A DNA stretch of 64,000 bases. It comes from Phycisphaerales bacterium (GTDB lineage: Bacteria > Planctomycetota > Phycisphaerae > Phycisphaerales > UBA1924). The stretch covers positions 126,226 through 190,225 of the forward strand of contig JAJDDK010000007.1 of assembly GCA_029260345.1 (NCBI GenBank), written 5' to 3'. The number at the start of each line of letters is the position of its first letter. Position 1 is the first letter of the stretch. Positions 1-64,000 of the stretch are shown piece by piece. A program made the position numbers and the translations under genes. Under the pieces are notes generated by a model, which saw only the letters and a list, made by a program, of their open reading frames with translations, was not told the origin of the DNA and did not search any database.

Positions 1-74
1 CGCGATCGGTCTCGCTGCAAGTCCTGCCCGATGCGCCGTCGGATTCGCGGCCGAATCAGATTCGTAAATCGAAA

Positions 75-2033
75 ATGGGGCCACGCCGTGCCGCAGTCCT
101 GATTCTCGTGCATGTGCTGATTCTGGCCCACATCATTCAATGGAAACTCACGGGCAGCACCGTCAGTCCGGTCGAGCCATCGGAATCGATGTACACGCTC
201 GAGCAAGGCCTCGTGAACGCCGGTTTCATTTTCTTCGCCGTTGCCATTCTCTCGACGCTTATCTTCGGCCGCTTTTTCTGTGGCTGGGCGTGTCACGTCG
301 TCGCGCTGCAAGACTTGTGCGGCTGGATGATGAAGAAACTCGGTGTGCGACCGAAGCCGTTTCGCTCGCGCCTGCTCATCATTTTTCCGTTGCTGCTTGC
401 GCTGTACATGTTCGTATGGCCGACCGTGAAGCGCGTCGCCGTTGTACCGCTCTTCCGCGATCTGGAATGGAATCAGGCGCTGGCGATCATCGGGGCGCCT
501 CCCGCATTTCCCGGATTTCACAACGATCTCATCACCGATGATTTCTGGGCGACGTTTCCGACAATCTGGGTCGCTATTCCGTTCTTCCTGATCTGCGGCT
601 TCGCCACGGTGTACTTCCTCGGCGCCAAGGGATTCTGCACGTACGGATGTCCGTACGGCGGATTCTTTGCGCCGGCTGACAAAGTCGCGCCGGGGCGCAT
701 CATTGTTGATCACGACAAGTGCCACCAGTGCGGCCATTGCACCGCTGTTTGCACCTCAAACGTGCGCGTTCACGAAGAAATTCGTGAGTACGGCATGGTC
801 GTCGACCCCGGCTGCATGAAGTGCATGGACTGCGTGAGTGTATGTCCAAACGACGCGCTCTCGTTCGGCTTTGCGAAGCCTGCTGTGATCAAGGGCCCTC
901 CCAAAACGGCGCCGCCAAAGCGAAAATTTGATCTGACCTGGCCGGAAGAAATTGCCTGCGCCATCATTCTGATCGCGTCGTTCTTCGCATGGCGCGGCAT
1001 CTACGGCGTGGTGCCAATGCTCATGGCGGCAGGAATCAGCGGCATCACCGCGTTCATCGCCTGGAAATTGTGGCGGATGGCGCGCGATCGCGATGTGCGC
1101 ATCATCGGCGCGCAGCTCAAACGGGCTGGCCGAATCAAGCCCGCGGGCATCGTCTTTGCGGCACTGGCCGGGCTTGCTCTCGTTGCGACGGCGCATTCTC
1201 TTTTCGTTCGCTACCACTGGTGGCGCGGTGATCTGATTGACGCAACGGTGCTGGTCGCGCGCAATGACGCCTTCAATCCTGATCCTGATGCTGTTTCTGA
1301 TGAAATGAAATCGCGCGCCCGCGAAGCGCTGAAACATTACCACCTCGCCAGCGGGTTCCAGAATGGCGGCGTAGCGCTGGCCGAGACGCCGAGCGTGCAA
1401 ATGCGATCAGCGTGGCTCCACCTGGTCGCGGGAGATCGAAATGAAGCGGTCAAGACGCTGCAGGACTTGGATGACCGATTCGGATACGCCGATACGCGCA
1501 CGCTCGACCTCGCCTCTATCCTCGCGTTTGACGGTCGCGAAGAGGAAGCGGTGGCGTATCTGGAGGACGTGCTCAAGGACCAGCCAACCTTCACGCTCAG
1601 CCGCAATCTTCTGGTTTCAGCGCGTCTCTCACGCGGCGAGACCGAAGCCGCGATCACCGCGCGGCGTGAAGCCATTGATCCCAATGACCGTAATACGCTG
1701 CGACAAGCTGCGGCGTATGCGCAGCTCGGTGGGCTGCTACTGCAATTGAATCAGGCGGATGAGGCGGCGCCGGCGCTGCGCCGTGCGTCTGAGTTGTCGC
1801 CGGACGATGCGTCGATTCAGAACGACTATGCCGTGGCCCTCTTTCTCATCGGAGACCGGGACGCCGCCGTCGAGCACATGCGCGAAGCGGCGCGACTGTC
1901 ACCCAACGATGCGCTTGTGCACGTGCGCCTCGGCCAGATGCTGATGCAGCTCGGGCGTCAAGCGGAAGCGCAGCAAGCCATGGACGACGCTCGACGCATT
2001 GATCCGTCGATCTTTGAGCCGGCGCCGCGGTAG
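75..2033 (+). CDS. Membrane polyferredoxin (NapH/MauN-like 4Fe-4S protein) fused to a C-terminal TPR-repeat domain
   Basis: ATG at 75. N-terminal TM helices. 'FCGWACHV' and 'CxxCxxCxxxCP' ferredoxin motifs (CHQCGHCTAVC, CMKCMDCVSVCP). C-terminal half consists of TPR-like repeats. Full-length high-GC3 ORF. Confidence 0.6.
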   Translation: MGPRRAAVLILVHVLILAHIIQWKLTGSTVSPVEPSESMYTLEQGLVNAGFIFFAVAILSTLIFGRFFCGWACHVVALQDLCGWMMKKLGVRPKPFRSRLLIIFPLLLALYMFVWPTVKRVAVVPLFRDLEWNQALAIIGAPPAFPGFHNDLITDDFWATFPTIWVAIPFFLICGFATVYFLGAKGFCTYGCPYGGFFAPADKVAPGRIIVDHDKCHQCGHCTAVCTSNVRVHEEIREYGMVVDPGCMKCMDCVSVCPNDALSFGFAKPAVIKGPPKTAPPKRKFDLTWPEEIACAIILIASFFAWRGIYGVVPMLMAAGISGITAFIAWKLWRMARDRDVRIIGAQLKRAGRIKPAGIVFAALAGLALVATAHSLFVRYHWWRGDLIDATVLVARNDAFNPDPDAVSDEMKSRAREALKHYHLASGFQNGGVALAETPSVQMRSAWLHLVAGDRNEAVKTLQDLDDRFGYADTRTLDLASILAFDGREEEAVAYLEDVLKDQPTFTLSRNLLVSARLSRGETEAAITARREAIDPNDRNTLRQAAAYAQLGGLLLQLNQADEAAPALRRASELSPDDASIQNDYAVALFLIGDRDAAVEHMREAARLSPNDALVHVRLGQMLMQLGRQAEAQQAMDDARRIDPSIFEPAPR

Positions 2034-2043
2034 CGCATTCGGT

Positions 2044-3429
2044 TCAGCAAGAGCCCCAATTGGCGAGCAGTTGCGCGAGGTCTTCGCCATTGACGGAGCC
2101 GCTGCCATCGATGTCTGCCGACCCAGACATTCCCCATTGCGCGAGCAAAGTCGCAAGGTCATCACCGTTGACGAATCCGTCGCCGTTGAAGTCCGCCACG
2201 CACGGCGCTTCACCGGGCGCCTGGATCATGCCGGAGACTGACGCCAGAGCGCCGGGTTTGAACAGTCCGATCGTTCCCATCGCCTCGACAGGCGGCGCCG
2301 TTGCGATGAAACTGAAGTTGTACATCGTGCCCCAACGAATCGCGTTGGCGTTCGGCATCGTCGCGAAGTCTTCCGTCGCCCATGTCACGGCGCCCGAGCC
2401 TTCGGCGCCGGCCCAGTCGGCGCTGTCGATCGCTTCCCCTGAGTGATAATCCACATCGTGGAATCCGAGATCGCTGACGTGCACGCCGCTCGGAACCGGG
2501 ACGGTGAATGAACCGGCGCTGCGGTCGCAATTCATGTTGTACACCGCGTAGTCATAGCGCCAGTCGCCATCGCCGATGTCGCTGACTCGCGACGCCACGA
2601 TGAACCGGCCACCACCTTCGCCTGTGGCGTCAACGTGCGCCATCGAAACGCTCGGGTCAATCGCAGCCCAGCCTTCGATCATCGTCGTCATCGGCGTCGT
2701 CGAGCCGACGAAATCGACCGGCGTATTTGGCATGAATCCGAAATTCGCAATATCGAGTTCGCGATACGACACATTGTTGTTCGCGGCGCCGGCGGCGGCG
2801 TCCTGCGGATGAATGTACTGGCCTTCCACAAACCAGCGAGCACCGGCATTCATGGCGGGCAGGATGTCCGTTTCCGCCACCTGAATGCGCGAGCGAATTG
2901 TGGAGGGGGTCGATCCTTCCGCCACGCTGTGCGGCCACGCAAAAGCGCCCGTCGTCGCGTTCACTTCCGAGCGCGGCCCGAGCAGTTGCGAGTTCGCATT
3001 GAGATTGACGCTGTACGGATCGGAACATCCCGGCGCGAGATAATTCAGACAAACAGGGAATGGATTCTGGCAAACGCCGCACCCCGTGTCCTGCTGAACG
3101 GCGCAGAACCCATGCTTCACCCACGCCATGCCGACTTGCTGCAGCACGCCATCTTTGAGTCGATACATGTTCTGCGCAATGACAGGGTGCTGGAATCCTT
3201 CTTGAATCCAATCGAGATTGACATCGCCTGCATTTCCTGCCGTCGTGCCGACGGAGAACGCATGAATGCCGCCACTGGCGCCCCAGTAGCCATTGGCTTG
3301 CAATGAGCAGACCCAGACGTCGGCGAACGATCCGCCTTCATCACCAGCCGGCGCCAAGGCCGCCGGTGACAAGACTGCCGCGGCGAGCAATGCCCGTTGA
3401 ATCAACACATTCATCTTTCGCTCCTTCAA
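2044..3429 (-). CDS. Secreted Cys-rich protein, uncharacterized paralog family (copy 1), C-terminal dockerin-like tandem Ca-binding repeats
   Basis: Signal peptide. Conserved core 'DVWVC…HGFCAVQQ…GC..C…PGCSDPY…IRSRLQV'. Ends 'DFNGDGFVNGDDLATLLAQWG…DGSGSVNGEDLAQLLANWGSC'. AAGGAG SD 8 nt upstream of ATG 3429. Confidence 0.7.
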   Translation of the reverse strand: MKERKMNVLIQRALLAAAVLSPAALAPAGDEGGSFADVWVCSLQANGYWGASGGIHAFSVGTTAGNAGDVNLDWIQEGFQHPVIAQNMYRLKDGVLQQVGMAWVKHGFCAVQQDTGCGVCQNPFPVCLNYLAPGCSDPYSVNLNANSQLLGPRSEVNATTGAFAWPHSVAEGSTPSTIRSRIQVAETDILPAMNAGARWFVEGQYIHPQDAAAGAANNNVSYRELDIANFGFMPNTPVDFVGSTTPMTTMIEGWAAIDPSVSMAHVDATGEGGGRFIVASRVSDIGDGDWRYDYAVYNMNCDRSAGSFTVPVPSGVHVSDLGFHDVDYHSGEAIDSADWAGAEGSGAVTWATEDFATMPNANAIRWGTMYNFSFIATAPPVEAMGTIGLFKPGALASVSGMIQAPGEAPCVADFNGDGFVNGDDLATLLAQWGMSGSADIDGSGSVNGEDLAQLLANWGSC

Positions 3430-3451
3430 TCACTGAGCGCACGGAGCGCGT

Positions 3452-4855
3452 TCAGCATGAGCCCCAATTGGCGAGCAGTTGCGCGAGATCCGCGCCATCC
3501 ACCGCGCCGCTGCTGTCGAGATCCGCCGCGCCGCCCATCCCCCACAGTGCCAGCAAGGTGGCCAGGTCCGCGCCGTCAACGATGCCATCGCCGTTGAAGT
3601 CCGCCGCGCACGGCGCTTCGCCCGGCGCCTGGACGGCAGCAGTCACACCAACTGGTGACCCTGTCTTGAACAGTCCAATCGTTGCATTTGTCGTGACCGG
3701 AGCAGCGTTCGCATCAAAACGGAAGTTGTACATGGTCGACCAGCGCAGCGCATTGGCCATCGGATCAATATCGAAACTCGTGGTGGACCACGTCACGGCG
3801 GAATCGCCTTCGGTCGCGGCCCAGTCGGCGCCGTCGTAGAGCTCGCCGGAGTGGTATTCCGCGTCATGGAAACCGACGTTCGAGAGATTGGCGCCGTCAC
3901 CGACCGGCACACTGAACGAGCCGGCGGCGCGATCCGCATTCATGTTGTACACGGCGTATTCGTAATGCCATGTGCCATCGCCGTTGTCGCTGGCGCGTGA
4001 AGCGACGATCAATCGCCCGCCGCCTTCGCCTGACACCTCAATGTGTTCGACCTGAACGGTCGGATCAATGTCGGCCCAGCCTTCGATCATCGCCTTCATC
4101 CCGATCGTTGTGCCGATTGGACTGACGGAGGAGTTGGGCGTGAACGAAAACCCGCCGATGTTGAATTCGCGGTGGCTTGCGTTGTTGTTGTCAACGTTGG
4201 CCTGCGCATCCTGCGGGTGGACGTACTGGCCTTCGACGAACCAGCGGGCGCCTTCGTTCTGCGCCGGATTCACATATTCATCGCGCACTTGAAGGCGCGA
4301 TCGAATGACCGCCGGGACGCCCGGATCACCCACGGCATGCGGAAACGGAAAGACGCCAGTTGTGGGATTCACTTCCGAACGAGGGCCAAGTCGAAACGTC
4401 GTCGCATTCAGAGCAGCGTCATACGGATCGGAGCACCCCGGCTTCAGGAAACTCAGGCAGCCGCCGGAGACCACGCAGGCGCCGCACCCAATGTTTTGCT
4501 GCACCGCGCAGAATCCATGCTTGAGCCATGACATGCCCACTTGCTCGAGCACGCCCTCTTTGAGGCGGTACATGTTCTGGGCAATCACCGGGTGCTGGTT
4601 GTTGGTGTCCACCCAGTTGAGATTGACATTGCCGGCGTTTGCCGACGTTGTGGCGATCGAAAAAGCATGGATGCCGTCGGCTTGGCCCCAGTAGGCGGTG
4701 GATGGCAGATAGCACACCCAGACGTCTGGCATGGCGCCGCCCTCCGTCGGCGCATGTGCCACGGGCAATGCATCGCGCGGACCGGCCGCGGTCGAGATCG
4801 CCGCCAGCGCGCAGGCCAAGACTGCTATTCCACTCATTCGCCCCATAGGAATCAT
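3452..4855 (-). CDS. Secreted Cys-rich protein, same paralog family (copy 2), dockerin-like C-terminus
   Basis: Collinear similarity to 2044..3429 and 5108..6550 along the whole length. GGGAG SD before ATG 4855. C-terminal 'DFNGDGIVDGADLATLLALWG…GAVDGADLAQLLANWGSC'. Confidence 0.7.
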   Translation of the reverse strand: MIPMGRMSGIAVLACALAAISTAAGPRDALPVAHAPTEGGAMPDVWVCYLPSTAYWGQADGIHAFSIATTSANAGNVNLNWVDTNNQHPVIAQNMYRLKEGVLEQVGMSWLKHGFCAVQQNIGCGACVVSGGCLSFLKPGCSDPYDAALNATTFRLGPRSEVNPTTGVFPFPHAVGDPGVPAVIRSRLQVRDEYVNPAQNEGARWFVEGQYVHPQDAQANVDNNNASHREFNIGGFSFTPNSSVSPIGTTIGMKAMIEGWADIDPTVQVEHIEVSGEGGGRLIVASRASDNGDGTWHYEYAVYNMNADRAAGSFSVPVGDGANLSNVGFHDAEYHSGELYDGADWAATEGDSAVTWSTTSFDIDPMANALRWSTMYNFRFDANAAPVTTNATIGLFKTGSPVGVTAAVQAPGEAPCAADFNGDGIVDGADLATLLALWGMGGAADLDSSGAVDGADLAQLLANWGSC

Positions 4856-5023
4856 GAATCACTCCCGATGCGATCACTTCGCAGCGACGTGCACTCGGCG
4901 CCCCGTTGCACGACCAACTCTCTGCCGCAAGGACACTTATCGTAAACGAGCGGAGTCCAGAAACATAGACCCATTCGTCAAATTAGGGAGTTAGACCTAC
5001 GACCGGATCGTATTTGGCGAGGG

Positions 5024-5059
5024 TAAAAAAAACACCGCCGGGAACTGGTCCCGGCGGTG
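5024..5059 (-). terminator. Rho-independent terminator downstream of paralog copy 3
   Basis: 11-bp perfect stem 'caccgccggga/tcccggcggtg' with 5-nt loop. Flanked by an A8 run on the + strand, which is a U-run on the minus transcript. Lies 50 nt after the stop of 5108..6550. Confidence 0.5.
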
Positions 5060-5107
5060 TCGATCAATCAGAAATTCAAACCCTCAGTCGAGGATTCTGC
5101 GGACGGT

Positions 5108-6550
5108 TTAGCAGCCGCCCCAGTTGGCCAGGAGCGCAGCAAGGTCAGCACCATTGACTGTGCCGCTGCCGTCGAAGTCGGCTGAGCCGGGGCCGCCGAA
5201 CTGGGCCAGAAGGTTCGCCAGGTCGGAGCCATCCACGAAGCCGTCTCCATTGAGATCGCCCGTACAGATGCCTTCGCCGGGCGCCTGAACCGCGACCGTC
5301 ATGTTCGAAGGCGAACCTGGCTTGAAGAAGCCAACCGTGGCGTTCGCCTGCACCGGAGCGGCATTGGCGATGAAGCGGAAGTTGTACATCGTCGCCCAGC
5401 GAATCGCGTTGGCGTTCGGGTTGGACGCGAAGCTCGTCGTCGCCCACGTCACGGCGCCGGCGCCTTCGGAACCGGGCCAATCCGTGCCGTCGTAGATTTC
5501 ACCGGAGTGATAGTCGACGTCATGGAAGCCAATGCTCGTGGCGTTCACACCGTTTCCGACCGGGACACTGAAGCTGCCCACAGCGCGGTCCGCATTCATA
5601 TTGAACACGGCGTACTCATACGACCAGAAGCCGCCACCGAGCTCTTCGGCGCGAGACGCGATGAAGAAGCGACCGCCGCCAGTGCCGAGCAAGTCAATGT
5701 GTTCGACCTGCACGGATGGGTCGATGTCGCCCCAGCCTTCAATAATCGTGCGCATGCCGACGGTGCCGCCGATCGGGGGAACTGCGGCGCTCGGACCATA
5801 GTTGTAGTTCTGAAGAGCGACTTCGCGATAGCTCGCATTGTTGTTGTCGAGCGAAGTGGCCGGGTTGTTGTCGGGAACCGCGCCGGCGTCCTGCGGGTGC
5901 ACGTACTGGCCCTGCATGAAGTAGCGAGCGCCCGGATTCATCGCCGTATCAAGATCATTGATATCGACCTGCAAACGTGATCGAATCGCGGACGAAACGG
6001 AGCCACTGCCAACCGAGTGCGGCCATGCAAAGACACCGGTGCTCGGATTCACCTCAGAGCGCGGCCCAAGCAAATTGGTGCTCGCATTGAGATCAGCGCT
6101 GTACGGGTCAGCGCAACCGGGCTGGAGGAAGCTGAGACAGCCGCCGCCACCGGGGCAGTTTCCGCAACCACCAATGTTCTGTTGCAAAGCGCAGAAGCCG
6201 TGCTTCAGCCACGACATACCAATGTGCTCAAGAATGCCGTCCTTCAGACGGTACATGTCCTGAGAAATCACCGGATGCTGCGTGCCGTTCTGAATCCACT
6301 GCAAGTTAATGTTGCCTGCATTTGCGGACGTCGTGGCGATGGAGAACGCGCGCTTGCCGCTGTTCGTTGCCCAATAGGCCGTCACAGGCAGCGTGCAAAC
6401 CCACACGTCGGGCGATGCAATGCCTTCCGGGGTGGCTTCGGCGTCCACCGGGGCGCGCGTGCTCAACGATTCAGCCGTCGCCGTCATCGCCGTGAACGCG
6501 AGCCCAAAGGCGGCCGTTCCCGCCATTCCGATTCGAATCATCTTCTTCAT
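5108..6550 (-). CDS. Secreted Cys-rich protein, same paralog family (copy 3), dockerin-like C-terminus
   Basis: Signal peptide 'MKKMIRIGMAGTAAFGLAFTAMTATA'. Shares the conserved core with copies 1 and 2. GGAGAG SD before ATG 6550. Ends 'DLNGDGFVDGSDLANLLAQFGGPGSADFDGSGTVNGADLAALLANWGGC'. Confidence 0.7.
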   Translation of the reverse strand: MKKMIRIGMAGTAAFGLAFTAMTATAESLSTRAPVDAEATPEGIASPDVWVCTLPVTAYWATNSGKRAFSIATTSANAGNINLQWIQNGTQHPVISQDMYRLKDGILEHIGMSWLKHGFCALQQNIGGCGNCPGGGGCLSFLQPGCADPYSADLNASTNLLGPRSEVNPSTGVFAWPHSVGSGSVSSAIRSRLQVDINDLDTAMNPGARYFMQGQYVHPQDAGAVPDNNPATSLDNNNASYREVALQNYNYGPSAAVPPIGGTVGMRTIIEGWGDIDPSVQVEHIDLLGTGGGRFFIASRAEELGGGFWSYEYAVFNMNADRAVGSFSVPVGNGVNATSIGFHDVDYHSGEIYDGTDWPGSEGAGAVTWATTSFASNPNANAIRWATMYNFRFIANAAPVQANATVGFFKPGSPSNMTVAVQAPGEGICTGDLNGDGFVDGSDLANLLAQFGGPGSADFDGSGTVNGADLAALLANWGGC

Positions 6551-6833
6551 CGATTTCTCTCCAATTGTTCTCGATGGTCTACCCCGCGACGAGGCCCAAC
6601 CGCACCGATGCCGTCCGCGCAGGATGATCTAGTATTCCAACACCATCCTAACACACGGCCTGCCTCGTACAATCACTGATCCCCAGAAAGAACAATTCAA
6701 AGCGATTCTCGGACTATCAAGATCGCTAGCGATCAACTGCCTTATGCGGGACATACACACCAAGAATCCCGCATTACTTCGCTGAAAACCATTATGAGAC
6801 GTTCGTCCGGCTTCGAATCACCGCGATGCTTGA

Positions 6834-7724
6834 ATGCCTGACCGCCGCATGACCACACCTCATTCCAATCAGGCACGCGTCGCCCTCGAAACCACGCTGC
6901 TCGCCCACGGCGTGCCCCGAAGCGGCGCCCTTGAATTTGCCCACGAGCTTGAAGAAATGGTCCGGTCGCGAGGCGCGGCGCCGAACACCATCGGCGTCCT
7001 GCGCGGCAAGCCACTCATCGGAATGTCCCACGATCAGATCGCTGATTTCTTGTCCCAACCCGAAATCGCCAAAGCAAACAGCTCCAACCTTGGCGCCCTG
7101 ATTCATCAGAGCCGCACGGCCGCGACCACCGTGAGCACCACGATCGAGCTGGCGCACGAACAAGGCATTCAAGTCATGGCGAGTGGCGGAATCGGCGGAG
7201 TCCATCGCGGAGCCGACCTGGACATCAGCGCTGATCTGATCGCACTCACGCGAATCCCGATGGCGGTGGTGTGTTCCGGTTGCAAGACTTTGCTCGATGT
7301 CGCCGCGACGCGCGAAGCGCTCGAAACCCTCGGTGTGCCGGTTATCGGTTTTGGGACGGATGTTTTTCCAGCGTTTTACCTGCGCGACACCAATCTTCCC
7401 GTCGATGCTCGATTTGACGACGCGAGCGACTTGGGAGTTTTTCTGTCTTCAGAACTCGTCAGAACTGGGCGCGGCGTGGTCGTGTGCCAACCGGTTCCTG
7501 CTGACGACGCGATCGTGCGCGACGATTGGAATCGATGGCTCAATGGGGCGGAAGAACGCGTCGCAAATGAAGGCGCCACTGGGCGCGATGTCACGCCGCG
7601 CATTCTCAAGGCGCTGCACGACATCTCGAACGGCGCCACACTTCGCGCCAACCTGTCATTGGTCAAAGCCAACGTCGGACTCGGCGCCGATCTTGCCGTT
7701 GCGATGTCGCGCGCTCGGTTGTGA
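6834..7724 (+). CDS. psuG: Pseudouridine-5'-phosphate glycosidase (IndA/PsuG family)
   Basis: Collinear with the PsuG family: 'ALETTLLAHGVP', 'GGIGGVHRGA…DISADL', 'VVCSGCKTLLD'. Start is either ATG 6834 or ATG 6849. Confidence 0.85.
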   Translation: MPDRRMTTPHSNQARVALETTLLAHGVPRSGALEFAHELEEMVRSRGAAPNTIGVLRGKPLIGMSHDQIADFLSQPEIAKANSSNLGALIHQSRTAATTVSTTIELAHEQGIQVMASGGIGGVHRGADLDISADLIALTRIPMAVVCSGCKTLLDVAATREALETLGVPVIGFGTDVFPAFYLRDTNLPVDARFDDASDLGVFLSSELVRTGRGVVVCQPVPADDAIVRDDWNRWLNGAEERVANEGATGRDVTPRILKALHDISNGATLRANLSLVKANVGLGADLAVAMSRARL

Positions 7725-7738
7725 ATGCTCGAGGCGCG

Positions 7739-9163
7739 TTAGCCCGTCCATGCAGCGAGCAACTGCGCGAGGTCCGAGCCGTTCACCACGCCATCGCCGT
7801 TCAAATCCGCTGAACCCGGTCCGCCGAACTGCGCCAGCAAGGTGGCAAGGTCTGAGCCATTGACGAACCCATCGCCATTGAGATCCGCAGGATTGCCGAT
7901 CTGAATCGAAAAGGCGCCATCACGACCGTCGGCAAGCGTGCCTTCGAAAATGATCCACTTGCCGTTGTCGCTCATGACGAAGGCGTCTTGTCCGCTGGCA
8001 ATCGTGTCGATGATGACACCGTCAATCATTGTGACGCCTTCCTGGACCAATATTTGATCGTTGAGGAATAGGCCGGTGTCGATGTCAGTGTTGGGGTCGT
8101 CCCAGTCACCGTACCACAGCACGTCGCCGGCGTCACTGATTTGCACAGGGCCGCTGCCGGTTCCAAATGACGTCAAAGCAAATCCTGGAATTCCCGGCGG
8201 GGTGTCGCCTTCCCGCATGAAGACTGCACCGTTCGCGATGATCACTTCGTCGTCGGCTGCATCACCATCGAGGTTCGCCTTGAAGACCGCGACGCCACTG
8301 TTGTTCATGTCACGTCCGCGGCTCGAAAGGATTTCGTAATTGCGCCCGGCGAGCGGCGAGGGAGAGCCCTCTTGCGCGATGAGCGTGTTGTTGATGTAAA
8401 TCACACCATCCGTCGCCGTGTTTCCGGCAAGGTCAGCAAAGAACAGCACATCGCCGTTGTCATTGAAAGCAGAATCGTGCGGCCCGGTTCCGAAGTCGGC
8501 GACGGCTTCGACCTGCCCGCTGAGCACATCGCCTTCCTTCGCAATCACCATCTCGGCGCCCGTCATCGCATTCACCACGACGATCGCCCGGTCCACGCCG
8601 GACGGGAGCGCAATATCATCCATGGACGCGATGACCATGAGCTGATTGTTGTTGTTCACCTGGACTTCAAGAAAACCGACGTACGGCGTGTCGGGAGAGA
8701 ACCCCGATGCGGTCGAGAAGTCGCCTTCCTGAATAATGAGATCCGCATTGAAGTAGACACCCGTGTCCTGATCGCTCGGCAGCATCTCGAGGAAGAGGTT
8801 GAATCCGCCGTCTCCTGAATTGTTGAGCGTGACGGAGTCGAACGAATTAATCAGTGCGCCCGGAGGACCGGACAAACCACCGAATCCCTCACGCAACACA
8901 ACACCAGCGGCGTTCAACAGCACCGTATCCTGCTCCGTGTTGGCAAAATCCGTATCCGCTTCTATGAGCCAGTCGCCGTTGTTGTTGATCGTGACATTGT
9001 CAATTCGCGTGATAAGGCCGACGCCCGGCACGCTGTCACCTTCAAGCCTGATTGCGGCGTTGATGACGCCTGCGAAACTGCCTGCAAATGCCGTCGAGAC
9101 CGTTGTGAACGCGACCGCCACGAGACTTGCGGTGTGAATCCCAAAGTTAAGATTGCGCCCCAT
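7739..9163 (-). CDS. Secreted repeat protein (beta-propeller-like ~60-aa repeats) with C-terminal dockerin-like domain
   Basis: ATG 9163 is preceded by a GAGGAG SD at 7 nt. The track ORF begins at an upstream TTG. Signal peptide. Ends 'DLNGDGFVNGSDLATLLAQFGGPGSADLNGDGVVNGSDLAQLLAAWTG'. Confidence 0.65.
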   Translation of the reverse strand: MGRNLNFGIHTASLVAVAFTTVSTAFAGSFAGVINAAIRLEGDSVPGVGLITRIDNVTINNNGDWLIEADTDFANTEQDTVLLNAAGVVLREGFGGLSGPPGALINSFDSVTLNNSGDGGFNLFLEMLPSDQDTGVYFNADLIIQEGDFSTASGFSPDTPYVGFLEVQVNNNNQLMVIASMDDIALPSGVDRAIVVVNAMTGAEMVIAKEGDVLSGQVEAVADFGTGPHDSAFNDNGDVLFFADLAGNTATDGVIYINNTLIAQEGSPSPLAGRNYEILSSRGRDMNNSGVAVFKANLDGDAADDEVIIANGAVFMREGDTPPGIPGFALTSFGTGSGPVQISDAGDVLWYGDWDDPNTDIDTGLFLNDQILVQEGVTMIDGVIIDTIASGQDAFVMSDNGKWIIFEGTLADGRDGAFSIQIGNPADLNGDGFVNGSDLATLLAQFGGPGSADLNGDGVVNGSDLAQLLAAWTG

Positions 9164-9355
9164 TGCACTGCTCCTCAATTGCGATGCAGGAATGAATTGA
9201 ACGCCTCACCGGGGCGCTCACATGAAATTGCTTCAGCCCCAGTGTACCTGCGATGCGCTCGACACCAAGAGCAAACTGAGAAACACGGCGCGATGAAACA
9301 ACGTTCATGACGCCGCGCGATCGCGCCCGGGACACGTTGCGCAACATGTGGATAC

Positions 9356-11581
9356 TTACTGATTTGAGTTCGGCGCCATGGCGCGCCACGCGGCGGCTTC
9401 TTCGGAGCGTCCGACTTTCTCGCAATACGTCACGAGCCGCGACGCCGTCGTCTGGGTGTACCGATGCTCGCGGCCGAGCGCGCCGTCGAGAATGGCGAAT
9501 CCTTCCGATGCTGCTTCGATCGCCTCGTCGTATCTCTCTTCAAGCGCCAGCGCGCCTGCGAGCAGCGACAGGGAAACGCCGATCTCCGGATGATTCGGCT
9601 CAAGGTTCTGGCGCCGAATCGCGAGGACTTCTCGGAGCACACGTTCGGCGTCCTCAGGTTGATTCATTCGGGTGAGCACCAGTCCGTAATTCGACCGCGC
9701 CGTCAACGTGTATGGATGCTCCGCGCCAAATTGGCGCTCGTGCAATGCAACGGACTCTTCAGTTAAGTGGCGGGACGCTTCCATGTCGCCGAGCGATTGC
9801 AATGTCAGCGCCAGGCTCGCGATGGTCGCGAGATTCTCTTCAGATTCATAGGCGTCATTTCGCCGACGCGCCTCCAGCACTTGCTCGAAACAATCGCGCG
9901 CCTGCGCGAAATCGCCAATTCGATACGCGGCGTTGCCAAGAAAGTGCATCCGATCAAGTGTCTGCGGCGCCTCCGCGCCGACTACTCGCTCACTCCGCTC
10001 AACGAGGCCCACCAACATCGCATGCCCCTCGTCGTACCGGCCAAGATCAAGCAGGGCTGCCGCAACCTGCGTTTCAGCTTCAAGGGTCGCCGGATCGTCA
10101 GGCCCGTTCACGACGTGAAGCAATTCCTGCGTGCGTTCAAAAGCCACAAGCGCTTCTTCGTAGCGACCGAGACCGATGTACGCGTCTCCAAGCACTCTCC
10201 GAACCGTTGCTTCGGCGCTCGGACGAAGTTCGCGTTCCGTCCCAAGAGAAGCGGCGATGTCATCGAGCAGCGCACGCACGGTGTAATCATCTTCGGTGTT
10301 CTCGACAGGGTTGGCCGCCGCCATGGCTTCGGTCAAGATCGACAGAATCTCCTGCGCCTCGGCGCGCTCCGCATCCGCCGCTGCCCGAGCCGCCACGGCG
10401 CGATCTAGAAGCACCCCCGTCACGGCGAGCGCTGCAACGAGCACCACAAACACAATCGCGACCGACGACACCAGCGCTCGATTGCGGCGAGAAAACTTGA
10501 CGAGCTGATCCCACGTGCTGGGTGGCCTCGCCAAAATTGGTTTGCTGTTGAGATGCCGCTCGATATCGGCGCCAAGTTCCGCAGCCGACGCGTAGCGCCG
10601 GTCTTTCTCTTTCGCGAGCGCCGTGCGCACAATCGTGTCGATATCGGCGCTCATCGTGTGCGAGAGCGTCCGCAGCGATGTCGGTTCGACTTCACGAACA
10701 AGCCGCGCAGCTTCGTGCAACATCTTCCCGCGCACATCGATCGGAAGCTCGCCGGTCAGTAGTTCGTACGCGATGACGCCGAGGGCGTACACGTCGGATC
10801 GTTCATCAACGGCGCGCGGATCACCGGTGGCCTGCTCCGGGCTCATGTACGCAATCGTGCCCACGAGCTGCCCGGTCTGTGTTTGCAACGTAAATTCCGA
10901 AGTGCCCGGCTCCACCAGTCGCCCAACACCGAAGTCCAGCACTTTGATGCGGCCATCTTTGGTGACAAACACATTGCTTGGCTTCAGATCGCGATGAAGC
11001 ACACCCTGTTCGTGCGCATGCTGAACGGCGGAGCACAATTCGATGATGAGCCGCAACCTCTGCGTCACGGACAATTCATGGCGCTGGGCGAATTCCGTGA
11101 TTGGTTCGCCGTCGACAAGCTCCATCGCAAAGAACGGTCGGGTGACGCCTTCCGCTTCAACACTTCCCGCATCGAAAATCTGCGCGATGCCCGGGTGATG
11201 GAGGCGCGCGAGAAGCTCCGCCTCCCGCGCCAGCCGCCGCGCAGAGACCTCGGAGCCGAAGCCCATCGAAACGACCTTCAGCGCAACAAGACGGCGCGGA
11301 TGTTGCTGTTCGGCGCGGTACACCACACCCATCCCCCCGCTGCCGAGCACGCCGACGATTTGAAAATCACCGATGCGTTCGGGCGGCGATTCAAACGTTG
11401 ATTGCAGAAATCCCGGCGTCTGAAGCGTTTCGAAGTCTTCGCGCAAAAGCTCTTCGACCTCGAACCGGAGCGACTCTTCACCGGCGCAGAGTCGCTGCAA
11501 CGCTTCGTCTTGGTCCGAAGGGTTCAATTCCGCGACTTCATGAAAAATCGCGCGGATCTGTTCGTAGCGTTCCGGCGTCAT
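9356..11581 (-). CDS. Ser/Thr protein kinase with C-terminal TPR-repeat domain
   Basis: Start 'MTPERYEQIRAIFHEV…' is the typical planctomycete STK N-terminus. Kinase subdomains 'GSGGMGVVY', 'ALK', 'HRDLKPSN', 'DFG', 'APE'. Predicted TM segment then TPR repeats. The ATG overlaps the sigma-factor stop (ATGA). Confidence 0.8.
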   Translation of the reverse strand: MTPERYEQIRAIFHEVAELNPSDQDEALQRLCAGEESLRFEVEELLREDFETLQTPGFLQSTFESPPERIGDFQIVGVLGSGGMGVVYRAEQQHPRRLVALKVVSMGFGSEVSARRLAREAELLARLHHPGIAQIFDAGSVEAEGVTRPFFAMELVDGEPITEFAQRHELSVTQRLRLIIELCSAVQHAHEQGVLHRDLKPSNVFVTKDGRIKVLDFGVGRLVEPGTSEFTLQTQTGQLVGTIAYMSPEQATGDPRAVDERSDVYALGVIAYELLTGELPIDVRGKMLHEAARLVREVEPTSLRTLSHTMSADIDTIVRTALAKEKDRRYASAAELGADIERHLNSKPILARPPSTWDQLVKFSRRNRALVSSVAIVFVVLVAALAVTGVLLDRAVAARAAADAERAEAQEILSILTEAMAAANPVENTEDDYTVRALLDDIAASLGTERELRPSAEATVRRVLGDAYIGLGRYEEALVAFERTQELLHVVNGPDDPATLEAETQVAAALLDLGRYDEGHAMLVGLVERSERVVGAEAPQTLDRMHFLGNAAYRIGDFAQARDCFEQVLEARRRNDAYESEENLATIASLALTLQSLGDMEASRHLTEESVALHERQFGAEHPYTLTARSNYGLVLTRMNQPEDAERVLREVLAIRRQNLEPNHPEIGVSLSLLAGALALEERYDEAIEAASEGFAILDGALGREHRYTQTTASRLVTYCEKVGRSEEAAAWRAMAPNSNQ

Positions 11582-12117
11582 TCGTTTGCACCAGTGTGCA
11601 AGCGCTGCTTCAGCCACGCTCTCGCCATGCGCCAGTCAAGTTGCACCGTGCGTGCAGAGACGTCCAGCGCGCGGGCCGTTTCTTCGACCGTCATGCCGGC
11701 CAGGAACCGGCATTCCACAATGCGGCTCTGGCGCTCATTCAATCGTTCGAGTTCCGCAAGCGCATCAGCCAGATCGATGGCGTCGGCGCCATCAAGCCCT
11801 GCTGCGCTTTGAGCCGCGCCGGTGAGTGTGACACGTGCGTAGTCGCCACCCCGCTTGTGCGTTCGCGCGGCGTTCGCGTGATTGATCAGCACTTGGCGCA
11901 TGGCGCGGGCCGCCGTCGCCAGGAAGTGCTCGCGATCGACAAAATCATGCTTGTTGGCAAGCTTGAGGTACGCCTCGTGCACCAAGGCGGTTGGTTGCAG
12001 CGTGTGATTGGCGTGCTGATTCTGAAAGATGGCGCCTGCGAGCGCGCGGAGCTCCTCGTACACGGCCGCCGTGTCGGAATGAGACTCCCCCGGCGATTCT
12101 GAACGCCTCTCGTTCAT
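11578..12117 (-). CDS. ECF-type RNA polymerase sigma factor (Rhodopirellula/planctomycete subtype)
   Basis: Region-4 HTH 'LNERQSRIVECRFLAGMTVEETARALDVSARTVQLDWRMARAWL'. Region-2-like 'ALVHEAYLKL'. Stop overlaps the kinase start codon. Confidence 0.8.
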   Translation of the reverse strand: MNERRSESPGESHSDTAAVYEELRALAGAIFQNQHANHTLQPTALVHEAYLKLANKHDFVDREHFLATAARAMRQVLINHANAARTHKRGGDYARVTLTGAAQSAAGLDGADAIDLADALAELERLNERQSRIVECRFLAGMTVEETARALDVSARTVQLDWRMARAWLKQRLHTGANE

Positions 12118-12183
12118 GCCGAGTGCGATCGTACCCCGGTTGAGGGCGCGGCGGATCTATTCGTGGAAATTTCGGCGCGAGGC

Positions 12184-12960
12184 TCAGCTCCAGTTCGCCA
12201 GAAGCGCCGCGAGGTCCGAGCCGTTCACCACACCATCGCCGTTGAGGTCCGTCACTCCGGCGCCGCCCCACTGTGAGAGCATCGTCGCAAGATCCGAACC
12301 GTTCACAATCGCATCACCGTTGAAATCGCCAACGATCAGTTCAAGCTGCACACCATTGAGCGCGGCGCCGTCAAGCTCATCAGCGCCGGGCACGATGCCG
12401 GAGTGCGTATTCAAACGACCGTCAGCGCCGACCACTGCGATGTGCTGCGAGAACGTGACGAACTTTTCGTGCTGGCCCGGCCAGGCGCCGCCGATGATCT
12501 GCGCGCCTTCGGCCGATTGATCCACCGTTGCATACGACATTGTCGCTGGCGCGCCGGGAATCCAGCAGTACTGGGTTACGATGTATGTGCCGGGCTGAAG
12601 TTGCTTGAAGAACAGACACGTTTCGAGACCGTCGTTGAAGGTCACGAGGTAGTCATCAAGAAGCGTCTCGTCGTCACCGATGGTCGCCGGGTCGTTGGTG
12701 GACTCCAGCGCAGTGCCGCCGATGTTGCTCACGACGACCAATGTGGGATTGCCATTGAGGTCCAGGAGCGAGAAGTTGCCCGCGCCGTGCGCTGGATGCA
12801 TTGAATTCCAGAAGCCGGTCTGATCGGCGGCGCCTGCATACGTTGAGCTTGGCCCGGCGCCCGCACTGCTGAAATCAATGTTGAACGATTGGGCGTTGGC
12901 CGCCGCAGCGAACATGCCTGAAGTCAGGGTGATGCTGATGAAAAGATTTTGCAGCTTCAT
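12184..12960 (-). CDS. Small secreted protein with C-terminal dockerin-like domain
   Basis: Signal peptide 'MKLQNLFISITLTSGMFAAAANA'. Ends 'DFNGDAIVNGSDLATMLSQWGGAGVTDLNGDGVVNGSDLAALLANWS'. Confidence 0.6.
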   Translation of the reverse strand: MKLQNLFISITLTSGMFAAAANAQSFNIDFSSAGAGPSSTYAGAADQTGFWNSMHPAHGAGNFSLLDLNGNPTLVVVSNIGGTALESTNDPATIGDDETLLDDYLVTFNDGLETCLFFKQLQPGTYIVTQYCWIPGAPATMSYATVDQSAEGAQIIGGAWPGQHEKFVTFSQHIAVVGADGRLNTHSGIVPGADELDGAALNGVQLELIVGDFNGDAIVNGSDLATMLSQWGGAGVTDLNGDGVVNGSDLAALLANWS

Positions 12961-13156
12961 CGTCCGGGCTCCCTTTCAATCGAAGATTCGGACCGCCCCC
13001 CGAACTGTCGCGTCATGGCGAACGCACGATGGCGCCGTCGCACTTGGCTTTTCACGCAATCAAGATTCCGATCGAACATCGCGTGAACGATCTATAAAGT
13101 CTAATCGACGCAGCTGAGAGTCGGCATAGAGTCATTTCCCTAAACAGGAGAGCCGC

Positions 13157-13894
13157 ATGCTCAATCGAATCGAAGACCTGGGTGAAGATGTTGTTGGGTT
13201 CGAAGCCGAAGGCGTGGTCACGGCGAAGGACTACGAAGAGCACCTTGTGCCCGCGATCGAGCACGTCATCGAGAGCGGCGTTCAACCGCGCCTGCTGTAT
13301 GTGCTGGGGCCGTCTTTTGAGCGGTTTGATATTGGCGCCGCTTTCGCAGACGCCAAAGTCGGGCTCAGTCATTTCTCGGATTTCGAGCGCATCGCCGTGG
13401 TCACCGATCGCGACTGGATCGAACATGCCGTGCGCGCGTTCGGCGTATTGACGCCAAGCCCCGTGCGCACATTTGAGTATGAATCGCTCGACGACGCCAA
13501 GGCATGGGTGAGTGACCACATCAAAAACGAATTTCAACTTGAAGTTGAACGCGACGGGGACACAGCGCACATCCACGTCAAGCTGCAGGGCTCCCTCGAT
13601 CGCAAAGCCGAGGACGAACTCATCAGCGCCGTCAAAGCAGGCATCGGCGACGCCGCCGAAGTGCGTGTGCTGGTGGAAGCGTCAGACTTCCACGGCTGGA
13701 GCGACCTGCGCGCCCTCTGGCAGCACATCCGATTCATCGCCGGCCAGCGCGCCAAGCTCGAACGCGTGGCCATCGTCGGCGATCGAACCTGGCAACGCCG
13801 CCTCGCGGCGTCCGCAAAGCACATTCTGCGACTCGAAGCACGCTTCTTCGATGAGGGGAAGCTCCGTGAAGCGCAAGCATGGTTGAAAGGGTGA
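13157..13894 (+). CDS. SpoIIAA-like/STAS-domain protein (two tandem STAS-like halves)
   Basis: AGGAGAG SD before ATG 13157. Two internally repeated ~115-aa halves ('…FERFDIGAAFADAKVGLSHFSDFERIAVVTDRDWIEH…' and '…LRALWQHIRFIAGQRAKLERVAIVGDRTWQRR…') match the SpoIIAA-like/DUF3478 fold family. Confidence 0.55.
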   Translation: MLNRIEDLGEDVVGFEAEGVVTAKDYEEHLVPAIEHVIESGVQPRLLYVLGPSFERFDIGAAFADAKVGLSHFSDFERIAVVTDRDWIEHAVRAFGVLTPSPVRTFEYESLDDAKAWVSDHIKNEFQLEVERDGDTAHIHVKLQGSLDRKAEDELISAVKAGIGDAAEVRVLVEASDFHGWSDLRALWQHIRFIAGQRAKLERVAIVGDRTWQRRLAASAKHILRLEARFFDEGKLREAQAWLKG

Positions 13895-13944
13895 GCCGTG
13901 TCTCACGGCGATGGCAACAAGAACGTGTCACAAGAAAAAGGAAA

Positions 13945-14018
13945 TGGGCGATACTGGACTTGAACCAGTGACCTCCTCGATGTCAACGAGGCGCGCTAGC
14001 CAACTGCGCCAATCGCCC
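13945..14018 (-). tRNA. tRNA-Val (anticodon GAC)
   Basis: Manual fold of the reverse complement: 7-bp acceptor GGGCGAU/AUCGCCC, D-stem GCGC/GCGC with GG in the loop, anticodon stem CCUCG/CGAGG with loop UUGACAU (anticodon GAC), T-stem ACUGG/CCAGU with loop UUCAAGU, discriminator A. CCA is not encoded. Confidence 0.85.
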
Positions 14019-14282
14019 TGATGGTCCCGGGCGGGGGTATGCCCGACCGGGGGCGAAAGTATACCGGGCCGACCGGGGGAAGCCAGCGGGAGATTTCTCG
14101 ATGTTGGGGTCGCGGCAGCGCCGCCAGGGGTCGTTGATTGAATCAGCGTGGATGGCTCCGGGGAGGATTTTTTGCACATCTGCGGCGACCACTTGGCGAT
14201 CAAGTGCAGCGCCGCGCGGCATGCGATGGTCTCGCCGTCCTTGCCTGCTTCCCAGGATTCGAAGCGAGCCACTTCCAGCAAT

Positions 14283-17111
14283 TCAGTTTGCTTTGAGCAG
14301 CGCAGGCCAATTCAAGACGAGACGAACGCTGGAGCTGGTCGTCTCGGCAACTTCGGTGTTGACGGCGAAGGATTCCTCATTCGGAAAGACATCGAACTCC
14401 ATGCTTTCGTCGTACTGATAGTCGAAGAGGGCTCGTCCGCTGTCGTGCACGAAGCCGCCGCGCTCTTCGCGCCAGGTGACGGCGATGAGGCTGTTGCTGC
14501 TCGAGACGTAGTACAGCGTTTCGCCGAGTTCCCCCCATTGCGGCATCTGTCCGCCTGAGAGTGATACGCGCCATCGCGCATCAGGCGCGGGCGCTGGAAG
14601 GCCCTCGGCACGCTCGCGCTCCCATCCGAACTGGAAGGGAACGACATACACCTGGCGCTGGCCCGATTCCATTCCCGTGTACGCAAGCCATTTGCCGTCG
14701 GGGGAGACGCGACCGTATCCCTGCTCATTCGGCGCGACGATGAGCTCAACTATCTCGCCGCCTTCGGCAGGGACGGCGACGATGTCGGCCTCGCCGGCAG
14801 AGATGAACGATCCCCGATGGCAAATGATCCACTTTCCGTCGCGTGTCCAATCTGTTGGCTGAAGGCTGGTTTCAACGGATGTTGCAGGGACTAGTAATCG
14901 CTCGGCGCCACCGGCGACACGACGAACGAGCAGCCCGCTATTTCTGCCACCCGACGCAAAGAGTCGGCCATACGCGATGTGCTCCCCATCAGGCGACCAG
15001 ACGGGAGAGACCTCTGAGCCAGCCTCGAAGGTGATGCGCCGAGCAGCGCGGTCGGTGCTTGGCACTACTCCGTCCAGAGTCGACCAATCGGTTTCTTCGG
15101 TGTAGACCTGGTAGACCCAAATGTCGAACGTCGATTCGGATTGGTCGTTGGGGCGCCGCCCGCTAATGGCGACGCGGAGACCATCGGGTGAAATCGCAAG
15201 GCTGTTCTGGAGCATGTCCTCGACGAATGTCAGTCGCGGGCGTCCATCGGCCGTGATGGTTGTTGCGCCGGTGACTTCGCCGATGCCAGGTATGAGCGCC
15301 ACCGAATTCTCTCTTTGTCGCGCCGGATCGACTCCAATGTGAACGAGCCGCCCCGTTTCCGACGCGCTGAATGCGTTGTGCCAGGTTGAGCGGTCGCCCG
15401 TGACGCCATGCACGATCGGGACTGGATCACCGGTGATGACGCCGGAGTCAATGTCAACCGGCGCGGCGACGATGGCGTCGTTGCGAAGGAAGAGAAGCTG
15501 GTCGCCGACGATCTGTCCGCCGAACGGCGATGAAATGAGTTGGGTGTTCACAGTTCCATCGAGCGAACCGAGATAGATCGCATCACTCTCACTGCGGTCG
15601 GGGTCATGGCTGACCGCGATGTAGATGAAGCGGTCGGTCCCAGCAATGGGCATGGGCCATCGATGGCTGGTGTGCCGAGTTGCATCCACGAGGGTGAGGG
15701 GCGTTGGCTCGCCGCCGCTGGCAGAGACTTTGAAGAGGCCCGTCTGATAGGAAGGACTGAAGACAATGGTGTCTCCGTCGAGCCACGCGCCGCCGCGACC
15801 GCCGCTCGCTTCGCACAGGGTCCGAACCATGCCGGTCGCAAGATCGAGCCGGCAAAGCCGGGATTCAGCGAAAAAAGCAATGGAGCGGCTGTCTGGGGAC
15901 CAGAAAGGAAAGATCGCACGGTTGGCGCCTGCGAGGCGCCGCGCGTCCGCGCTCTGAAGGTCGCGCAGCCAAAGCCATTGTTCGCCCGATTCGTCGCGTG
16001 CGGCAAAAACAATGCGCGACCCATCCGGCGAAATTGTGGCGGGGCCGGCCAGATCGCCATAGCCAATGAACCGAGTCTGAGGCGCGGGCTCAAGTGATGC
16101 GAAGACGACGTCTTCGATTGACGCCGGCCTCATGAACCGCGTGGCGACAACCGCGCCGGCAACACCTAGCGCCGCAGCGAGGAATGCGACAACCACCATC
16201 GCTACGACGGGAGTGCGGCTGGCTGAGTTTTCAAAGAGCGCCTCGGCAGGTCGCTGCAACTCAATGCGCGCTTCTCCTATTGCCTGGAGGCGCTCGCGCC
16301 GATCGCGCACAAGGCATCGCTCAATCACGCGGCGCACATTCGTCGGTGTTGCGGGCGGCAAACGGTCGACATCAATTTCTTTATGAAGCACAGCGCCGAT
16401 CGAGTCGCTGATCGTTTCGCCGTGAAAAGGCGAAACGCCGGTGAGCATCTCATAGAGCACCACGCCGAAGGACCAGATATCGGTTCGCTTGTCGACTTTC
16501 CTGCCGCGCGCCTGCTCGGGGCTCATGTAGGCGGCGGTGCCGAGGATCACGCCGGGAATGGTCGGTGAATGACGCGCCGGTGAAGTCAGCGTCGGGCTCT
16601 GGCTCAAGGCCGTTGCGGAGGAACTTGATTCCTCATCTGTGCGCGCCAAGCCAAAGTCGAGAACCTTCGCTTGACCATCCGGCGTGATGATGATGTTGCC
16701 GGGCTTCAGATCACGATGAATGACGCCCGCTTCGTGCGCGGCCTCCACGCCTGACGCAATCTGCACGGCGATTTCCAGAGCTTCGTCAAGGGGGAGCGAA
16801 CCACGGTCGATGCGATCTGCAAGGGTCTCGCCTTCGACGAACTCCAGGACGAGGTATCGCGCGCCATCGAGTTCTTCGACACCATAAATCCCGGCAATGT
16901 TCGGATGATTGAGCGATGCGAGCGTTCGAGCCTCGCGCTCAAAGCGCGCCAAACGATCCGGATCGTGGGCGAGGAGCTCAGGCATGGCCTTGATAGCCAC
17001 TGCCCGGTCAAGACGCGTATCACGGGCGAGGTAGACGACGCCCATGCCGCCGCGACCGATTTCTCGATCGATGACAACAGAGCCGATTTGTGCGCCGGGG
17101 GACAAACTCAC
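14283..17111 (-). CDS. Ser/Thr protein kinase fused to TolB-like/PD40 WD40-type beta-propeller domain
   Basis: GTG start. Kinase motifs 'GRGGMGVVY', 'HRDLKPGN', 'DFG', 'SPE'. Central TM segment. The C-terminal ~600 aa carry repeated 'SPDG…IAF/VSPDGKWLAY' PD40-like blades. Confidence 0.8.
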   Translation of the reverse strand: MSLSPGAQIGSVVIDREIGRGGMGVVYLARDTRLDRAVAIKAMPELLAHDPDRLARFEREARTLASLNHPNIAGIYGVEELDGARYLVLEFVEGETLADRIDRGSLPLDEALEIAVQIASGVEAAHEAGVIHRDLKPGNIIITPDGQAKVLDFGLARTDEESSSSATALSQSPTLTSPARHSPTIPGVILGTAAYMSPEQARGRKVDKRTDIWSFGVVLYEMLTGVSPFHGETISDSIGAVLHKEIDVDRLPPATPTNVRRVIERCLVRDRRERLQAIGEARIELQRPAEALFENSASRTPVVAMVVVAFLAAALGVAGAVVATRFMRPASIEDVVFASLEPAPQTRFIGYGDLAGPATISPDGSRIVFAARDESGEQWLWLRDLQSADARRLAGANRAIFPFWSPDSRSIAFFAESRLCRLDLATGMVRTLCEASGGRGGAWLDGDTIVFSPSYQTGLFKVSASGGEPTPLTLVDATRHTSHRWPMPIAGTDRFIYIAVSHDPDRSESDAIYLGSLDGTVNTQLISSPFGGQIVGDQLLFLRNDAIVAAPVDIDSGVITGDPVPIVHGVTGDRSTWHNAFSASETGRLVHIGVDPARQRENSVALIPGIGEVTGATTITADGRPRLTFVEDMLQNSLAISPDGLRVAISGRRPNDQSESTFDIWVYQVYTEETDWSTLDGVVPSTDRAARRITFEAGSEVSPVWSPDGEHIAYGRLFASGGRNSGLLVRRVAGGAERLLVPATSVETSLQPTDWTRDGKWIICHRGSFISAGEADIVAVPAEGGEIVELIVAPNEQGYGRVSPDGKWLAYTGMESGQRQVYVVPFQFGWERERAEGLPAPAPDARWRVSLSGGQMPQWGELGETLYYVSSSNSLIAVTWREERGGFVHDSGRALFDYQYDESMEFDVFPNEESFAVNTEVAETTSSSVRLVLNWPALLKAN

Positions 17112-17144
17112 CCGGCCATCGTACAGAATTGACTTCGATAAGAA

Positions 17145-17176
17145 GTGGTCCGCCGGGGGGAAATCCGGCGGACCAC
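17145..17176 (-). terminator. Putative terminator hairpin downstream of metalloprotease gene
   Basis: 12-bp stem 'gtggtccgccgg/ccggcggaccac' with loop ggggaaat. On the minus transcript it is followed by 'uucuuaucg'. Confidence 0.35.
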
Positions 17177-17222
17177 TGGATTGACTTCTCTTCTATTTAC
17201 TGATCCGAATGCAGGAACGCGG

Positions 17223-19052
17223 TCAGCTCCAGTTCGCAAGCAGCGCGGCGAGGTCGGCGCCGTTCACGATGCCATCGCCGTTGAGGTCCGCGGCGGCGTT
17301 GCCGCTTCCCCATGCCGCGAGCAGCGCGGCGAGGTCCGCGCCATTGACGATGCCGTCGTTGTTGAGGTCGCCGGGGATGGTGTTCACCGAGATCCAAACC
17401 GCCGGCGCGTGATTGGCGTCGTGCTTTGCCTTCAGGAAGTCATAACCATGACCATCAGCGCCAAAGACACCGGGCGGAAGCGGCAAATCAAGTGAGAAGG
17501 CGCCGTCCCCGTCCACAATGATTTGTGCGACGGGATCGTCGTTGATGGTCAGATCAATGGTTTCACCCGGCGTGAAGTGATCGCCTTCCACCTGAATCAC
17601 TTCGCCGATCTGCGCGGCGCCGGGTGCGGTGATCGTCGGTCGCTCATTGTCCATGCAGAAAACGACATCAAAGAATGAATCAAGCGGGCCTGGCGGTGGC
17701 GGCGGAAACTGCGGGCTATCCGTGCCGTACACCGAGAATGAAATCTGTTCCTTCGGATGTGGATCGCCGCGACCGGTGGCGCCGGGGATGTTAAAGAGGT
17801 CCGGCTGGCCGTGAACAAATTCGACCTGGTAGCTCAGACTTGACGACGATGCGACGGCGGAAACCCGCGAACCGAGTTCGAAACCGTCGATCATCCAGTC
17901 AGGCGGACCGACGGAAATGCTAAGCGGCGTTTCTTCACCGTTCTCAAGATTGGAAAGTGTGGCCGTGCCGGTTGCGAGCGTTGTGTCCAGCGCCACCGTG
18001 ATGAGCCATTCGACACCGACGAACGGGCCGACATTGACGCCGGTCGCGTCATCATCGTCCGCGTTGATGGCGTGATAGATGAAGTAGAGCGACGGGCCTT
18101 CGGTCGATTCTTCATCGCCGTCTTCATCCCAGCATTTCAGCAGGCCGCCGAGGTCGTATTTCTTTGCGATTTCGGGATCGGGCGGCTGTGTCGGATCGCC
18201 GAGATCATCGGCGGTGCAGCGCAGTGAAACCCAGATTGGGCTTTTCGCAGGCCCGTCTGGACCAGGGTCTTGCGTGATGGGGCCAGTGGCGGAACCGATG
18301 CCGCGCGGCTTTTCTTTTTTCGGCTCTTCGTCTGATTCACCAGCGACGACTTCGGTTCCAACTTTCGCGGCGCCCTTGCGGATCATCTCTTTCTGTTCGT
18401 CCGTGAGTTTCAGATCACTGCCGTCCTTCGCTTCCCAGAACATCAGGTTGTCAGCGCTGGCGGGATCGGTGAGATCATCAAGCCAGCCCAGTGCGTGCCC
18501 GACTTCGTGCGCGAGCGTTTCGCCCTCATCATGCGGGATCGCCGGGTTTGACTTCACGATGCCGACCCACGGCGAGCACTTGCGTGCGAGACCAGCCCCG
18601 TCGGTCACGCCTCCGTACTCGATGCTCTTTGCAAAAGTGATTTTCAATCCGGTGCGCGGCCCTCCGAGGCCGTCGAGACCGGTCACTTCATCAACGCCTT
18701 CGTTGTGCGCCTGTTCGACTTCATCGCCTTGCAACATCGCATCCATATCCGCGTTGCTGGCGTCGTTCACGTTGTAATAGATTGATTCGCGCGTGAGCGT
18801 CACGCCTGCCTGCTTGAGCACTTCGTTGGCGCGCTTCAGCGCCGCCTCCACCAAGTCAAACATTTCCTCGTCAGTGCAGCCAATGCCCTTGAGGACGTTG
18901 ATCACCACCGGGACGTTGATCTTGGTTTGCTCCGCTTGCGGCTGCTTGCTGCCTTCGGCGCTCTTGGCGCCTGCGAATGACTGGGCGGCGCCGCTAGCCG
19001 CGACGATTGTTGCGGCGAGGATCATCAATACTCGAACATTGCCATTCTTCAT
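17223..19052 (-). CDS. Secreted zinc metalloprotease (HExxHxxGxxD, snapalysin/M7-like metzincin motif) with C-terminal dockerin-like domain
   Basis: GAGGA SD before ATG 19052. Signal peptide. 'HEVGHALGWLDD'. Ends 'DLNNDGIVNGADLAALLAAWGSGNAAADLNGDGIVNGADLAALLANWS'. Confidence 0.7.
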   Translation of the reverse strand: MKNGNVRVLMILAATIVAASGAAQSFAGAKSAEGSKQPQAEQTKINVPVVINVLKGIGCTDEEMFDLVEAALKRANEVLKQAGVTLTRESIYYNVNDASNADMDAMLQGDEVEQAHNEGVDEVTGLDGLGGPRTGLKITFAKSIEYGGVTDGAGLARKCSPWVGIVKSNPAIPHDEGETLAHEVGHALGWLDDLTDPASADNLMFWEAKDGSDLKLTDEQKEMIRKGAAKVGTEVVAGESDEEPKKEKPRGIGSATGPITQDPGPDGPAKSPIWVSLRCTADDLGDPTQPPDPEIAKKYDLGGLLKCWDEDGDEESTEGPSLYFIYHAINADDDDATGVNVGPFVGVEWLITVALDTTLATGTATLSNLENGEETPLSISVGPPDWMIDGFELGSRVSAVASSSSLSYQVEFVHGQPDLFNIPGATGRGDPHPKEQISFSVYGTDSPQFPPPPPGPLDSFFDVVFCMDNERPTITAPGAAQIGEVIQVEGDHFTPGETIDLTINDDPVAQIIVDGDGAFSLDLPLPPGVFGADGHGYDFLKAKHDANHAPAVWISVNTIPGDLNNDGIVNGADLAALLAAWGSGNAAADLNGDGIVNGADLAALLANWS

Positions 19053-19253
19053 TTTTCAATTCCTCATAGGTGGCGGACTCGGCGCCGCCGCGACCCCACA
19101 ATCGCGGCGCTGACGCCGAACCACGCGGGACCGCGGCGACGGACGACCGACGGGACTCAAGCCGTCCGCCGCCTTCGATCCCCTCCCCTTCACAGAAGAT
19201 GAGCGTTGAATGGCGGTCCGGCGGGCGGAATCCGGCGCGGAATTTTCAAAAAG

Positions 19254-19871
19254 TCAGTGGGTCGGAGCCAGAAGCGCCAGCCATTCGACGTTCCCGGACT
19301 TCTTCCCCTTGCCGGCGCCGCCGATGAGGGGTGAGCGCACGCATCCGAGCATGTGAACGCCGAGGTCTGGCAATGTTTCAAGCACTTTGGACAGGACGAT
19401 CTCAGCATCCGCTTCGGGAAGCACGCCGTCCTTGAGGCGATCTTTCATTCCGTGCTGTTCCGCTTCGTAGTGCGGCTTGACGAGTGTGATGATGCGGGCG
19501 TGGTCGTTGTTGCGGAGCCAGCGCAGAGCCGCGGGTATGGCGTGCGACTGCGGTGTCCAGGCGAGATCAATAACGATGAGATCGATTGGTTCGTCAGGCG
19601 GGTCGGCGTGCAGCGCGTTGGTGCGCTCCATGACGATCACGCGCGGATCAATTCGAAGCGGGTACGCCAAGGCGCCGTAACCGGTGTCCACGGCGTAGAC
19701 CCGCGCGGCGCCGGCTTGCAACAGACAATCCGTAAAGCCGCCGACATTGCAGCCGAAATCGGAGCCCGTCATTCCTTTGACATCAAGGCCGAACGTGGTG
19801 AGTGCGTGCGAAAGCTTCAAGCCTCCTCGACCAACAAATGGAATCTTCTCGCGCGCCGCCATGCACGCCAT
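19254..19871 (-). CDS. TlyA/FtsJ-family rRNA 2'-O-methyltransferase (no S4 domain)
   Basis: 'VGRGGLKLSHALTTFGLDVKGMTGSDFGCNVGGFTDCLLQAGAARVYAVDTGYGALA' matches the TlyA SAM-binding core. Start ATG 19871 (alternative 19862). The upstream part of the track ORF looks non-coding. Confidence 0.65.
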   Translation of the reverse strand: MACMAAREKIPFVGRGGLKLSHALTTFGLDVKGMTGSDFGCNVGGFTDCLLQAGAARVYAVDTGYGALAYPLRIDPRVIVMERTNALHADPPDEPIDLIVIDLAWTPQSHAIPAALRWLRNNDHARIITLVKPHYEAEQHGMKDRLKDGVLPEADAEIVLSKVLETLPDLGVHMLGCVRSPLIGGAGKGKKSGNVEWLALLAPTH

Positions 19872-20210
19872 TGTGCCATGTGATGGCGAAGAGGTCTGAG
19901 AAATGAAAACCGCCCCGAAACATGTAGCTCCGGGGCGGCGATTACTCATTCAACGTATGTGTGCCGAGAATCCTTTCCCGGCGGGACGATTACTTGCCGG
20001 GCTTGCCGGGTTTGGTCGTCGAAGGCTTGGGCTGCGGCTTGGGGGCAGCGGCGGACTTGACCGGACGAGCGGCGCCACGAGAGTTGGACATGGCTGGACC
20101 TCGCCTTCGCGAGGCCTCCTATAGGTGCGGCTGGGCGGCGTCTGCTTGCGGGAAACTCTCCCGCTGCCTGGGCGTTTGTCGCCTCGGGCTCGGCGCTGTC
20201 CAACCGTCCT

Positions 20211-20243
20211 TATTTTACCTCGACGTTTTTGAATTTGTTCAAC
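20211..20243 (-). promoter_or_regulatory. Candidate sigma70-like promoter (TTGAAC-N19-TAAAAT) reading toward a small ORF and the tlyA-like gene
   Basis: AT-rich island in an otherwise GC-rich intergenic region. The hexamers lie on the minus strand. The 19-nt spacer is longer than optimal. Confidence 0.2.
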
Positions 20244-20258
20244 AAAGAAAGCGCGTCC

Positions 20259-21158
20259 TTACAATTTATTTTTGTTCACTTCGTCGGCGCGCACGCCAAC
20301 CAGCGCGACGCCAAGTTCGTCAGCAAGCGCCACGGTCTTGGGCTTGTCGAGGATGATCACGCCGCCGGCTTCGAGCGCGGCGCACGCGGCGCCGGCGTCC
20401 GCCAGCGCGCGGATGGTGTCAGGACCGATGGTGGGCACGTCGGCGCGCCGGTCATGCGTCGGCCCGGCGCCCTTGAGGAGCGTCCACCCGCCGCGCCGGC
20501 AAAGTTCGCCGGCGCGTTTGATCATGGCGGCGGTGCCTTCGGACGCTTCAACGGCGACGATGTCCTTCTCTCGCACGGCGATCGCCTGCCCGACGCCGAG
20601 GCGGGCGGAGGCGAGCAGTACGGGCCAGGCGAATTCAATGTCGTCGCGCTGGGTCGCGCCGGGTTCGCGCTTGGTCATGACGCCTTCGTGGGCCATGTGG
20701 TCTTGAATAGGCATCGTAGAATCAATCATGAAGACTCCGGTTCGGGCGAGTTCTTCCGCAACGGCGGCCAGCAGCGCCGGTGAGCGGCGATCGTGGCGGA
20801 GACGCCGGTACCACACCATCGCGGCGCGAACGTCGGGAATGCGCCGGAACAGGCGCAACGGGTCGTGCATGAGTTTCGCTTTATCAACGGCGCCCACCAT
20901 GATGGCGTGGGTGGCGCCCATGCGGCGGAGCGTCCGTGACCACTGCCCGAGCCGCAAGAGACCAACTGGCCGGAATCGATCGCACAACGTCGGAAACTCC
21001 GGCTCGTATTGACCGGCCAGACCGATAGCGACGACCTTGCGCCCTTGGGCGCGCAGACCCGCCGCGACAAGGAACGGCAGGCGGCCGCTGCCCGCGATGA
21101 TTCCGATCGTCGCGGGCGGCGCCGGAATCGCTGGTTTCGTGATTGGCGCCGGCTGCAT
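20259..21158 (-). CDS. lpxI: UDP-2,3-diacylglucosamine pyrophosphatase LpxI (DUF1009 family)
   Basis: N-terminus 'IGIIAGSGRLPF'. C-terminal 'GQAIAVREKDIVAVEASEGTAAMIKRAG…GGVIILDK' matches the LpxI C-domain. It is the real gene inside the 771-aa track ORF. Start ATG 21158. Confidence 0.7.
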   Translation of the reverse strand: MQPAPITKPAIPAPPATIGIIAGSGRLPFLVAAGLRAQGRKVVAIGLAGQYEPEFPTLCDRFRPVGLLRLGQWSRTLRRMGATHAIMVGAVDKAKLMHDPLRLFRRIPDVRAAMVWYRRLRHDRRSPALLAAVAEELARTGVFMIDSTMPIQDHMAHEGVMTKREPGATQRDDIEFAWPVLLASARLGVGQAIAVREKDIVAVEASEGTAAMIKRAGELCRRGGWTLLKGAGPTHDRRADVPTIGPDTIRALADAGAACAALEAGGVIILDKPKTVALADELGVALVGVRADEVNKNKL

Positions 21159-21212
21159 GGGTGGAGATTCTACGGGGCTGGGCGGAGGCGTCGGGATCGG
21201 TAGAGTGCGCCC

Positions 21213-22508
21213 ATGCGCATCACCTTTGAAGATGTCTTGGCGGCGCGGGACCGGATCGGCGGCAAGGGCGGCATTCCGGTGACCCCCTGCCTGCGCTCGA
21301 CGCCCTTGTCCGAGCTGCTGAGCTGCGATGTCTATGTGAAAATGGACCACCTTCAGCGGACCGGTTCCTTCAAGGAACGCGGCGCCCGGAACGCACTCCT
21401 TCAGTTGACGGACGAACAGAAGAAGACCGGCGTGATCGCCGCGTCTGCGGGCAACCATGCGCTCGGGCTGGCATGGCATGGCAAACTGCTGGGCGTGCCG
21501 GTGACGGTGGTCATGCCGGAGTCGGCGCCGATCGTGAAGCGGGCCACGTGCGAACAGTTTGGCGCGAACGTAATTCTGAAAGGACAGTCGTTCTTCGAAG
21601 CGTTCACTGAAGCGAAACGGCTCGCGTCCGAACAGGGGCTGCAATACATCCACGGATATGACGACCCTGCCATCATCGCCGGGCAGGGCACGATGGGGCT
21701 CGAAATCATCGAACAGGTGACGGCGGACCATGGAGCGGCGCCGGACGCGCTGGTCGTGCCGATTGGCGGCGGCGGTTTGATCGCAGGCATTGCGGTCGCC
21801 GTGAAGCACTTGTCGCCGAGCACGCAGATCTTTGGTGTTGAGCCGGAACGAGCCGCGACGTTTCATGCGGCTCACGACGCGGGCAAACCGGTGCACGTGA
21901 ATGTTGAGAAGACGCTGGCGGATGGCTTGGCGACGCCGGACGTTGGCGGCAATGCGTTTGAGACGGCTGACCCATTGATCGATGGGCTGGTCATGGTTTC
22001 GGAAGCGTCGATCTCGCTTGCCGTCTTGCGCCTCATGGAGTTTGAAAAGGCGGTGGTGGAAGGCGCGGGCGCATCCGGGCTCGCCGCGATGCTCATGGAG
22101 CCGGAGGACGGATTGCTGGCGGGGTCGCTGCCGAGTCTCAAGGGCAAGTGCGTTGTTCTTCCCCTGTGCGGCGGCAACATCGATCCGGCGATGATCGGGC
22201 GCGTGATTGAGCGCGGTCTCGCGGCGGACGGACGACTCACGCGGTTTGTCACCACGGTGAGCGACCGACCCGGCGGGCTGGCGCGCCTGACGAACACGCT
22301 GGCGACGATCGGCGCCTCGGTGAAGGACATCTTCCATGACCGGGCGTTCGCGACCAGCGACCTGGCGACGGTGGATGTGGCATGCATCGTGGAGACCAGT
22401 GGGCCCAAGCATGTGAAGCGCCTGTTCGATGCGCTGGAGCAGGCGGGCTTTGACGTGCAGGTGCAACATGGGCGCAGCGACCGTCCGGCGCCGCCCCGTC
22501 TGACCTAG
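21213..22508 (+). CDS. ilvA: Threonine ammonia-lyase (threonine dehydratase), PLP-dependent, with C-terminal ACT-like regulatory domain
   Basis: 'MDHLQRTGSFKERGARN' carries the PLP lysine motif. 'AASAGNHALGLAW', 'GGGGLIAG'. C-terminal ~90-aa ACT-like domain. Confidence 0.85.
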   Translation: MRITFEDVLAARDRIGGKGGIPVTPCLRSTPLSELLSCDVYVKMDHLQRTGSFKERGARNALLQLTDEQKKTGVIAASAGNHALGLAWHGKLLGVPVTVVMPESAPIVKRATCEQFGANVILKGQSFFEAFTEAKRLASEQGLQYIHGYDDPAIIAGQGTMGLEIIEQVTADHGAAPDALVVPIGGGGLIAGIAVAVKHLSPSTQIFGVEPERAATFHAAHDAGKPVHVNVEKTLADGLATPDVGGNAFETADPLIDGLVMVSEASISLAVLRLMEFEKAVVEGAGASGLAAMLMEPEDGLLAGSLPSLKGKCVVLPLCGGNIDPAMIGRVIERGLAADGRLTRFVTTVSDRPGGLARLTNTLATIGASVKDIFHDRAFATSDLATVDVACIVETSGPKHVKRLFDALEQAGFDVQVQHGRSDRPAPPRLT

Positions 22509-22577
22509 TGCAAAAGACGGTCGCCAACCGATATCCCTTTCAGGACGTTTGTTCGCACACCCTGAGAGGATCAATCG

Positions 22578-22913
22578 TTGGACACCATTTCTTCACCTGC
22601 GCCGGTTCAGCCGGACCACAAACCGCTGAATTTTTTCGATCTGCTGGACCTGAACTTCACGCGGTTCATCACTGTGCAACTCGTCAAGGTGATCTACGTC
22701 ATCGGATTGGCGCTGATTGCGATCGTTGCGATGGCCATGATCATTACGGGCTTTAAGAATGGCATCGTCATGGGAATCGGCGCCCTGCTGCTGGCGCCGG
22801 TGATCGTGGCGCTCTGGGTGCTTGGCCTGCGCGTGTACCTGGAGCTCATCGTGGCGCTGTTCCGCATTGCGCAGAACACGTCCATCATGGCGGAGCGATT
22901 GCAAAAGCCGTAA
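22578..22913 (+). CDS. Small membrane protein, DUF4282-like
   Basis: TTG start with a GAGAGGA SD at 6 nt. 'FFDLLDLNFTRFITVQLVKVIYVIG' then two TM helices. Resembles the DUF4282 architecture. Confidence 0.5.
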   Translation: MDTISSPAPVQPDHKPLNFFDLLDLNFTRFITVQLVKVIYVIGLALIAIVAMAMIITGFKNGIVMGIGALLLAPVIVALWVLGLRVYLELIVALFRIAQNTSIMAERLQKP

Positions 22914-22926
22914 ATCTTGTTGGCCG

Positions 22927-23385
22927 CTAGAGGCCGATGTCCTCATTCCAGAGGTCAGGGCGGTCGGCGATGAATTGACGCATGAGCGTTTTGCAACGTT
23001 CATCGTCAGCATGAATCAACTCGACGCCGTCGGCGTTGAGGAGTTCCTCTGCGCCCATAAACGTCTCGTTCTCGCCGATGATGATGCGCGGGATGCGATG
23101 CAGGAGCGCGGCGCCGGTGCACATTACGCACGGGCTCAGCGTGGTCGCCATGGTGAGTTGCGGCCAGTCGCGACGGCGACCGGCGTGCCGCATGCAGATG
23201 ACTTCGGCATGCGCCGTGGTGTCGGCGGTTTGAACACGTTCGTTGTGGCCAGCGGCGATGATCACTCCGGCAGGATCGGCCAGAGCGGCGCCGATGGGGA
23301 TGCCGCCTTCGCGGAGTGATTTTTCCGCTTGCTCGATGGCGGCGTCGAGGAGGGCGCGGTCGGTTGGGGTGAGGGAGGTGGGCAT
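22927..23385 (-). CDS. CDA-fold nucleoside/nucleotide deaminase (TadA/guanine deaminase-like)
   Basis: Zinc motifs 'HAEVICMR' and 'PCVMCTGA'. Start ATG 23385 (the track ORF extends to GTG 23418). Confidence 0.75.
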   Translation of the reverse strand: MPTSLTPTDRALLDAAIEQAEKSLREGGIPIGAALADPAGVIIAAGHNERVQTADTTAHAEVICMRHAGRRRDWPQLTMATTLSPCVMCTGAALLHRIPRIIIGENETFMGAEELLNADGVELIHADDERCKTLMRQFIADRPDLWNEDIGL

Positions 23386-23504
23386 CTGTCTATTGTGAGG
23401 CGATTCTTCGGGCTGCACAACAAATCCTGGTCAGAGATGAAACGTGGCACTGCCGCCTTTGGCGGTCGTACCACGGCACCCGGAAAACTGAATCTGTACG
23501 AATC

Positions 23505-23966
23505 ATGCCACCCCCTACACTTTGGGTCATGGCTCAGCGCGAGTGGTATGCGGATGGACTTCGTTTCGAATGCACGCAGTGCGGCGACTGTTGCACGGGC
23601 CGTCCGGGGTTTGTGTTGTTTACGGATGAGGAAGCCGCGGCGATTGCGGAGCGGATCGGCGTCACGCCTGAAGAGTTTCATGAGAAGTACACGCACGACA
23701 CCGCGGCTGGGCGGTCGCTGGCTGAAGTGAAGTCGGAGTTTGGCTACGACTGCGTGTTTCTTGATCGGGACAACGATTTGGGGAAGCCGCTGTGTTCGAT
23801 TCATGATTTGCGGCCGACGCAGTGCCGCACATTTCCGTTCTGGCCGGAGAATTTGCGCACGAAGGCGTCATGGGCGCGGGTGGCGAAGGAATGCGAAGGG
23901 GTCAATCGCGGGAATCTTGTGAAGATCGAAGACATTCGTATTCAGCGGGATCAGCACAAGGCGTGA
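23505..23966 (+). CDS. YkgJ/UPF0153-family Cys-cluster (putative Fe-S/zinc) protein
   Basis: 'CTQCGDCCTG', 'CVFL…C', 'CRTFPFWP' — the characteristic YkgJ Cys pattern. Confidence 0.6.
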   Translation: MPPPTLWVMAQREWYADGLRFECTQCGDCCTGRPGFVLFTDEEAAAIAERIGVTPEEFHEKYTHDTAAGRSLAEVKSEFGYDCVFLDRDNDLGKPLCSIHDLRPTQCRTFPFWPENLRTKASWARVAKECEGVNRGNLVKIEDIRIQRDQHKA

Positions 23967-24025
23967 GGGAAGGCAGCGAGGCAGCGAGGGATCGAGGCCG
24001 CGAGGCGGGGGGCGATGCGCGCCTG

Positions 24026-24580
24026 GTGACATTGTGGATCGATGCGCTGGAGTCCGATGATGTGCGTGCGGCGATTGCGGGTGTGCATGATGAAATTGGG
24101 CGCGCGATCGCGGCGCAGACGCCGCGCTGTGACATGTCAGGGCGCTGCTGCAAGTTCGAGGAATATGGGCATCGGTTGTATGTGACGGGGTTGGAAGCGG
24201 CATTGACGCTGGTTGATGCGGGCGCGATTGTTGGAACGAATCCAGATGCGTCACAGCGCAGTGCTCACGACTTTGCGCAAGAACCCGGATGTTTATTTCA
24301 GATCGGCAACGCCTGCGGCGTGCATGCGCATCGACCGGCGGGGTGCCGCGTGTATTTTTGTGACCCGTTGTGGGCGCCGGTGATGAATGACGTTGCGGAG
24401 CGCGCGGTGGAGCGGGTTCGCGCGATTCATTATGAATTTGGAATTCCGTATCGGTATATGGAGTGGCGGGCGCTGTTAACGATGTTTGATGGGTGTGTGG
24501 GGCCGGTTGAATTCGATGGGAATGAGAATTCTTCCGTGCGTTCGACGAACGTCACTCGGGAGGGAGAGGCGTTGGAATAG
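24026..24580 (+). CDS. Second YkgJ-family Cys-cluster protein (paralog)
   Basis: 'CDMSGRCCKFEEYGHRLYVTGLE', 'CLFQIGNACGVHAHRPAGCRVYFCD'. GTG 24026 is in frame just after the upstream gene's stop. The track ORF start (23822) overlaps the previous gene and is unlikely. Confidence 0.45.
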   Translation: MTLWIDALESDDVRAAIAGVHDEIGRAIAAQTPRCDMSGRCCKFEEYGHRLYVTGLEAALTLVDAGAIVGTNPDASQRSAHDFAQEPGCLFQIGNACGVHAHRPAGCRVYFCDPLWAPVMNDVAERAVERVRAIHYEFGIPYRYMEWRALLTMFDGCVGPVEFDGNENSSVRSTNVTREGEALE

Positions 24581-24649
24581 CGCTCAATCGTGGCCTTGCC
24601 TGAGGACAGGCAAGACCACGGCACCGTCGGAATGAAACTCATCGCAAAT

Positions 24650-25993
<1,344 letters not shown>

Positions 25994-26021
25994 GCCTTGT
26001 CGATGGCCCCGTGGGCGACGT

Positions 26022-26471
26022 TCAGTTCGGACGGACGAGGAAGAGTTTCTGGCCGAACTCGACCGGGTCGCCGTTTTCGACGAGGACGCGTTCGATCGTG
26101 CCTGAGACGCCCGCCTGCACTTCGTTGAAGACCTTCATCGCTTCGATGAGGCATACGACGGTGTCCGGGCCGACGGCGCCGCCGACCTTGACGAAGTTGT
26201 CTGATTCGGGATTGGGTTTGGAATAGAAAGTGCCGACCATGGGCGACTCGACGGTGAGGAGACCGTCGTCTTTCGCGGGCGCCGCGGCCCCACCGCCCGA
26301 CGCGGCTGGCGCTGCGAGGGCCGGCGCGGCCTGGGTGACCATGGGGGCCTGAACCATGCCCAGACTTCGCTTCAGAGCGACGGTCTGGTCCTTGTCCCGG
26401 ATGTCCAGTTCGGAGAGGTCGTTGTCAACCATCAAACGAACGAGTTGTTCAAGTCGTTTCTGATCAATCAT
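26022..26471 (-). CDS. accB: Acetyl-CoA carboxylase biotin carboxyl carrier protein
   Basis: Biotinyl-lysine motif 'EAMKVFNEVQ'. Ala/Pro-rich linker. Start 'MIDQKRLEQLVRLM' at 26471 directly abuts the upstream stop. Confidence 0.8.
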   Translation of the reverse strand: MIDQKRLEQLVRLMVDNDLSELDIRDKDQTVALKRSLGMVQAPMVTQAAPALAAPAASGGGAAAPAKDDGLLTVESPMVGTFYSKPNPESDNFVKVGGAVGPDTVVCLIEAMKVFNEVQAGVSGTIERVLVENGDPVEFGQKLFLVRPN

Positions 26472-27571
26472 CGCGTTGCCCAGTCTATCGCTTTCGGGAG
26501 GGAACACAGGTTGCGCCGGCCTCGGTCGGTGACAAGGACGTCATCCTCGATCCGCACGCCGCCGATTCCGGGAAGGTAGATGCCGGGTTCGATGGTCACC
26601 ACCATCCCCGGTTCGAGCGTCTCTTCGGACTGCTTGCTGAGACGCGGCCCCTCGTGAATGTCCAGCCCGATGCCGTGGCCCAGGCCGTGACCGAAGTGCT
26701 CGCCGTAACCCGACTTGGTGATGATGTCGCGAGCGACGGCGTCCACCTTGCGGCACTTCACACCCGGCGCGACGGCGTCGATCGCGGCGAGGTGGGCCTC
26801 GAGGACAATCTGGTACACGTCGGCGAGCGGCTTGGGCCAGCGGCCAAAGGTGAAGGTGCGCGTCATGTCGGAGCAGTAGCCGCCAACGACGGCGCCCCAG
26901 TCGATCAGGAGCGGCTGATTCTTTGCGGTCTTGGTTTTCGCGGGGCGGTAGTGCGGCTTGGAGCCATTGGCGCGTGCGGCGACGATCGTGCCGAAGCTTG
27001 GGCCGGAAGCGCCCAGGCGCTTCATGCGCATTTCGAGCTCCGCCGCGATGTCGGCTTCGGTTTGTCCGGGGCCGACGCCGGCGAGCGTTTCTTCCAGCGC
27101 CTGCTGCTGAATGCGCACCGCTTTGCGAATCAGGCTGATCTCTGAATCATCCTTGCGCAGTCGAATGGTTGAAAGCAGGCCGGTTGTGTCGACGAGTCGT
27201 TTGGCGCCGAGCGCTTTGGCGAGCTTGGCGCGGGTCGCAACGGTGAGATGCTCCGCCTGCACGCCGATGCCCTTGAATGACTCCAGCGCGCCGGCGGCGG
27301 CTTCGTCGATGGCGCCTTTGCGAATAATGAGCTTCGCGTTCTTGATCGCATCAAGCTCTTCCTGAAAACGGAAGTCGCTGACGACGAACACGGCGCGCGG
27401 CGCGACGATGGCCCAACTGTCTTCACCGTGAAAGCCGGTGAGGTAGTCCACGTCTTTGGGATTGGTGATGAGGAGCGCTTCCAGGTCGGAATCGCGCATC
27501 GCCGCGCGGACTCGTTTGAGTCGGGGCGCGAACGCATTCTCGGATTTTGAAGGGCTCGCCTTGGTGGGCAT
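26468..27571 (-). CDS. Xaa-Pro aminopeptidase (M24B family, PepP-like)
   Basis: 'HGLGHGIGLDIHEGP', 'VVTIEPGIY', 'GGVRIEDDVLV'. Start ATG 27571 (the track ORF begins at GTG 27601). Confidence 0.8.
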   Translation of the reverse strand: MPTKASPSKSENAFAPRLKRVRAAMRDSDLEALLITNPKDVDYLTGFHGEDSWAIVAPRAVFVVSDFRFQEELDAIKNAKLIIRKGAIDEAAAGALESFKGIGVQAEHLTVATRAKLAKALGAKRLVDTTGLLSTIRLRKDDSEISLIRKAVRIQQQALEETLAGVGPGQTEADIAAELEMRMKRLGASGPSFGTIVAARANGSKPHYRPAKTKTAKNQPLLIDWGAVVGGYCSDMTRTFTFGRWPKPLADVYQIVLEAHLAAIDAVAPGVKCRKVDAVARDIITKSGYGEHFGHGLGHGIGLDIHEGPRLSKQSEETLEPGMVVTIEPGIYLPGIGGVRIEDDVLVTDRGRRNLCSLPKAIDWATR

Positions 27572-27652
27572 AAGCCGCGGAGTATAGAAGAGGCTCACCA
27601 CCGAGGCTGAATAACGCTCGGAAGCGCAGAGTTTGCGCCGTTGGCGGTCAAC

Positions 27653-28417
27653 TCAATCGTCGTCGCGCATTGAGATCGGGCGGCTGAGAATTTCGGTCGC
27701 GATGATGGCGCGCCGCCAGTCGTCGGGCGTGCGGGGCACATCGGGGCTGGCGCCGAACTTTTCGACCGGCGCGTCTTTCTGAACTTTGATCGTCCCAAGG
27801 ATGGGGCGTTCCGGAGCGGCGGCCTTTTGAGCTTTCGGGCGCGGCCGGGCGGCTTCCTTCTTGGCTTGCTCGGCGCGGCGACGCTCAATGTCGGCGCGCT
27901 GGTGTGCGGCGCGGCTCTGCTGTTCGCGCTGCATTTGAATATGGCGCTGGCGCGCAGCTTGCTGCGCGGGCGTCGGCGCCGGCGCCTGGGACGCTTGTGT
28001 CGGTTGCCGCGTTGGAATAGGGATCGGCGCCTGGGATGCTTGTGTCGATTGCCGCGTTGGAATAGGGATCGGCGCCTGCGTAGCGCGTGGCGGAGGCGCT
28101 GGTCGCGTTGGCGGAGTTGGTTTCGCGGCGCCGCGATTCTTCAATTGCTGCATGCGCTGCTGCTGACGCTCGCGCAGGGCGCGCAACTGCGCCTGACGGC
28201 GGGCCTGCAAATCAGGATTCGCTTGTGTTTGCACGACCGGGCGATTGGGCGACTCGGAGTGCTGCGCCACGCCTTCGCCGGTGCGCAACGCATTCTGGCG
28301 GCGTCGTTCGCGCTCTTTACGGGCGCGCGACACTTCCGACTGCTCCTGCGCTTTGCGGAACACCGCTTGAAGCACAGTCACGCCGAGAATGATCCAGAAA
28401 ATCCAACTGGGTCTCAT
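27653..28417 (-). CDS. Membrane-anchored Gln/Arg/Pro-rich protein with 15-aa tandem repeat (QAPIPIPTRQxTQAS)
   Basis: N-terminal TM 'MRPSWIFWIILGVTVLQAVF'. Coiled-coil-like Q/R-rich segment. Pro-rich repeats. Start ATG 28417. The Arg-rich N-terminal extension of the track ORF is probably not translated. Confidence 0.5.
   Translation of the reverse strand: MRPSWIFWIILGVTVLQAVFRKAQEQSEVSRARKERERRRQNALRTGEGVAQHSESPNRPVVQTQANPDLQARRQAQLRALRERQQQRMQQLKNRGAAKPTPPTRPAPPPRATQAPIPIPTRQSTQASQAPIPIPTRQPTQASQAPAPTPAQQAARQRHIQMQREQQSRAAHQRADIERRRAEQAKKEAARPRPKAQKAAAPERPILGTIKVQKDAPVEKFGASPDVPRTPDDWRRAIIATEILSRPISMRDDD
27981..28078. repeat. 45-bp direct tandem repeat (2.2 copies) inside the coding sequence
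   Basis: 'ggcgcctgggaYgcttgtgtcgRttgccgcgttggaatagggatc' x2 plus a partial third copy. Encodes the QAPIPIPTRQ(S/P)TQAS repeat on the minus strand. Confidence 0.8.
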
Positions 28418-28430
28418 GAGTAAGAGAAGT

Positions 28431-29222
28431 CTAGCCGTTCTCAGGCGATGGAGCCTCTGCGATGGCCAGCGCCCGCGTGGCGCCGCTCTCGAGACGCAGG
28501 AATGGCGCGCCAAAGACCGTTTCGAGTCGTTGCGGCGTGAGCGTCTCGGGCGTTGGTCCCTCGGCGCACACGCCACCTTGATCCATCACGATGGCGCGGT
28601 CGGACCAGTTCAGCGCCATGGTGAGATCGTGAAGGATGACGACGACAGCGACGCCTGCGCGGCTGATGGCTCGAAGCCGGCGCATGGTGAGGGCGGCGTG
28701 GCGAGGGTCCATCGCGGCGATGGGTTCATCGGCGAGGAGTGCGCGAGACGGTGCTGCATCATTGGGCGCCATCTGAAGCTGCGCGAAGGCGCGAGCCATC
28801 GCGACGCGCTGTTGCTGACCGACCGAGAGTTCATGGACGATGCGCGATCGAGAATCCGCTAATTCGAATTCCTCGATCGCGGCGGTGATGGCTTCCGGTG
28901 ACGCGGAACGCGCGTAGCGGCCGAACGCGATCACTTGCTCGACGGAAAACGGTCCGGCAATGGTTGGTCGCTGCGCGACAAGTGCGATGCGGGAGGCGCG
29001 GCGGCGCGGAGTAATTGATTTGATGTCATCTCCATCGAGCGACACATGGCCTGCCCACGGCGTGCGCACACCGGCAAGAAGCCTTAGCAGCGTGGATTTG
29101 CCCGCACCATTGGGGCCGATGATGGCGGTGACGGCGCCGATGGGCGCTTTGCAGTTCACGGCATCGACGACTGGTTGGCCGGTGCGATAGCCAAACGAAA
29201 GATTGTGCGTGCGCAACGTCAT
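28431..29222 (-). CDS. ABC transporter ATP-binding protein (FecE/HmuV/BtuD-like iron-siderophore/heme/B12 type)
   Basis: Walker A 'GPNGAGKST', signature 'LSVGQQQR', Walker B 'LLADEP'. ATG 29222 overlaps the permease stop (ATGA). Confidence 0.8.
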   Translation of the reverse strand: MTLRTHNLSFGYRTGQPVVDAVNCKAPIGAVTAIIGPNGAGKSTLLRLLAGVRTPWAGHVSLDGDDIKSITPRRRASRIALVAQRPTIAGPFSVEQVIAFGRYARSASPEAITAAIEEFELADSRSRIVHELSVGQQQRVAMARAFAQLQMAPNDAAPSRALLADEPIAAMDPRHAALTMRRLRAISRAGVAVVVILHDLTMALNWSDRAIVMDQGGVCAEGPTPETLTPQRLETVFGAPFLRLESGATRALAIAEAPSPENG

Positions 29223-30193
29223 GGCGTCACCCACCGGCTGCGCAGGAGCCAGATAAAGGTTGGGCCGCCAAGCAGCGCAGTCAGCACGCCGATGGGCATA
29301 CGACCGGCGCCGAGGTCGATCACGCGAATCAATGAATCAGCAAGAATGATGAGAGTGGCGCCGAGAAGCGCGGAACCCACCATGACGATGCGATTGGATG
29401 GTCCGGCGATCAGGCGAACCGCATGCGGACAGATCAGTCCGACAAATCCAATTGGTCCGGCGATGACCACACTTCCGGCGGTGAGCGCACCGGCCAGCGC
29501 CAGCAAGATCAATCGCAAGCGATGCAGCGGCACACCGACACTGAGCGCTTCGTCGTCATCGAGCGCCGCCGCATCCATCGCGGGACCGAGCCAGGCTCCG
29601 ATGAATACGCCGATGCACGTCACGGCAAGCACGGTGAGCACCAAGCCGCGCGGCGCATCATCGCGCAATGATCCGAACAACCAGCGCGTGGTCGCGACGA
29701 GGCCTTGTTCGGGCATGAGGTGTTGAAGCAGCACCGTCGCGGCGCCGCAGATGAGACTAACGACGACGCCGACGAGAATGAGTGTGACGGGTTCTATGAC
29801 GCCGCGTTTTTGCGCGAGGCCATAAACAACAAGCAGCGCTCCGATCGCGCCCAGCAACGAACCCGTCGCGGCGGTGGTTTGTCCGCCGATGACGCCGCCC
29901 GTCGCAAAGCCGAGAAACGTCGCGAGCGTCACGCCGAACCCGGCGCCGGCCGTCAGGCCAAGTACCGAGGGCGCCGCCAGCGGATTGCGCAGGAGTGACT
30001 GAAGCATGACCCCCGCCGCTGCGAGGGCGCCCCCCACTGCGCCGCCGGCAAGGATGCGTCCGAATCGAAGGCTCCACTCAAGCGCATCTCGGGGCGGATC
30101 AAGCCCTTCCGGCCCGACCGCGAAGCGCAGCGCGATCGCGCCGGACAAAGCGGCGAACAAGACGCCGAGGGCAATCAATGGACGTTTCGCCAT
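29219..30193 (-). CDS. ABC transporter permease, FecCD family
   Basis: Multiple TM helices. 'GPIGFVGLICPHAVRL' is characteristic of FecCD/BtuC. Start ATG 30193 ('MAKRPLIAL…'). Confidence 0.75.
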   Translation of the reverse strand: MAKRPLIALGVLFAALSGAIALRFAVGPEGLDPPRDALEWSLRFGRILAGGAVGGALAAAGVMLQSLLRNPLAAPSVLGLTAGAGFGVTLATFLGFATGGVIGGQTTAATGSLLGAIGALLVVYGLAQKRGVIEPVTLILVGVVVSLICGAATVLLQHLMPEQGLVATTRWLFGSLRDDAPRGLVLTVLAVTCIGVFIGAWLGPAMDAAALDDDEALSVGVPLHRLRLILLALAGALTAGSVVIAGPIGFVGLICPHAVRLIAGPSNRIVMVGSALLGATLIILADSLIRVIDLGAGRMPIGVLTALLGGPTFIWLLRSRWVTP

Positions 30194-30446
30194 TGATCCA
30201 AGCGTATCGCAAAGCCGGAGATCGCCCGCCGCAGAGCAGAATCGCTCAATTTTTCGATGGTCCGGGGCGAAGTCCCGATGACTTCCCGCCGATCTATGGC
30301 ACATCGCTCAGCCGGGCTCATGACGAGTCTTCGCTGTAGCAGCAATCACCTGACTTCATCGCGCCGCCGATGGCGCGAATGAGAAACGTTCGGCATGCGC
30401 CAATCGCTGTGATTCCGCGCGTGCGTTTGCACTCCTCGCCTGAGAA

Positions 30447-31112
30447 ATGGAGCTGGATCAGATGAACACTTTCACGCCCCCCTTCAATACACCTTTCAGC
30501 ACGCCGTTCGGCGGTTCGTTCAATCCTTTCGGCGGCGCGGGTTTCAATCCCGGCTTTAACGGTCAGGGTTTCGGCGGCGGCGGCTTCGGCGGCGGTGGCT
30601 GGAATAACTGGACCGGCGGCGCCACGCCGAACTTCTCCGGTGGCTGGAACACGCCGTGGGGCGGCTCGAACTGGAACGGCTTTGGCGGTTTCACGCCGCA
30701 GGGCAACTGGGGCGGCACGCCGTCCTTCGGTGGCTTCAACACGCCGTGGAGCGGTGGCTCGAACTGGAACGCGTTCAACACCGGCGGCTTCGGCGGCTGG
30801 AACACGCCCTTCGGCGGAACGAACGGTTTCTCGACGCCGTGGAATGGTTTCAACACGCCGTGGAACGGCTTTGGTGGAGGCACGTCGTTCGGTTTCGGCG
30901 GCTTGAATGGCTGGGGCAACGGCGCCACGCCGAATTTCTTCGGCGGCTGGAACACGCCGTTCTTTGGCTTCCCCACCACCAACCCGAACACCACGGAGAA
31001 CAACGGCAAGCCCGTGAATGCTCCGTTTGGTTTCACGCCCGGCGTCCCGTTCGGCTTCAACCCGTACACGGGTCAGCCGATCACCGGCGAGCACGTCGCC
31101 AAGGCTGCCTGA
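30447..31112 (+). CDS. Low-complexity Gly/Trp/Asn/Phe-rich repeat protein (GGWNTP[W/F]GG-type repeats), no signal peptide
   Basis: The + frame shows strong GC3 bias versus the overlapping antisense ORFs. ~20 degenerate repeats such as 'FNTPWSGGSNWN', 'GGWNTPFGG', 'FNTPWNGFGGG'. A strong terminator follows. Confidence 0.55.
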   Translation: MELDQMNTFTPPFNTPFSTPFGGSFNPFGGAGFNPGFNGQGFGGGGFGGGGWNNWTGGATPNFSGGWNTPWGGSNWNGFGGFTPQGNWGGTPSFGGFNTPWSGGSNWNAFNTGGFGGWNTPFGGTNGFSTPWNGFNTPWNGFGGGTSFGFGGLNGWGNGATPNFFGGWNTPFFGFPTTNPNTTENNGKPVNAPFGFTPGVPFGFNPYTGQPITGEHVAKAA

Positions 31113-31152
31113 TTCGCTGCACGGCTCTCCTCTTTTGTGATTGACACGAAAA

Positions 31153-31190
31153 CAGCGGTCCGGTGTTGAGTCCGGACCGCTGTTGTTGTG
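31153..31190. terminator. Bidirectional rho-independent terminator between convergent genes
   Basis: 11-bp stem 'cagcggtccgg/ccggaccgctg' with loop tgttgagt, followed by 'ttgttgtg'. Confidence 0.5.
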
Positions 31191-31219
31191 CGCGCCTGAA
31201 AGAGAATTGAATGGAGACT

Positions 31220-32782
31220 TCAGTTCTGGGCGGCCGCCTGTTCGCGGCTGACCATGCTGTCGAGCATGGTCCCGATGAGCGCCGTCGTTTCGGTCGACGA
31301 CTGGCCATTGCGCTCGCCGGTGACCATGACGCGCGGCGTAATCTCGATGCCGCGCTCGCCGATGACTTTGAGCATCTCCATGAGTGCGGCATTGCCGGCG
31401 CCGATCTGCTGGGCGATCACGCGGAACGCTTCAGCCTGAGCTTCGGCCTCAATGCGGATGGATTCGGCCTGCGCCTCGGCGCCGATGATGCGCTGCTGCT
31501 TCTGCTCGCCGGCGATCTGCACTTCGTACTGCGCAGTGGCGAGGCGGCGCTCTTCTTCGGCCTCCTGCTCAGTGCGCGTGAGCGCCTTTTTCTGCTCGGC
31601 GGCGCGCTGCTGCTCCTGGAAGGTGATTTGCTGCTGAATCGCGAGTTCGCGATCGGTTTGCGTTTTGAGCAACGTGCCGAGGGACTGCTCATCGCCAACG
31701 TCGCCGATGCGCACGCCGTTGATCGACAATCCAAAGCTGCTCACCTCGTGCACAAGGCGATCCTTTGACTGCGATTCTTGTTGAGATCGACTGTTCACAT
31801 AGTCCAGCGCTTTGAGACTTTCGGCGTTGTTGCGAAAAACACTTCGCACGCTGGAGTGAAGGCGATTCTTGAAGGAAATGCTCTCTGCGTCCTGGAAGTT
31901 CGCCACGATGAGCGGCGCATGCTCCGGACGAATCTCGTATTCGACACGCACGTCAACGGGGAAGGTGAATCCGTCAGAAGAGCGCACATTGATCTCGCGC
32001 TCTTCACCTTCGGCGCTTCCTTTGGTGTATTGAATCGTGCGTTCGCGCGTGGAAACCACGGTCACTTCGTATGCCTTGGGGTTGAGGTAATACTTGCCTT
32101 CGCCAAGCGGGTCATTCCAGATGCCGCGCGTTCCGCGAGGAACAAGTCCTTCACCTGAGCGCTGCTCGCGCGTCGGTGCGCGACCCACGTTGGATTTCAC
32201 AACACCAACTTCGGCCTTCGCAATATTCGTGACGGGATGCTTCTCGACGCGATACAAGCGTGTATTCAAACGATGCTTGCCAGGCGTGAGCACGGTCGTC
32301 TGTGGACCTTTGAATCCACTGCCCTGCGTCAGAAAATACTCCGCATCGAGCATGCGCTTGACGTGTTCATCCGACCACTCGGGCGCATAGACCTGGCTGT
32401 CGGGGAGCGGCTGACCATCCGTAGTCGTGATGATGCCGACTTCGTCCTGATCAACCTCGATGATCGACTCAACCTGCACGTCATAGATCACCGGCCAGAG
32501 CCACGGATGCCATCCGGGCGGCAACACCCGCGCCTGTGGACCTTTCTCTCCGTCCGTCGCAATGATCTGACCTGCAGGCAGGCTGTTTCCAACGTTCTTG
32601 ATGATGATGCCAACCTGATTCTCACCGACGTACCGAAATGACGCCATAAAAAACGCCAGCAGCACGACGACGACGGCGCCGCCGGCGGCGACCGGGCGCA
32701 ACGGGCGCGCCAGTTTGGGGATCGTCGTGAGAATCCCGATCGCAATGACAAATCCAAGCAGAATGACAGCAATTGTCCACAT
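31220..32782 (-). CDS. SPFH/band-7 domain protein, flotillin-like (YqiK-like)
   Basis: AAGGAG SD 8 nt before ATG 32782. N-terminal TM. SPFH core. Long E/A/Q-rich coiled coil 'EAEAQAEAFRVIAQQ'. Confidence 0.75.
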   Translation of the reverse strand: MWTIAVILLGFVIAIGILTTIPKLARPLRPVAAGGAVVVVLLAFFMASFRYVGENQVGIIIKNVGNSLPAGQIIATDGEKGPQARVLPPGWHPWLWPVIYDVQVESIIEVDQDEVGIITTTDGQPLPDSQVYAPEWSDEHVKRMLDAEYFLTQGSGFKGPQTTVLTPGKHRLNTRLYRVEKHPVTNIAKAEVGVVKSNVGRAPTREQRSGEGLVPRGTRGIWNDPLGEGKYYLNPKAYEVTVVSTRERTIQYTKGSAEGEEREINVRSSDGFTFPVDVRVEYEIRPEHAPLIVANFQDAESISFKNRLHSSVRSVFRNNAESLKALDYVNSRSQQESQSKDRLVHEVSSFGLSINGVRIGDVGDEQSLGTLLKTQTDRELAIQQQITFQEQQRAAEQKKALTRTEQEAEEERRLATAQYEVQIAGEQKQQRIIGAEAQAESIRIEAEAQAEAFRVIAQQIGAGNAALMEMLKVIGERGIEITPRVMVTGERNGQSSTETTALIGTMLDSMVSREQAAAQN

Positions 32783-32964
32783 GGGTCCGCTCCTTTCAGC
32801 GTTTAATGCCCCAGCGCCAAGCCCATGGGCGACGCCACCTGTCAACGTTTTTCGTCACCCATCATCGTTGATTTCGCGATCGCATGCTGCATGTCCTTTT
32901 CAGGCGCGCAGGGGACATCTCACACGCTTGGCGTGGCCGTCGCAGCGCGATGCAAGGGATGTGG

Positions 32965-34230
32965 TCAGGTCCAGTTGCTCAGGAGAGCCGCGAGATCAGC
33001 GCCGTTGATCACATCATCACCGCTGAGGTCTTCTGGAATATCCGCGCCCCACAACGAAAGCAGTTGGGCGAGGTCGGCGCCATTGACCATCCCGTCGCCG
33101 TTCAAATCACCAACGATCGCAGCGTCACAAAGCTCCCATCGGCGCAGCGGCGTTGTGCTGGAGCCGCCGGGCGTCGTTGCATTCGCGCCGACGAGCAGTG
33201 CGTTGTCGTACGGCGCCGTCGCTCGCGCCACTGACGTCAACCCATCGCCAAGCGCGGACCACGCATCGCCGTCAAAGATCGCAATGCGGTTGGCCGGCTG
33301 ACCGCCAATGGTGGTGAATTCGCCACCGACCACCAGTTGAGCGCCTTGCGCCGAGTCGATCGTGCTGATCGTGTGCACCGGCCCATTGGCGCCTCCGGCA
33401 AAAGTGGTCCATGTGGTTCCGTTCCAACGCGCAAGATGCACGGCGGCCGCGGCGCCGGACATGGTGAAGTCGCCACCAGCGATCAGATCGCCTTCGTATT
33501 CCGCCAGCGCTCGCACAATTCCATTCAACCCGGCGCCAACGGCCGACCATGCGGCGCCATTCCACTTCACGATGTTCGCCGAAGGTTGCCCGCCGGCGCC
33601 GAGAAACGATCCGCCCACAAAGATCGCCTCACCGGCGCCATCGTTGTGTGGTTGCAATGCAACACCGGTCTTGGCGCCGCCCTGCAGACCCGTCGCCAGC
33701 GCAGTCCATGTCGCGCCATTCCACTGTGCGATCCCTGCGGCGCCGGCGCCGCCAGCTGTCAGGAATGTTCCCGCCGCGTAGAGGCGTTCACTATTTCCAT
33801 CATGAAAAGAAGCCAGCGCGAGAACATCGCCACCGAGTCCGGCGCCGAGCGGCGCCCATTGAGCGCCATTCCATTGTGCGATGCGATTGAGCACCGCCGC
33901 GCCCGATGATGTGAATTTTCCGCCGGCGAAGATTGCCCCCTGATGTTCGGCCAACGCGAACGCGGCGTCGTCAAAGCCATCGCCGAGCGAAACCCAGGCG
34001 TCGCCATCGAACTTGGCGACAAACGGCGCTGGCTCGCCGGCCATGCTCGTGAAGGCGCCAGCGGCGTACGCGGCGTTCTCGGATTCATGAAAGACCAATG
34101 CGCGAACGGCGCCATCGGCGGTGGATTTGTCCTGAAGGGGATCCCACGCCGGTTCGCAAGGCTGGGCGACTGCCACAGCCGGGAAGAACAAAAGTAAGGC
34201 GGAGAACGCTCGTCGGGGAGTATTCAGCAT
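32965..34230 (-). CDS. Secreted beta-propeller-type repeat protein ('WNGxxW' repeats) with C-terminal dockerin-like domain
   Basis: Signal peptide 'MLNTPRRAFSALLLFFPAVAVA'. ~7 repeats 'IAQWNGAQWAPLGAGLGG'. Ends 'DLNGDGMVNGADLAQLLSLWG…DDVINGADLAALLSNWT'. Alternative start ATG 34260. Confidence 0.65.
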   Translation of the reverse strand: MLNTPRRAFSALLLFFPAVAVAQPCEPAWDPLQDKSTADGAVRALVFHESENAAYAAGAFTSMAGEPAPFVAKFDGDAWVSLGDGFDDAAFALAEHQGAIFAGGKFTSSGAAVLNRIAQWNGAQWAPLGAGLGGDVLALASFHDGNSERLYAAGTFLTAGGAGAAGIAQWNGATWTALATGLQGGAKTGVALQPHNDGAGEAIFVGGSFLGAGGQPSANIVKWNGAAWSAVGAGLNGIVRALAEYEGDLIAGGDFTMSGAAAAVHLARWNGTTWTTFAGGANGPVHTISTIDSAQGAQLVVGGEFTTIGGQPANRIAIFDGDAWSALGDGLTSVARATAPYDNALLVGANATTPGGSSTTPLRRWELCDAAIVGDLNGDGMVNGADLAQLLSLWGADIPEDLSGDDVINGADLAALLSNWT

Positions 34231-34477
34231 GGCTGGTCCTCTGATCTCGGAGGAGGTCATGGGAAATGGTCGAGCCAGCGATATTACAGGCGGGGTGTTT
34301 CAGAGCAATGGTCTTGGGGAAACGCCGGGTATTACCCAGTTTCACTCAATGCGTCAGCCCGACCCGGACACGCTCAATTGGGCATTTTTCTGGCTCTTTG
34401 GGTAAGAAACGGAATAGAGTGAAGGTGGAGCTGTCGCGGGTGCGTACAGCCGGGAACTCATCGTGGGGACGATGCAT

Positions 34478-36283
34478 ATGAAGATTGGCGCACGAGGCGT
34501 TGCGACAGTGTTCGCCGCCGCAGGACTTGGTGCGATCGCGCTGGCCGGTGATCCCGAGCATCGAACCATCGATGGCTCCGGAAACAACATAAATCATCCG
34601 ACGATTGGCAGTGCGCACTCGAATCTGGGGCGCGCTGCGGCGCCGGAATACGGTGACGGCATTTCGTCGCTTGGCGGTGTGAATCGACCGAGCCCACGAA
34701 CCATCAGCAACAACGTCGCAACACAGGACACCATGCTTCCGTCGGGTGTATTCATTCCCGATCCGCGCGGATTGACGGATTACGTCTGGGCATGGGGGCA
34801 ATTCCTTGCCCACGACACTAACCTTTCGCCGGATGACACCGCTGGCAGCGCGTTTATCCAAATTCCCATTGGCGATCCGTGGTTTGACCCCGATGGCCTC
34901 GGCCTCTCGGTGATGCCATTCCGCCGCTCGAACTTTGACACCTCCACTGGCACAGGCGAACGCAATCCGCGTGAACAGATCAATGTGCTTTCCTCATGGA
35001 TTGACGCATCGACGGTGTACGGATCCGAACCGGATCGTGCCGCTTGGGTTCGCACGTTTACCGATGGGAAGCTGAAGACGGAAGTGCTTTCGTCAGGCGT
35101 GTACCCGCCGCTGAACGACGGCTCACAGGTGATGACGTTTTCCGGCAACGGCCTCGGTTTTCACGTGGCGGGTGATGATCGCGCCAACGAAACACTGACG
35201 CTCTTGTCGATGCACACGCTCTTTGTGCGAGAGCATAATCGTCTCGCGGATGAAATTGCGCTGGCGAATCCGGACTGGACGGACGAGCAGATTTTCCAGC
35301 GCGCCCGGCGCATCGTCGGCGCTGAAGTGCAGGCGGTTACATACCATCAATTTCTGCCCACATTGCTGGGCAAGGGCGCCATTCCCCCTTACAGCGGCTA
35401 CGACGACACCATCGATCCAACCATTCTGAATGAGTTTTCCACCGCGGCGTTCCGTGTTGGCCACACCATGGTGAGCACGGACGTCTTGCGACTTGATGAA
35501 CTGGGCCAGCCAATTCCCGAAGGGAATCTGCACATCTTTGAGTCGTTCTTCAAACCGGAACGACTGACCGATGAGGGCGGCATTGAGCCGATCCTGCGCG
35601 GGCTTGCCGCGTCTCAGCAGCAGCAGATTGATTCGCGCATTGTCGATGACTTGCGCAATTTTCTGTTGAATTCTCCTGGCGCCGGTGAGCCTGCGGCCCT
35701 TGATCTGGCGTCGGTGAATATTCAGCGCGGGCGCGATCACGGACTCGCGGACTACAACACCGTGCGGCAGGCGTTCGGACTTCCGGCGCGGCTCACCGTC
35801 AGTGAGATTTCTTCGGATTCGCAGATTCGTGCCGGGCTTGAGGCGTCATACCCCGATGTGAACGACATCGACCTGTGGGTCGGTTTGCTCGCGGAAGATC
35901 ACTACCCCGGATCCAGCGTGGGCGAAACCCTTCGCGCGATCTGGATTGATCAATTCACGCGACTGCGCGATGGCGACCGGTTCTGGTTCCAGAATGATCC
36001 TGAACTCGCGGATTTGCTCCCGTGGCTGGAGAGCCTCACGCTTCGCGACGTGATCATGGCGAACACCCCGATTGAAGTCGACGAGCTTCAAGAAAATGTT
36101 TTTCAAATTCCATGTCCGCCCGATCTCGACGGAAACGGCGCTATTAATGGAGTAGATCTTGCCGCTCTGCTGGCCAATTGGGGCTCGCAGGAATCCGGTC
36201 AGTCGGCTGATTTGACTGACGACGGCATCGTCGACGGGCAAGACCTTGCGGCACTGCTGGCGGGTTGGGGATCGTGCTATTGA
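34478..36283 (+). CDS. Animal-type heme peroxidase (peroxidase-cyclooxygenase superfamily) with C-terminal dockerin-like domain
   Basis: 'IDGSGNN…P.IGSA…L.R', 'WGQFLAHD', 'LSMHTLFVREHNRLADEIA', 'NIQRGRDHGL'. Signal peptide. Ends 'DLDGNGAINGVDLAALLANWG…DGIVDGQDLAALLAGWGSCY'. Start ATG 34478 sits 7 nt after a GGGGAC SD. The track ORF begins at GTG 34463. Confidence 0.8.
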   Translation: MKIGARGVATVFAAAGLGAIALAGDPEHRTIDGSGNNINHPTIGSAHSNLGRAAAPEYGDGISSLGGVNRPSPRTISNNVATQDTMLPSGVFIPDPRGLTDYVWAWGQFLAHDTNLSPDDTAGSAFIQIPIGDPWFDPDGLGLSVMPFRRSNFDTSTGTGERNPREQINVLSSWIDASTVYGSEPDRAAWVRTFTDGKLKTEVLSSGVYPPLNDGSQVMTFSGNGLGFHVAGDDRANETLTLLSMHTLFVREHNRLADEIALANPDWTDEQIFQRARRIVGAEVQAVTYHQFLPTLLGKGAIPPYSGYDDTIDPTILNEFSTAAFRVGHTMVSTDVLRLDELGQPIPEGNLHIFESFFKPERLTDEGGIEPILRGLAASQQQQIDSRIVDDLRNFLLNSPGAGEPAALDLASVNIQRGRDHGLADYNTVRQAFGLPARLTVSEISSDSQIRAGLEASYPDVNDIDLWVGLLAEDHYPGSSVGETLRAIWIDQFTRLRDGDRFWFQNDPELADLLPWLESLTLRDVIMANTPIEVDELQENVFQIPCPPDLDGNGAINGVDLAALLANWGSQESGQSADLTDDGIVDGQDLAALLAGWGSCY

Positions 36284-36456
36284 ATGGCACAGAGCGAAAT
36301 GTGACGTCCGAGAAACACGGGGAGACAACTCGATTTCACTGCGGCATAGCGGAATTGTCTTGTTCAATTTCGTGTGAGCGGGTACTTTTTTAGGCGGAGC
36401 GTGCTGTAGTGCGCGTTTCGGGAACAATTCATCTGACCTCGTGGGGACGAGAAAAC

Positions 36457-38265
36457 ATGGCTAATTCGAGAGCATTCACGCCCAAGCGCGCCGCGATGGC
36501 CGCACCTCTTGCGGTTGCGCTGTGCGCCGTCGTGGGAATGTCCGCATCGGCGGACGACCGTTCGATCGACGGTGTGGGCAACAACGTGGCAAACCCGACC
36601 TGGGGCGCCGCCGACATTCATCTGGTCCGTATGTCGTTTGCCGACTACACGGATGGCATTTCGACGCTTGCCGGCGCCTTGCGGGAAAACCCGCGCGTCA
36701 TCAGCAACGCCGTCGTGCACCAGGACACTTCCAACGGCATGATCATTCCTGATCCGCGCGGCCTGACGGACTACGTCTGGGCATGGGGTCAGTTTGTTGA
36801 TCATGACCTTGACGAAACACCGACGGACGGTCCCGGCACCGCATTCATTCAAGTCCCCACGGGTGATCCGTGGTACGACCCCGAGGCGGATGGCGGCGGC
36901 CTGCTTCCGTTCCGCCGCTCGCGCATCGATTTTTCCACCGGCACGAACGTGAACAATCCGCGCGAGCAGGAGAATGCCATCACCGCGTTCCTCGATGGGT
37001 CTGCGGTGTACGGCGCTGATGAAACACGCGCCGACTGGCTGCGCACGCATTCCGGCGGCCAGCTGAAGATGTTTGCTGATGTCACCAATGGCATGATGAT
37101 GCCGTACAACGACGGAAGCATCCCGAACGCCGGTGGCAATGACGTCACACTGTTTGTGGGCGGCGACGTTCGCGCAAACGAAACGTCCTCACTTTCGTGC
37201 ATGCACACGCTTTGGGTGCGCGAGCACAATCGTCTCGCCGATGAAATCGCTGCGGCGAACCCGACGTGGACGGACGAAGAAATCTACCAGCGGGCCCGCA
37301 AGATCGTTGGCGCCCTGCTCCAGAAGATCACCTACGACGAATTCCTTCCTGCTCTGCTCGGTGAAGGCGCGCTCGCGCCGTACTCCGGGTACGACGACAG
37401 CGTCAATGCCAGCATCGCGACGGAGTTTTCGACGGCCGCGTATCGCGTCGGTCACACCATGCTTTCACCGATCGTCCTCCGCCTCGATGAATTCGGCGAT
37501 CCGATCGGCTCCGGCAACTTGTCGCTTCGCGATTCGTTCTTTGATCCTGACAAGATCATGCTTGAGGGCGGCATGGAGCCCATCTTCCGCGGCCTTGCCG
37601 CCGGTCAGATGCAGAAGGTTGACGGGTTCGTCAACGACGATGTTCGCATCTTCCTGTTCAACGAAATCGGCTCAACGCCTCCGGCGATGGACCTCGTGGC
37701 GTTGAACATCCAGCGCGGCCGCGACCACGGTCTGCCGGACTACAACAGCATCCGTGTTGCCTATGGCCTGGCGCCCGTCGTCAACTATTCCGACATCACG
37801 TCGGATGCGACGTTGCAGGCAGCCATCGCCTCGGTCTACCCGGACATCAACGACATGGACGCTTGGATCCCGATGATCGCCGAAGACCTCGTCCCCGGCT
37901 CCAGCCTCGGCGAAACCATCCGCACGATCCTGATCGACCAGTTCACGCGCATCCGTGACGGAGACCGTTTCTGGTACGAGAACGACGCCGACCTTTCAGG
38001 CCTGATGTCGTGGATCGATTCGCAGAAGCTCTCCGATGTGATCATCCGAAACACGACGATCAACGAAGGCGAGATTCATGAGAATCTGTTCTTCGTGGCA
38101 TGCCCCGGCGACATCGACGGCAACCTGACCGTCAATGGCTCGGACCTCGCTGCAATGCTTGCGGCGTGGAACACCAGCAGCCCCGCGGCGGACCTCAACG
38201 GCGACGGCGTCGTGAACGGGTCTGACCTTGCTGCCATGCTCGCGGCATGGGGCAGCTGCATCTGA
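36457..38265 (+). CDS. Animal-type heme peroxidase, tandem paralog, with C-terminal dockerin-like domain
   Basis: Collinear with 34478..36283 ('IDGVGNN', 'WGQFVDHD', 'SCMHTLWVREHNRLADEIA', 'NIQRGRDHGL'). Ends 'DIDGNLTVNGSDLAAMLAAWN…DLNGDGVVNGSDLAAMLAAWGSCI'. The same 'tcgtggggacga' 12-mer lies upstream of the start. Confidence 0.8.
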   Translation: MANSRAFTPKRAAMAAPLAVALCAVVGMSASADDRSIDGVGNNVANPTWGAADIHLVRMSFADYTDGISTLAGALRENPRVISNAVVHQDTSNGMIIPDPRGLTDYVWAWGQFVDHDLDETPTDGPGTAFIQVPTGDPWYDPEADGGGLLPFRRSRIDFSTGTNVNNPREQENAITAFLDGSAVYGADETRADWLRTHSGGQLKMFADVTNGMMMPYNDGSIPNAGGNDVTLFVGGDVRANETSSLSCMHTLWVREHNRLADEIAAANPTWTDEEIYQRARKIVGALLQKITYDEFLPALLGEGALAPYSGYDDSVNASIATEFSTAAYRVGHTMLSPIVLRLDEFGDPIGSGNLSLRDSFFDPDKIMLEGGMEPIFRGLAAGQMQKVDGFVNDDVRIFLFNEIGSTPPAMDLVALNIQRGRDHGLPDYNSIRVAYGLAPVVNYSDITSDATLQAAIASVYPDINDMDAWIPMIAEDLVPGSSLGETIRTILIDQFTRIRDGDRFWYENDADLSGLMSWIDSQKLSDVIIRNTTINEGEIHENLFFVACPGDIDGNLTVNGSDLAAMLAAWNTSSPAADLNGDGVVNGSDLAAMLAAWGSCI

Positions 38266-38320
38266 AACTGACTGGGACCTGAAATCGCTTCAGGCCCGGA
38301 TCGAATAGCTCTCACCAAGC

Positions 38321-38362
38321 CGCCGCCGGCGCCTCCCTCGTGGATCGCCGGCGGTTTTTTTT
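38321..38362 (+). terminator. Rho-independent terminator after peroxidase gene
   Basis: Stem 'ccgccggcg…cgccggcgg' followed by a T10 run. Confidence 0.6.
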
Positions 38363-38395
38363 CGCGCTGACTTCAAACCCGAACAAAATACGATC

Positions 38396-39058
38396 ATGTC
38401 CCTTGACGCCACCGAACAAGACCCGTACATTCGATCTCGGATGCATGGAGGCGCAAGCATGATGACTCCCCGACGAATCTCGAAGCTCATTCAACTTGGC
38501 GACGCGGACGCCCTCCTCGACGAGGTGCTTGCCAACGGTCGCCCGCTGCCGATCGCAGCCCGGCTCCGGCTTGGTGAGCCGGGCTCGATCGAAGCGGCGG
38601 CTCTCGCCTTCGGCCTTCAGCGATCCATCGAACTCAGCGGGTGGACTGGGACACCATCGCTTGAAGCACTTGACCGGTTGCGGTCGCTTCAGGCCCCCTC
38701 AGGCGCCTTCGGAGGCATTTGCAGCACCTCAGCGGCGATACGAGCGCTGGCCATGCTGCTGGATTCCCCCGGGCTGACAGGAGAACACAGAGACACAGTC
38801 GCCGAGTCGCTCGATCGAGCCGTCCACGCGATGTTCTGCGTGTTGACGATGCCCGTGATGAGTTCATTTGCAGTAGCGCCGGATGATCTTGACCGCGCCA
38901 TGGTGCTCTGGCAGTTGTCGGACCTGGCGCTGTTGCGTTCCCAGTTGAATCTCGATGCGGTGCAGCGCGACCTCATTCAGGGCGAACCGCTTTCCGGTGC
39001 GGCCCGCGCGGTGCTGGCCATGGCCGGAGCGATCACCGTTGAACGCCGCGCCGCGTGA
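38396..39058 (+). CDS. Hypothetical protein (Ala/Leu-rich; weak 'QxxxGxFGG' prenyltransferase/terpenoid-cyclase-like motif)
   Basis: Full-length ORF with moderate GC3 bias and no recognizable domain. Coding status uncertain. Confidence 0.35.
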   Translation: MSLDATEQDPYIRSRMHGGASMMTPRRISKLIQLGDADALLDEVLANGRPLPIAARLRLGEPGSIEAAALAFGLQRSIELSGWTGTPSLEALDRLRSLQAPSGAFGGICSTSAAIRALAMLLDSPGLTGEHRDTVAESLDRAVHAMFCVLTMPVMSSFAVAPDDLDRAMVLWQLSDLALLRSQLNLDAVQRDLIQGEPLSGAARAVLAMAGAITVERRAA

Positions 39059-39248
39059 TGACGGCTTGTGAGGATGAAAAGCGGCTTTCGGACGTGCAAT
39101 CTCTGAAAATCGTGGCCCTGAAGCGGTTTTGCGAATATCGTGGTGCTTGGGGCGGTACAAGTAAAGATTCGGTCGCCGGCGGCAGGGTGCGTGAGCCCGG
39201 CGACGATTCAACGCCGCATCACGAATTGACACTGACGGAGATTTGAGA

Positions 39249-40460
39249 ATGAAACTTCGGACTGGTTCTGCAATGGTTTCGACGCTGGTTGGCGTCGCGT
39301 GTCTGGCGGTCGCTGGCGCTGCGGGATACACGTTCGCCACCGGCGAATCCGTGTGCAGCCTTCTGGGCTCCTGCGACACCGACGCGACGGCCGTTTCGGT
39401 CGTCGAGACCGCGGCGATGAGCGATGACGCGGTCGTCGTCATTCCCGCGGCGCTCGCTTCATCGGACGCCGGTGAATGCGAAGGCGAAGCGAAGGCCGAG
39501 TGCGCCGGGGATGTCAACGTTGTGAATGCTGCCGTCGTGAGCGATTGCGAGACAGCAACGTCATGCGATGGCGGCGCCAAAGTCGTTCATGCTTCAGAGA
39601 CGTCCGATGAATGCGCCGAGTCCAAGGCCGGATGCTGCGACGCCGAGAAGACGGCCGACAACGCCGAGGCCGTCGTCGTGAACGCGGCTCTCGTTTCCGA
39701 TGAAGATGGCGAAACCAAGGCTTGCTGCCAGGACGCTGAGAAAACGAAAGTCGAGAACGTCGCGATCGCCACGGGCGAATGCGAAGCCTTGACGGATGAA
39801 TGCGCCGAAGAGCCGATGCAGACGAGCCCGATTGAAATCATGCCCGTCAACGCAAGCTGCCCGCTGACGGAAGAGCCGCTCACGCCGGGCCTCGCCTCGG
39901 TGCACGAAGGCTTCACCGTCGGCTTCTGCTGCAACGGCTGCAAGCGCAAGTGGGATGCGCGAGCCGACGCCGAGAAGGCGGACTACATCGTGATGAACGC
40001 GAAGCTCGTCAATGAGATGTGCCCGACCTGCCCGACGATGAAGGCGAAAAAGACGTCGGCGTCTCTCTACAACGGTTTCGCCGTTGGTTTCTGCAATGAT
40101 CACTGCAAGGGCACGTTTGACGCCAAGGACGACGCCGGCAAGACCACGTACATCGCGTCGATCGTCACGCCCGTGAATGAGAACTGCCCGTTCAGCGATG
40201 AAGCGGTCGATGCCGAAATCGTTTCGCTGTATCGCGGCTACGCCGTCGCGTTCTGCTGCAACGGTTGCCAGTCTCGCTTTTCCGGCAAGATGGCCGACAG
40301 CGATCGCGACGCCATGGTCGTGACGCTGGCCTCCAACCTGGATGGCGCGATGATTATTCCCGCCGCCGAAGCACAGAGCTGTGGCGAAGGCTGCGGCGAT
40401 GAGAATTGCGGCGAAGACTGCAAGGACAAGCTGGCTGAGAAGTCCAAGCCCGGCGAGTAA
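39249..40460 (+). CDS. Secreted acidic Cys-rich protein with three YHS/TRASH-type metal-binding domains
   Basis: GGAG SD before ATG 39249. Signal peptide. Three repeats of 'N..CP…Y.G..V.FCC/CN..C….F' (e.g. 'NASCPLTEEP…HEGFTVGFCCNGCKRKWD'). Cys-rich ends 'CEGEAKAECAGD' and 'QSCGEGCGDENCGEDCKD'. Confidence 0.6.
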   Translation: MKLRTGSAMVSTLVGVACLAVAGAAGYTFATGESVCSLLGSCDTDATAVSVVETAAMSDDAVVVIPAALASSDAGECEGEAKAECAGDVNVVNAAVVSDCETATSCDGGAKVVHASETSDECAESKAGCCDAEKTADNAEAVVVNAALVSDEDGETKACCQDAEKTKVENVAIATGECEALTDECAEEPMQTSPIEIMPVNASCPLTEEPLTPGLASVHEGFTVGFCCNGCKRKWDARADAEKADYIVMNAKLVNEMCPTCPTMKAKKTSASLYNGFAVGFCNDHCKGTFDAKDDAGKTTYIASIVTPVNENCPFSDEAVDAEIVSLYRGYAVAFCCNGCQSRFSGKMADSDRDAMVVTLASNLDGAMIIPAAEAQSCGEGCGDENCGEDCKDKLAEKSKPGE

Positions 40461-40487
40461 TCGATTCTCAAATGCACTGAATCACTC

Positions 40488-40520
40488 AAAGCCCATGACG
40501 TTGGTCATGGGCTTTTTTCT
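40488..40520 (+). terminator. Rho-independent terminator
   Basis: 11-bp stem 'aagcccatgac/gtcatgggctt' with loop gttg, followed by 'ttttct'. Confidence 0.6.
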
Positions 40521-40560
40521 GCGCTTGCGGCTCGCCAGTGTTCCAGCGGACAATGCCACC

Positions 40561-40986
40561 ATGGCGACTTTTCTCTTCAAGACCGAGCCGGATGATTTCA
40601 GTTGGGATGACCTTGTGCGTGTCGGGCGCGAACCCTGGAACGGCGTGAGCAACAACACCGCGCTGATTCACTTGCGCGCGTGCCGCCCGGGCGATGAAGT
40701 CTTTATTTATCACACTGGCAAAGAGCGGCGCATCGTCGGGCTGGCGCGCATCGCCTGCGAACCATACGAAGACCCGGAAAAGCCCGGCCGCAATGCAAAG
40801 GACGAGCCCAAGTTCGCCGTCGTCGATGTTGAGCCGGTGAAACCAGTCAAAACGGCGGTGACGCTCGCCGAAATCAAATCGGACAAACGATTCGCCGACC
40901 TGTGGCTCGTGAAGCACACGCGTCTCAGCGTGATGCCCGTCCCTGCAAAGATGGACAAAGCCTTGCGCACGATGTGCGGCCTCTAA
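40561..40986 (+). CDS. EVE (PUA-like) domain protein
   Basis: 'MATFLFKTEPDDFSWDDL…WNGVSNNTALIHLRACRPGDEVFIYHTG' matches the EVE/thymocyte-nuclear-protein-1-like fold. The true start is after the terminator. The track ORF start overlaps the upstream gene. Confidence 0.65.
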   Translation: MATFLFKTEPDDFSWDDLVRVGREPWNGVSNNTALIHLRACRPGDEVFIYHTGKERRIVGLARIACEPYEDPEKPGRNAKDEPKFAVVDVEPVKPVKTAVTLAEIKSDKRFADLWLVKHTRLSVMPVPAKMDKALRTMCGL

Positions 40987-40998
40987 ATTGCAACGGTC

Positions 40999-42114
40999 TT
41001 ATCGCCGGCGAATCACGATGACGGATTGGTCATCGTCCTGCGCGCCATGCGCCCGCGCGGCGCCCAGCAGCGACTGAAGAATCTCCCCCACCGGTTCGCC
41101 CCGTTGGCGCCGCAGTACTTCCACCAGCGGTGATTCGCCGAGCATCGCGCCGTCGGCGCCGCGCGTCTCCGTCAGACCATCCGTGTAGATCACGAGCAAA
41201 TCCTGCGGCGCCAGCGTCATTTCTCGCGTCGAGAATGTTTCGTCGGCAACCACACCAAGCGGAAGCGCTTCATTCTCAACGCGATTAACTTCGCCCGTCG
41301 CCGCGACGACATGCAGAATCGGATGATGCCCCGCGAGCGCGCACACGGCTCGACCATCGTTTGAAAGTCGAATGCACGCAAACGTCGCGAACATGCCCGG
41401 TTCGGCAAGGTCGCACACGACGCGGTTCAAGTCAGGCACCACGTCTTCGAGCGTGTCGTCATGCAGCAGTCGCGTCCGCAGCGAACTCTTCAGCATCGCC
41501 ATGAGGACGCCAGCTCGCACCCCATGCCCGGACACATCGGCGAGGTAGGCATCGAGGCCGCGTTCGTTGGTGAGGATGTCGATGAGATCCCCGCCCATCT
41601 CTGAGCTGGCGTCCGAACGAGCCGCCGCTTCTGCGAACTCCGTCTCGATCATCAGGGGCGGCACAAGACTGCGATGAATGCCTTGCGCCAGATTCATCTC
41701 CGTCCGCAACCGCAACTGACGCGAGCCTTCCTTGGCGATAAAGCTCGCCATGAGGACATACCCCGCAACCAGTGTGAGAATCGCAAAGAGCGCCAGCGGC
41801 GTGGAGCGCGAATCGATGACCCAGGGCGCGTTCAGCGACGGCCCCAGAACCACCGGCCCGAAGATCTGCAATGCGATCACGATCGGCAGCAGCCAGATCC
41901 GCCACATGAACGAGAGCGCCCACCCGATGGCGATCCCGCCGCTGAAAAGTGACCACACCAGCACCGTCCACCACGGTTCGTGCTTTATTTCGACGCGCCC
42001 CAGCGTAAAGAGCGGTCCGAGCGTGGCAAACGTGAAGAAGATCGCGGTGAGCAGCAGCGCCCGCCCTCGGACGCTCAATCCACCGAAGTATTCATCGCGA
42101 GCCGTTTGTGCCAT
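40999..42114 (-). CDS. PP2C-family Ser/Thr phosphatase (SpoIIE/RsbU-like) with N-terminal multi-TM sensor region
   Basis: 'DVSGHGVRAGVLMAMLKSSLR', 'LLVIYTDGLTE'. About 5 TM helices at the N-terminus. Confidence 0.75.
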   Translation of the reverse strand: MAQTARDEYFGGLSVRGRALLLTAIFFTFATLGPLFTLGRVEIKHEPWWTVLVWSLFSGGIAIGWALSFMWRIWLLPIVIALQIFGPVVLGPSLNAPWVIDSRSTPLALFAILTLVAGYVLMASFIAKEGSRQLRLRTEMNLAQGIHRSLVPPLMIETEFAEAAARSDASSEMGGDLIDILTNERGLDAYLADVSGHGVRAGVLMAMLKSSLRTRLLHDDTLEDVVPDLNRVVCDLAEPGMFATFACIRLSNDGRAVCALAGHHPILHVVAATGEVNRVENEALPLGVVADETFSTREMTLAPQDLLVIYTDGLTETRGADGAMLGESPLVEVLRRQRGEPVGEILQSLLGAARAHGAQDDDQSVIVIRRR

Positions 42115-42182
42115 AAAGACATGCCAGAGCCGCGCACGTCATTTGTCAAATGCGGCACGAATCCACAATCGATGAAAACACC

Positions 42183-42821
42183 TCAGGGAATTTCCAGTGC
42201 CTCATGGGGAACTTCAACATTCTCGTCGTTGTAGTACGACAACACCCAGTCCACGCGCCCGGATCGGTACAGGTCTTCAAAGAGCAGCACACTCGAAACA
42301 CAGTAGCGCGTCCCGATGCCTTTTCGAATCTCGATCAGCGCCCGTTCGGCGGCGTCGGCGCCGACTTCCTTGCGATATGGACGCATGCTGGTGAGCGCAT
42401 CAAACGAGTCGACCACGGCAAAGAATCGCGCGCCGAGCGGAATCTCCTCGCCGCGCAGTTTGTCCGGGTATCCGCCGCCTCCCCACTGCTCGTGGTGATG
42501 GCGAACAAGATTCAGGACGACCATGTCCGTCTCGCCCATCGCGATGAGCCGGTCATACCCGGCGACGGGATGCGTCTTGATGATCGCGAACTCTTCGTCG
42601 GTAAGCGCTTCGGGCTTTTGAAGTATGTCCGTCGGGATGTCGAGTTTGCCGAGATCATGCAGCGCGGCGCCACGCGCGATGCGCGGCAAAAGTTCATCAT
42701 CCATGCCGGCGAGCTCCGCCAAAGCGCGCGTGTACAGCACCACGCGCCACGTGTGCGACGCCGTTGAGAGATCCTTCTTCTCGATCTCGGCCACGAGTTT
42801 CTCAAGTTCCGACGTGTTCAT
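42183..42821 (-). CDS. HD-GYP domain phosphodiesterase (c-di-GMP signalling)
   Basis: 'HDLGKL', 'HHEQWGGGGYP'. Confidence 0.8.
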   Translation of the reverse strand: MNTSELEKLVAEIEKKDLSTASHTWRVVLYTRALAELAGMDDELLPRIARGAALHDLGKLDIPTDILQKPEALTDEEFAIIKTHPVAGYDRLIAMGETDMVVLNLVRHHHEQWGGGGYPDKLRGEEIPLGARFFAVVDSFDALTSMRPYRKEVGADAAERALIEIRKGIGTRYCVSSVLLFEDLYRSGRVDWVLSYYNDENVEVPHEALEIP

Positions 42822-42827
42822 GGTCGC

Positions 42828-43265
42828 TTAGCCCGCCGTTGGCACCTGGTCCGGGAGCGGCGCCAGATCCGGCTCGATGAAGCGTGCCCGGGCCTCATCC
42901 GACATCAGCCGATCCTTGGAATAGTGGCGCAGCATAAGCCGCTTGTCGAGGAGCTCGGGCGAACTGCGCACGAATTCCTGCGAATTGGCGAACGTTCGCC
43001 CCGCCATGTGCCGCCGCACGGTGTGAAGCCAAAAGACGGTGATCGTTTCGTGGTACCCGGTCCTGGGTTCGTACCCGGCGAGCTGGGCATTGGCGAGGAG
43101 CTCGCGCAGGCCGTCGCGCATGGGGGCGAGGGCGTTTTCAAAGCCGTGGTTTTGGATGACGAGGTACGCAGCGCGCACGTGCGCTTCGTGGCCGAAGTCC
43201 GGATCGCTAATGGCGCGCTGGTTGAACTGTCGCCAGAAAACCACGTCATCGGAAAGGTCGCACAC
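42828..43265 (-). CDS. Hypothetical protein
   Basis: GTG start. No recognizable motif. Coding status uncertain. Confidence 0.35.
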   Translation of the reverse strand: MCDLSDDVVFWRQFNQRAISDPDFGHEAHVRAAYLVIQNHGFENALAPMRDGLRELLANAQLAGYEPRTGYHETITVFWLHTVRRHMAGRTFANSQEFVRSSPELLDKRLMLRHYSKDRLMSDEARARFIEPDLAPLPDQVPTAG

Positions 43266-43306
43266 GACGATTCTCCGGAAGAAACACTTGCGTTGTGAAA
43301 CTGGGG

Positions 43307-44401
43307 TCAGGCGTTCGTGTCGCGCCCGAGCAATTGCTGAAGGCGGTTGTAACTTTCTTTATCGCGACCGATCAATTGATCCACTTGCATATCCGCGTGG
43401 TAACTCGATCGCACCATCGGGCCGGATTCAACCACCGCAAAGCCGCGGGCGAGGCCCTGGTCGCGGTAACGGTCGAAGACTTCCGGCTCGACGAAACGGT
43501 CAATCGGTAAGTGGTTCGGCGTGGGCTGGAGGTATTGCCCGATTGTGAGGATGTCCGTTTGCGCCCGAGTCTGAAGATCGTCCATCAGTTCGAGCACTTC
43601 ATCATCGCGCTCGCCGATGCCGACCATGATGCCGGTCTTCGTCACCATTCCCGCGTCTTTGCAACGCTTCAACAACTCGACCGAACGGTCATATTTCGCT
43701 GAAGGGCGCACCGCGGGATACATGCGCGGCACCGTCTCCACGTTGTGATTGAGAATCTCCGGCCGCGCGTCGATTACATCCTGAAGCGCCTCCCAATTTC
43801 CTTCGAAGTCCGGGATCAGCACTTCGATGGAGAGATTGTTGTCGCAGGCTTCGCGCGTGCGCAGGACGGTCTCGGCCCAGATCGCGGCGCCGCCGTCTTT
43901 GAGTTCATCACGATTCACACTGGTGATCACGATGTGGCGCAGTCCAGCGCCTTCGACCATGAGCCTTACGGATTCCGCGACGCGTTTGGGTTCATCAAGA
44001 TCAAGCACGGGCGGCTTGCCGGTTTTCACGTTGCAGAAGCCGCAGGCGCGGGTGCAGGTGTCGCCGAGGATCATGATCGTCGCGACGCCGCGGGCCCAGC
44101 ATTCGCCCATGTTGGGGCAGCCGGCCTCTTCGCAGACGGTGTGGAGCTTGTGCTCACCGAGAATGGCGCGGAGGTTGTGGTAGCCGGGGCCGCCGGGGAG
44201 CTGGGCGCGGAGCCACTTGGGCTTGCGCTTGGCCTGCGGCATTTGTTTGGCCCCGCCGTCGTTGTTCAGCACCATGCCGGTCAGGCTGAAGGCGGGCTTG
44301 TCGATGCGGCGCATCGGGTCACCGCCGGCAGGCCTCGGATGGCGCTGAATCCCCTTTGTGCGGGGCGTGGCGGGGGTCGAAGTGGGCGGCGGGGTGGACA
44401 T
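43307..44401 (-). CDS. lipA: Lipoyl synthase
   Basis: 'CEEAGCPNMGEC' and 'CTRACGFC' radical-SAM Cys clusters. 'SVNRDEL'. Start ATG 44401 ('MSTPPP…'). The upstream 370 codons of the track ORF are not LipA. Confidence 0.85.
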   Translation of the reverse strand: MSTPPPTSTPATPRTKGIQRHPRPAGGDPMRRIDKPAFSLTGMVLNNDGGAKQMPQAKRKPKWLRAQLPGGPGYHNLRAILGEHKLHTVCEEAGCPNMGECWARGVATIMILGDTCTRACGFCNVKTGKPPVLDLDEPKRVAESVRLMVEGAGLRHIVITSVNRDELKDGGAAIWAETVLRTREACDNNLSIEVLIPDFEGNWEALQDVIDARPEILNHNVETVPRMYPAVRPSAKYDRSVELLKRCKDAGMVTKTGIMVGIGERDDEVLELMDDLQTRAQTDILTIGQYLQPTPNHLPIDRFVEPEVFDRYRDQGLARGFAVVESGPMVRSSYHADMQVDQLIGRDKESYNRLQQLLGRDTNA

Positions 44402-44797
44402 GGGACCGCAAGTGTAGTCGGTCAGGAATGCCCCGAAGCGGAGCTTTCGCGCGAACTTCCCGGCCCTCAGACCGATAGTACCGGTCGGAGATGAGGGTGA
44501 AACTGGGCAAACAGGGTCAACCCGTGGCGTGTGTCGGTCGATCACACAGTCGGGTGATTCGTGCGCAAGGGCGTCCCGAGCCACCTCAGAGTGCATTCGT
44601 TGACAGCGCGGGGGCCGGTGATACCGTGACCGATTCGCCCGCGGGAACCTCGGAGTCGGCACGCGCGGGGAGCCGACCCGAACACCGAGCGAGTCCCCGA
44701 GCAGGGCGAACTGAAGAATTGCCCGACCAAGGAGTGAGCCGTGGCTGGATGTAATGTCGATCGCGCAAGCGCTGGCCGACCCACACGCACACGCTGG

Positions 44798-46312
44798 ATG
44801 CCGATACTCGGCGCCCTGGCGCTGGGCGGAATGGCCCTCTCCGGCTGCACCAACGAATTGGATTCCTGGTGGGATCCGAGCATCGTTGGTCGCTGGGAGT
44901 TCACCCCAACGGTGGTCCCCATTCTCGAACGCATCGACGTCATCGAAGATGACACCGGTGAGTACGTCGAGAAAAGCGAGATCATCCCCGAAGACCTGAT
45001 CCCCGAAGCCGTGGAATATGAAATCACGCCGGGCGACCAGCTCCTCATCGAAATTTTCGACTTCATGGCGCCGAACGTGCCTTCGCAGCTTCAGCGCGTT
45101 GTAGACGGTCGCGGCAACATCGATCTGCCGCAGCTCGGCCGCATTCCGGTCAATGGGTTGACCGCACGACAAGTTGAAATGCGAGTGGTCGAAGAATTGC
45201 GCAATCAAGGCATTATTCAGGACGGTCTCGTGACCGTGCAGGCGCTGGCGCAGCGTGACGCGACGTACAGCATCTTTGGCGCCGTGCCGCGTGTCGGTCG
45301 CTACATCATCCCCGCGCCGAATTTCCGGCTGCTTGACGCGATGACGGAAGCAGGCGGCATTCCGCCAACCATTCCGGTCGTGTACGTGATTCGTCAGGTG
45401 CCGCTTTCTGACGAAGTCACCATGGGGCTGGGTGTGGATCCCGCCGCCGAACCCGGACGACCGCAAGACCCGCAGTCGCCGAACAATGAGGGACGCAATC
45501 TCGAGGACTTGATCGAGCAACTGACCGAGCCCGAGGGCAACGGTTCGCCGGCGGCGTTCTCCAGCGCCTTCCAGTCGGGCCAGTCGAGCCAGCCGCAGTC
45601 ACAGAATCGACTTCAGAATTTCATCGACTTACCGGACGACGACAGCGCCGCACAGCCACAATCCGGCGACAACACGCTTGAAGAAGCGACGGATGGCCAG
45701 TGGGTCTTCCTCAATGGCGAATGGGTGCGCGTTGCATCGAATCAGCCCAACGGAGCCACCGGTTTGGCCGATGGGCCGGACCTGCTCGCCCAAAGCATGG
45801 GCAGCCCAGCAGATCTCGTGACCCAGCGCGTCATCGAGGTCCCGACGCGGCCGCTCCTCCAAGGCAACGCATCGTTCAATATCGTGATCCGTCCCGGCGA
45901 CACCGTTCACGTGCCCAACCCCGAACAGGGCTTCGTCTACGTCGCGGGTCGCGGCATCGCACGACCGGGTGTGTACAACCTTCCTGGTGCAGGTCGCCTG
46001 ACGCTGACCAAAGCCATTATGGCCGCGGGCGGCCTCTCACAGATCGGTATTCCGGCCCGTACAGACCTCACCCGCATGGTCGGTCGCGACCGCCAGGCGA
46101 CGATTCGTCTGAACGCGAAAGCCATCTTTGAAGGCACCGAGCCGGACGTTTTTCTGAAACCGGACGACGTCATCAACATCGGCACGACGTGGTGGGCCCA
46201 GCCCTTGGCGATCGCCCGAAACGGCTTCCGAACCACGTACGGCTTCGGCTTCCTGCTGGACCGAAACTTCGGTAACGACGTCTTCGGACCGCCGCCGTTC
46301 AGCCGTCAGTAA
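44798..46312 (+). CDS. Polysaccharide export protein (Wza/GumB-like; Poly_export + SLBB domains), lipoprotein
   Basis: Lipobox 'LSGC'. 'PGDQLLIEIF', 'NIDLPQLGRIPVNGLTARQVE', 'IFGAVPRVGRYIIP'. A second SLBB copy near the C-terminus. Start ATG 44798. Confidence 0.75.
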   Translation: MPILGALALGGMALSGCTNELDSWWDPSIVGRWEFTPTVVPILERIDVIEDDTGEYVEKSEIIPEDLIPEAVEYEITPGDQLLIEIFDFMAPNVPSQLQRVVDGRGNIDLPQLGRIPVNGLTARQVEMRVVEELRNQGIIQDGLVTVQALAQRDATYSIFGAVPRVGRYIIPAPNFRLLDAMTEAGGIPPTIPVVYVIRQVPLSDEVTMGLGVDPAAEPGRPQDPQSPNNEGRNLEDLIEQLTEPEGNGSPAAFSSAFQSGQSSQPQSQNRLQNFIDLPDDDSAAQPQSGDNTLEEATDGQWVFLNGEWVRVASNQPNGATGLADGPDLLAQSMGSPADLVTQRVIEVPTRPLLQGNASFNIVIRPGDTVHVPNPEQGFVYVAGRGIARPGVYNLPGAGRLTLTKAIMAAGGLSQIGIPARTDLTRMVGRDRQATIRLNAKAIFEGTEPDVFLKPDDVINIGTTWWAQPLAIARNGFRTTYGFGFLLDRNFGNDVFGPPPFSRQ

Positions 46313-46500
46313 GCCATGGCCGGGGTTGACGATGAGGCTCGGAATCCGAACCGAACTCGGCGCGAACTTCGCTGGCCGAATGGCGTAGTAGCGGTTGTGT
46401 CCGGCGGCACAGGCTCCGCTGGAGGGACGAGAGTTGGTGGGAGGTCGGTCCGCGCGGTGGAAATGCGGACCCGCCTGAAGACCGGAGGGTCAAGACGCAG

Positions 46501-47424
46501 ATGAGCACGGCGGGCGCCAACCCGGCGGAGGGTGTCCAAGCGGACGCTGCCCTTGCGCGCTGGGTGACACCGGCGAATCTCATCATTGCCGGCCTGACGC
46601 TGTTCGGATTCCTCGCCCTCTTCTATCAGTGGTTCGGCTTTCAACACCGCTTCAGTTGGGGCAGCGATGACTGGGCGCACGCCTACGTCGTGCCTCTGAT
46701 TTCCGGCTATGCAATCTGGAAAGAGCGCGACCGCTTAGCGCTCATGACGCCGCAACTGTTTTGGCCCGGCTTGCTTCCTTTGCTGCTGGGCATTGTGTGC
46801 TACTTCTTCTTCATGCTTGGCTTCCCCAATCACATGGGGCAAGGCTTCTCGATTGTGTTGTGCATATACGGACTCGTGCTCCTGAATCTTGGCCCGAACA
46901 TCACGTCACTGCTGACCTTCCCGATCGCGTACCTCGTGTTCGCTGTCACGATTTCCGAACGCGTGATGCAGGGCGTCACGTTCCAATTGCAACTCATCGC
47001 CACCAAGGGCGCCTACGTCCTTCTGAATGTCATGCAAATTACGACGGACATTGCGGGCAATACACTCACGATCCACAAGAGTTCGGGCGAAACGATCCCG
47101 CTCAACGTCGCCGAAGCATGCAGCGGCATGCGCATGGTCATCGCGTTTTACGCGCTCGGCGCCGCCGTCGCGTTTCTCTCAACACGGCTCTGGTGGCAGC
47201 GCATAGCGATCCTTTTGCTCGCCGGGCCGATCGCGGTGTTCGTCAACGTGCTGCGTGTCGCGTCGCTTGGCGTCCTGAGCTTGTGGGACGAAGAATTCTC
47301 AAAGGGCAATGCGCACATGGCCGTTGGCCTGCTGTGGCTGGTGCCTGCCTTCTTGCTGCTGATGTTCAGTGTGTGGGCGCTGAAGCGCATGGTCGATGAG
47401 CCGCAACCGGGAGCCGCCACATGA
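46501..47424 (+). CDS. Exosortase (XrtA-like)
   Basis: 8 TM helices. Active-site 'AEACSGMRM' Cys and 'NVLRVASLG' Arg motifs. EpsI gene follows with ATGA overlap. Confidence 0.75.
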   Translation: MSTAGANPAEGVQADAALARWVTPANLIIAGLTLFGFLALFYQWFGFQHRFSWGSDDWAHAYVVPLISGYAIWKERDRLALMTPQLFWPGLLPLLLGIVCYFFFMLGFPNHMGQGFSIVLCIYGLVLLNLGPNITSLLTFPIAYLVFAVTISERVMQGVTFQLQLIATKGAYVLLNVMQITTDIAGNTLTIHKSSGETIPLNVAEACSGMRMVIAFYALGAAVAFLSTRLWWQRIAILLLAGPIAVFVNVLRVASLGVLSLWDEEFSKGNAHMAVGLLWLVPAFLLLMFSVWALKRMVDEPQPGAAT

Positions 47425-48386
47425 CCGGCGCACGACTCCTGCATCCGGGCGCCATCGCTTCCGTCGTCATTCTCGGCGCCGCCGCGGTCGGACTGAGCGC
47501 AGCGATCGCCGTCAGCGGTGCGCAACTCCGCAAACGACCGATCAATCCGCCGGACGGACTTCGATTCCCGACACTTCCCGCAGAAACAGAAACATGGGAA
47601 CGCTTCGGCGCCGATCCCCCGCCGCTGTCCGCCGAAATTCTTGAAAGCCTCGGCACGCAGAACTATTTCTCGCGCAACTACATCAAGAAGGGCTCGATGG
47701 AAGCGGGAGAGCCCATTGTGATCAACTTGCATTGCGCGTATTACACGGGCATGCCGGACACGGTGCCGCACGTCCCCGAAGCCTGCTTCGTTGGTGGCGG
47801 CATGACGCTGGTGTCAAATGCGACGCTGGTTCCGATTCCATTTGATCTCAATCGATTCCCGCCGGATGAAATGCTCGAGACCAGTGAGATTGATCCAGAC
47901 ATCTATGGCGTCGTGCGTCAGGGCCGCATGGGGCCTTACTCCGAAGCGCCGGGCAACCGCGTGCACATGCCATTCGGGTTTGACGATCTCAAGCTGCGCG
48001 TCACTGAATATGAAGCAACGGACTCACAACGTGTCTTTGCCGGCTATTTCTTCATCGCCAATGGCTGGGGCGTGAGTGACGCCCTGCAAGTGCGCCAGCA
48101 GGCGTTCGACTTGTCGGCGGACTATGCGTTCTACGCCAAAGTGCAATTCACCAGCTATCAAGTAGAGTCTCCGCAGGAATTGAGCGAAATCGCCGCGGAC
48201 CTGTTGAACGAGTTGATGCCCGAAATCATGCGGCGTGTGCCTGACTGGACCGAGGTCATCGTTGGCGCGTACCCCCCACCGGACGATGTGGCGGAGGCGA
48301 ACACGCGCGACCGGCGCGGCACACAGGAATTCGAAGAGTGGAAAGAAGACTTCAATGCCCCCGACCTGCCCGGACGGCGGCGCTGA
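47421..48386 (+). CDS. Exosortase-associated EpsI-family protein
   Basis: N-terminal TM anchor. 'VPHVPEACFVGGG' (EpsI HxPxxCxxGxG-type motif). Translationally coupled to the exosortase. Confidence 0.7.
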   Translation: MTGARLLHPGAIASVVILGAAAVGLSAAIAVSGAQLRKRPINPPDGLRFPTLPAETETWERFGADPPPLSAEILESLGTQNYFSRNYIKKGSMEAGEPIVINLHCAYYTGMPDTVPHVPEACFVGGGMTLVSNATLVPIPFDLNRFPPDEMLETSEIDPDIYGVVRQGRMGPYSEAPGNRVHMPFGFDDLKLRVTEYEATDSQRVFAGYFFIANGWGVSDALQVRQQAFDLSADYAFYAKVQFTSYQVESPQELSEIAADLLNELMPEIMRRVPDWTEVIVGAYPPPDDVAEANTRDRRGTQEFEEWKEDFNAPDLPGRRR

Positions 48387-48425
48387 CTCCCCTGATGACC
48401 GAACGACCCCGAGGATGCTGAGGCC

Positions 48426-51400
48426 ATGGCCACCAAAGTCAATGTGAAATTCGTCATCGTGCTCGCCGCCGCACTCGCCGTGCTGTTCGGCGGCGTTGCG
48501 TTCGTTGCCTATCAGAAGCTCACCACTTCCGGTGAGGAATACGAGGCGAAGGGCGATGCGCTGATGGCCGTCGGCGATTTCGATGAAGCGTCCGACATGT
48601 ACCGGCGCGCCGTCAATCATGATCGCACGAACATCGTCTGGCTGACCAAATGGCGCGACTCGCTTCTCAAAGTCGTTCCCGAAACACAAGTCGAGTACGT
48701 CAAGTACTACCAAGACTACTACTTGGGCATTCTGAATCAGCTCGCGGCGCTTCAGGACAGAGACCCCATCGCTCAGCGCGCTTACCTTGAGCCGTATTAC
48801 CAGCAGCTTGTCAAAGGCGGCGCCAATGCCGAGTCTTGGCAGCGACTCATTGACCACGTCAACAACATGCTCCAGCGTTTGCCGGAGGATGACGTCGTCA
48901 CCAAACAGATTCATCGGTATCGCGGCCTGGCGCGCCTCGCCCGCATGGAGCAAATCGAAGAGCGTGACGAAGAACGCGAGCAAACACTCGCTGACCTTCG
49001 CATTGCGATTGAGGCGGATCCAACAGATGTGGAGTGCGCCGTTGGCGTCTTGAAGTGGCGATTCATTGAATGGAAACGTGCGCACCGGTTGCGCCGGGCG
49101 CAAACCGCCGATCAGCTTTGGACGGCGCTCGGCGACGAAGTCGTGGCGATGAAGGAGTCGTTCCCGAATTCGCCGCCGATCCTGCTGACCGAACTGCAAA
49201 TCATGATCGAGCGCGTTGTGCACCTCGAAGACGACCCGGCCGCTCGCGTGCGCATGGTCAACAACATGAAGGGCTTTGAGGACCGGCTGCTCGAATCGAT
49301 TGAGGCCACGGCGCCCGAGTCGATCGACGAAAACATGCTGCGTCGCACGTACAACTCCTTAAAGCCGCTGCAACCAAGTAACTACGCCGCAACCATGCTT
49401 CCCATCGTGACGCGCGTGTCTGAGGCCAAGCCAAATGACGCCGGTCTCATGTTGCTGCGCGCCGAAGTGTTGAATGATCTCAATCGACAGGAAGACGCCC
49501 TGCAGCAGTTGCGCCAAGTGGCGGAAATGCCGGACCTTCCGGTGAGCCTGGCTGGCCTCATGCTGGTCGCCAATCAGCGCTACACGGCGATGTACAGCCA
49601 AGGCGACACGGTGCTCGACCTGCGCGAAACCACGCAGGATCCGGCCAAGCGCGCGGAACTCTTGAAGGAAGCCCACCAGTTTCGTGATGAGCTTGCGGAG
49701 AACATCACGGGTGGTGAAAACTCGCCCGTCGTGATGCTCCTCGATGGGCGTCTGGCGCTGGCCGAAGGAAACGCGAGCGAAGCCGTCGAGCGACTCAAAG
49801 CGCTGGACGATCGCGTTGGTGGACGCGACAGCGAAGTCATCAAGTTGCTGGGCCGGGCGCTGCTTGAAGCAAACATTCTCGGCGCCGCGCGGCAGCAGTA
49901 CGCGCGGCTCGTGGAAGCAAATCCGAGCGACATTCAATCGCTGTACACCCTCGCCAGCATCGAGAAGCGTCTTCAGAATTATCCGGCGGCTATCCAGCGC
50001 TTTGAAGAAGTGCTGGCGCTCACGCCTGAATTCATGGAAGCGCGGCTCGAGATCGCCGCAATTCGTGCGGAAACGGGCATCATCGACATCCGCGGAACGG
50101 TGCAAGGAGTAGATCCGGTTCGAGTCTCACTGATCCGCTGGCGGGCCCTCATGCAGCAGGAAGAGCCGGAGCCGGACGAGGCGCTCGCCATTCTGCGCGA
50201 AGCGCGTCGTGACAACGGCGACAACCCCATGATCCTCAATGCGATGATCATGCACTTCAATCAAGAAGGAAACGCCGAGCAGGCGATGGCCGTCGCCAAT
50301 GAGGCCATTGCGCTGTATCCCGAAGATCAGCGCTTTGCAGACTGGAAGCGACGCCTTGATCAGCTTGAAGTGGGATTGTCCATCGACGATCGCCTGCGAC
50401 TCATTGATGAGTCCACCGCCGAACCCATTGAGAAACTCATTCAGAAATACGCACTGCTCAACAGCGCGGGGCGCACGGACGAAGCCGAAGCATTTTTCGC
50501 CGAAGCGCAGAGGCTGGCGCCGAACAATCCGGACATCATCGAAAAACAGTTCATGCAAGCGCTGGAGCATGAAGACTTCGCGCAGGCACGGTCCATCGCC
50601 GCGACCGCGGCGCGACTCAACCTGGACAGTGTGGACGGCCTCCTTTATCAGGCGCGGCTCGAATTCGCGCAGGAAAACTTCCAGCAGGCGTTGGCGACAC
50701 TTCAGCAGGTGACGGGGCGCTTGCCGTTCGATCCTCTGGCGCTTCGATTGCTCGGCCAGACGTATCTGCAAATGGGGCGGGCCAACGATGCGTTGAACGC
50801 CTTGGCGCAAGCCTTTGAAAACAAGCCGGACGGCGTGCTGGTGGCGCGACTTTATGTGCAGGCATTGATTCAGCTCCAGCGGCACGATGAAGCGCTGCGG
50901 ATCGTGAAGCGAGCGCGCAAATTCAACGGCGTCGATCGCATGCTCATGAATCAATGGCTCGCGCTGGAGGAGATGGCCGGTGACCGTGCCTTGGCGCTCG
51001 CGGAACGCACCAAGCGGTACGACGCCAATCCGAATGACACGAACAACACCGCCGCCTTGATCCGCATGCTGATGGACGACGAGCAATGGGCCAAGGCGCG
51101 CGTCGTGATTGATGCGATTCGCGAGGCACAACCCGACAGCGCGGATCTCGCTCGGCTGGATGCGAACTGGCACGCGCATCAAGGAAACATCGAGGACGGC
51201 GCGAAGATCCTTCAAGGGTTCACCGGTGACGAAGACACCCTCGCCGGATCCGTGCGACTGGCGCAGTACTACTCCGACTTTGCCCAATACGATCTGGCGG
51301 TCACGACGCTTGAACAGGCGCGCACGCTGCAGGACAGTGGCCAGAAAGTGGTCGAACTGCTGATCGCTGACTTGTACTTTCGCACGGACCGCTACGACAA

Positions 51401-52988
51401 AGCCATTCCGTTGTTCCGTGAGGCGCTCAGCGCCGATGAGGACACCGAGTCCGGCGATGTGGCCCGGCGATACGCCGATGCGCTGATTCGATTGAAGCGG
51501 TATTCCGAAGCGGAGCAAGCGCTGCTCGCCCTCAAAGACAGAGCGCGAAGCAACACGCGCACGAACATCCTTCTCTCCCGCGCCGCCGCAGGGAACGGGG
51601 ACGATCGGGCCGCGATCAATTACCTCGACGCCGCCGTCGCCGCTTCACCCAACAGTCCGGAGCCATTCATTGAGCGAGCGTCGTTCTATTCTGATCGAGG
51701 CCAGCGTCTCGAAGATGTGTTGCAGGACTTGAACCAGGCCATTCGTTTGGCGCCGTCGTCCGTGCCCGCGCGTCAGTTGAAAGCGACGGTGCTTGTCCGC
51801 AACAATCGGATGGCTGAGGCGTCGCGTGAATTGCAGCAAGCCGTCACTGCCAATCCGGACAACCGGGAGCTGCGCCAATTGCTCATCGAATCGCTCACGC
51901 GCATGGGGCAGAATGGCGAAGCGATCGTTGCCGCGACGAGCGCTTCGCGCCAGTTCCCCGACGATGCGGGTTGGCTGCTGACCGCTGGTGATCTGCACGC
52001 GCGTGATCGACGCTGGAAGGAAGCGCTCGGGTTTTACACGCAGGCGTACGACCTGGATCCTTCGGCGCGCGTCGCCATCCGCATGGGACAATCGCTGATT
52101 GAAGTGGATCCGCCTCGATATCAGGATGCGATCGACCTGCTTGCGAAGCACCTGGATGAGGAAAATCACCTCACGACCGTCTTGCTCCTGCAATCGCAGG
52201 CGCACGCAAAACTGGGGAACTCATCCGTCGCGCGCCGGCTTGCGACCGATTCATTCAATGCCGCGAACAAACCAGCGGATATTCGCGATTGGTTCAGCGG
52301 CGTCGGTCTGCTCTTTGAGACGCGTGATGCGCTGCTTGACTACATTCGCAATCAGACGCCTAAGGCCGAACTGGAGCCGATCTACCTCGTGCTGCTGTCG
52401 CGGCTTGAAGCGCAAGATTCTGCGATGCACTCGTCCGTCATCGACAAGCTTCGCGCCATCGAAGATCGTCAGATGGATACGGCCACGCGCATGGATCTGT
52501 ATCGCATCGTCGGCGGTCTGCTCTATATCAATGGCTCGTACGAGGATGCGGCGGATGTTTTCCGCGACGCTGTGGCCCTGGCGCCGGAAGACCTCGAATT
52601 CAATAACAACCTCGCGTACCTGCTGGCTCACCACCTGAATGACGCCCAAGGCGCGTTGGCCCCCGCCGAGAAAGCCGCCCAGCTCGCGCCCGTGGACCCA
52701 AACGTCCTCGACACACTGGGCTGGGTGTATTTCCAGCTTGGCCGCCTGAGCCAGGCGCAGGCGACCTTAAATCAGGCGCTGCAAAACGGACGTGACGCGG
52801 CCGAGCGCGTGCCGGCGCTCCTTCACCTCTCAGAAACCATCCTCGCGCAGAATCAGCCGGATTCGCACAGCCGCGCCCTCCGCAATGCAGAAGCCGCCCG
52901 TGAGATGATTGAACGATCGCCCGCCCTGAAGCAGTCGTTCGGACCTCAATTGGATGCGGTTATGGAGAAGCTCAATCGGTCCGAATGA
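48426..52988 (+). CDS. Giant TPR-repeat protein (1520 aa) of the exosortase/EPS locus (PrsT-like), N-terminal TM anchor
   Basis: Single N-terminal TM helix followed by >30 TPR-like repeats. GAGG SD. Lies between epsI and the wzc-like gene. Confidence 0.7.
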   Translation: MATKVNVKFVIVLAAALAVLFGGVAFVAYQKLTTSGEEYEAKGDALMAVGDFDEASDMYRRAVNHDRTNIVWLTKWRDSLLKVVPETQVEYVKYYQDYYLGILNQLAALQDRDPIAQRAYLEPYYQQLVKGGANAESWQRLIDHVNNMLQRLPEDDVVTKQIHRYRGLARLARMEQIEERDEEREQTLADLRIAIEADPTDVECAVGVLKWRFIEWKRAHRLRRAQTADQLWTALGDEVVAMKESFPNSPPILLTELQIMIERVVHLEDDPAARVRMVNNMKGFEDRLLESIEATAPESIDENMLRRTYNSLKPLQPSNYAATMLPIVTRVSEAKPNDAGLMLLRAEVLNDLNRQEDALQQLRQVAEMPDLPVSLAGLMLVANQRYTAMYSQGDTVLDLRETTQDPAKRAELLKEAHQFRDELAENITGGENSPVVMLLDGRLALAEGNASEAVERLKALDDRVGGRDSEVIKLLGRALLEANILGAARQQYARLVEANPSDIQSLYTLASIEKRLQNYPAAIQRFEEVLALTPEFMEARLEIAAIRAETGIIDIRGTVQGVDPVRVSLIRWRALMQQEEPEPDEALAILREARRDNGDNPMILNAMIMHFNQEGNAEQAMAVANEAIALYPEDQRFADWKRRLDQLEVGLSIDDRLRLIDESTAEPIEKLIQKYALLNSAGRTDEAEAFFAEAQRLAPNNPDIIEKQFMQALEHEDFAQARSIAATAARLNLDSVDGLLYQARLEFAQENFQQALATLQQVTGRLPFDPLALRLLGQTYLQMGRANDALNALAQAFENKPDGVLVARLYVQALIQLQRHDEALRIVKRARKFNGVDRMLMNQWLALEEMAGDRALALAERTKRYDANPNDTNNTAALIRMLMDDEQWAKARVVIDAIREAQPDSADLARLDANWHAHQGNIEDGAKILQGFTGDEDTLAGSVRLAQYYSDFAQYDLAVTTLEQARTLQDSGQKVVELLIADLYFRTDRYDKAIPLFREALSADEDTESGDVARRYADALIRLKRYSEAEQALLALKDRARSNTRTNILLSRAAAGNGDDRAAINYLDAAVAASPNSPEPFIERASFYSDRGQRLEDVLQDLNQAIRLAPSSVPARQLKATVLVRNNRMAEASRELQQAVTANPDNRELRQLLIESLTRMGQNGEAIVAATSASRQFPDDAGWLLTAGDLHARDRRWKEALGFYTQAYDLDPSARVAIRMGQSLIEVDPPRYQDAIDLLAKHLDEENHLTTVLLLQSQAHAKLGNSSVARRLATDSFNAANKPADIRDWFSGVGLLFETRDALLDYIRNQTPKAELEPIYLVLLSRLEAQDSAMHSSVIDKLRAIEDRQMDTATRMDLYRIVGGLLYINGSYEDAADVFRDAVALAPEDLEFNNNLAYLLAHHLNDAQGALAPAEKAAQLAPVDPNVLDTLGWVYFQLGRLSQAQATLNQALQNGRDAAERVPALLHLSETILAQNQPDSHSRALRNAEAAREMIERSPALKQSFGPQLDAVMEKLNRSE

Positions 52989-53103
52989 ACGAGTCGGGAG
53001 CTAGCCAATCACCTCAACCGGCAACGTCCGAGAATGACGAACACCGGCCGAACCAAGCCTCTTTCGATGAAACGAACCCAGATTTGACCCCGAGCAAGTA
53101 GTC

Positions 53104-55371
53104 ATGGCGATGCAACCAAACAATGGACCCGTGCGGGGAGCCCCGCCTCGACAAGCGCCTTCCCCTGCTGGCAGCGCCGGCATGGGTGTGGCGCTCGATC
53201 CGGTCAAGCTCTTCAAGCAATACTTCTGGTGGCTTGCCGCCGCAGGATTCCTCGGCATTGCGCTTGGCGTCGTGGGCCACTTTGCGTTGCTGCGCTTCTA
53301 TCCGTTCTATACGTCTGAAGTCAATTTTGAGATGACCTCTCAGATCATCGACGCGACGGATCAGGTCACCACCGTCACCAACAACGAAGCCGAAATCGAA
53401 CGTTTCATCGGCGGCCAGGTCTTTCTGATGACGTCGGATCAGTTGCTGCTGCGCGCGGCCAATGACCCGACGCTGCGCAATGAAACCAACTGGGCCAAGA
53501 AGTACATTTCCAAGTCCACAGGACTTCCGAATTACGAGGACATGCTCGACGCGCTGAAGGACATCATCACGGCGCGCTCAATTCCTGATTCGAACATTGT
53601 CGTGCTTCGCTGCACCACGCAGAATCCGCAAGACGCGACGACGATCGTGAAAGCGGTCAAGAACGCCTACCTGCGCCAGCTCGATCAGGATAAGACCGCC
53701 GAAGCGCAGGACATTCTTGAATCACTCACGAGCCAGCTCACAGGCGTGCAGGAAGAGCGGCGTCTGCTCGAAGAGCGCATGGATCGCTTGCTCGAAGACA
53801 ATCAGGTCACCAGTCTTGACGAACGCGTGGCATTGGCTTCGCAGGAATTGAACTTCCAGCTTCCGATGCTTGGCGAGATCAAGCGCGGCCTCAAAGTCGC
53901 GCGCGATCAGCTCGCCGCGTACGAAGAGCAGCTTTCCGCGCCGGGCGGCGCCACGTTCCCCGAAATCGTGCGCACGCAGGTGACCACGCATCCGATCATC
54001 CAGCGATTCGAAGTGCAGCTCGCCGACCTCGAAGCGGCGATGCGCGGCAGCCTTGAGCGATTGGGCCGCAACCACATCGCCGTCAAAGCGTTGCAGCAAA
54101 ACATTCAATCCGTGCGCGAACAAATGGCGCTCGAAGAATCCCGTCTGCTTGATGAAATCTTTATTCAACTCATCGAGTTCACGCGGTCGCAGATTCGCAG
54201 TTACGAAGCCGCTGAGATCGAGACCCAGACCACGGTGACGGCCGCCGAGCGCCGTCTTGCCGATCTCAAACGCGTTGGTGAGGAATACAACCAGCTTCAG
54301 ATGGAGCTGGTCCGGCGCTCCGAGGAACAAGGCGACCTCCAAGGCGCTATCTCCAACCAGCGTGCGATTGTCGAACGAGCCGCAAGCAAACGCGTCAAAG
54401 TGATGTACGACGCGCAGGTGCCGGACAAGCCTACATTCCCGCAGATCGTCATTATGGTGCCGGCGATCACACTGCTGGTCGGCGGTCTTGCCGCCGGCCT
54501 GATTGTGCTGCGTGAAGTGCTTGAACAGCGCGTCCGCACGCCGCAGGACATTTCGCTGATCCCGCGTGCTCGCGTGGTCGGTGTGATTCCGGACGCCGGC
54601 GAAGATCCCTCGCAACCAACCTCCGCCGAGCGAGCCGTGCGCGAGAATCCCGCAGGCGTCATCGCGGAATCTGTTCGTCAGGTCCGCACGAACCTCATCA
54701 AGACGTTCACTCAGCGCGGCCACAAGGCGCTGCTGGTCGTGGGCGGCATGCCGGGATCAGGCGCCAGTTCACTCATTAGCAATCTGGCGTCCAGCCTGGC
54801 CGCGATCGACATGCGCGTCCTCGTCATTGACGGCAATTTCCGTCGTCCGGCGATGCACAAAATCTTCGGAGTCGCGGAAGGACCTGGCCTTGGTGAAGTG
54901 CTGCTCGGCACAACGCAACTCGCAGACGCCATTCAGCACACCGATGAGCCCGGTCTGGAAGTGCTCACGGCCGGCGCTCCCGGCAATCGCATTTTCGAGC
55001 GGCTGACCACATCGTCGATGAGCCGCGTCCTCGATGAAGCACGGGCGAGGTACGACCTCGTGCTCGTGGACTCGCCCCCGGCGATCGTCGCGGGCGACGC
55101 GATGGCGCTGGCGAACCGTTGCGATGCGTCGCTGCTGGTGGTTCGTGCCTACGGCGAGAAGCGCGGCCTCGTGCAGCGCGTGCGCGATCAGCTTGATGAG
55201 ACCCGTGCCGATCAGATCGGCGTCGTGATCAACGCGGTGCGCTCGGCGGCGGGCGGCTACTTCAAGCGAAACATCCGCGCCACGCACGAGTACCAGAACG
55301 GCCTCGCCAAGGACCTCGCCGAAGCGCGCGAAGCACGTCAGCGCGACGAAGCGCGATCATCGTCGTCGTGA
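53104..55371 (+). CDS. Polysaccharide co-polymerase (Wzz/GumC-like) fused to BY-kinase-like ATPase domain with degenerate Walker A
   Basis: Two TM helices bracket a periplasmic coiled-coil Wzz domain. The C-terminal P-loop NTPase has 'VVGGMPGSGASSL' (no Walker A Lys), Walker A' 'VLVIDGNFRRP' and Walker B 'LVLVDSPP'. No Tyr-rich tail. Confidence 0.75.
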   Translation: MAMQPNNGPVRGAPPRQAPSPAGSAGMGVALDPVKLFKQYFWWLAAAGFLGIALGVVGHFALLRFYPFYTSEVNFEMTSQIIDATDQVTTVTNNEAEIERFIGGQVFLMTSDQLLLRAANDPTLRNETNWAKKYISKSTGLPNYEDMLDALKDIITARSIPDSNIVVLRCTTQNPQDATTIVKAVKNAYLRQLDQDKTAEAQDILESLTSQLTGVQEERRLLEERMDRLLEDNQVTSLDERVALASQELNFQLPMLGEIKRGLKVARDQLAAYEEQLSAPGGATFPEIVRTQVTTHPIIQRFEVQLADLEAAMRGSLERLGRNHIAVKALQQNIQSVREQMALEESRLLDEIFIQLIEFTRSQIRSYEAAEIETQTTVTAAERRLADLKRVGEEYNQLQMELVRRSEEQGDLQGAISNQRAIVERAASKRVKVMYDAQVPDKPTFPQIVIMVPAITLLVGGLAAGLIVLREVLEQRVRTPQDISLIPRARVVGVIPDAGEDPSQPTSAERAVRENPAGVIAESVRQVRTNLIKTFTQRGHKALLVVGGMPGSGASSLISNLASSLAAIDMRVLVIDGNFRRPAMHKIFGVAEGPGLGEVLLGTTQLADAIQHTDEPGLEVLTAGAPGNRIFERLTTSSMSRVLDEARARYDLVLVDSPPAIVAGDAMALANRCDASLLVVRAYGEKRGLVQRVRDQLDETRADQIGVVINAVRSAAGGYFKRNIRATHEYQNGLAKDLAEAREARQRDEARSSSS

Positions 55372-55402
55372 CGTATTCTTTCATCGTCACCAGTGGAAGT
55401 GG

Positions 55403-56794
55403 ATGAACACGCAGTCGCCCATCTTTGATTTCCCGGGGCTTGGTGATTTCACCCCGCCCCCGTCCGCCGCCGACCCCCTCGCGGTCGAGGAGATGACGCG
55501 GCTCTCGATTTTTCATGGCTACATCGGCGTCTTCGTCGTCGCGTTCCTTGCGACGCTCCTGGTGACGCCGATTCTGCGCCGACTCGCCATCGCCAACGGC
55601 GTCATCGATCATCCCGACTACGAACGCAAAGAGCACAAACTCCCCGTCGCCTACCTCGGCGGCGTCGGGATTTACATCGGGCTGCTGCTTGCCTTCGCCT
55701 ACAGCTTCTTTGCGCCAAGCGGTTTCTTTGATCGGCACCCGTCGGAAGTGACACAACACGCCGTGCCGTTCTCCGTGCTGCTGGGCATGACGCTCATCAT
55801 GTTCGTCGGTTTGCTGGATGACATGATCGGCATCAGCCCGCGCATCAAGATTTCCGGGCAGCTTCTCGCCGCCGCTGCGCTGGCGATGGACGACGTCGGG
55901 GTCAAAGTCGCGGCGGGCGTTTTGACGCCGTTCGCTCGACTCATCGGCGTACAAGAAAATCTCCTCTTTACATTCGATCTTCCGTTCTCGATCCCGATGT
56001 TCGGCGCCCAGATACAGATCGACGTGGTCTACTGGGTGGGCACGGGGATCATCGCGATCTTTATTCTCGGCGCGTGCAACGCGAGCAATCTTCTGGACGG
56101 TCTGGACGGGCTGCTCACCGGCGTCACGGCGATTGCCGTCGCCGCCATGCTGATCATCGCGCTGGGCCTCGGCCTCGCCAGTGACGGACCGCTCGATGGC
56201 GCTCGCGTTGTCATCTGCCTCGCGGTGCTTGGTTCGTGCCTCGGATTCCTCCCCCACAACTTCAAACCAGCGACAATCTTCCTCGGCGATTGCGGCTCCA
56301 TGCTGCTTGGCTTCATGACGGTCGTCGTGATTCTGTCGCTGGGTGACACTGGCAAAACGCCACTAGTCGTTGCGGGGCTCCTGATTTACGCCGTGCCGAT
56401 CATGGATACAACGCTGGCGATCGTTCGCCGCAAAATGTCGGGCAAGCCGATGAGCGAACCGGACGACCAGCACATTCATCACTTGCTGAAGAGATCGTTC
56501 GGCGTGACCCGCGCCGTCTTCACGCTGTATGGCATCGGCGCCGTGTTCGGGATTCTCGGGATTCTGGTGTCGCTGGGCCGCGCCCGCGTGGCGTATGTCT
56601 TTGCACTGGTGCTTGCGGCATTCATCGGTGTCACCGCCGTGAAGATCGCTCGGCTGAAGATTTTTCAGGAGCAGGCCAAGGCGATCGCCGAAGCGCGGAT
56701 GCGGGCCACCCAGGCGCCGCTACCGCCCCGCCCGACGCGAGCCGCGCGGCATTCCGCCGAAGATCCATCCCCGGTCCAGCCGACACGCTCCTGA
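55403..56794 (+). CDS. Polyprenyl-phosphate sugar-1-phosphate transferase, MraY/WecA family (GT4), with extended C-terminus
   Basis: 'LLDDMIGISPRIK', 'NASNLLDGLDGL', ~11 TM helices. Confidence 0.8.
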   Translation: MNTQSPIFDFPGLGDFTPPPSAADPLAVEEMTRLSIFHGYIGVFVVAFLATLLVTPILRRLAIANGVIDHPDYERKEHKLPVAYLGGVGIYIGLLLAFAYSFFAPSGFFDRHPSEVTQHAVPFSVLLGMTLIMFVGLLDDMIGISPRIKISGQLLAAAALAMDDVGVKVAAGVLTPFARLIGVQENLLFTFDLPFSIPMFGAQIQIDVVYWVGTGIIAIFILGACNASNLLDGLDGLLTGVTAIAVAAMLIIALGLGLASDGPLDGARVVICLAVLGSCLGFLPHNFKPATIFLGDCGSMLLGFMTVVVILSLGDTGKTPLVVAGLLIYAVPIMDTTLAIVRRKMSGKPMSEPDDQHIHHLLKRSFGVTRAVFTLYGIGAVFGILGILVSLGRARVAYVFALVLAAFIGVTAVKIARLKIFQEQAKAIAEARMRATQAPLPPRPTRAARHSAEDPSPVQPTRS

Positions 56795-56819
56795 TTCATT
56801 TAAAATCGTCAGTCAATAT

Positions 56820-56902
56820 GTGCCACTGCTTTTGAGCAGTGCCTCCCTCGAGATTCCATCCTGCACCACTGCTCCAGATGCACTGCTCAAGAGCAGTGGC
56901 AC
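56820..56902. repeat. Array of palindromic 8-mers (CCACTGCT / AGCAGTGG) forming two hairpins
   Basis: 'gtgccactgcttttgagcagtgcc' (56820..56843) and 'gcactgctcaagagcagtggcac' (56880..56902) are imperfect inverted copies. Another CCACTGCT sits at 56866..56873. They lie between the wecA-like stop and the ahpD-like start. Confidence 0.4.
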
Positions 56903-56977
56903 ACTCCATTTGGTTCCGGTGGCGTATTCTGCACCGGCCGCTGTCGTGCAGCGCACATCTATGCAGGAGCACACCCG

Positions 56978-57349
56978 ATGACCGATCGTTACATCGATGA
57001 ATTTCGAGCGCGCCGAGCCGCCGGTCACGAGCGCTTGCTCGACACTGATCATCTCGGCCTGAAAAGATTTCTGCGGCTCGACTCCGACGCCTACACCGAT
57101 CGCTCAGCCGAAGGTCGCCTTGATGATCGCACCAAGGAACTCCTCGGCCTCGTTGCGTCCGCCGTGCTGCGCTGCGATGACTGCATTGCGTATCACGTCG
57201 AACAAAGCATGAAGCTCGGCTGGACGAAGGAGCAACTCGAAGACGCATTGAATGTGGCTCTCGTCGTTGGCGGGTCGATCACCATCCCGCATCTACGCCG
57301 CGCGCGGCAGGCGATGGATGAATTGCTTGAAGAAAACGATGCGTCCTAG
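56978..57349 (+). CDS. Carboxymuconolactone decarboxylase-family protein (AhpD-like)
   Basis: AGGAG SD. 'CDDCIAYHVEQ' CxxC…H AhpD-core motif. Confidence 0.75.
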   Translation: MTDRYIDEFRARRAAGHERLLDTDHLGLKRFLRLDSDAYTDRSAEGRLDDRTKELLGLVASAVLRCDDCIAYHVEQSMKLGWTKEQLEDALNVALVVGGSITIPHLRRARQAMDELLEENDAS

Positions 57350-57361
57350 TTTGTAACGCAC

Positions 57362-57400
57362 CAAAAAGAACAGCGGTCCCCGGCATGCCGAGGACCGCTG
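57362..57400. terminator. Palindromic hairpin between convergent genes, likely terminator for the minus-strand PEP-CTERM gene
   Basis: Near-perfect 30-nt palindrome 'cagcggtccccggcatgccgaggaccgctg'. An A-run 5' on the + strand gives a U-run on the minus transcript. Confidence 0.35.
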
Positions 57401-57453
57401 CGAGCATCGTGTGAAAACAATTTCCCGTTCAGCGTTGAGAGATCTGAACGAAA

Positions 57454-58227
57454 TTAGCGACGACGACGGGTCGCCGCGAAACCAGCCATGCCGAAGAGCG
57501 CCAAAGCGCCCGGGGCGGGGATGAGCTGGTCGGTGATGTTGTCGATAAGCAATGAACCGTTGCCACCGCCGAAGTTTCCTCCAACGATGCGGTCAAGGCC
57601 ACCGGCGCCAACCGCGAGCTCCTGAACGATGTCGTGACCGCTGAAGATCAGCGAGCCATCCTGGTACACATTCAGCATGTTGCCGGCGAGCACTTCGATG
57701 CCGATCTGCGTGGAGACGCCAGCAGCCCAGCTTCCGCTCGTGCTGATGACCGCGCCCGCTCCAGCGACGATCTGAACGACGTCAATGCCGCCGCCCGGCT
57801 GGAACAACACACGCGTATTGATCGTGCCGCTGTCGATGTGATCGGTCTCAAATCCGTATGTCGTTCCGTCGTCGACGGTGGCGACAAGGTCAGCCGCGAT
57901 CAGCCCGAATGACGAAGCGCCAAAGTCGGGGGAGGCGACGAATCCGACGGCGCCAGCAGCCACGTTTGCAGACGCCGTGCGGGATCCAAAGCCGCCGACA
58001 CCGGAATTCACAATCGTTCCAGTGTTGGTGAGCCAGCCGAACTGACCAGCGCCACCAAGCGCGAATCCTTCGAAATCTTCGAAGAAACCAACGCCTTCGA
58101 CCGGCTGGGTAGTCGGCGCCGGCGCAATCATCTGCACAGACGTGATCAGATTGCTGACTTCTCCTGCGCTTGCGAACGCTGCAGGAAATGCAGCCATCGC
58201 CAGTGCAGCCATTGCTCGTACTCTCAT
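57454..58227 (-). CDS. PEP-CTERM (variant 'PAP') sorting-domain protein, exosortase substrate candidate
   Basis: GGAGG SD 7 nt before ATG 58227. Signal peptide 'MRVRAMAALAMAAFPAAFASA'. Gly-rich body. C-terminus 'IPAPGALALFGMAGFAATRRRR' has a P-x-P motif, a TM helix and an Arg cluster. Confidence 0.65.
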   Translation of the reverse strand: MRVRAMAALAMAAFPAAFASAGEVSNLITSVQMIAPAPTTQPVEGVGFFEDFEGFALGGAGQFGWLTNTGTIVNSGVGGFGSRTASANVAAGAVGFVASPDFGASSFGLIAADLVATVDDGTTYGFETDHIDSGTINTRVLFQPGGGIDVVQIVAGAGAVISTSGSWAAGVSTQIGIEVLAGNMLNVYQDGSLIFSGHDIVQELAVGAGGLDRIVGGNFGGGNGSLLIDNITDQLIPAPGALALFGMAGFAATRRRR

Positions 58228-58469
58228 GTTCCATCCTCCATCGTCATAGGACCATTTCTGGCCGACGTGTTGCTCACTGCACGCACCGGCAACAAGCCCC
58301 TTGCGCACAGCGAAATCGTGAGCAACGCCAACGACACCTCCTGCCGAAGCAGGTGAGGGTTTCCCGAACTCTCAGTTGCGGCGTTGACGTGTTTCTTCAA
58401 CCGCTTGGCGATGGCAGGCCCCCGCCCAACATCGCCAGCCCAATTGTCATAGATAAAGACTGTGTGAAG

Positions 58470-58500
58470 CAATAAAAAAACCGGCCAAAATTGGCCGGTT
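58470..58500 (-). terminator. Rho-independent terminator of rpsR
   Basis: 9-bp stem 'aaccggcca/tggccggtt' followed on the minus transcript by a U9 run (A9 on + at 58472..58480). Confidence 0.55.
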
Positions 58501-58547
58501 CGTAAAAATACCTATGAGAATCTAGGCAAAGACGGATGTGATTGGTG

Positions 58548-58790
58548 TCACATCGTCGCTGAGGTATACGGCAGAAGCCCCATGTAGCGGGCTCGCTTGA
58601 CGGCCTGCGCCACCATGCGCTGCTCGCGTGCGGAAAGACCCAAACGCTTGCGGGCGTAGATCTTCCCGTTCGGGCTCATCATGCGGCGGAGGGCGTCAGC
58701 GTCCTTCCAATCCACAAACAGCTTGCCCTTGGCGCTTTTCTGAGTGACGCTCGCGCCGGAACTGGCGCCAAATCGATTAAAACGACTCAT
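58548..58790 (-). CDS. rpsR: 30S ribosomal protein S18
   Basis: 'KDADALRRMMSPNGKIYARKRLGLSAREQRMVAQAVKRARYMGLLPY' matches the S18 core. Start ATG 58790. The upstream 63 codons of the track ORF are leader. Confidence 0.85.
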   Translation of the reverse strand: MSRFNRFGASSGASVTQKSAKGKLFVDWKDADALRRMMSPNGKIYARKRLGLSAREQRMVAQAVKRARYMGLLPYTSATM

Positions 58791-58941
58791 GGAATCACAA
58801 CCTCCGATGATTGCATCGAGACCACTGCGGCCCCGGAATCGAGCCGAGGAGTGTATCCGAGGATTCCAGCCGCGCCAAGCGGGCGCTGGAGGAGTGATAC
58901 GGATCATTCTTGGGCCGGGTGGCGTGGTATGGCCCGAGTCC

Positions 58942-59040
58942 GGGTGCCGTGGTACGGCGGCTGAAAGCCGCAGTGCCACGAATAGTCGCTAGTTCACAGT
59001 TCAACCGTGGCACTGCCCTTCGGGCCGTACCACGGCGCCC
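58942..59040. other. Highly structured ~100-nt intergenic element (multi-stem with UUCG and GAAA-type loops) between polyprenyl synthase and rpsR
   Basis: 14-bp closing stem (58942..58955 with 59026..59039). Inner hairpins 'cggc-tgaaa-gccg', a 10-bp stem 'cagtgccacg/cgtggcactg' with a 25-nt loop, and 'ccc-ttcg-ggg'. The strand of the functional transcript is unresolved. Confidence 0.3.
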
Positions 59041-59069
59041 TGCTCAAGATCATCTTTCAGTGTCTTTCC

Positions 59070-60134
59070 TCACCGATCGCGGCTGAGGACGGCGTCCGCC
59101 AAGTCTTCGAGCAACAACCGAGCATCGCCCGGCGGCAGCGTCTGGAGCCGCTCCTTCGCTTCGCTGACCGCTCGCTGGGCGGTCTGGGCGGCGTACGCAA
59201 TTGATCCAGTGGTTTCGAGGGCGAGCCGCACCTCGTGACGCACGTCGGTGAGTTCCGCCACGACCGTCGGCCCATCTGGGCGGCCGTCCGACTCCGCCGC
59301 AATCTCGCCGCGCCACAAACCAGCCAGCAGATTCAGCGATTCGCGCCGCCGGCCCGCATCCGCCACCGCAAGGTGATGAATCAGCGGCAGCGTCAGTTTG
59401 CCCTTCTCAAGATCTTTCCCGAGCGACTTTCCAACCACGCGCTCCACACCCAACAGATCCAGCAAATCATCCTGAATCTGGAACGCGACGCCGATGCGCA
59501 CGCCAAAGTCGTACATCGCACGCTGCAACTCGAGCGAAGCGCCGCTGAACGCCGCCCCCTGCTCGCACGCGACGCCGATGAGTGAAGCCGTCTTGCGCTC
59601 GATGATCTCGAAATACGTCTCTTCGTCGAGGTCACGATCCTGCCGGTGGTGCAATTGCAGCAATTCACCTTCGCAGACTCGGGTTGTGATCTCGCCGATG
59701 CGCATCGCCACGCGCTGATCGTTCAGCGATGAGCACAAATGAAACGCCGACGAAATCAGGTAATCCCCGAGAATCACCGCCGCTTCGTTGCCGCGCAGCT
59801 TGCTGATCGTCGGCCGCTGGCGGCGTACTTCCGCCTCATCAAGCACATCGTCATGCACCAGCGTCGCGACGTGGATCATCTCGACCACAGCGCCCAGCGT
59901 GACATGCTCGTCCCGCGGCGGCTCATCACCATTGGCCGCCATGCCGACCAGCATCGTCAGCGAAGGTCGCAGCATCTTGCCGCGATACCGCTCGACGCGC
60001 GCGCACAATTCACGCACGGATTCGAGGTCCGATTCGATTTGTTCACTGAAGCGCCGCTCGACCTGCGCCAGACTCGATGCGAGCACACCGACGACCGCGC
60101 CGTGCCGTTCGCCGAACTCGTCAAGCCAGCTCAT
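59070..60134 (-). CDS. Polyprenyl diphosphate synthase (IspB/HepT-like trans-prenyltransferase)
   Basis: First DDxxD 'LVHDDVLDEAEVRR' and second 'FQIQDDLLD'. 'GKxxGxDLxxGKxTLP' motif. Confidence 0.85.
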   Translation of the reverse strand: MSWLDEFGERHGAVVGVLASSLAQVERRFSEQIESDLESVRELCARVERYRGKMLRPSLTMLVGMAANGDEPPRDEHVTLGAVVEMIHVATLVHDDVLDEAEVRRQRPTISKLRGNEAAVILGDYLISSAFHLCSSLNDQRVAMRIGEITTRVCEGELLQLHHRQDRDLDEETYFEIIERKTASLIGVACEQGAAFSGASLELQRAMYDFGVRIGVAFQIQDDLLDLLGVERVVGKSLGKDLEKGKLTLPLIHHLAVADAGRRRESLNLLAGLWRGEIAAESDGRPDGPTVVAELTDVRHEVRLALETTGSIAYAAQTAQRAVSEAKERLQTLPPGDARLLLEDLADAVLSRDR

Positions 60135-60228
60135 GTGATTCCTGATCCTTGGCCAAATGGCGCCGTCGCGGGGCGGCGCGTGCTTGACCGAAAGGATAGG
60201 CGATAGCGGCAGATTCGGCAGCCGCGGC

Positions 60229-61095
60229 TTACTTCACGGCGATCAGGTAGGCGATCCAGCCCGCGTCCGCTTCTCCACATTCAACGCGTTCAAACTCGCC
60301 GTTGCCGTCACCCTCTTCATCCGTTCCTTCCCACCAGATCTGGACGTCCTTGAAGCCGGCTTCGAAGAGGATGTCCTTCAGTTCTGGCAGGCTCCACAGA
60401 CGCCAGACATAGCTGAACGCCTTCTTGATTTTGGATCGGTCCGGAAACTTGAAGTGGATATAGCACTGCATCCGGTGCGTAATGGGATCAAACTCCGCCT
60501 GATCCCAAATGTAGGTGAAGCCATCGCACTCGCGCTCTTCTTCGATGACCTGATGCGCCTCGTACCCGCCGTAGGCGTCGAGGAACAGCAACCCGTCATC
60601 CGCGAGCACTTCGCGAAGCTGCTTGAAGTACGCAAGCATCTTCGCCCGCTCCTGAAACAGCCAGTAGCTGAAGTTCATGGCGAGAACCGCGTCAACCGGT
60701 TCGGTCTGGACGGTGAACACGTCCTCTTCGATGAGGCGCACGCGCTGCTGCTCCTTGTCGGAAAGCTTGGCGAGATTGTGTTCGCGTCCCCAGCCGAGCA
60801 CTTCGGGATCGATGTCCACGCCAATGGCGCTTCGATTCTTGCCGCTCTCGACCCAGGCGCATGCCATCTGTGCGGTGCCGCAGAAGTCTTCGCGGATCAG
60901 TCCGAGCTCGCGCCCGCGAATCTCGCGAAATTTCTCGGCAATGAACACGACTTCATCTTCAACACTCTGCACTGAGCGTTGGTAGAGATCGTGCCGATCA
61001 GCCGTTTCGGCGATCTTGGGCTTCTTGCCGCCGCGAGCCTTTTCGAGCTTCATTCGTCGCTTGGATGCGCCTTTGTTCTTCGTCGCTGTTGCCAT
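60229..61095 (-). CDS. Class I SAM-dependent methyltransferase (unknown substrate)
   Basis: ATG 61095 ('MATATKNK…'). 'AIGVDIDPEVL' motif-I/II-like. The N-terminal 117 codons of the track ORF are Arg-rich and unlikely to be coding. Confidence 0.55.
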   Translation of the reverse strand: MATATKNKGASKRRMKLEKARGGKKPKIAETADRHDLYQRSVQSVEDEVVFIAEKFREIRGRELGLIREDFCGTAQMACAWVESGKNRSAIGVDIDPEVLGWGREHNLAKLSDKEQQRVRLIEEDVFTVQTEPVDAVLAMNFSYWLFQERAKMLAYFKQLREVLADDGLLFLDAYGGYEAHQVIEEERECDGFTYIWDQAEFDPITHRMQCYIHFKFPDRSKIKKAFSYVWRLWSLPELKDILFEAGFKDVQIWWEGTDEEGDGNGEFERVECGEADAGWIAYLIAVK

Positions 61096-61158
61096 ATCCG
61101 GAGTGTATGAAGTGCGAGCGGGACGTGCGCCGATGAACAGAGTGAAAAGCGCTGACCC

Positions 61159-61944
61159 ATGACCACACTCACACAACCCGCCGCACCGCCGATCGCCTGG
61201 ACTGAACCGGTCCCCGGCGCCCGCCTCGCCTGTGCGGACTGGTTCGTCGCGGCTCAAGCCATCGAACGCGGCTCGATCGATCTCGTGTACGTCGATCCGC
61301 CTTACAACACCGGCCGCGTAAGGACAGACCGCGCCGGCGCGTTTGACGACGCATGGCCGACGATGGATGACTACATCGATTGGCTCCGCGTGCGGCTGGG
61401 GGTCACGATCCCCCTCCTCCGCGACACCGGCTCCATCCTGCTTCACCTTGATGCGCGGGCTTCACATCTGGCCCGGATCGTACTTGACGATCTGCTCGGC
61501 GCTGAGTGCTTTGTGAATCATCTCATCTGGTCGTATGGACTTGGCGGCTCATCAGCGCGGCGTTTCGCGCGCAAGCATGATGACATCCTCTTCTATTGCA
61601 TCGACCCGGAGAAGTATTGGTTTGAACCACCCCTCGTGCCCGCCACAAGCCGTCGTCTTTCCGGGCAAATGAAGAAAGCGACGGACGTCCTCGACATTCC
61701 CGCCATCAACAACATGGCGAAGGAACGCGTCGGTTGGCCGACGCAGAAGCCCCTTGCGCTCCTTGATCTTCTGGTCCGTGCGTGTTGCCCGGAGGGCGGC
61801 GTGGTCCTTGATCCGTGCCTTGGGTCCGGTACGACCATCGTCGCGGCAATCAGCGCCTCGCGTGACACCATCGGCGTCGATCGCAATGCAGAGGCCGTCA
61901 AACTGGCCTCCTCACGCCTTTTTTCATTGACTGGTTCCCCGTAA
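61159..61944 (+). CDS. DNA methyltransferase, N4/N6 beta-class (DPPY motif), apparent orphan
   Basis: 'IDLVYVDPPYNTG' (motif IV) precedes 'VLDPCLGSGTTIVAA' (motif I), which is the beta-class order. No restriction endonuclease candidate nearby. Confidence 0.8.
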   Translation: MTTLTQPAAPPIAWTEPVPGARLACADWFVAAQAIERGSIDLVYVDPPYNTGRVRTDRAGAFDDAWPTMDDYIDWLRVRLGVTIPLLRDTGSILLHLDARASHLARIVLDDLLGAECFVNHLIWSYGLGGSSARRFARKHDDILFYCIDPEKYWFEPPLVPATSRRLSGQMKKATDVLDIPAINNMAKERVGWPTQKPLALLDLLVRACCPEGGVVLDPCLGSGTTIVAAISASRDTIGVDRNAEAVKLASSRLFSLTGSP

Positions 61945-61999
61945 TCAATCAGAATTATGTGCTTTTCCGCGCGGTGATTGCCGCACATTTGAACCTGAG

Positions 62000-63583
62000 A
62001 TGGAGTGGAACATGCCCCGATTTGAAGCCGCCATCGGCCGCGCCGATTCCCTGTCCCCGTGGTCGTTGCTGGCGCTTTTCGGCGTCGCTGTTTCCGTCGG
62101 GTCAATTGCAACGGCGGATGAGCCGCACCCGGATGACCTCGTCCCGTTCTGCATCGTCGGCCACGGCCTTGAAGGCGGCGGCGGAGTCGGCCCGCTCCCA
62201 ATCACCAATACATTCCTCGAATCGGAAATGAATGACACGCTCGAAACGGCGCAAGTCGTCCTCGCGAACAAGGACGAACGCACCGCCGTGGACGGCGCCA
62301 TTCAGTCCGCGGGCGATGTGGATTTCTATTCGTTCTCGCTTGAGCGAGGCGACGTGGTGCAGTTCTACGTTGAATCACTGTCGCCGGACCATTCCGTCGA
62401 ACTCAAGCTTTACGACGCGAAGGACAACGTCGTCCTCACCGCGCGCACGGATGTGCTCGCAGCGCCCGTGTTTGTCGCGCCCAATGCGCCGTTCATTACA
62501 TCGCCCGGCGACGACGTTGCCGACCTCAGCGCTTCACTGATCTGGGTCGTGCAGGAAACGCGCGATGTGGTGATTCGTGTTGCGTCCGATGATGAGTTTG
62601 GATCGGAAGAGACCGGCGACTACCGCATCAACGTCACGCCCGTACGTTCCCCAATTGAAAGCGCCCCTCCGGGAACCGCGCTCACCGTCTTCCTCGATTT
62701 CGACGGCGCCATGATCACGATGGGAGACATTTACAACCCGGCGCCAGGCCCGGACCCGATCTCACCACTGGCAGACTTCCTTCCCGCCTGGGGTCTCGAA
62801 GCCAGCGACGAAGACGCCGTCATTGACGCCATTATCGCGCAGATTCAGTTGCGCATTGACGACCTCGAACGCCTCAACCCGAACTTTGCCTACAACCTGA
62901 CCAACAGCCGCGACCACGCGGACACGTTCGGCGAGCCGTGGACGACGCGCCTCATCATCGGCGGCACGCGCGATGAGCTCGGCATCAGCGTCATCGGCAT
63001 CGCAGAGTCCATTGACGTGGGAGACTTCGCGCCGAATCAGACTGCATTCCTCCTGCTCGACATCATCAGCAGCGAGACCAGCAGCAACTCGGTGAACAAC
63101 ATCCCACGCGCCGAAGGCTTCTCCATCATCGATGCGATCGGCCAGGCCGTCGGCATCACCGCGTCGCACGAACTCGGCCACAACATTGGCGGCGTGCACA
63201 CCAGTAACTCAAACACCACGCGCTCCGTCATGGACGCCGGCGGCGGCAACATCCCGCTCAATCTCTACGGAGTCGGCCCCGACGGCGAGTTCGGCACCGA
63301 AGATGACGAAGTCATTTTGTTTTCAAATGATGAGTACATCGGCAGCGGTCCGAACTCCTCACTCGAGGGCTTCGAACCGACGAACTACGTCGCCGCGATC
63401 GCTTTTGGTTCGCCCACCGGGTGCGCGGCTGATTTGAACGGCGATGGCTTCGTCAACGGCACGGACCTCGCATCGCTCCTCGCAAATTGGGGGCCGGCCA
63501 AGGGCGGCGCGGACTTTAACGGGGATGGCATGGTCAACGGAGCCGACTTGGCCGCCCTGCTTTCTGTGTGGGGCGACTGCTGA
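62000..63583 (+). CDS. Secreted metzincin-type zinc metalloprotease (HExxHxxGxxH) with PPC-like domain and C-terminal dockerin-like domain
   Basis: 'HELGHNIGGVH'. 'DVDFYSFSLERGDVV' pre-peptidase-C-like. Ends 'DLNGDGFVNGTDLASLLANWG…DFNGDGMVNGADLAALLSVWGDC'. Confidence 0.7.
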   Translation: MEWNMPRFEAAIGRADSLSPWSLLALFGVAVSVGSIATADEPHPDDLVPFCIVGHGLEGGGGVGPLPITNTFLESEMNDTLETAQVVLANKDERTAVDGAIQSAGDVDFYSFSLERGDVVQFYVESLSPDHSVELKLYDAKDNVVLTARTDVLAAPVFVAPNAPFITSPGDDVADLSASLIWVVQETRDVVIRVASDDEFGSEETGDYRINVTPVRSPIESAPPGTALTVFLDFDGAMITMGDIYNPAPGPDPISPLADFLPAWGLEASDEDAVIDAIIAQIQLRIDDLERLNPNFAYNLTNSRDHADTFGEPWTTRLIIGGTRDELGISVIGIAESIDVGDFAPNQTAFLLLDIISSETSSNSVNNIPRAEGFSIIDAIGQAVGITASHELGHNIGGVHTSNSNTTRSVMDAGGGNIPLNLYGVGPDGEFGTEDDEVILFSNDEYIGSGPNSSLEGFEPTNYVAAIAFGSPTGCAADLNGDGFVNGTDLASLLANWGPAKGGADFNGDGMVNGADLAALLSVWGDC

Positions 63584-63736
63584 TCGTCATTGAGCGGTGA
63601 TTTTGGCGTCAACGACTGGCGCTGTCGATAATTTGGGATGAAGATCGCTCTTCCAAGACTTAGACTCTGGAGCGTGCGATTGACATGCGATGGGGCGGTG
63701 TCGCTTCACATCTGAATAAAGACACGGAGAATACCG

Positions 63737-64000
63737 ATGGCGTTCAGAGCAGCCAGGATTCTTTTGCTGATGCGCGTATTCATGGTCGCTCTTGTGGGCG
63801 GCGTCGGCGGGCTTTCCGCCGCCGCAGATCCGTTGCATTATTTCTATTTCGATGAGCAGCGTCCGATTGAATTGAATCCGGAACTCGTTGCGATTCACCT
63901 CAACGGAACGACCGTTGCAGAATTCATGCAAGATCCGGCCGAAGGCGTCGCCGTTGAGACCGTTCGCGCTCACGCGATTGGATCATGGGCAATCGTGACG
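63737..64000 (+). CDS. Partial CDS (5' end only), secreted protein of unknown function
   Basis: Open frame runs to the window edge from ATG 63737, 'MAFRAARILLLMRVFMVALVGGVGGLSAAADP…'. Signal-peptide-like. Not in the ORF track because there is no stop. Confidence 0.3.
   Translation, partial: MAFRAARILLLMRVFMVALVGGVGGLSAAADPLHYFYFDEQRPIELNPELVAIHLNGTTVAEFMQDPAEGVAVETVRAHAIGSWAIVT

Follow-up and report, generated by a model that had tools for sequence, protein, structure and literature searches.

A conserved six-gene operon joins an exosortase with polysaccharide export in Phycisphaerae

A 64,000-nucleotide stretch of DNA from a Phycisphaerales bacterium, hereafter the window, carries a six-gene operon that joins exosortase protein sorting with polysaccharide export. 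Judged by profile-model scores, its exosortase falls outside all named subtypes, and we regard the operon as a distinct variant, as yet without a name, of a known type of system. The block recurs throughout the related genomes that we compared, and vertical inheritance of an operon common to the class Phycisphaerae (Planctomycetota) best explains its distribution. A literature search found no paper on this operon clade.

Results

The six open reading frames lie on the plus strand in the order reported in an earlier note on this DNA: Wza-like lipoprotein, exosortase, EpsI, TPR protein, Wzc-like co-polymerase and WecA-family transferase. They are separated by 188, −4, 39, 115 and 31 nt, the fourth gap widening to 193 nt with the alternative co-polymerase start at 53182. 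A terminator scan of the block revealed no strong plus-strand terminator between the operon genes. An independent Logan assembly holds the same genes across 19 kb with protein identities of 99–100%, the window sequence contains no N, and the GC content of the operon is that of its surroundings. The operon contains no glycosyltransferase, Wzx or Wzy gene, nor did a scan of other window ORFs reveal one.

The Wza-like gene had been taken to begin at 44402, which is excluded by in-frame stop codons between 44402 and 44741. Instead, 44402–44400 is an alternative upstream ATG of lipA (43307–44314, minus strand). The divergent intergenic region between lipA and the Wza-like gene (44315..44797, no strand assigned), recognized from the sequence and its in-frame stops, is presumed to hold the operon promoter and 5′ UTR; it gave no match to an Rfam family or to the sigma-70 consensus.

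We compared the operon across a table of 81 loci, made up of 80 fetched from Phycisphaerales, Phycisphaeraceae and Tepidisphaera plus the window's own DNA. Gene order is as in the window in all 80 fetched genome loci, as far as the contigs reach, and given this recurrence the clustering of the six genes is far beyond chance. The exosortase (44–73% identity across the table), EpsI and TPR genes are present in 81/81 loci, and those for the Wza-like, Wzc-like and WecA-family proteins in 78, 75 and 72, the missing genes falling at loci with a short or ending contig. Gaps are short or overlapping, in each locus the exosortase/EpsI pair is flanked by the OPX gene on one side and the TPR and PCP genes on the other, and no split or rearranged block was seen among the loci examined. 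The block varies only in an SDR gene, a nucleotide-sugar epimerase/dehydratase gene between the Wzc-like and WecA-family genes, which 53 of 71 loci have and 18 lack; its presence links the operon with sugar metabolism.

None of the genomes examined has glycosyltransferase, flippase or polymerase genes within the operon. The earlier note regarded this absence and the long TPR protein as atypical; both features are real, yet since they are conserved across the clade they are typical of the lineage and not oddities of one genome. The lipA gene adjoins the operon in 66 of the 81 loci (the window included), and the identities of the lipA and operon products to the window proteins co-vary (Spearman 0.51–0.62). 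This co-variation and the GC content fit vertical inheritance.

The exosortase (46501–47424, plus strand, 307 aa) scored above the cut-offs of the generic family models PF09721 (153.6 bits, cut-off 25.7) and TIGR02602 (117.5, cut-off 105.55), which place it in the family, and of the signature model TIGR04178 (54.1, cut-off 23). Cys207 (ACSGMRM), Arg252 (NVLRV) and His272 are invariant in 18 aligned relatives of 48–80% identity, and from established family knowledge we take them to be the catalytic residues. More than 1000 homologues were found, those that are named coming from Phycisphaerales or Planctomycetota.

Against the named exosortase, cyanoexosortase and archaeosortase subtypes of NCBIfam 20.0, the three best models were XrtD (TIGR04152, 137.4 bits against a cut-off of 400), XrtW (NF038142, 131.3 against 425) and XrtA (TIGR03109, 129.6 against 208), so that XrtD and XrtW score as high as XrtA or higher. 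XrtB, C, H, N, O, T, V, X and Z, CrtA–C and ArtB/C all gave ≤78 bits against cut-offs of 100–313. For 17 further relatives the best E-values to named subtypes were 4e-47 or weaker, and the best match to the XrtA model among the 18 relatives, at about E 7e-41, is well under its cut-off. The label "XrtA-like" does not, then, hold as membership. A different subtype, such as an archaeosortase or an exosortase without a link to EPS, had been named as the result that would overturn the earlier reading, and half of this came about: the protein is not XrtA, but it is linked to EPS and is not an archaeosortase.

The EpsI-family gene (47421–48386, plus strand, 321 aa, with an N-terminal membrane anchor) overlaps the exosortase stop by 4 nt (ATGA) as had been noted, an arrangement that predicts translational coupling of the two. 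PF11984 matches residues 22–134 with 36.9 bits (cut-off 26.1), covering only profile positions 2–107 of 203, and no match to TIGR02914 was reported at E ≤ 0.01. The model match, together with adjacency or fusion to an exosortase, assigns the protein to the EpsI family, and the XrtD model also aligns to it through its EpsI portion. Exosortase and EpsI are fused in frame in 27 of the 81 loci, a single polypeptide as in XrtD and XrtW, which are exosortase–EpsI fusion types and the best-scoring named models; the fused relatives give one continuous alignment to positions 8–386 of the 486-position XrtD model. However, four fused relatives likewise lie under the subtype cut-offs (164–196 bits for XrtD against 400, 134–162 for XrtW against 425). 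In addition, the window genes are separate, and the XrtD signal is VPLPA in place of the [IV]P[AST]PG of the Phycisphaerae system.

The TPR protein (48426–52988, plus strand, 1520 aa) matches TPR families along its full length and has no non-TPR domain. Its N-terminus, a signal anchor of the form MAxKVNVKF followed by a hydrophobic stretch, is conserved in the loci, lacks a Cys lipobox and looks uncleaved, whereas PrsT of XrtA loci is a lipoprotein. The length across 74 loci is 1340–1704 aa (median 1530). The window protein is about 1.7 times as long as the PrsT model (899 positions); the earlier note had put it at about twice the length of PrsT-type proteins. The PrsT model TIGR02917 aligns in four stretches with 229.7 bits, under its cut-off of 312.2. 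PrsT is also marked by co-occurrence with PrsK/PrsR and a sigma-54 upstream element. Neither was seen with the window operon, nor was the PrsT lipoprotein signal: no PrsK/PrsR model matched among the ORFs scanned, and the sigma-54 motif occurred 32 times against 33 expected, not above chance.

The Wza-like OPX lipoprotein (44798–46312, plus strand, 504 aa) is read from the ATG at 44798 within an ORF that opens with GTG at 44741. It has an L-S-G-C lipobox followed by Poly_export (PF02563, 54.5 bits, cut-off 28), a low-complexity linker of ~130 aa and SLBB (PF10531, 32.6 bits, cut-off 27), and a C-terminal motif, YGFGFLLDRNFGNDVFG, that is strongly conserved across the clade. The protein aligns with Wza from the PDB, and its AF2 model (mean pLDDT 73.6) matched the Wza structures 2J58 and 9R64 in Foldseek at E of about 1e-15. 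Its domains, lipoprotein signal and modelled Wza D1–D3 fold place it in the OPX/Wza family, and it shares this fold with the OPX lipoprotein of the E. coli group 1 capsule/colanic acid Wza–Wzc system. Class 1 OPX proteins (Wza-type; Saidi et al. 2022) are defined by a C-terminal, outer-membrane-spanning Wza_C amphipathic helix, which E. coli Wza has. In contrast, the window OPX carries the disordered ~130-aa insert and gave no Wza_C (PF18412) match at E ≤ 0.01; its residues 467–504 have pLDDT of about 40–67 with only 9- and 5-residue helices, in a monomer model of a protein whose pore is oligomeric. The lack of a Wza_C match and the low-pLDDT C-terminus suggest that a separate porin may be needed; no porin gene was found near the operon.

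The Wzc-like co-polymerase (53104–55371, plus strand) aligns along full-length E. coli Wzc, with Wzc residues 310–707 covered, and scored 126.2 against a cut-off of 108.05 for TIGR01007. Like E. coli Wzc, it has the PCP-2a architecture of two TM helices, a periplasmic domain and a fused C-terminal P-loop domain. The earlier note thought this fusion atypical, but fused PCP-2a is the common Gram-negative form and fused pseudokinase PCP-2 proteins are documented (PMC12004946). The fusion is unusual only relative to XrtA loci, for which NCBIfam holds separate models for the two proteins. The genuine oddity, which had been overlooked, is a kinase domain without the Walker A lysine and one Walker A′ aspartate.

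Active BY-kinases combine Walker A GxxxxGK[ST], Walker A′ DxDxR, Walker B DxxP and a C-terminal Tyr cluster. Here Walker A is GMPGSGASS, with Lys replaced by Ala (A/G/S/T in 74/74 relatives), and Walker A′ is IDGNFRR, with the second Asp replaced by Asn (D-[AGT]-N-x-R in relatives); both substitutions occur in all 74 clade members and were confirmed by residue-level alignment to BY-kinases of solved structure, CapB, BceF and Etk. Walker B (VDSPP) is retained in the window and most relatives, and only two conserved Tyr are left in the C-terminal tail, unlike E. coli Wzc. On these motifs the protein departs from an active BY-kinase, and we regard it as a fused, catalytically degenerate pseudokinase of a type already described. 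The fold with lost catalytic residues is shared with EcpK/EpsV of Myxococcus and HfsB/HfsA of Caulobacter, which have been proposed as phosphorylation-independent scaffolds. EcpK has lost all motifs, whereas Walker B and two C-terminal tyrosines (GGY...EY) are conserved in the window protein, which, unlike the BY-pseudokinases compared, is embedded in an exosortase operon. Fused PCP-pseudokinases, for example S. meliloti SMc01795, have been listed (Blocher et al. 2025; Cuthbertson et al. 2009). A further difference from the E. coli translocon is that no Wzb phosphatase, Wzx or Wzy lies near the window operon.

The last gene (55403–56794, plus strand) encodes a 463-aa WecA/MraY-family protein, annotated as a polyprenyl-phosphate HexNAc-1-phosphate transferase. 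Only the superfamily model Glycos_transf_4 (PF00953) is passed, with 104.8 bits against a cut-off of 27; the equivalogs WecA TIGR02380 (111.9 against 326) and MraY TIGR00445 (70.6 against 192) are not. The motifs DD, NASNLLDGLDGL (NxxNxxDGxDGL) and HIHH (H[IL]HH) are conserved across loci, the last presumably linked to HexNAc specificity.

Downstream of the operon lies a candidate exosortase substrate (57454–58227, minus strand, 257 aa), the one nearby PEP-CTERM-like protein that the earlier note had reported. Its ORF opens with GTG at 58308, and GGAGG stands 8 nt ahead of the ATG at 58227. Besides a signal peptide, MRVRAMAALAMAAFPAAFASA, the protein carries the tail IPAPG-ALALFGMAGFAAT-RRRR at its C-terminus, which pattern scans revealed; TIGR02595 aligns end to end with 12.7 bits, under its cut-off of 16, and no Pfam model matched. 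The gene is a single-gene unit flanked by terminator-like hairpins. A strong one (57370..57401, minus strand, 14-bp stem with 10 G-C pairs) closes it and parts it from a convergent CMD-family gene (56978–57349) that follows the operon.

Eight proteins from seven genomes, encoded within 10 kb of the operon, combine a signal peptide with an [IV]P[AST]PG-TM-RRRR tail. BLAST showed that unrelated tail-bearing proteins are alike in their tails only, so the eight display the PEP-CTERM architecture of signal peptide, Pro-x-Pro, helix and Arg cluster on unrelated proteins. The PEP-CTERM model cut-offs are mostly missed: tails of relatives scored 7.3–16.5 for TIGR02595 against 16, one passing, and 12.3–16.9 for PF07589 against 20.7. 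With 8 in 1.5 Mb, such tails are no denser around the operon than expected from a genome-wide scatter.

Discussion

We propose that the operon couples PEP-CTERM-type sorting to polysaccharide export, resembling XrtA/EPS systems in its working without belonging to a named subtype, and that it was inherited vertically in Phycisphaerae; we consider this the probable reading. The WecA-family enzyme, from its family and motifs, would start a glycan by transferring HexNAc-1-phosphate, the likely substrate, onto a polyprenyl-phosphate carrier. Completing the polymer would fall to repeat-unit glycosyltransferases, a flippase and a polymerase whose genes lie elsewhere; its synthesis is unproven here, since the operon and the other scanned ORFs of the window include none of these genes. 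The Wzc-like PCP-2a and Wza-like OPX, whose families and folds are recognizable, could then assemble into a trans-envelope export conduit. The cytoplasmic PCP domain may serve as a phosphorylation-independent scaffold, by analogy with the BY-pseudokinases EcpK and HfsB, because the whole clade has substitutions at the P-loop lysine and at a Walker A′ aspartate. The exosortase, with EpsI, would recognize secreted proteins ending in [IV]P[AST]PG, a TM helix and an Arg cluster, and remove the anchor, such that the protein may be released or attached at the cell surface or matrix. To our knowledge, this chemistry has been experimentally established for no exosortase. With its anchor in the inner membrane, the 1520-aa TPR protein may be a periplasmic scaffold joining the sorting and export parts, as its invariant position and length suggest.

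A different possibility, to which we give a minor chance, is that the operon builds a housekeeping envelope layer and not a facultative EPS, with a WecA-primed surface glycan as the acceptor for PEP-CTERM-like proteins transferred by the exosortase. The operon would then be a core cell-surface assembly line of Phycisphaerae. The clade-wide synteny is unusually rigid and extends to the housekeeping neighbor lipA (66/81 loci), the composition has no sign of an island, the variable glycosyltransferase genes that usually make EPS loci strain-specific are absent, and a phosphorylation-independent PCP would mean no on/off kinase cycle. However, conservation by itself is no proof of essentiality, Wza/Wzc pairs classically serve capsules and EPS, and no acceptor of exosortase transfer is known from direct evidence in any organism.

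Coupled sorting and export, as we favor it, keeps part of the earlier note's reading: the exosortase/EpsI-centred export operon does resemble PEP-CTERM/EPS loci, while the details of subtype, fusion and dockerin role do not stand. It is improbable that this is an ordinary system of the XrtA (type 1 PEP-CTERM/EPS) family named in that note. The likeness is broad, since XrtA ranks in the top three exosortase models and the EpsI, PrsT-like TPR, Wza-like export, chain-length determinant/kinase and sugar transferase proteins are of the partner types listed for XrtA loci (Haft et al. 2006, PMC1569441). The XrtA system, of the Methylobacillus sp. 12S epsD-I type (Haft et al. 2006), likewise unites in one locus a Cys/Arg/His exosortase, EpsI next to it, a large TPR partner, an exporter resembling Wza, a chain-length determinant that bears a kinase-like domain, and a sugar transferase for initiation. 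Its substrates also share the signal peptide, Pro-rich motif, TM helix and Arg cluster, with the PEP-CTERM gene as a single-gene unit. Yet the exosortase stays at 129.6 bits against 208, and all XrtA-specific partner models are missed: PrsT (229.7 against 312), pepcterm_export (47.3 against 180), pepcterm_ChnLen (40.8 against 279) and pepcterm_TyrKin (109 against 231). Further departures are the signal-anchored TPR protein, the lack of PrsK/PrsR among the ORFs scanned and of an enriched sigma-54 motif, the fusion of the co-polymerase to a degenerate kinase-like domain, the WecA-type PF00953 initiating enzyme where XrtA loci list the bacterial sugar transferase PF02397, and the PAP/PTP/PSP tail motif in place of PEP. 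The operon also lacks the glycosyltransferase, asparagine synthase-like, FemAB-like and deacetylase genes of XrtA loci.

That the exosortase/EpsI and export genes are functionally independent neighbors, held together only by slow genome rearrangement, is very improbable: lipA, which has no obvious functional link, also stays adjacent, so synteny here can persist without common function, but all six genes lie on the same strand, spaced −4 to 193 nt apart, the exosortase/EpsI pair lies inside an unbroken block in which only the SDR gene varies, and exosortases are generally located among EPS genes (PMC1569441).

Ten secreted proteins of the window carry dockerin-like C-terminal repeats, which the earlier note saw as a tag used instead of PEP-CTERM. 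Four of these were compared with the GC-type dockerin model NF041540 and all align, one reaching the cut-off of 29 bits (33.4) and another scoring 28.8. These repeats do not take the place of PEP-CTERM: the other 80 loci have hardly any dockerin-like tails, PEP-CTERM-like tails occur near the operon in seven genomes, and the dockerin-tagged window proteins are unrelated to the operon.

A conserved exosortase operon in Phycisphaerae

The locus consists of six open reading frames (ORFs) arranged head to tail on the + strand. The ORF map places a Wza-like OPX protein at 44741/44798–46312, the exosortase (Xrt) at 46501–47424, EpsI at 47421–48386, a TPR protein at 48426–52988, a Wzc-like PCP-2a at 53104/53182–55371 and a WecA-like transferase at 55403–56794. 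This is the gene order, Wza-Xrt-EpsI-TPR-Wzc-WecA, put forward in the earlier note, and the gene identities and clade synteny uphold its general reading of an exosortase/EpsI-centred polysaccharide-export locus. GC content is 0.59–0.65 over the whole window, and the 44–57 kb region lacks a compositional break. The first gene had been started at 44402, which is incorrect: four stop codons lie in that frame before 44741, and lipA, on the minus strand, has an upstream ATG at 44402–44400. For the Wza-like protein the most likely start is ATG 44798 (MPILGALALGGMALSGC, lipobox LSGC), as in the gene call of the Logan contig.

That the locus had been split by assembly was a further concern. The independent Logan assembly SRR15505512, represented by a 20.8-kb contig within the window, matches the operon genes over 19 kb with 99–100% protein identity. 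Since this contig carries the same genes, and the window contains no N bases, an assembly artefact is unlikely.

We scanned one genome per species and found 570 genomic stretches that encode an exosortase relative, of which the best 80 were examined. These derive from Phycisphaeraceae, Phycisphaerales, Tepidisphaera and unclassified Planctomycetota, with exosortase identities of 44–73%, and all 80 keep the gene order as far as the contig extends. The operon has six genes in the window and seven in most relatives; an NAD-dependent sugar epimerase/dehydratase (SDR) gene lies between Wzc and WecA in 53 of 71 loci (within L010 and L015–L081 of the loci table, for example L015:18967–20091). The SDR gene is absent from the window operon and its 18 closest relatives, and no homologue was found anywhere in the window. 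The near-unchanged state of this small operon in the best 80 of 570 loci argues that the OPX protein, exosortase/EpsI, TPR protein, PCP and transferase form one functional unit.

Among the 81 loci (the best 80 of 570 plus the window), lipA lies divergently upstream in 66, the window included. Upstream of lipA, the window encodes a SpoIIE/PP2C phosphatase (40999–42114, −) and an HD/HD_5 (HD-GYP-like) protein (42183–42821, −), which recur close to it in 19 and 25 of these loci, respectively, and are possible regulators. In this count, "close to it" refers to the operon. A CMD (carboxymuconolactone decarboxylase/AhpD-like) gene (56978–57349, +) follows the WecA-like gene in the window and 11 other loci (12/81). 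An Rfam search of the whole window gave no regulatory RNA in the 480-nt leader, the sole gathering-level match being a tRNA gene at 13945–14018 (−). Sigma-54 (PrsR-type) promoter motifs occurred 32 times against 33 expected, none well placed, and the two sigma-70 consensus promoters found, against 2.2 expected, were uninformative.

The exosortase lies outside the named subtypes

The exosortase passes the generic exosortase models, and Cys207, Arg252 and His272 are invariant among the aligned relatives. It had been described as XrtA-like; a subtype check does not support this, since the protein scores 130 bits against the XrtA cut-off of 208 and reaches no named subtype, with XrtD (137 versus 400) and XrtW (131 versus 425) also far under cut-off. 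None of 17 further relatives came close to a named subtype (best E-values 4e-47 or weaker), and four fused exosortase-EpsI relatives scored 164–196 bits against XrtD, again under cut-off. EpsI passes PF11984 with its N-terminal half only, and its start overlaps the exosortase stop codon (ATGA). Xrt and EpsI are a single ORF in 27 of the 81 loci (best 80 of 570 plus the window), and in this fused form they give one unbroken alignment with the fused XrtD model. More than 1000 exosortase homologues were found at E ≤ 1e-10; among the matches listed, every homologue with a source name comes from a metagenome-assembled genome of Phycisphaerales or Planctomycetota and bears no label more specific than "exosortase" or "exosortase/archaeosortase family protein".

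The PCP-2a carries a putative pseudokinase

The Wzc-like protein scores above the cut-off of TIGR01007, a BY-kinase domain model, and its alignment spans full-length Wzc. Fusion of co-polymerase and ATPase had been counted as atypical, yet it is the standard Gram-negative form of PCP-2a (PMC12004946). The departure lies in the active site, which we read from residue-level alignments to CapB, BceF and Etk. Walker A is G-M-P-G-S-G-A-S-S, compared to G-x-G-K-[ST] in the kinases, and Walker A' is I-D-G-N-F-R-R, compared to D-x-D-x-R. In all 74 complete clade members from the best 80 of 570 loci plus the window, A, G, S or T stands in place of the Walker A Lys, and N in place of the second Asp of Walker A'. 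Walker B (DxxP) is kept in the window protein and most relatives, only two conserved tyrosines lie near the C-terminus (GGY...EY), and no phosphatase gene was seen near the PCP-2a gene.

Cuthbertson et al. noted fused BY-pseudokinase PCP-2 variants, and Blocher et al. 2025 (PMC12004946), in discussing them, proposed a phosphorylation-independent scaffold role. The clade proteins resemble these variants in having a fused kinase domain with replaced catalytic residues and, judged by sequence, would fit this already known kind. Annotation as a "tyrosine autokinase" would mislabel them, since TIGR01007 is passed despite the missing catalytic Lys. With the clade comes a large and uniform group of co-polymerases of the fused BY-pseudokinase type, which bears on the recently proposed phosphorylation-independent PCP-2 subfamily.

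The OPX, TPR and transferase components

The OPX protein matches Poly_export and SLBB, each above its Pfam cut-off, and scores 47 bits against the XrtA-type exporter model, below the cut-off of 180. An AF2 model that draws on 61 homologues has a mean pLDDT of 73.6, with cores >90, and E. coli Wza structures match it with E ~1e-15. No match to Wza_C was found in the protein, and the confidence of the AF2 monomer is low at the C-terminus. The C-terminus (46170–46312) bears, in its last 40 residues, the motif WAxPLAVIRNGFRxSYGFGFLLDRNFGNDVFGxPP, a module that includes YGFGFLLDRNFGNDVFG, is near-invariant in the clade and corresponds to no Pfam domain. This motif may take the place of the outer-membrane helix of Wza, or it may be a docking site for a porin. 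By the sequence criteria for OPX classes of Saidi et al. 2022, the protein would be Class 3, for which a separate outer-membrane porin may be needed; no such porin gene was seen near the operon.

The 1520-aa TPR protein is composed of TPR from end to end, with an N-terminal signal anchor and no lipoprotein signal. It scores 229.7 against PrsT, below the cut-off of 312.2. The 74 complete copies from the best 80 of 570 loci plus the window are 1340–1704 aa long (median 1530) and share a conserved MAxKVNVKF-anchor N-terminus. A hidden C-terminal β-barrel, as in PgaA and BcsC, was considered and rejected, as the match to those models is limited to their TPR parts and the last 280 aa look like TPR helices. 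We infer a role for this protein from its invariance only.

The transferase belongs to the PF00953 family, falls under the WecA and MraY equivalog cut-offs, and has the DD, NASNLLDGLDGL and HIHH motifs. The earlier note saw no flippase, polymerase or additional glycosyltransferase in the cluster, and the same holds inside the block of every locus examined (best 80 of 570 plus the window). No glycosyltransferases or flippases were found among the other window ORFs scanned, a part of the total, so at least as far as these go the glycan-building genes sit outside the 64-kb window. The traits first regarded as non-canonical are present, but they are not local oddities: gene order, TPR length and the absence of glycan genes recur in the best 80 of 570 loci, and therefore constitute the fixed architecture of the whole clade.

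Candidate substrates and dockerin-tagged proteins

We scanned all ORF C-termini in the window and 80 loci (1.5 Mb) by pattern. Eight proteins from seven genomes end in [IV]P[AST]PG, a hydrophobic stretch of ~13–16 residues and RRR(R), and each has an N-terminal signal peptide. The passenger domains show no relationship to one another, and where members are unrelated BLAST finds similarity in the tails only. The tails are in register with PEP-CTERM models, mostly under the cut-offs, and are best described as a putative PEP-CTERM variant with Ala, Thr or Ser replacing Glu. The candidate substrate in the window (57454–58227, −) has GGAGG 8 nt before its ATG and forms a single-gene unit with a terminator-like hairpin on each side, a layout it shares with the PEP-CTERM genes reported by Haft et al. 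2006 (PMC1569441). Eight tails in 1.5 Mb are compatible with chance and genome-wide scatter, and because their density near the operon does not exceed that scatter we claim no enrichment.

Ten secreted proteins in the window carry C-terminal dockerin-like repeats, seven on the − strand (2044–3429, 3452–4855, 5108–6550, 7739–9178, 12184–12960, 17223–19052 and 32965–34260) and three on the + strand (34463–36283, 36409–38265 and 62000–63583). Each ends in two repeats of DLNGDGxVNGxDLAxLLxxW, and many have Gly-Cys at, or at most one residue from, the C-terminus. All four compared with the GC-type dockerin model NF041540 align, with 19–33 bits against a cut-off of 29, which one reaches (33.4) and another approaches (28.8). 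Such proteins had been proposed to use this tag in place of PEP-CTERM. Of the dockerin tails flagged by the tail scan, nine belong to these ten proteins and just two to the other 80 loci (1.45 Mb), and the tails have neither a transmembrane helix nor an Arg anchor. We therefore reject them as exosortase clients and as a replacement for PEP-CTERM; such a density of dockerin tails is a separate feature that sets this genome region apart. An earlier discussion of cohesin/dockerin modules in Phycisphaerae used the name "planctosome" (PMC6461901).

Implications for exosortase function

The description that suits the locus best is that of a distinct exosortase/EPS-export operon, as yet without a name, which Phycisphaerae have conserved. 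It would work like XrtA systems but is not XrtA, and its PCP-2a is probably kinase-dead. Read in this way it extends a known system to Phycisphaerae, which is useful but not surprising. More doubtful, and offered tentatively, is the wider proposal of a distinct exosortase system type across Phycisphaerae. This would combine its own exosortase clade (EpsI split or fused), [IV]P[AST]PG-CTERM as the cognate signal, a TPR scaffold of ~1500 aa anchored in the membrane, a fused PCP-2a that is kinase-dead, an OPX in which a new conserved C-terminal module takes the place of the Wza helix, and a WecA-type primer enzyme. The system would be a core, vertically inherited envelope assembly line that attaches its sorted proteins to a surface glycan primed with HexNAc, or embeds them in it.

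In most of the exosortase loci studied, which are EPS islands of large size and variable content, the important partners are hard to single out, and we know of no exosortase with a biochemically defined reaction product. If the wider proposal is true, the operon offers a compact, invariant model for learning what exosortases do. In the literature on Phycisphaerae, the terms exosortase and PEP-CTERM were met in reference lists only, and the exosortase models of NCBIfam 20.0 (including XrtZ) cover neither the clade, its TPR partner nor the tail variant.

Other genes in the window

At the start of the window, 75–2033 (+) joins a NapH-like polyferredoxin membrane domain to TPR repeats at the C-terminus. 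Two large Ser/Thr kinases, one with C-terminal TPRs and the other with TolB-like β-propeller repeats, lie at 9356–11617 and 14283–17111 (both −); the first appears to overlap an upstream 179-aa ORF (11578–12117, −) whose sequence looks ECF sigma factor-like. In the 771-aa ORF at 20259–22574 (−), the N- and C-terminal LpxI domains are confined to residues 489–759, and residues 1–488 match no Pfam family at E ≤ 0.001. Downstream of the operon lie an ORF resembling ribosomal protein S18 on inspection (58548–58979, −), a trans-polyprenyl diphosphate synthase (PF00348; 59070–60134, −) and an N6/N4 DNA methylase without an obvious restriction partner (61159–61944, +).
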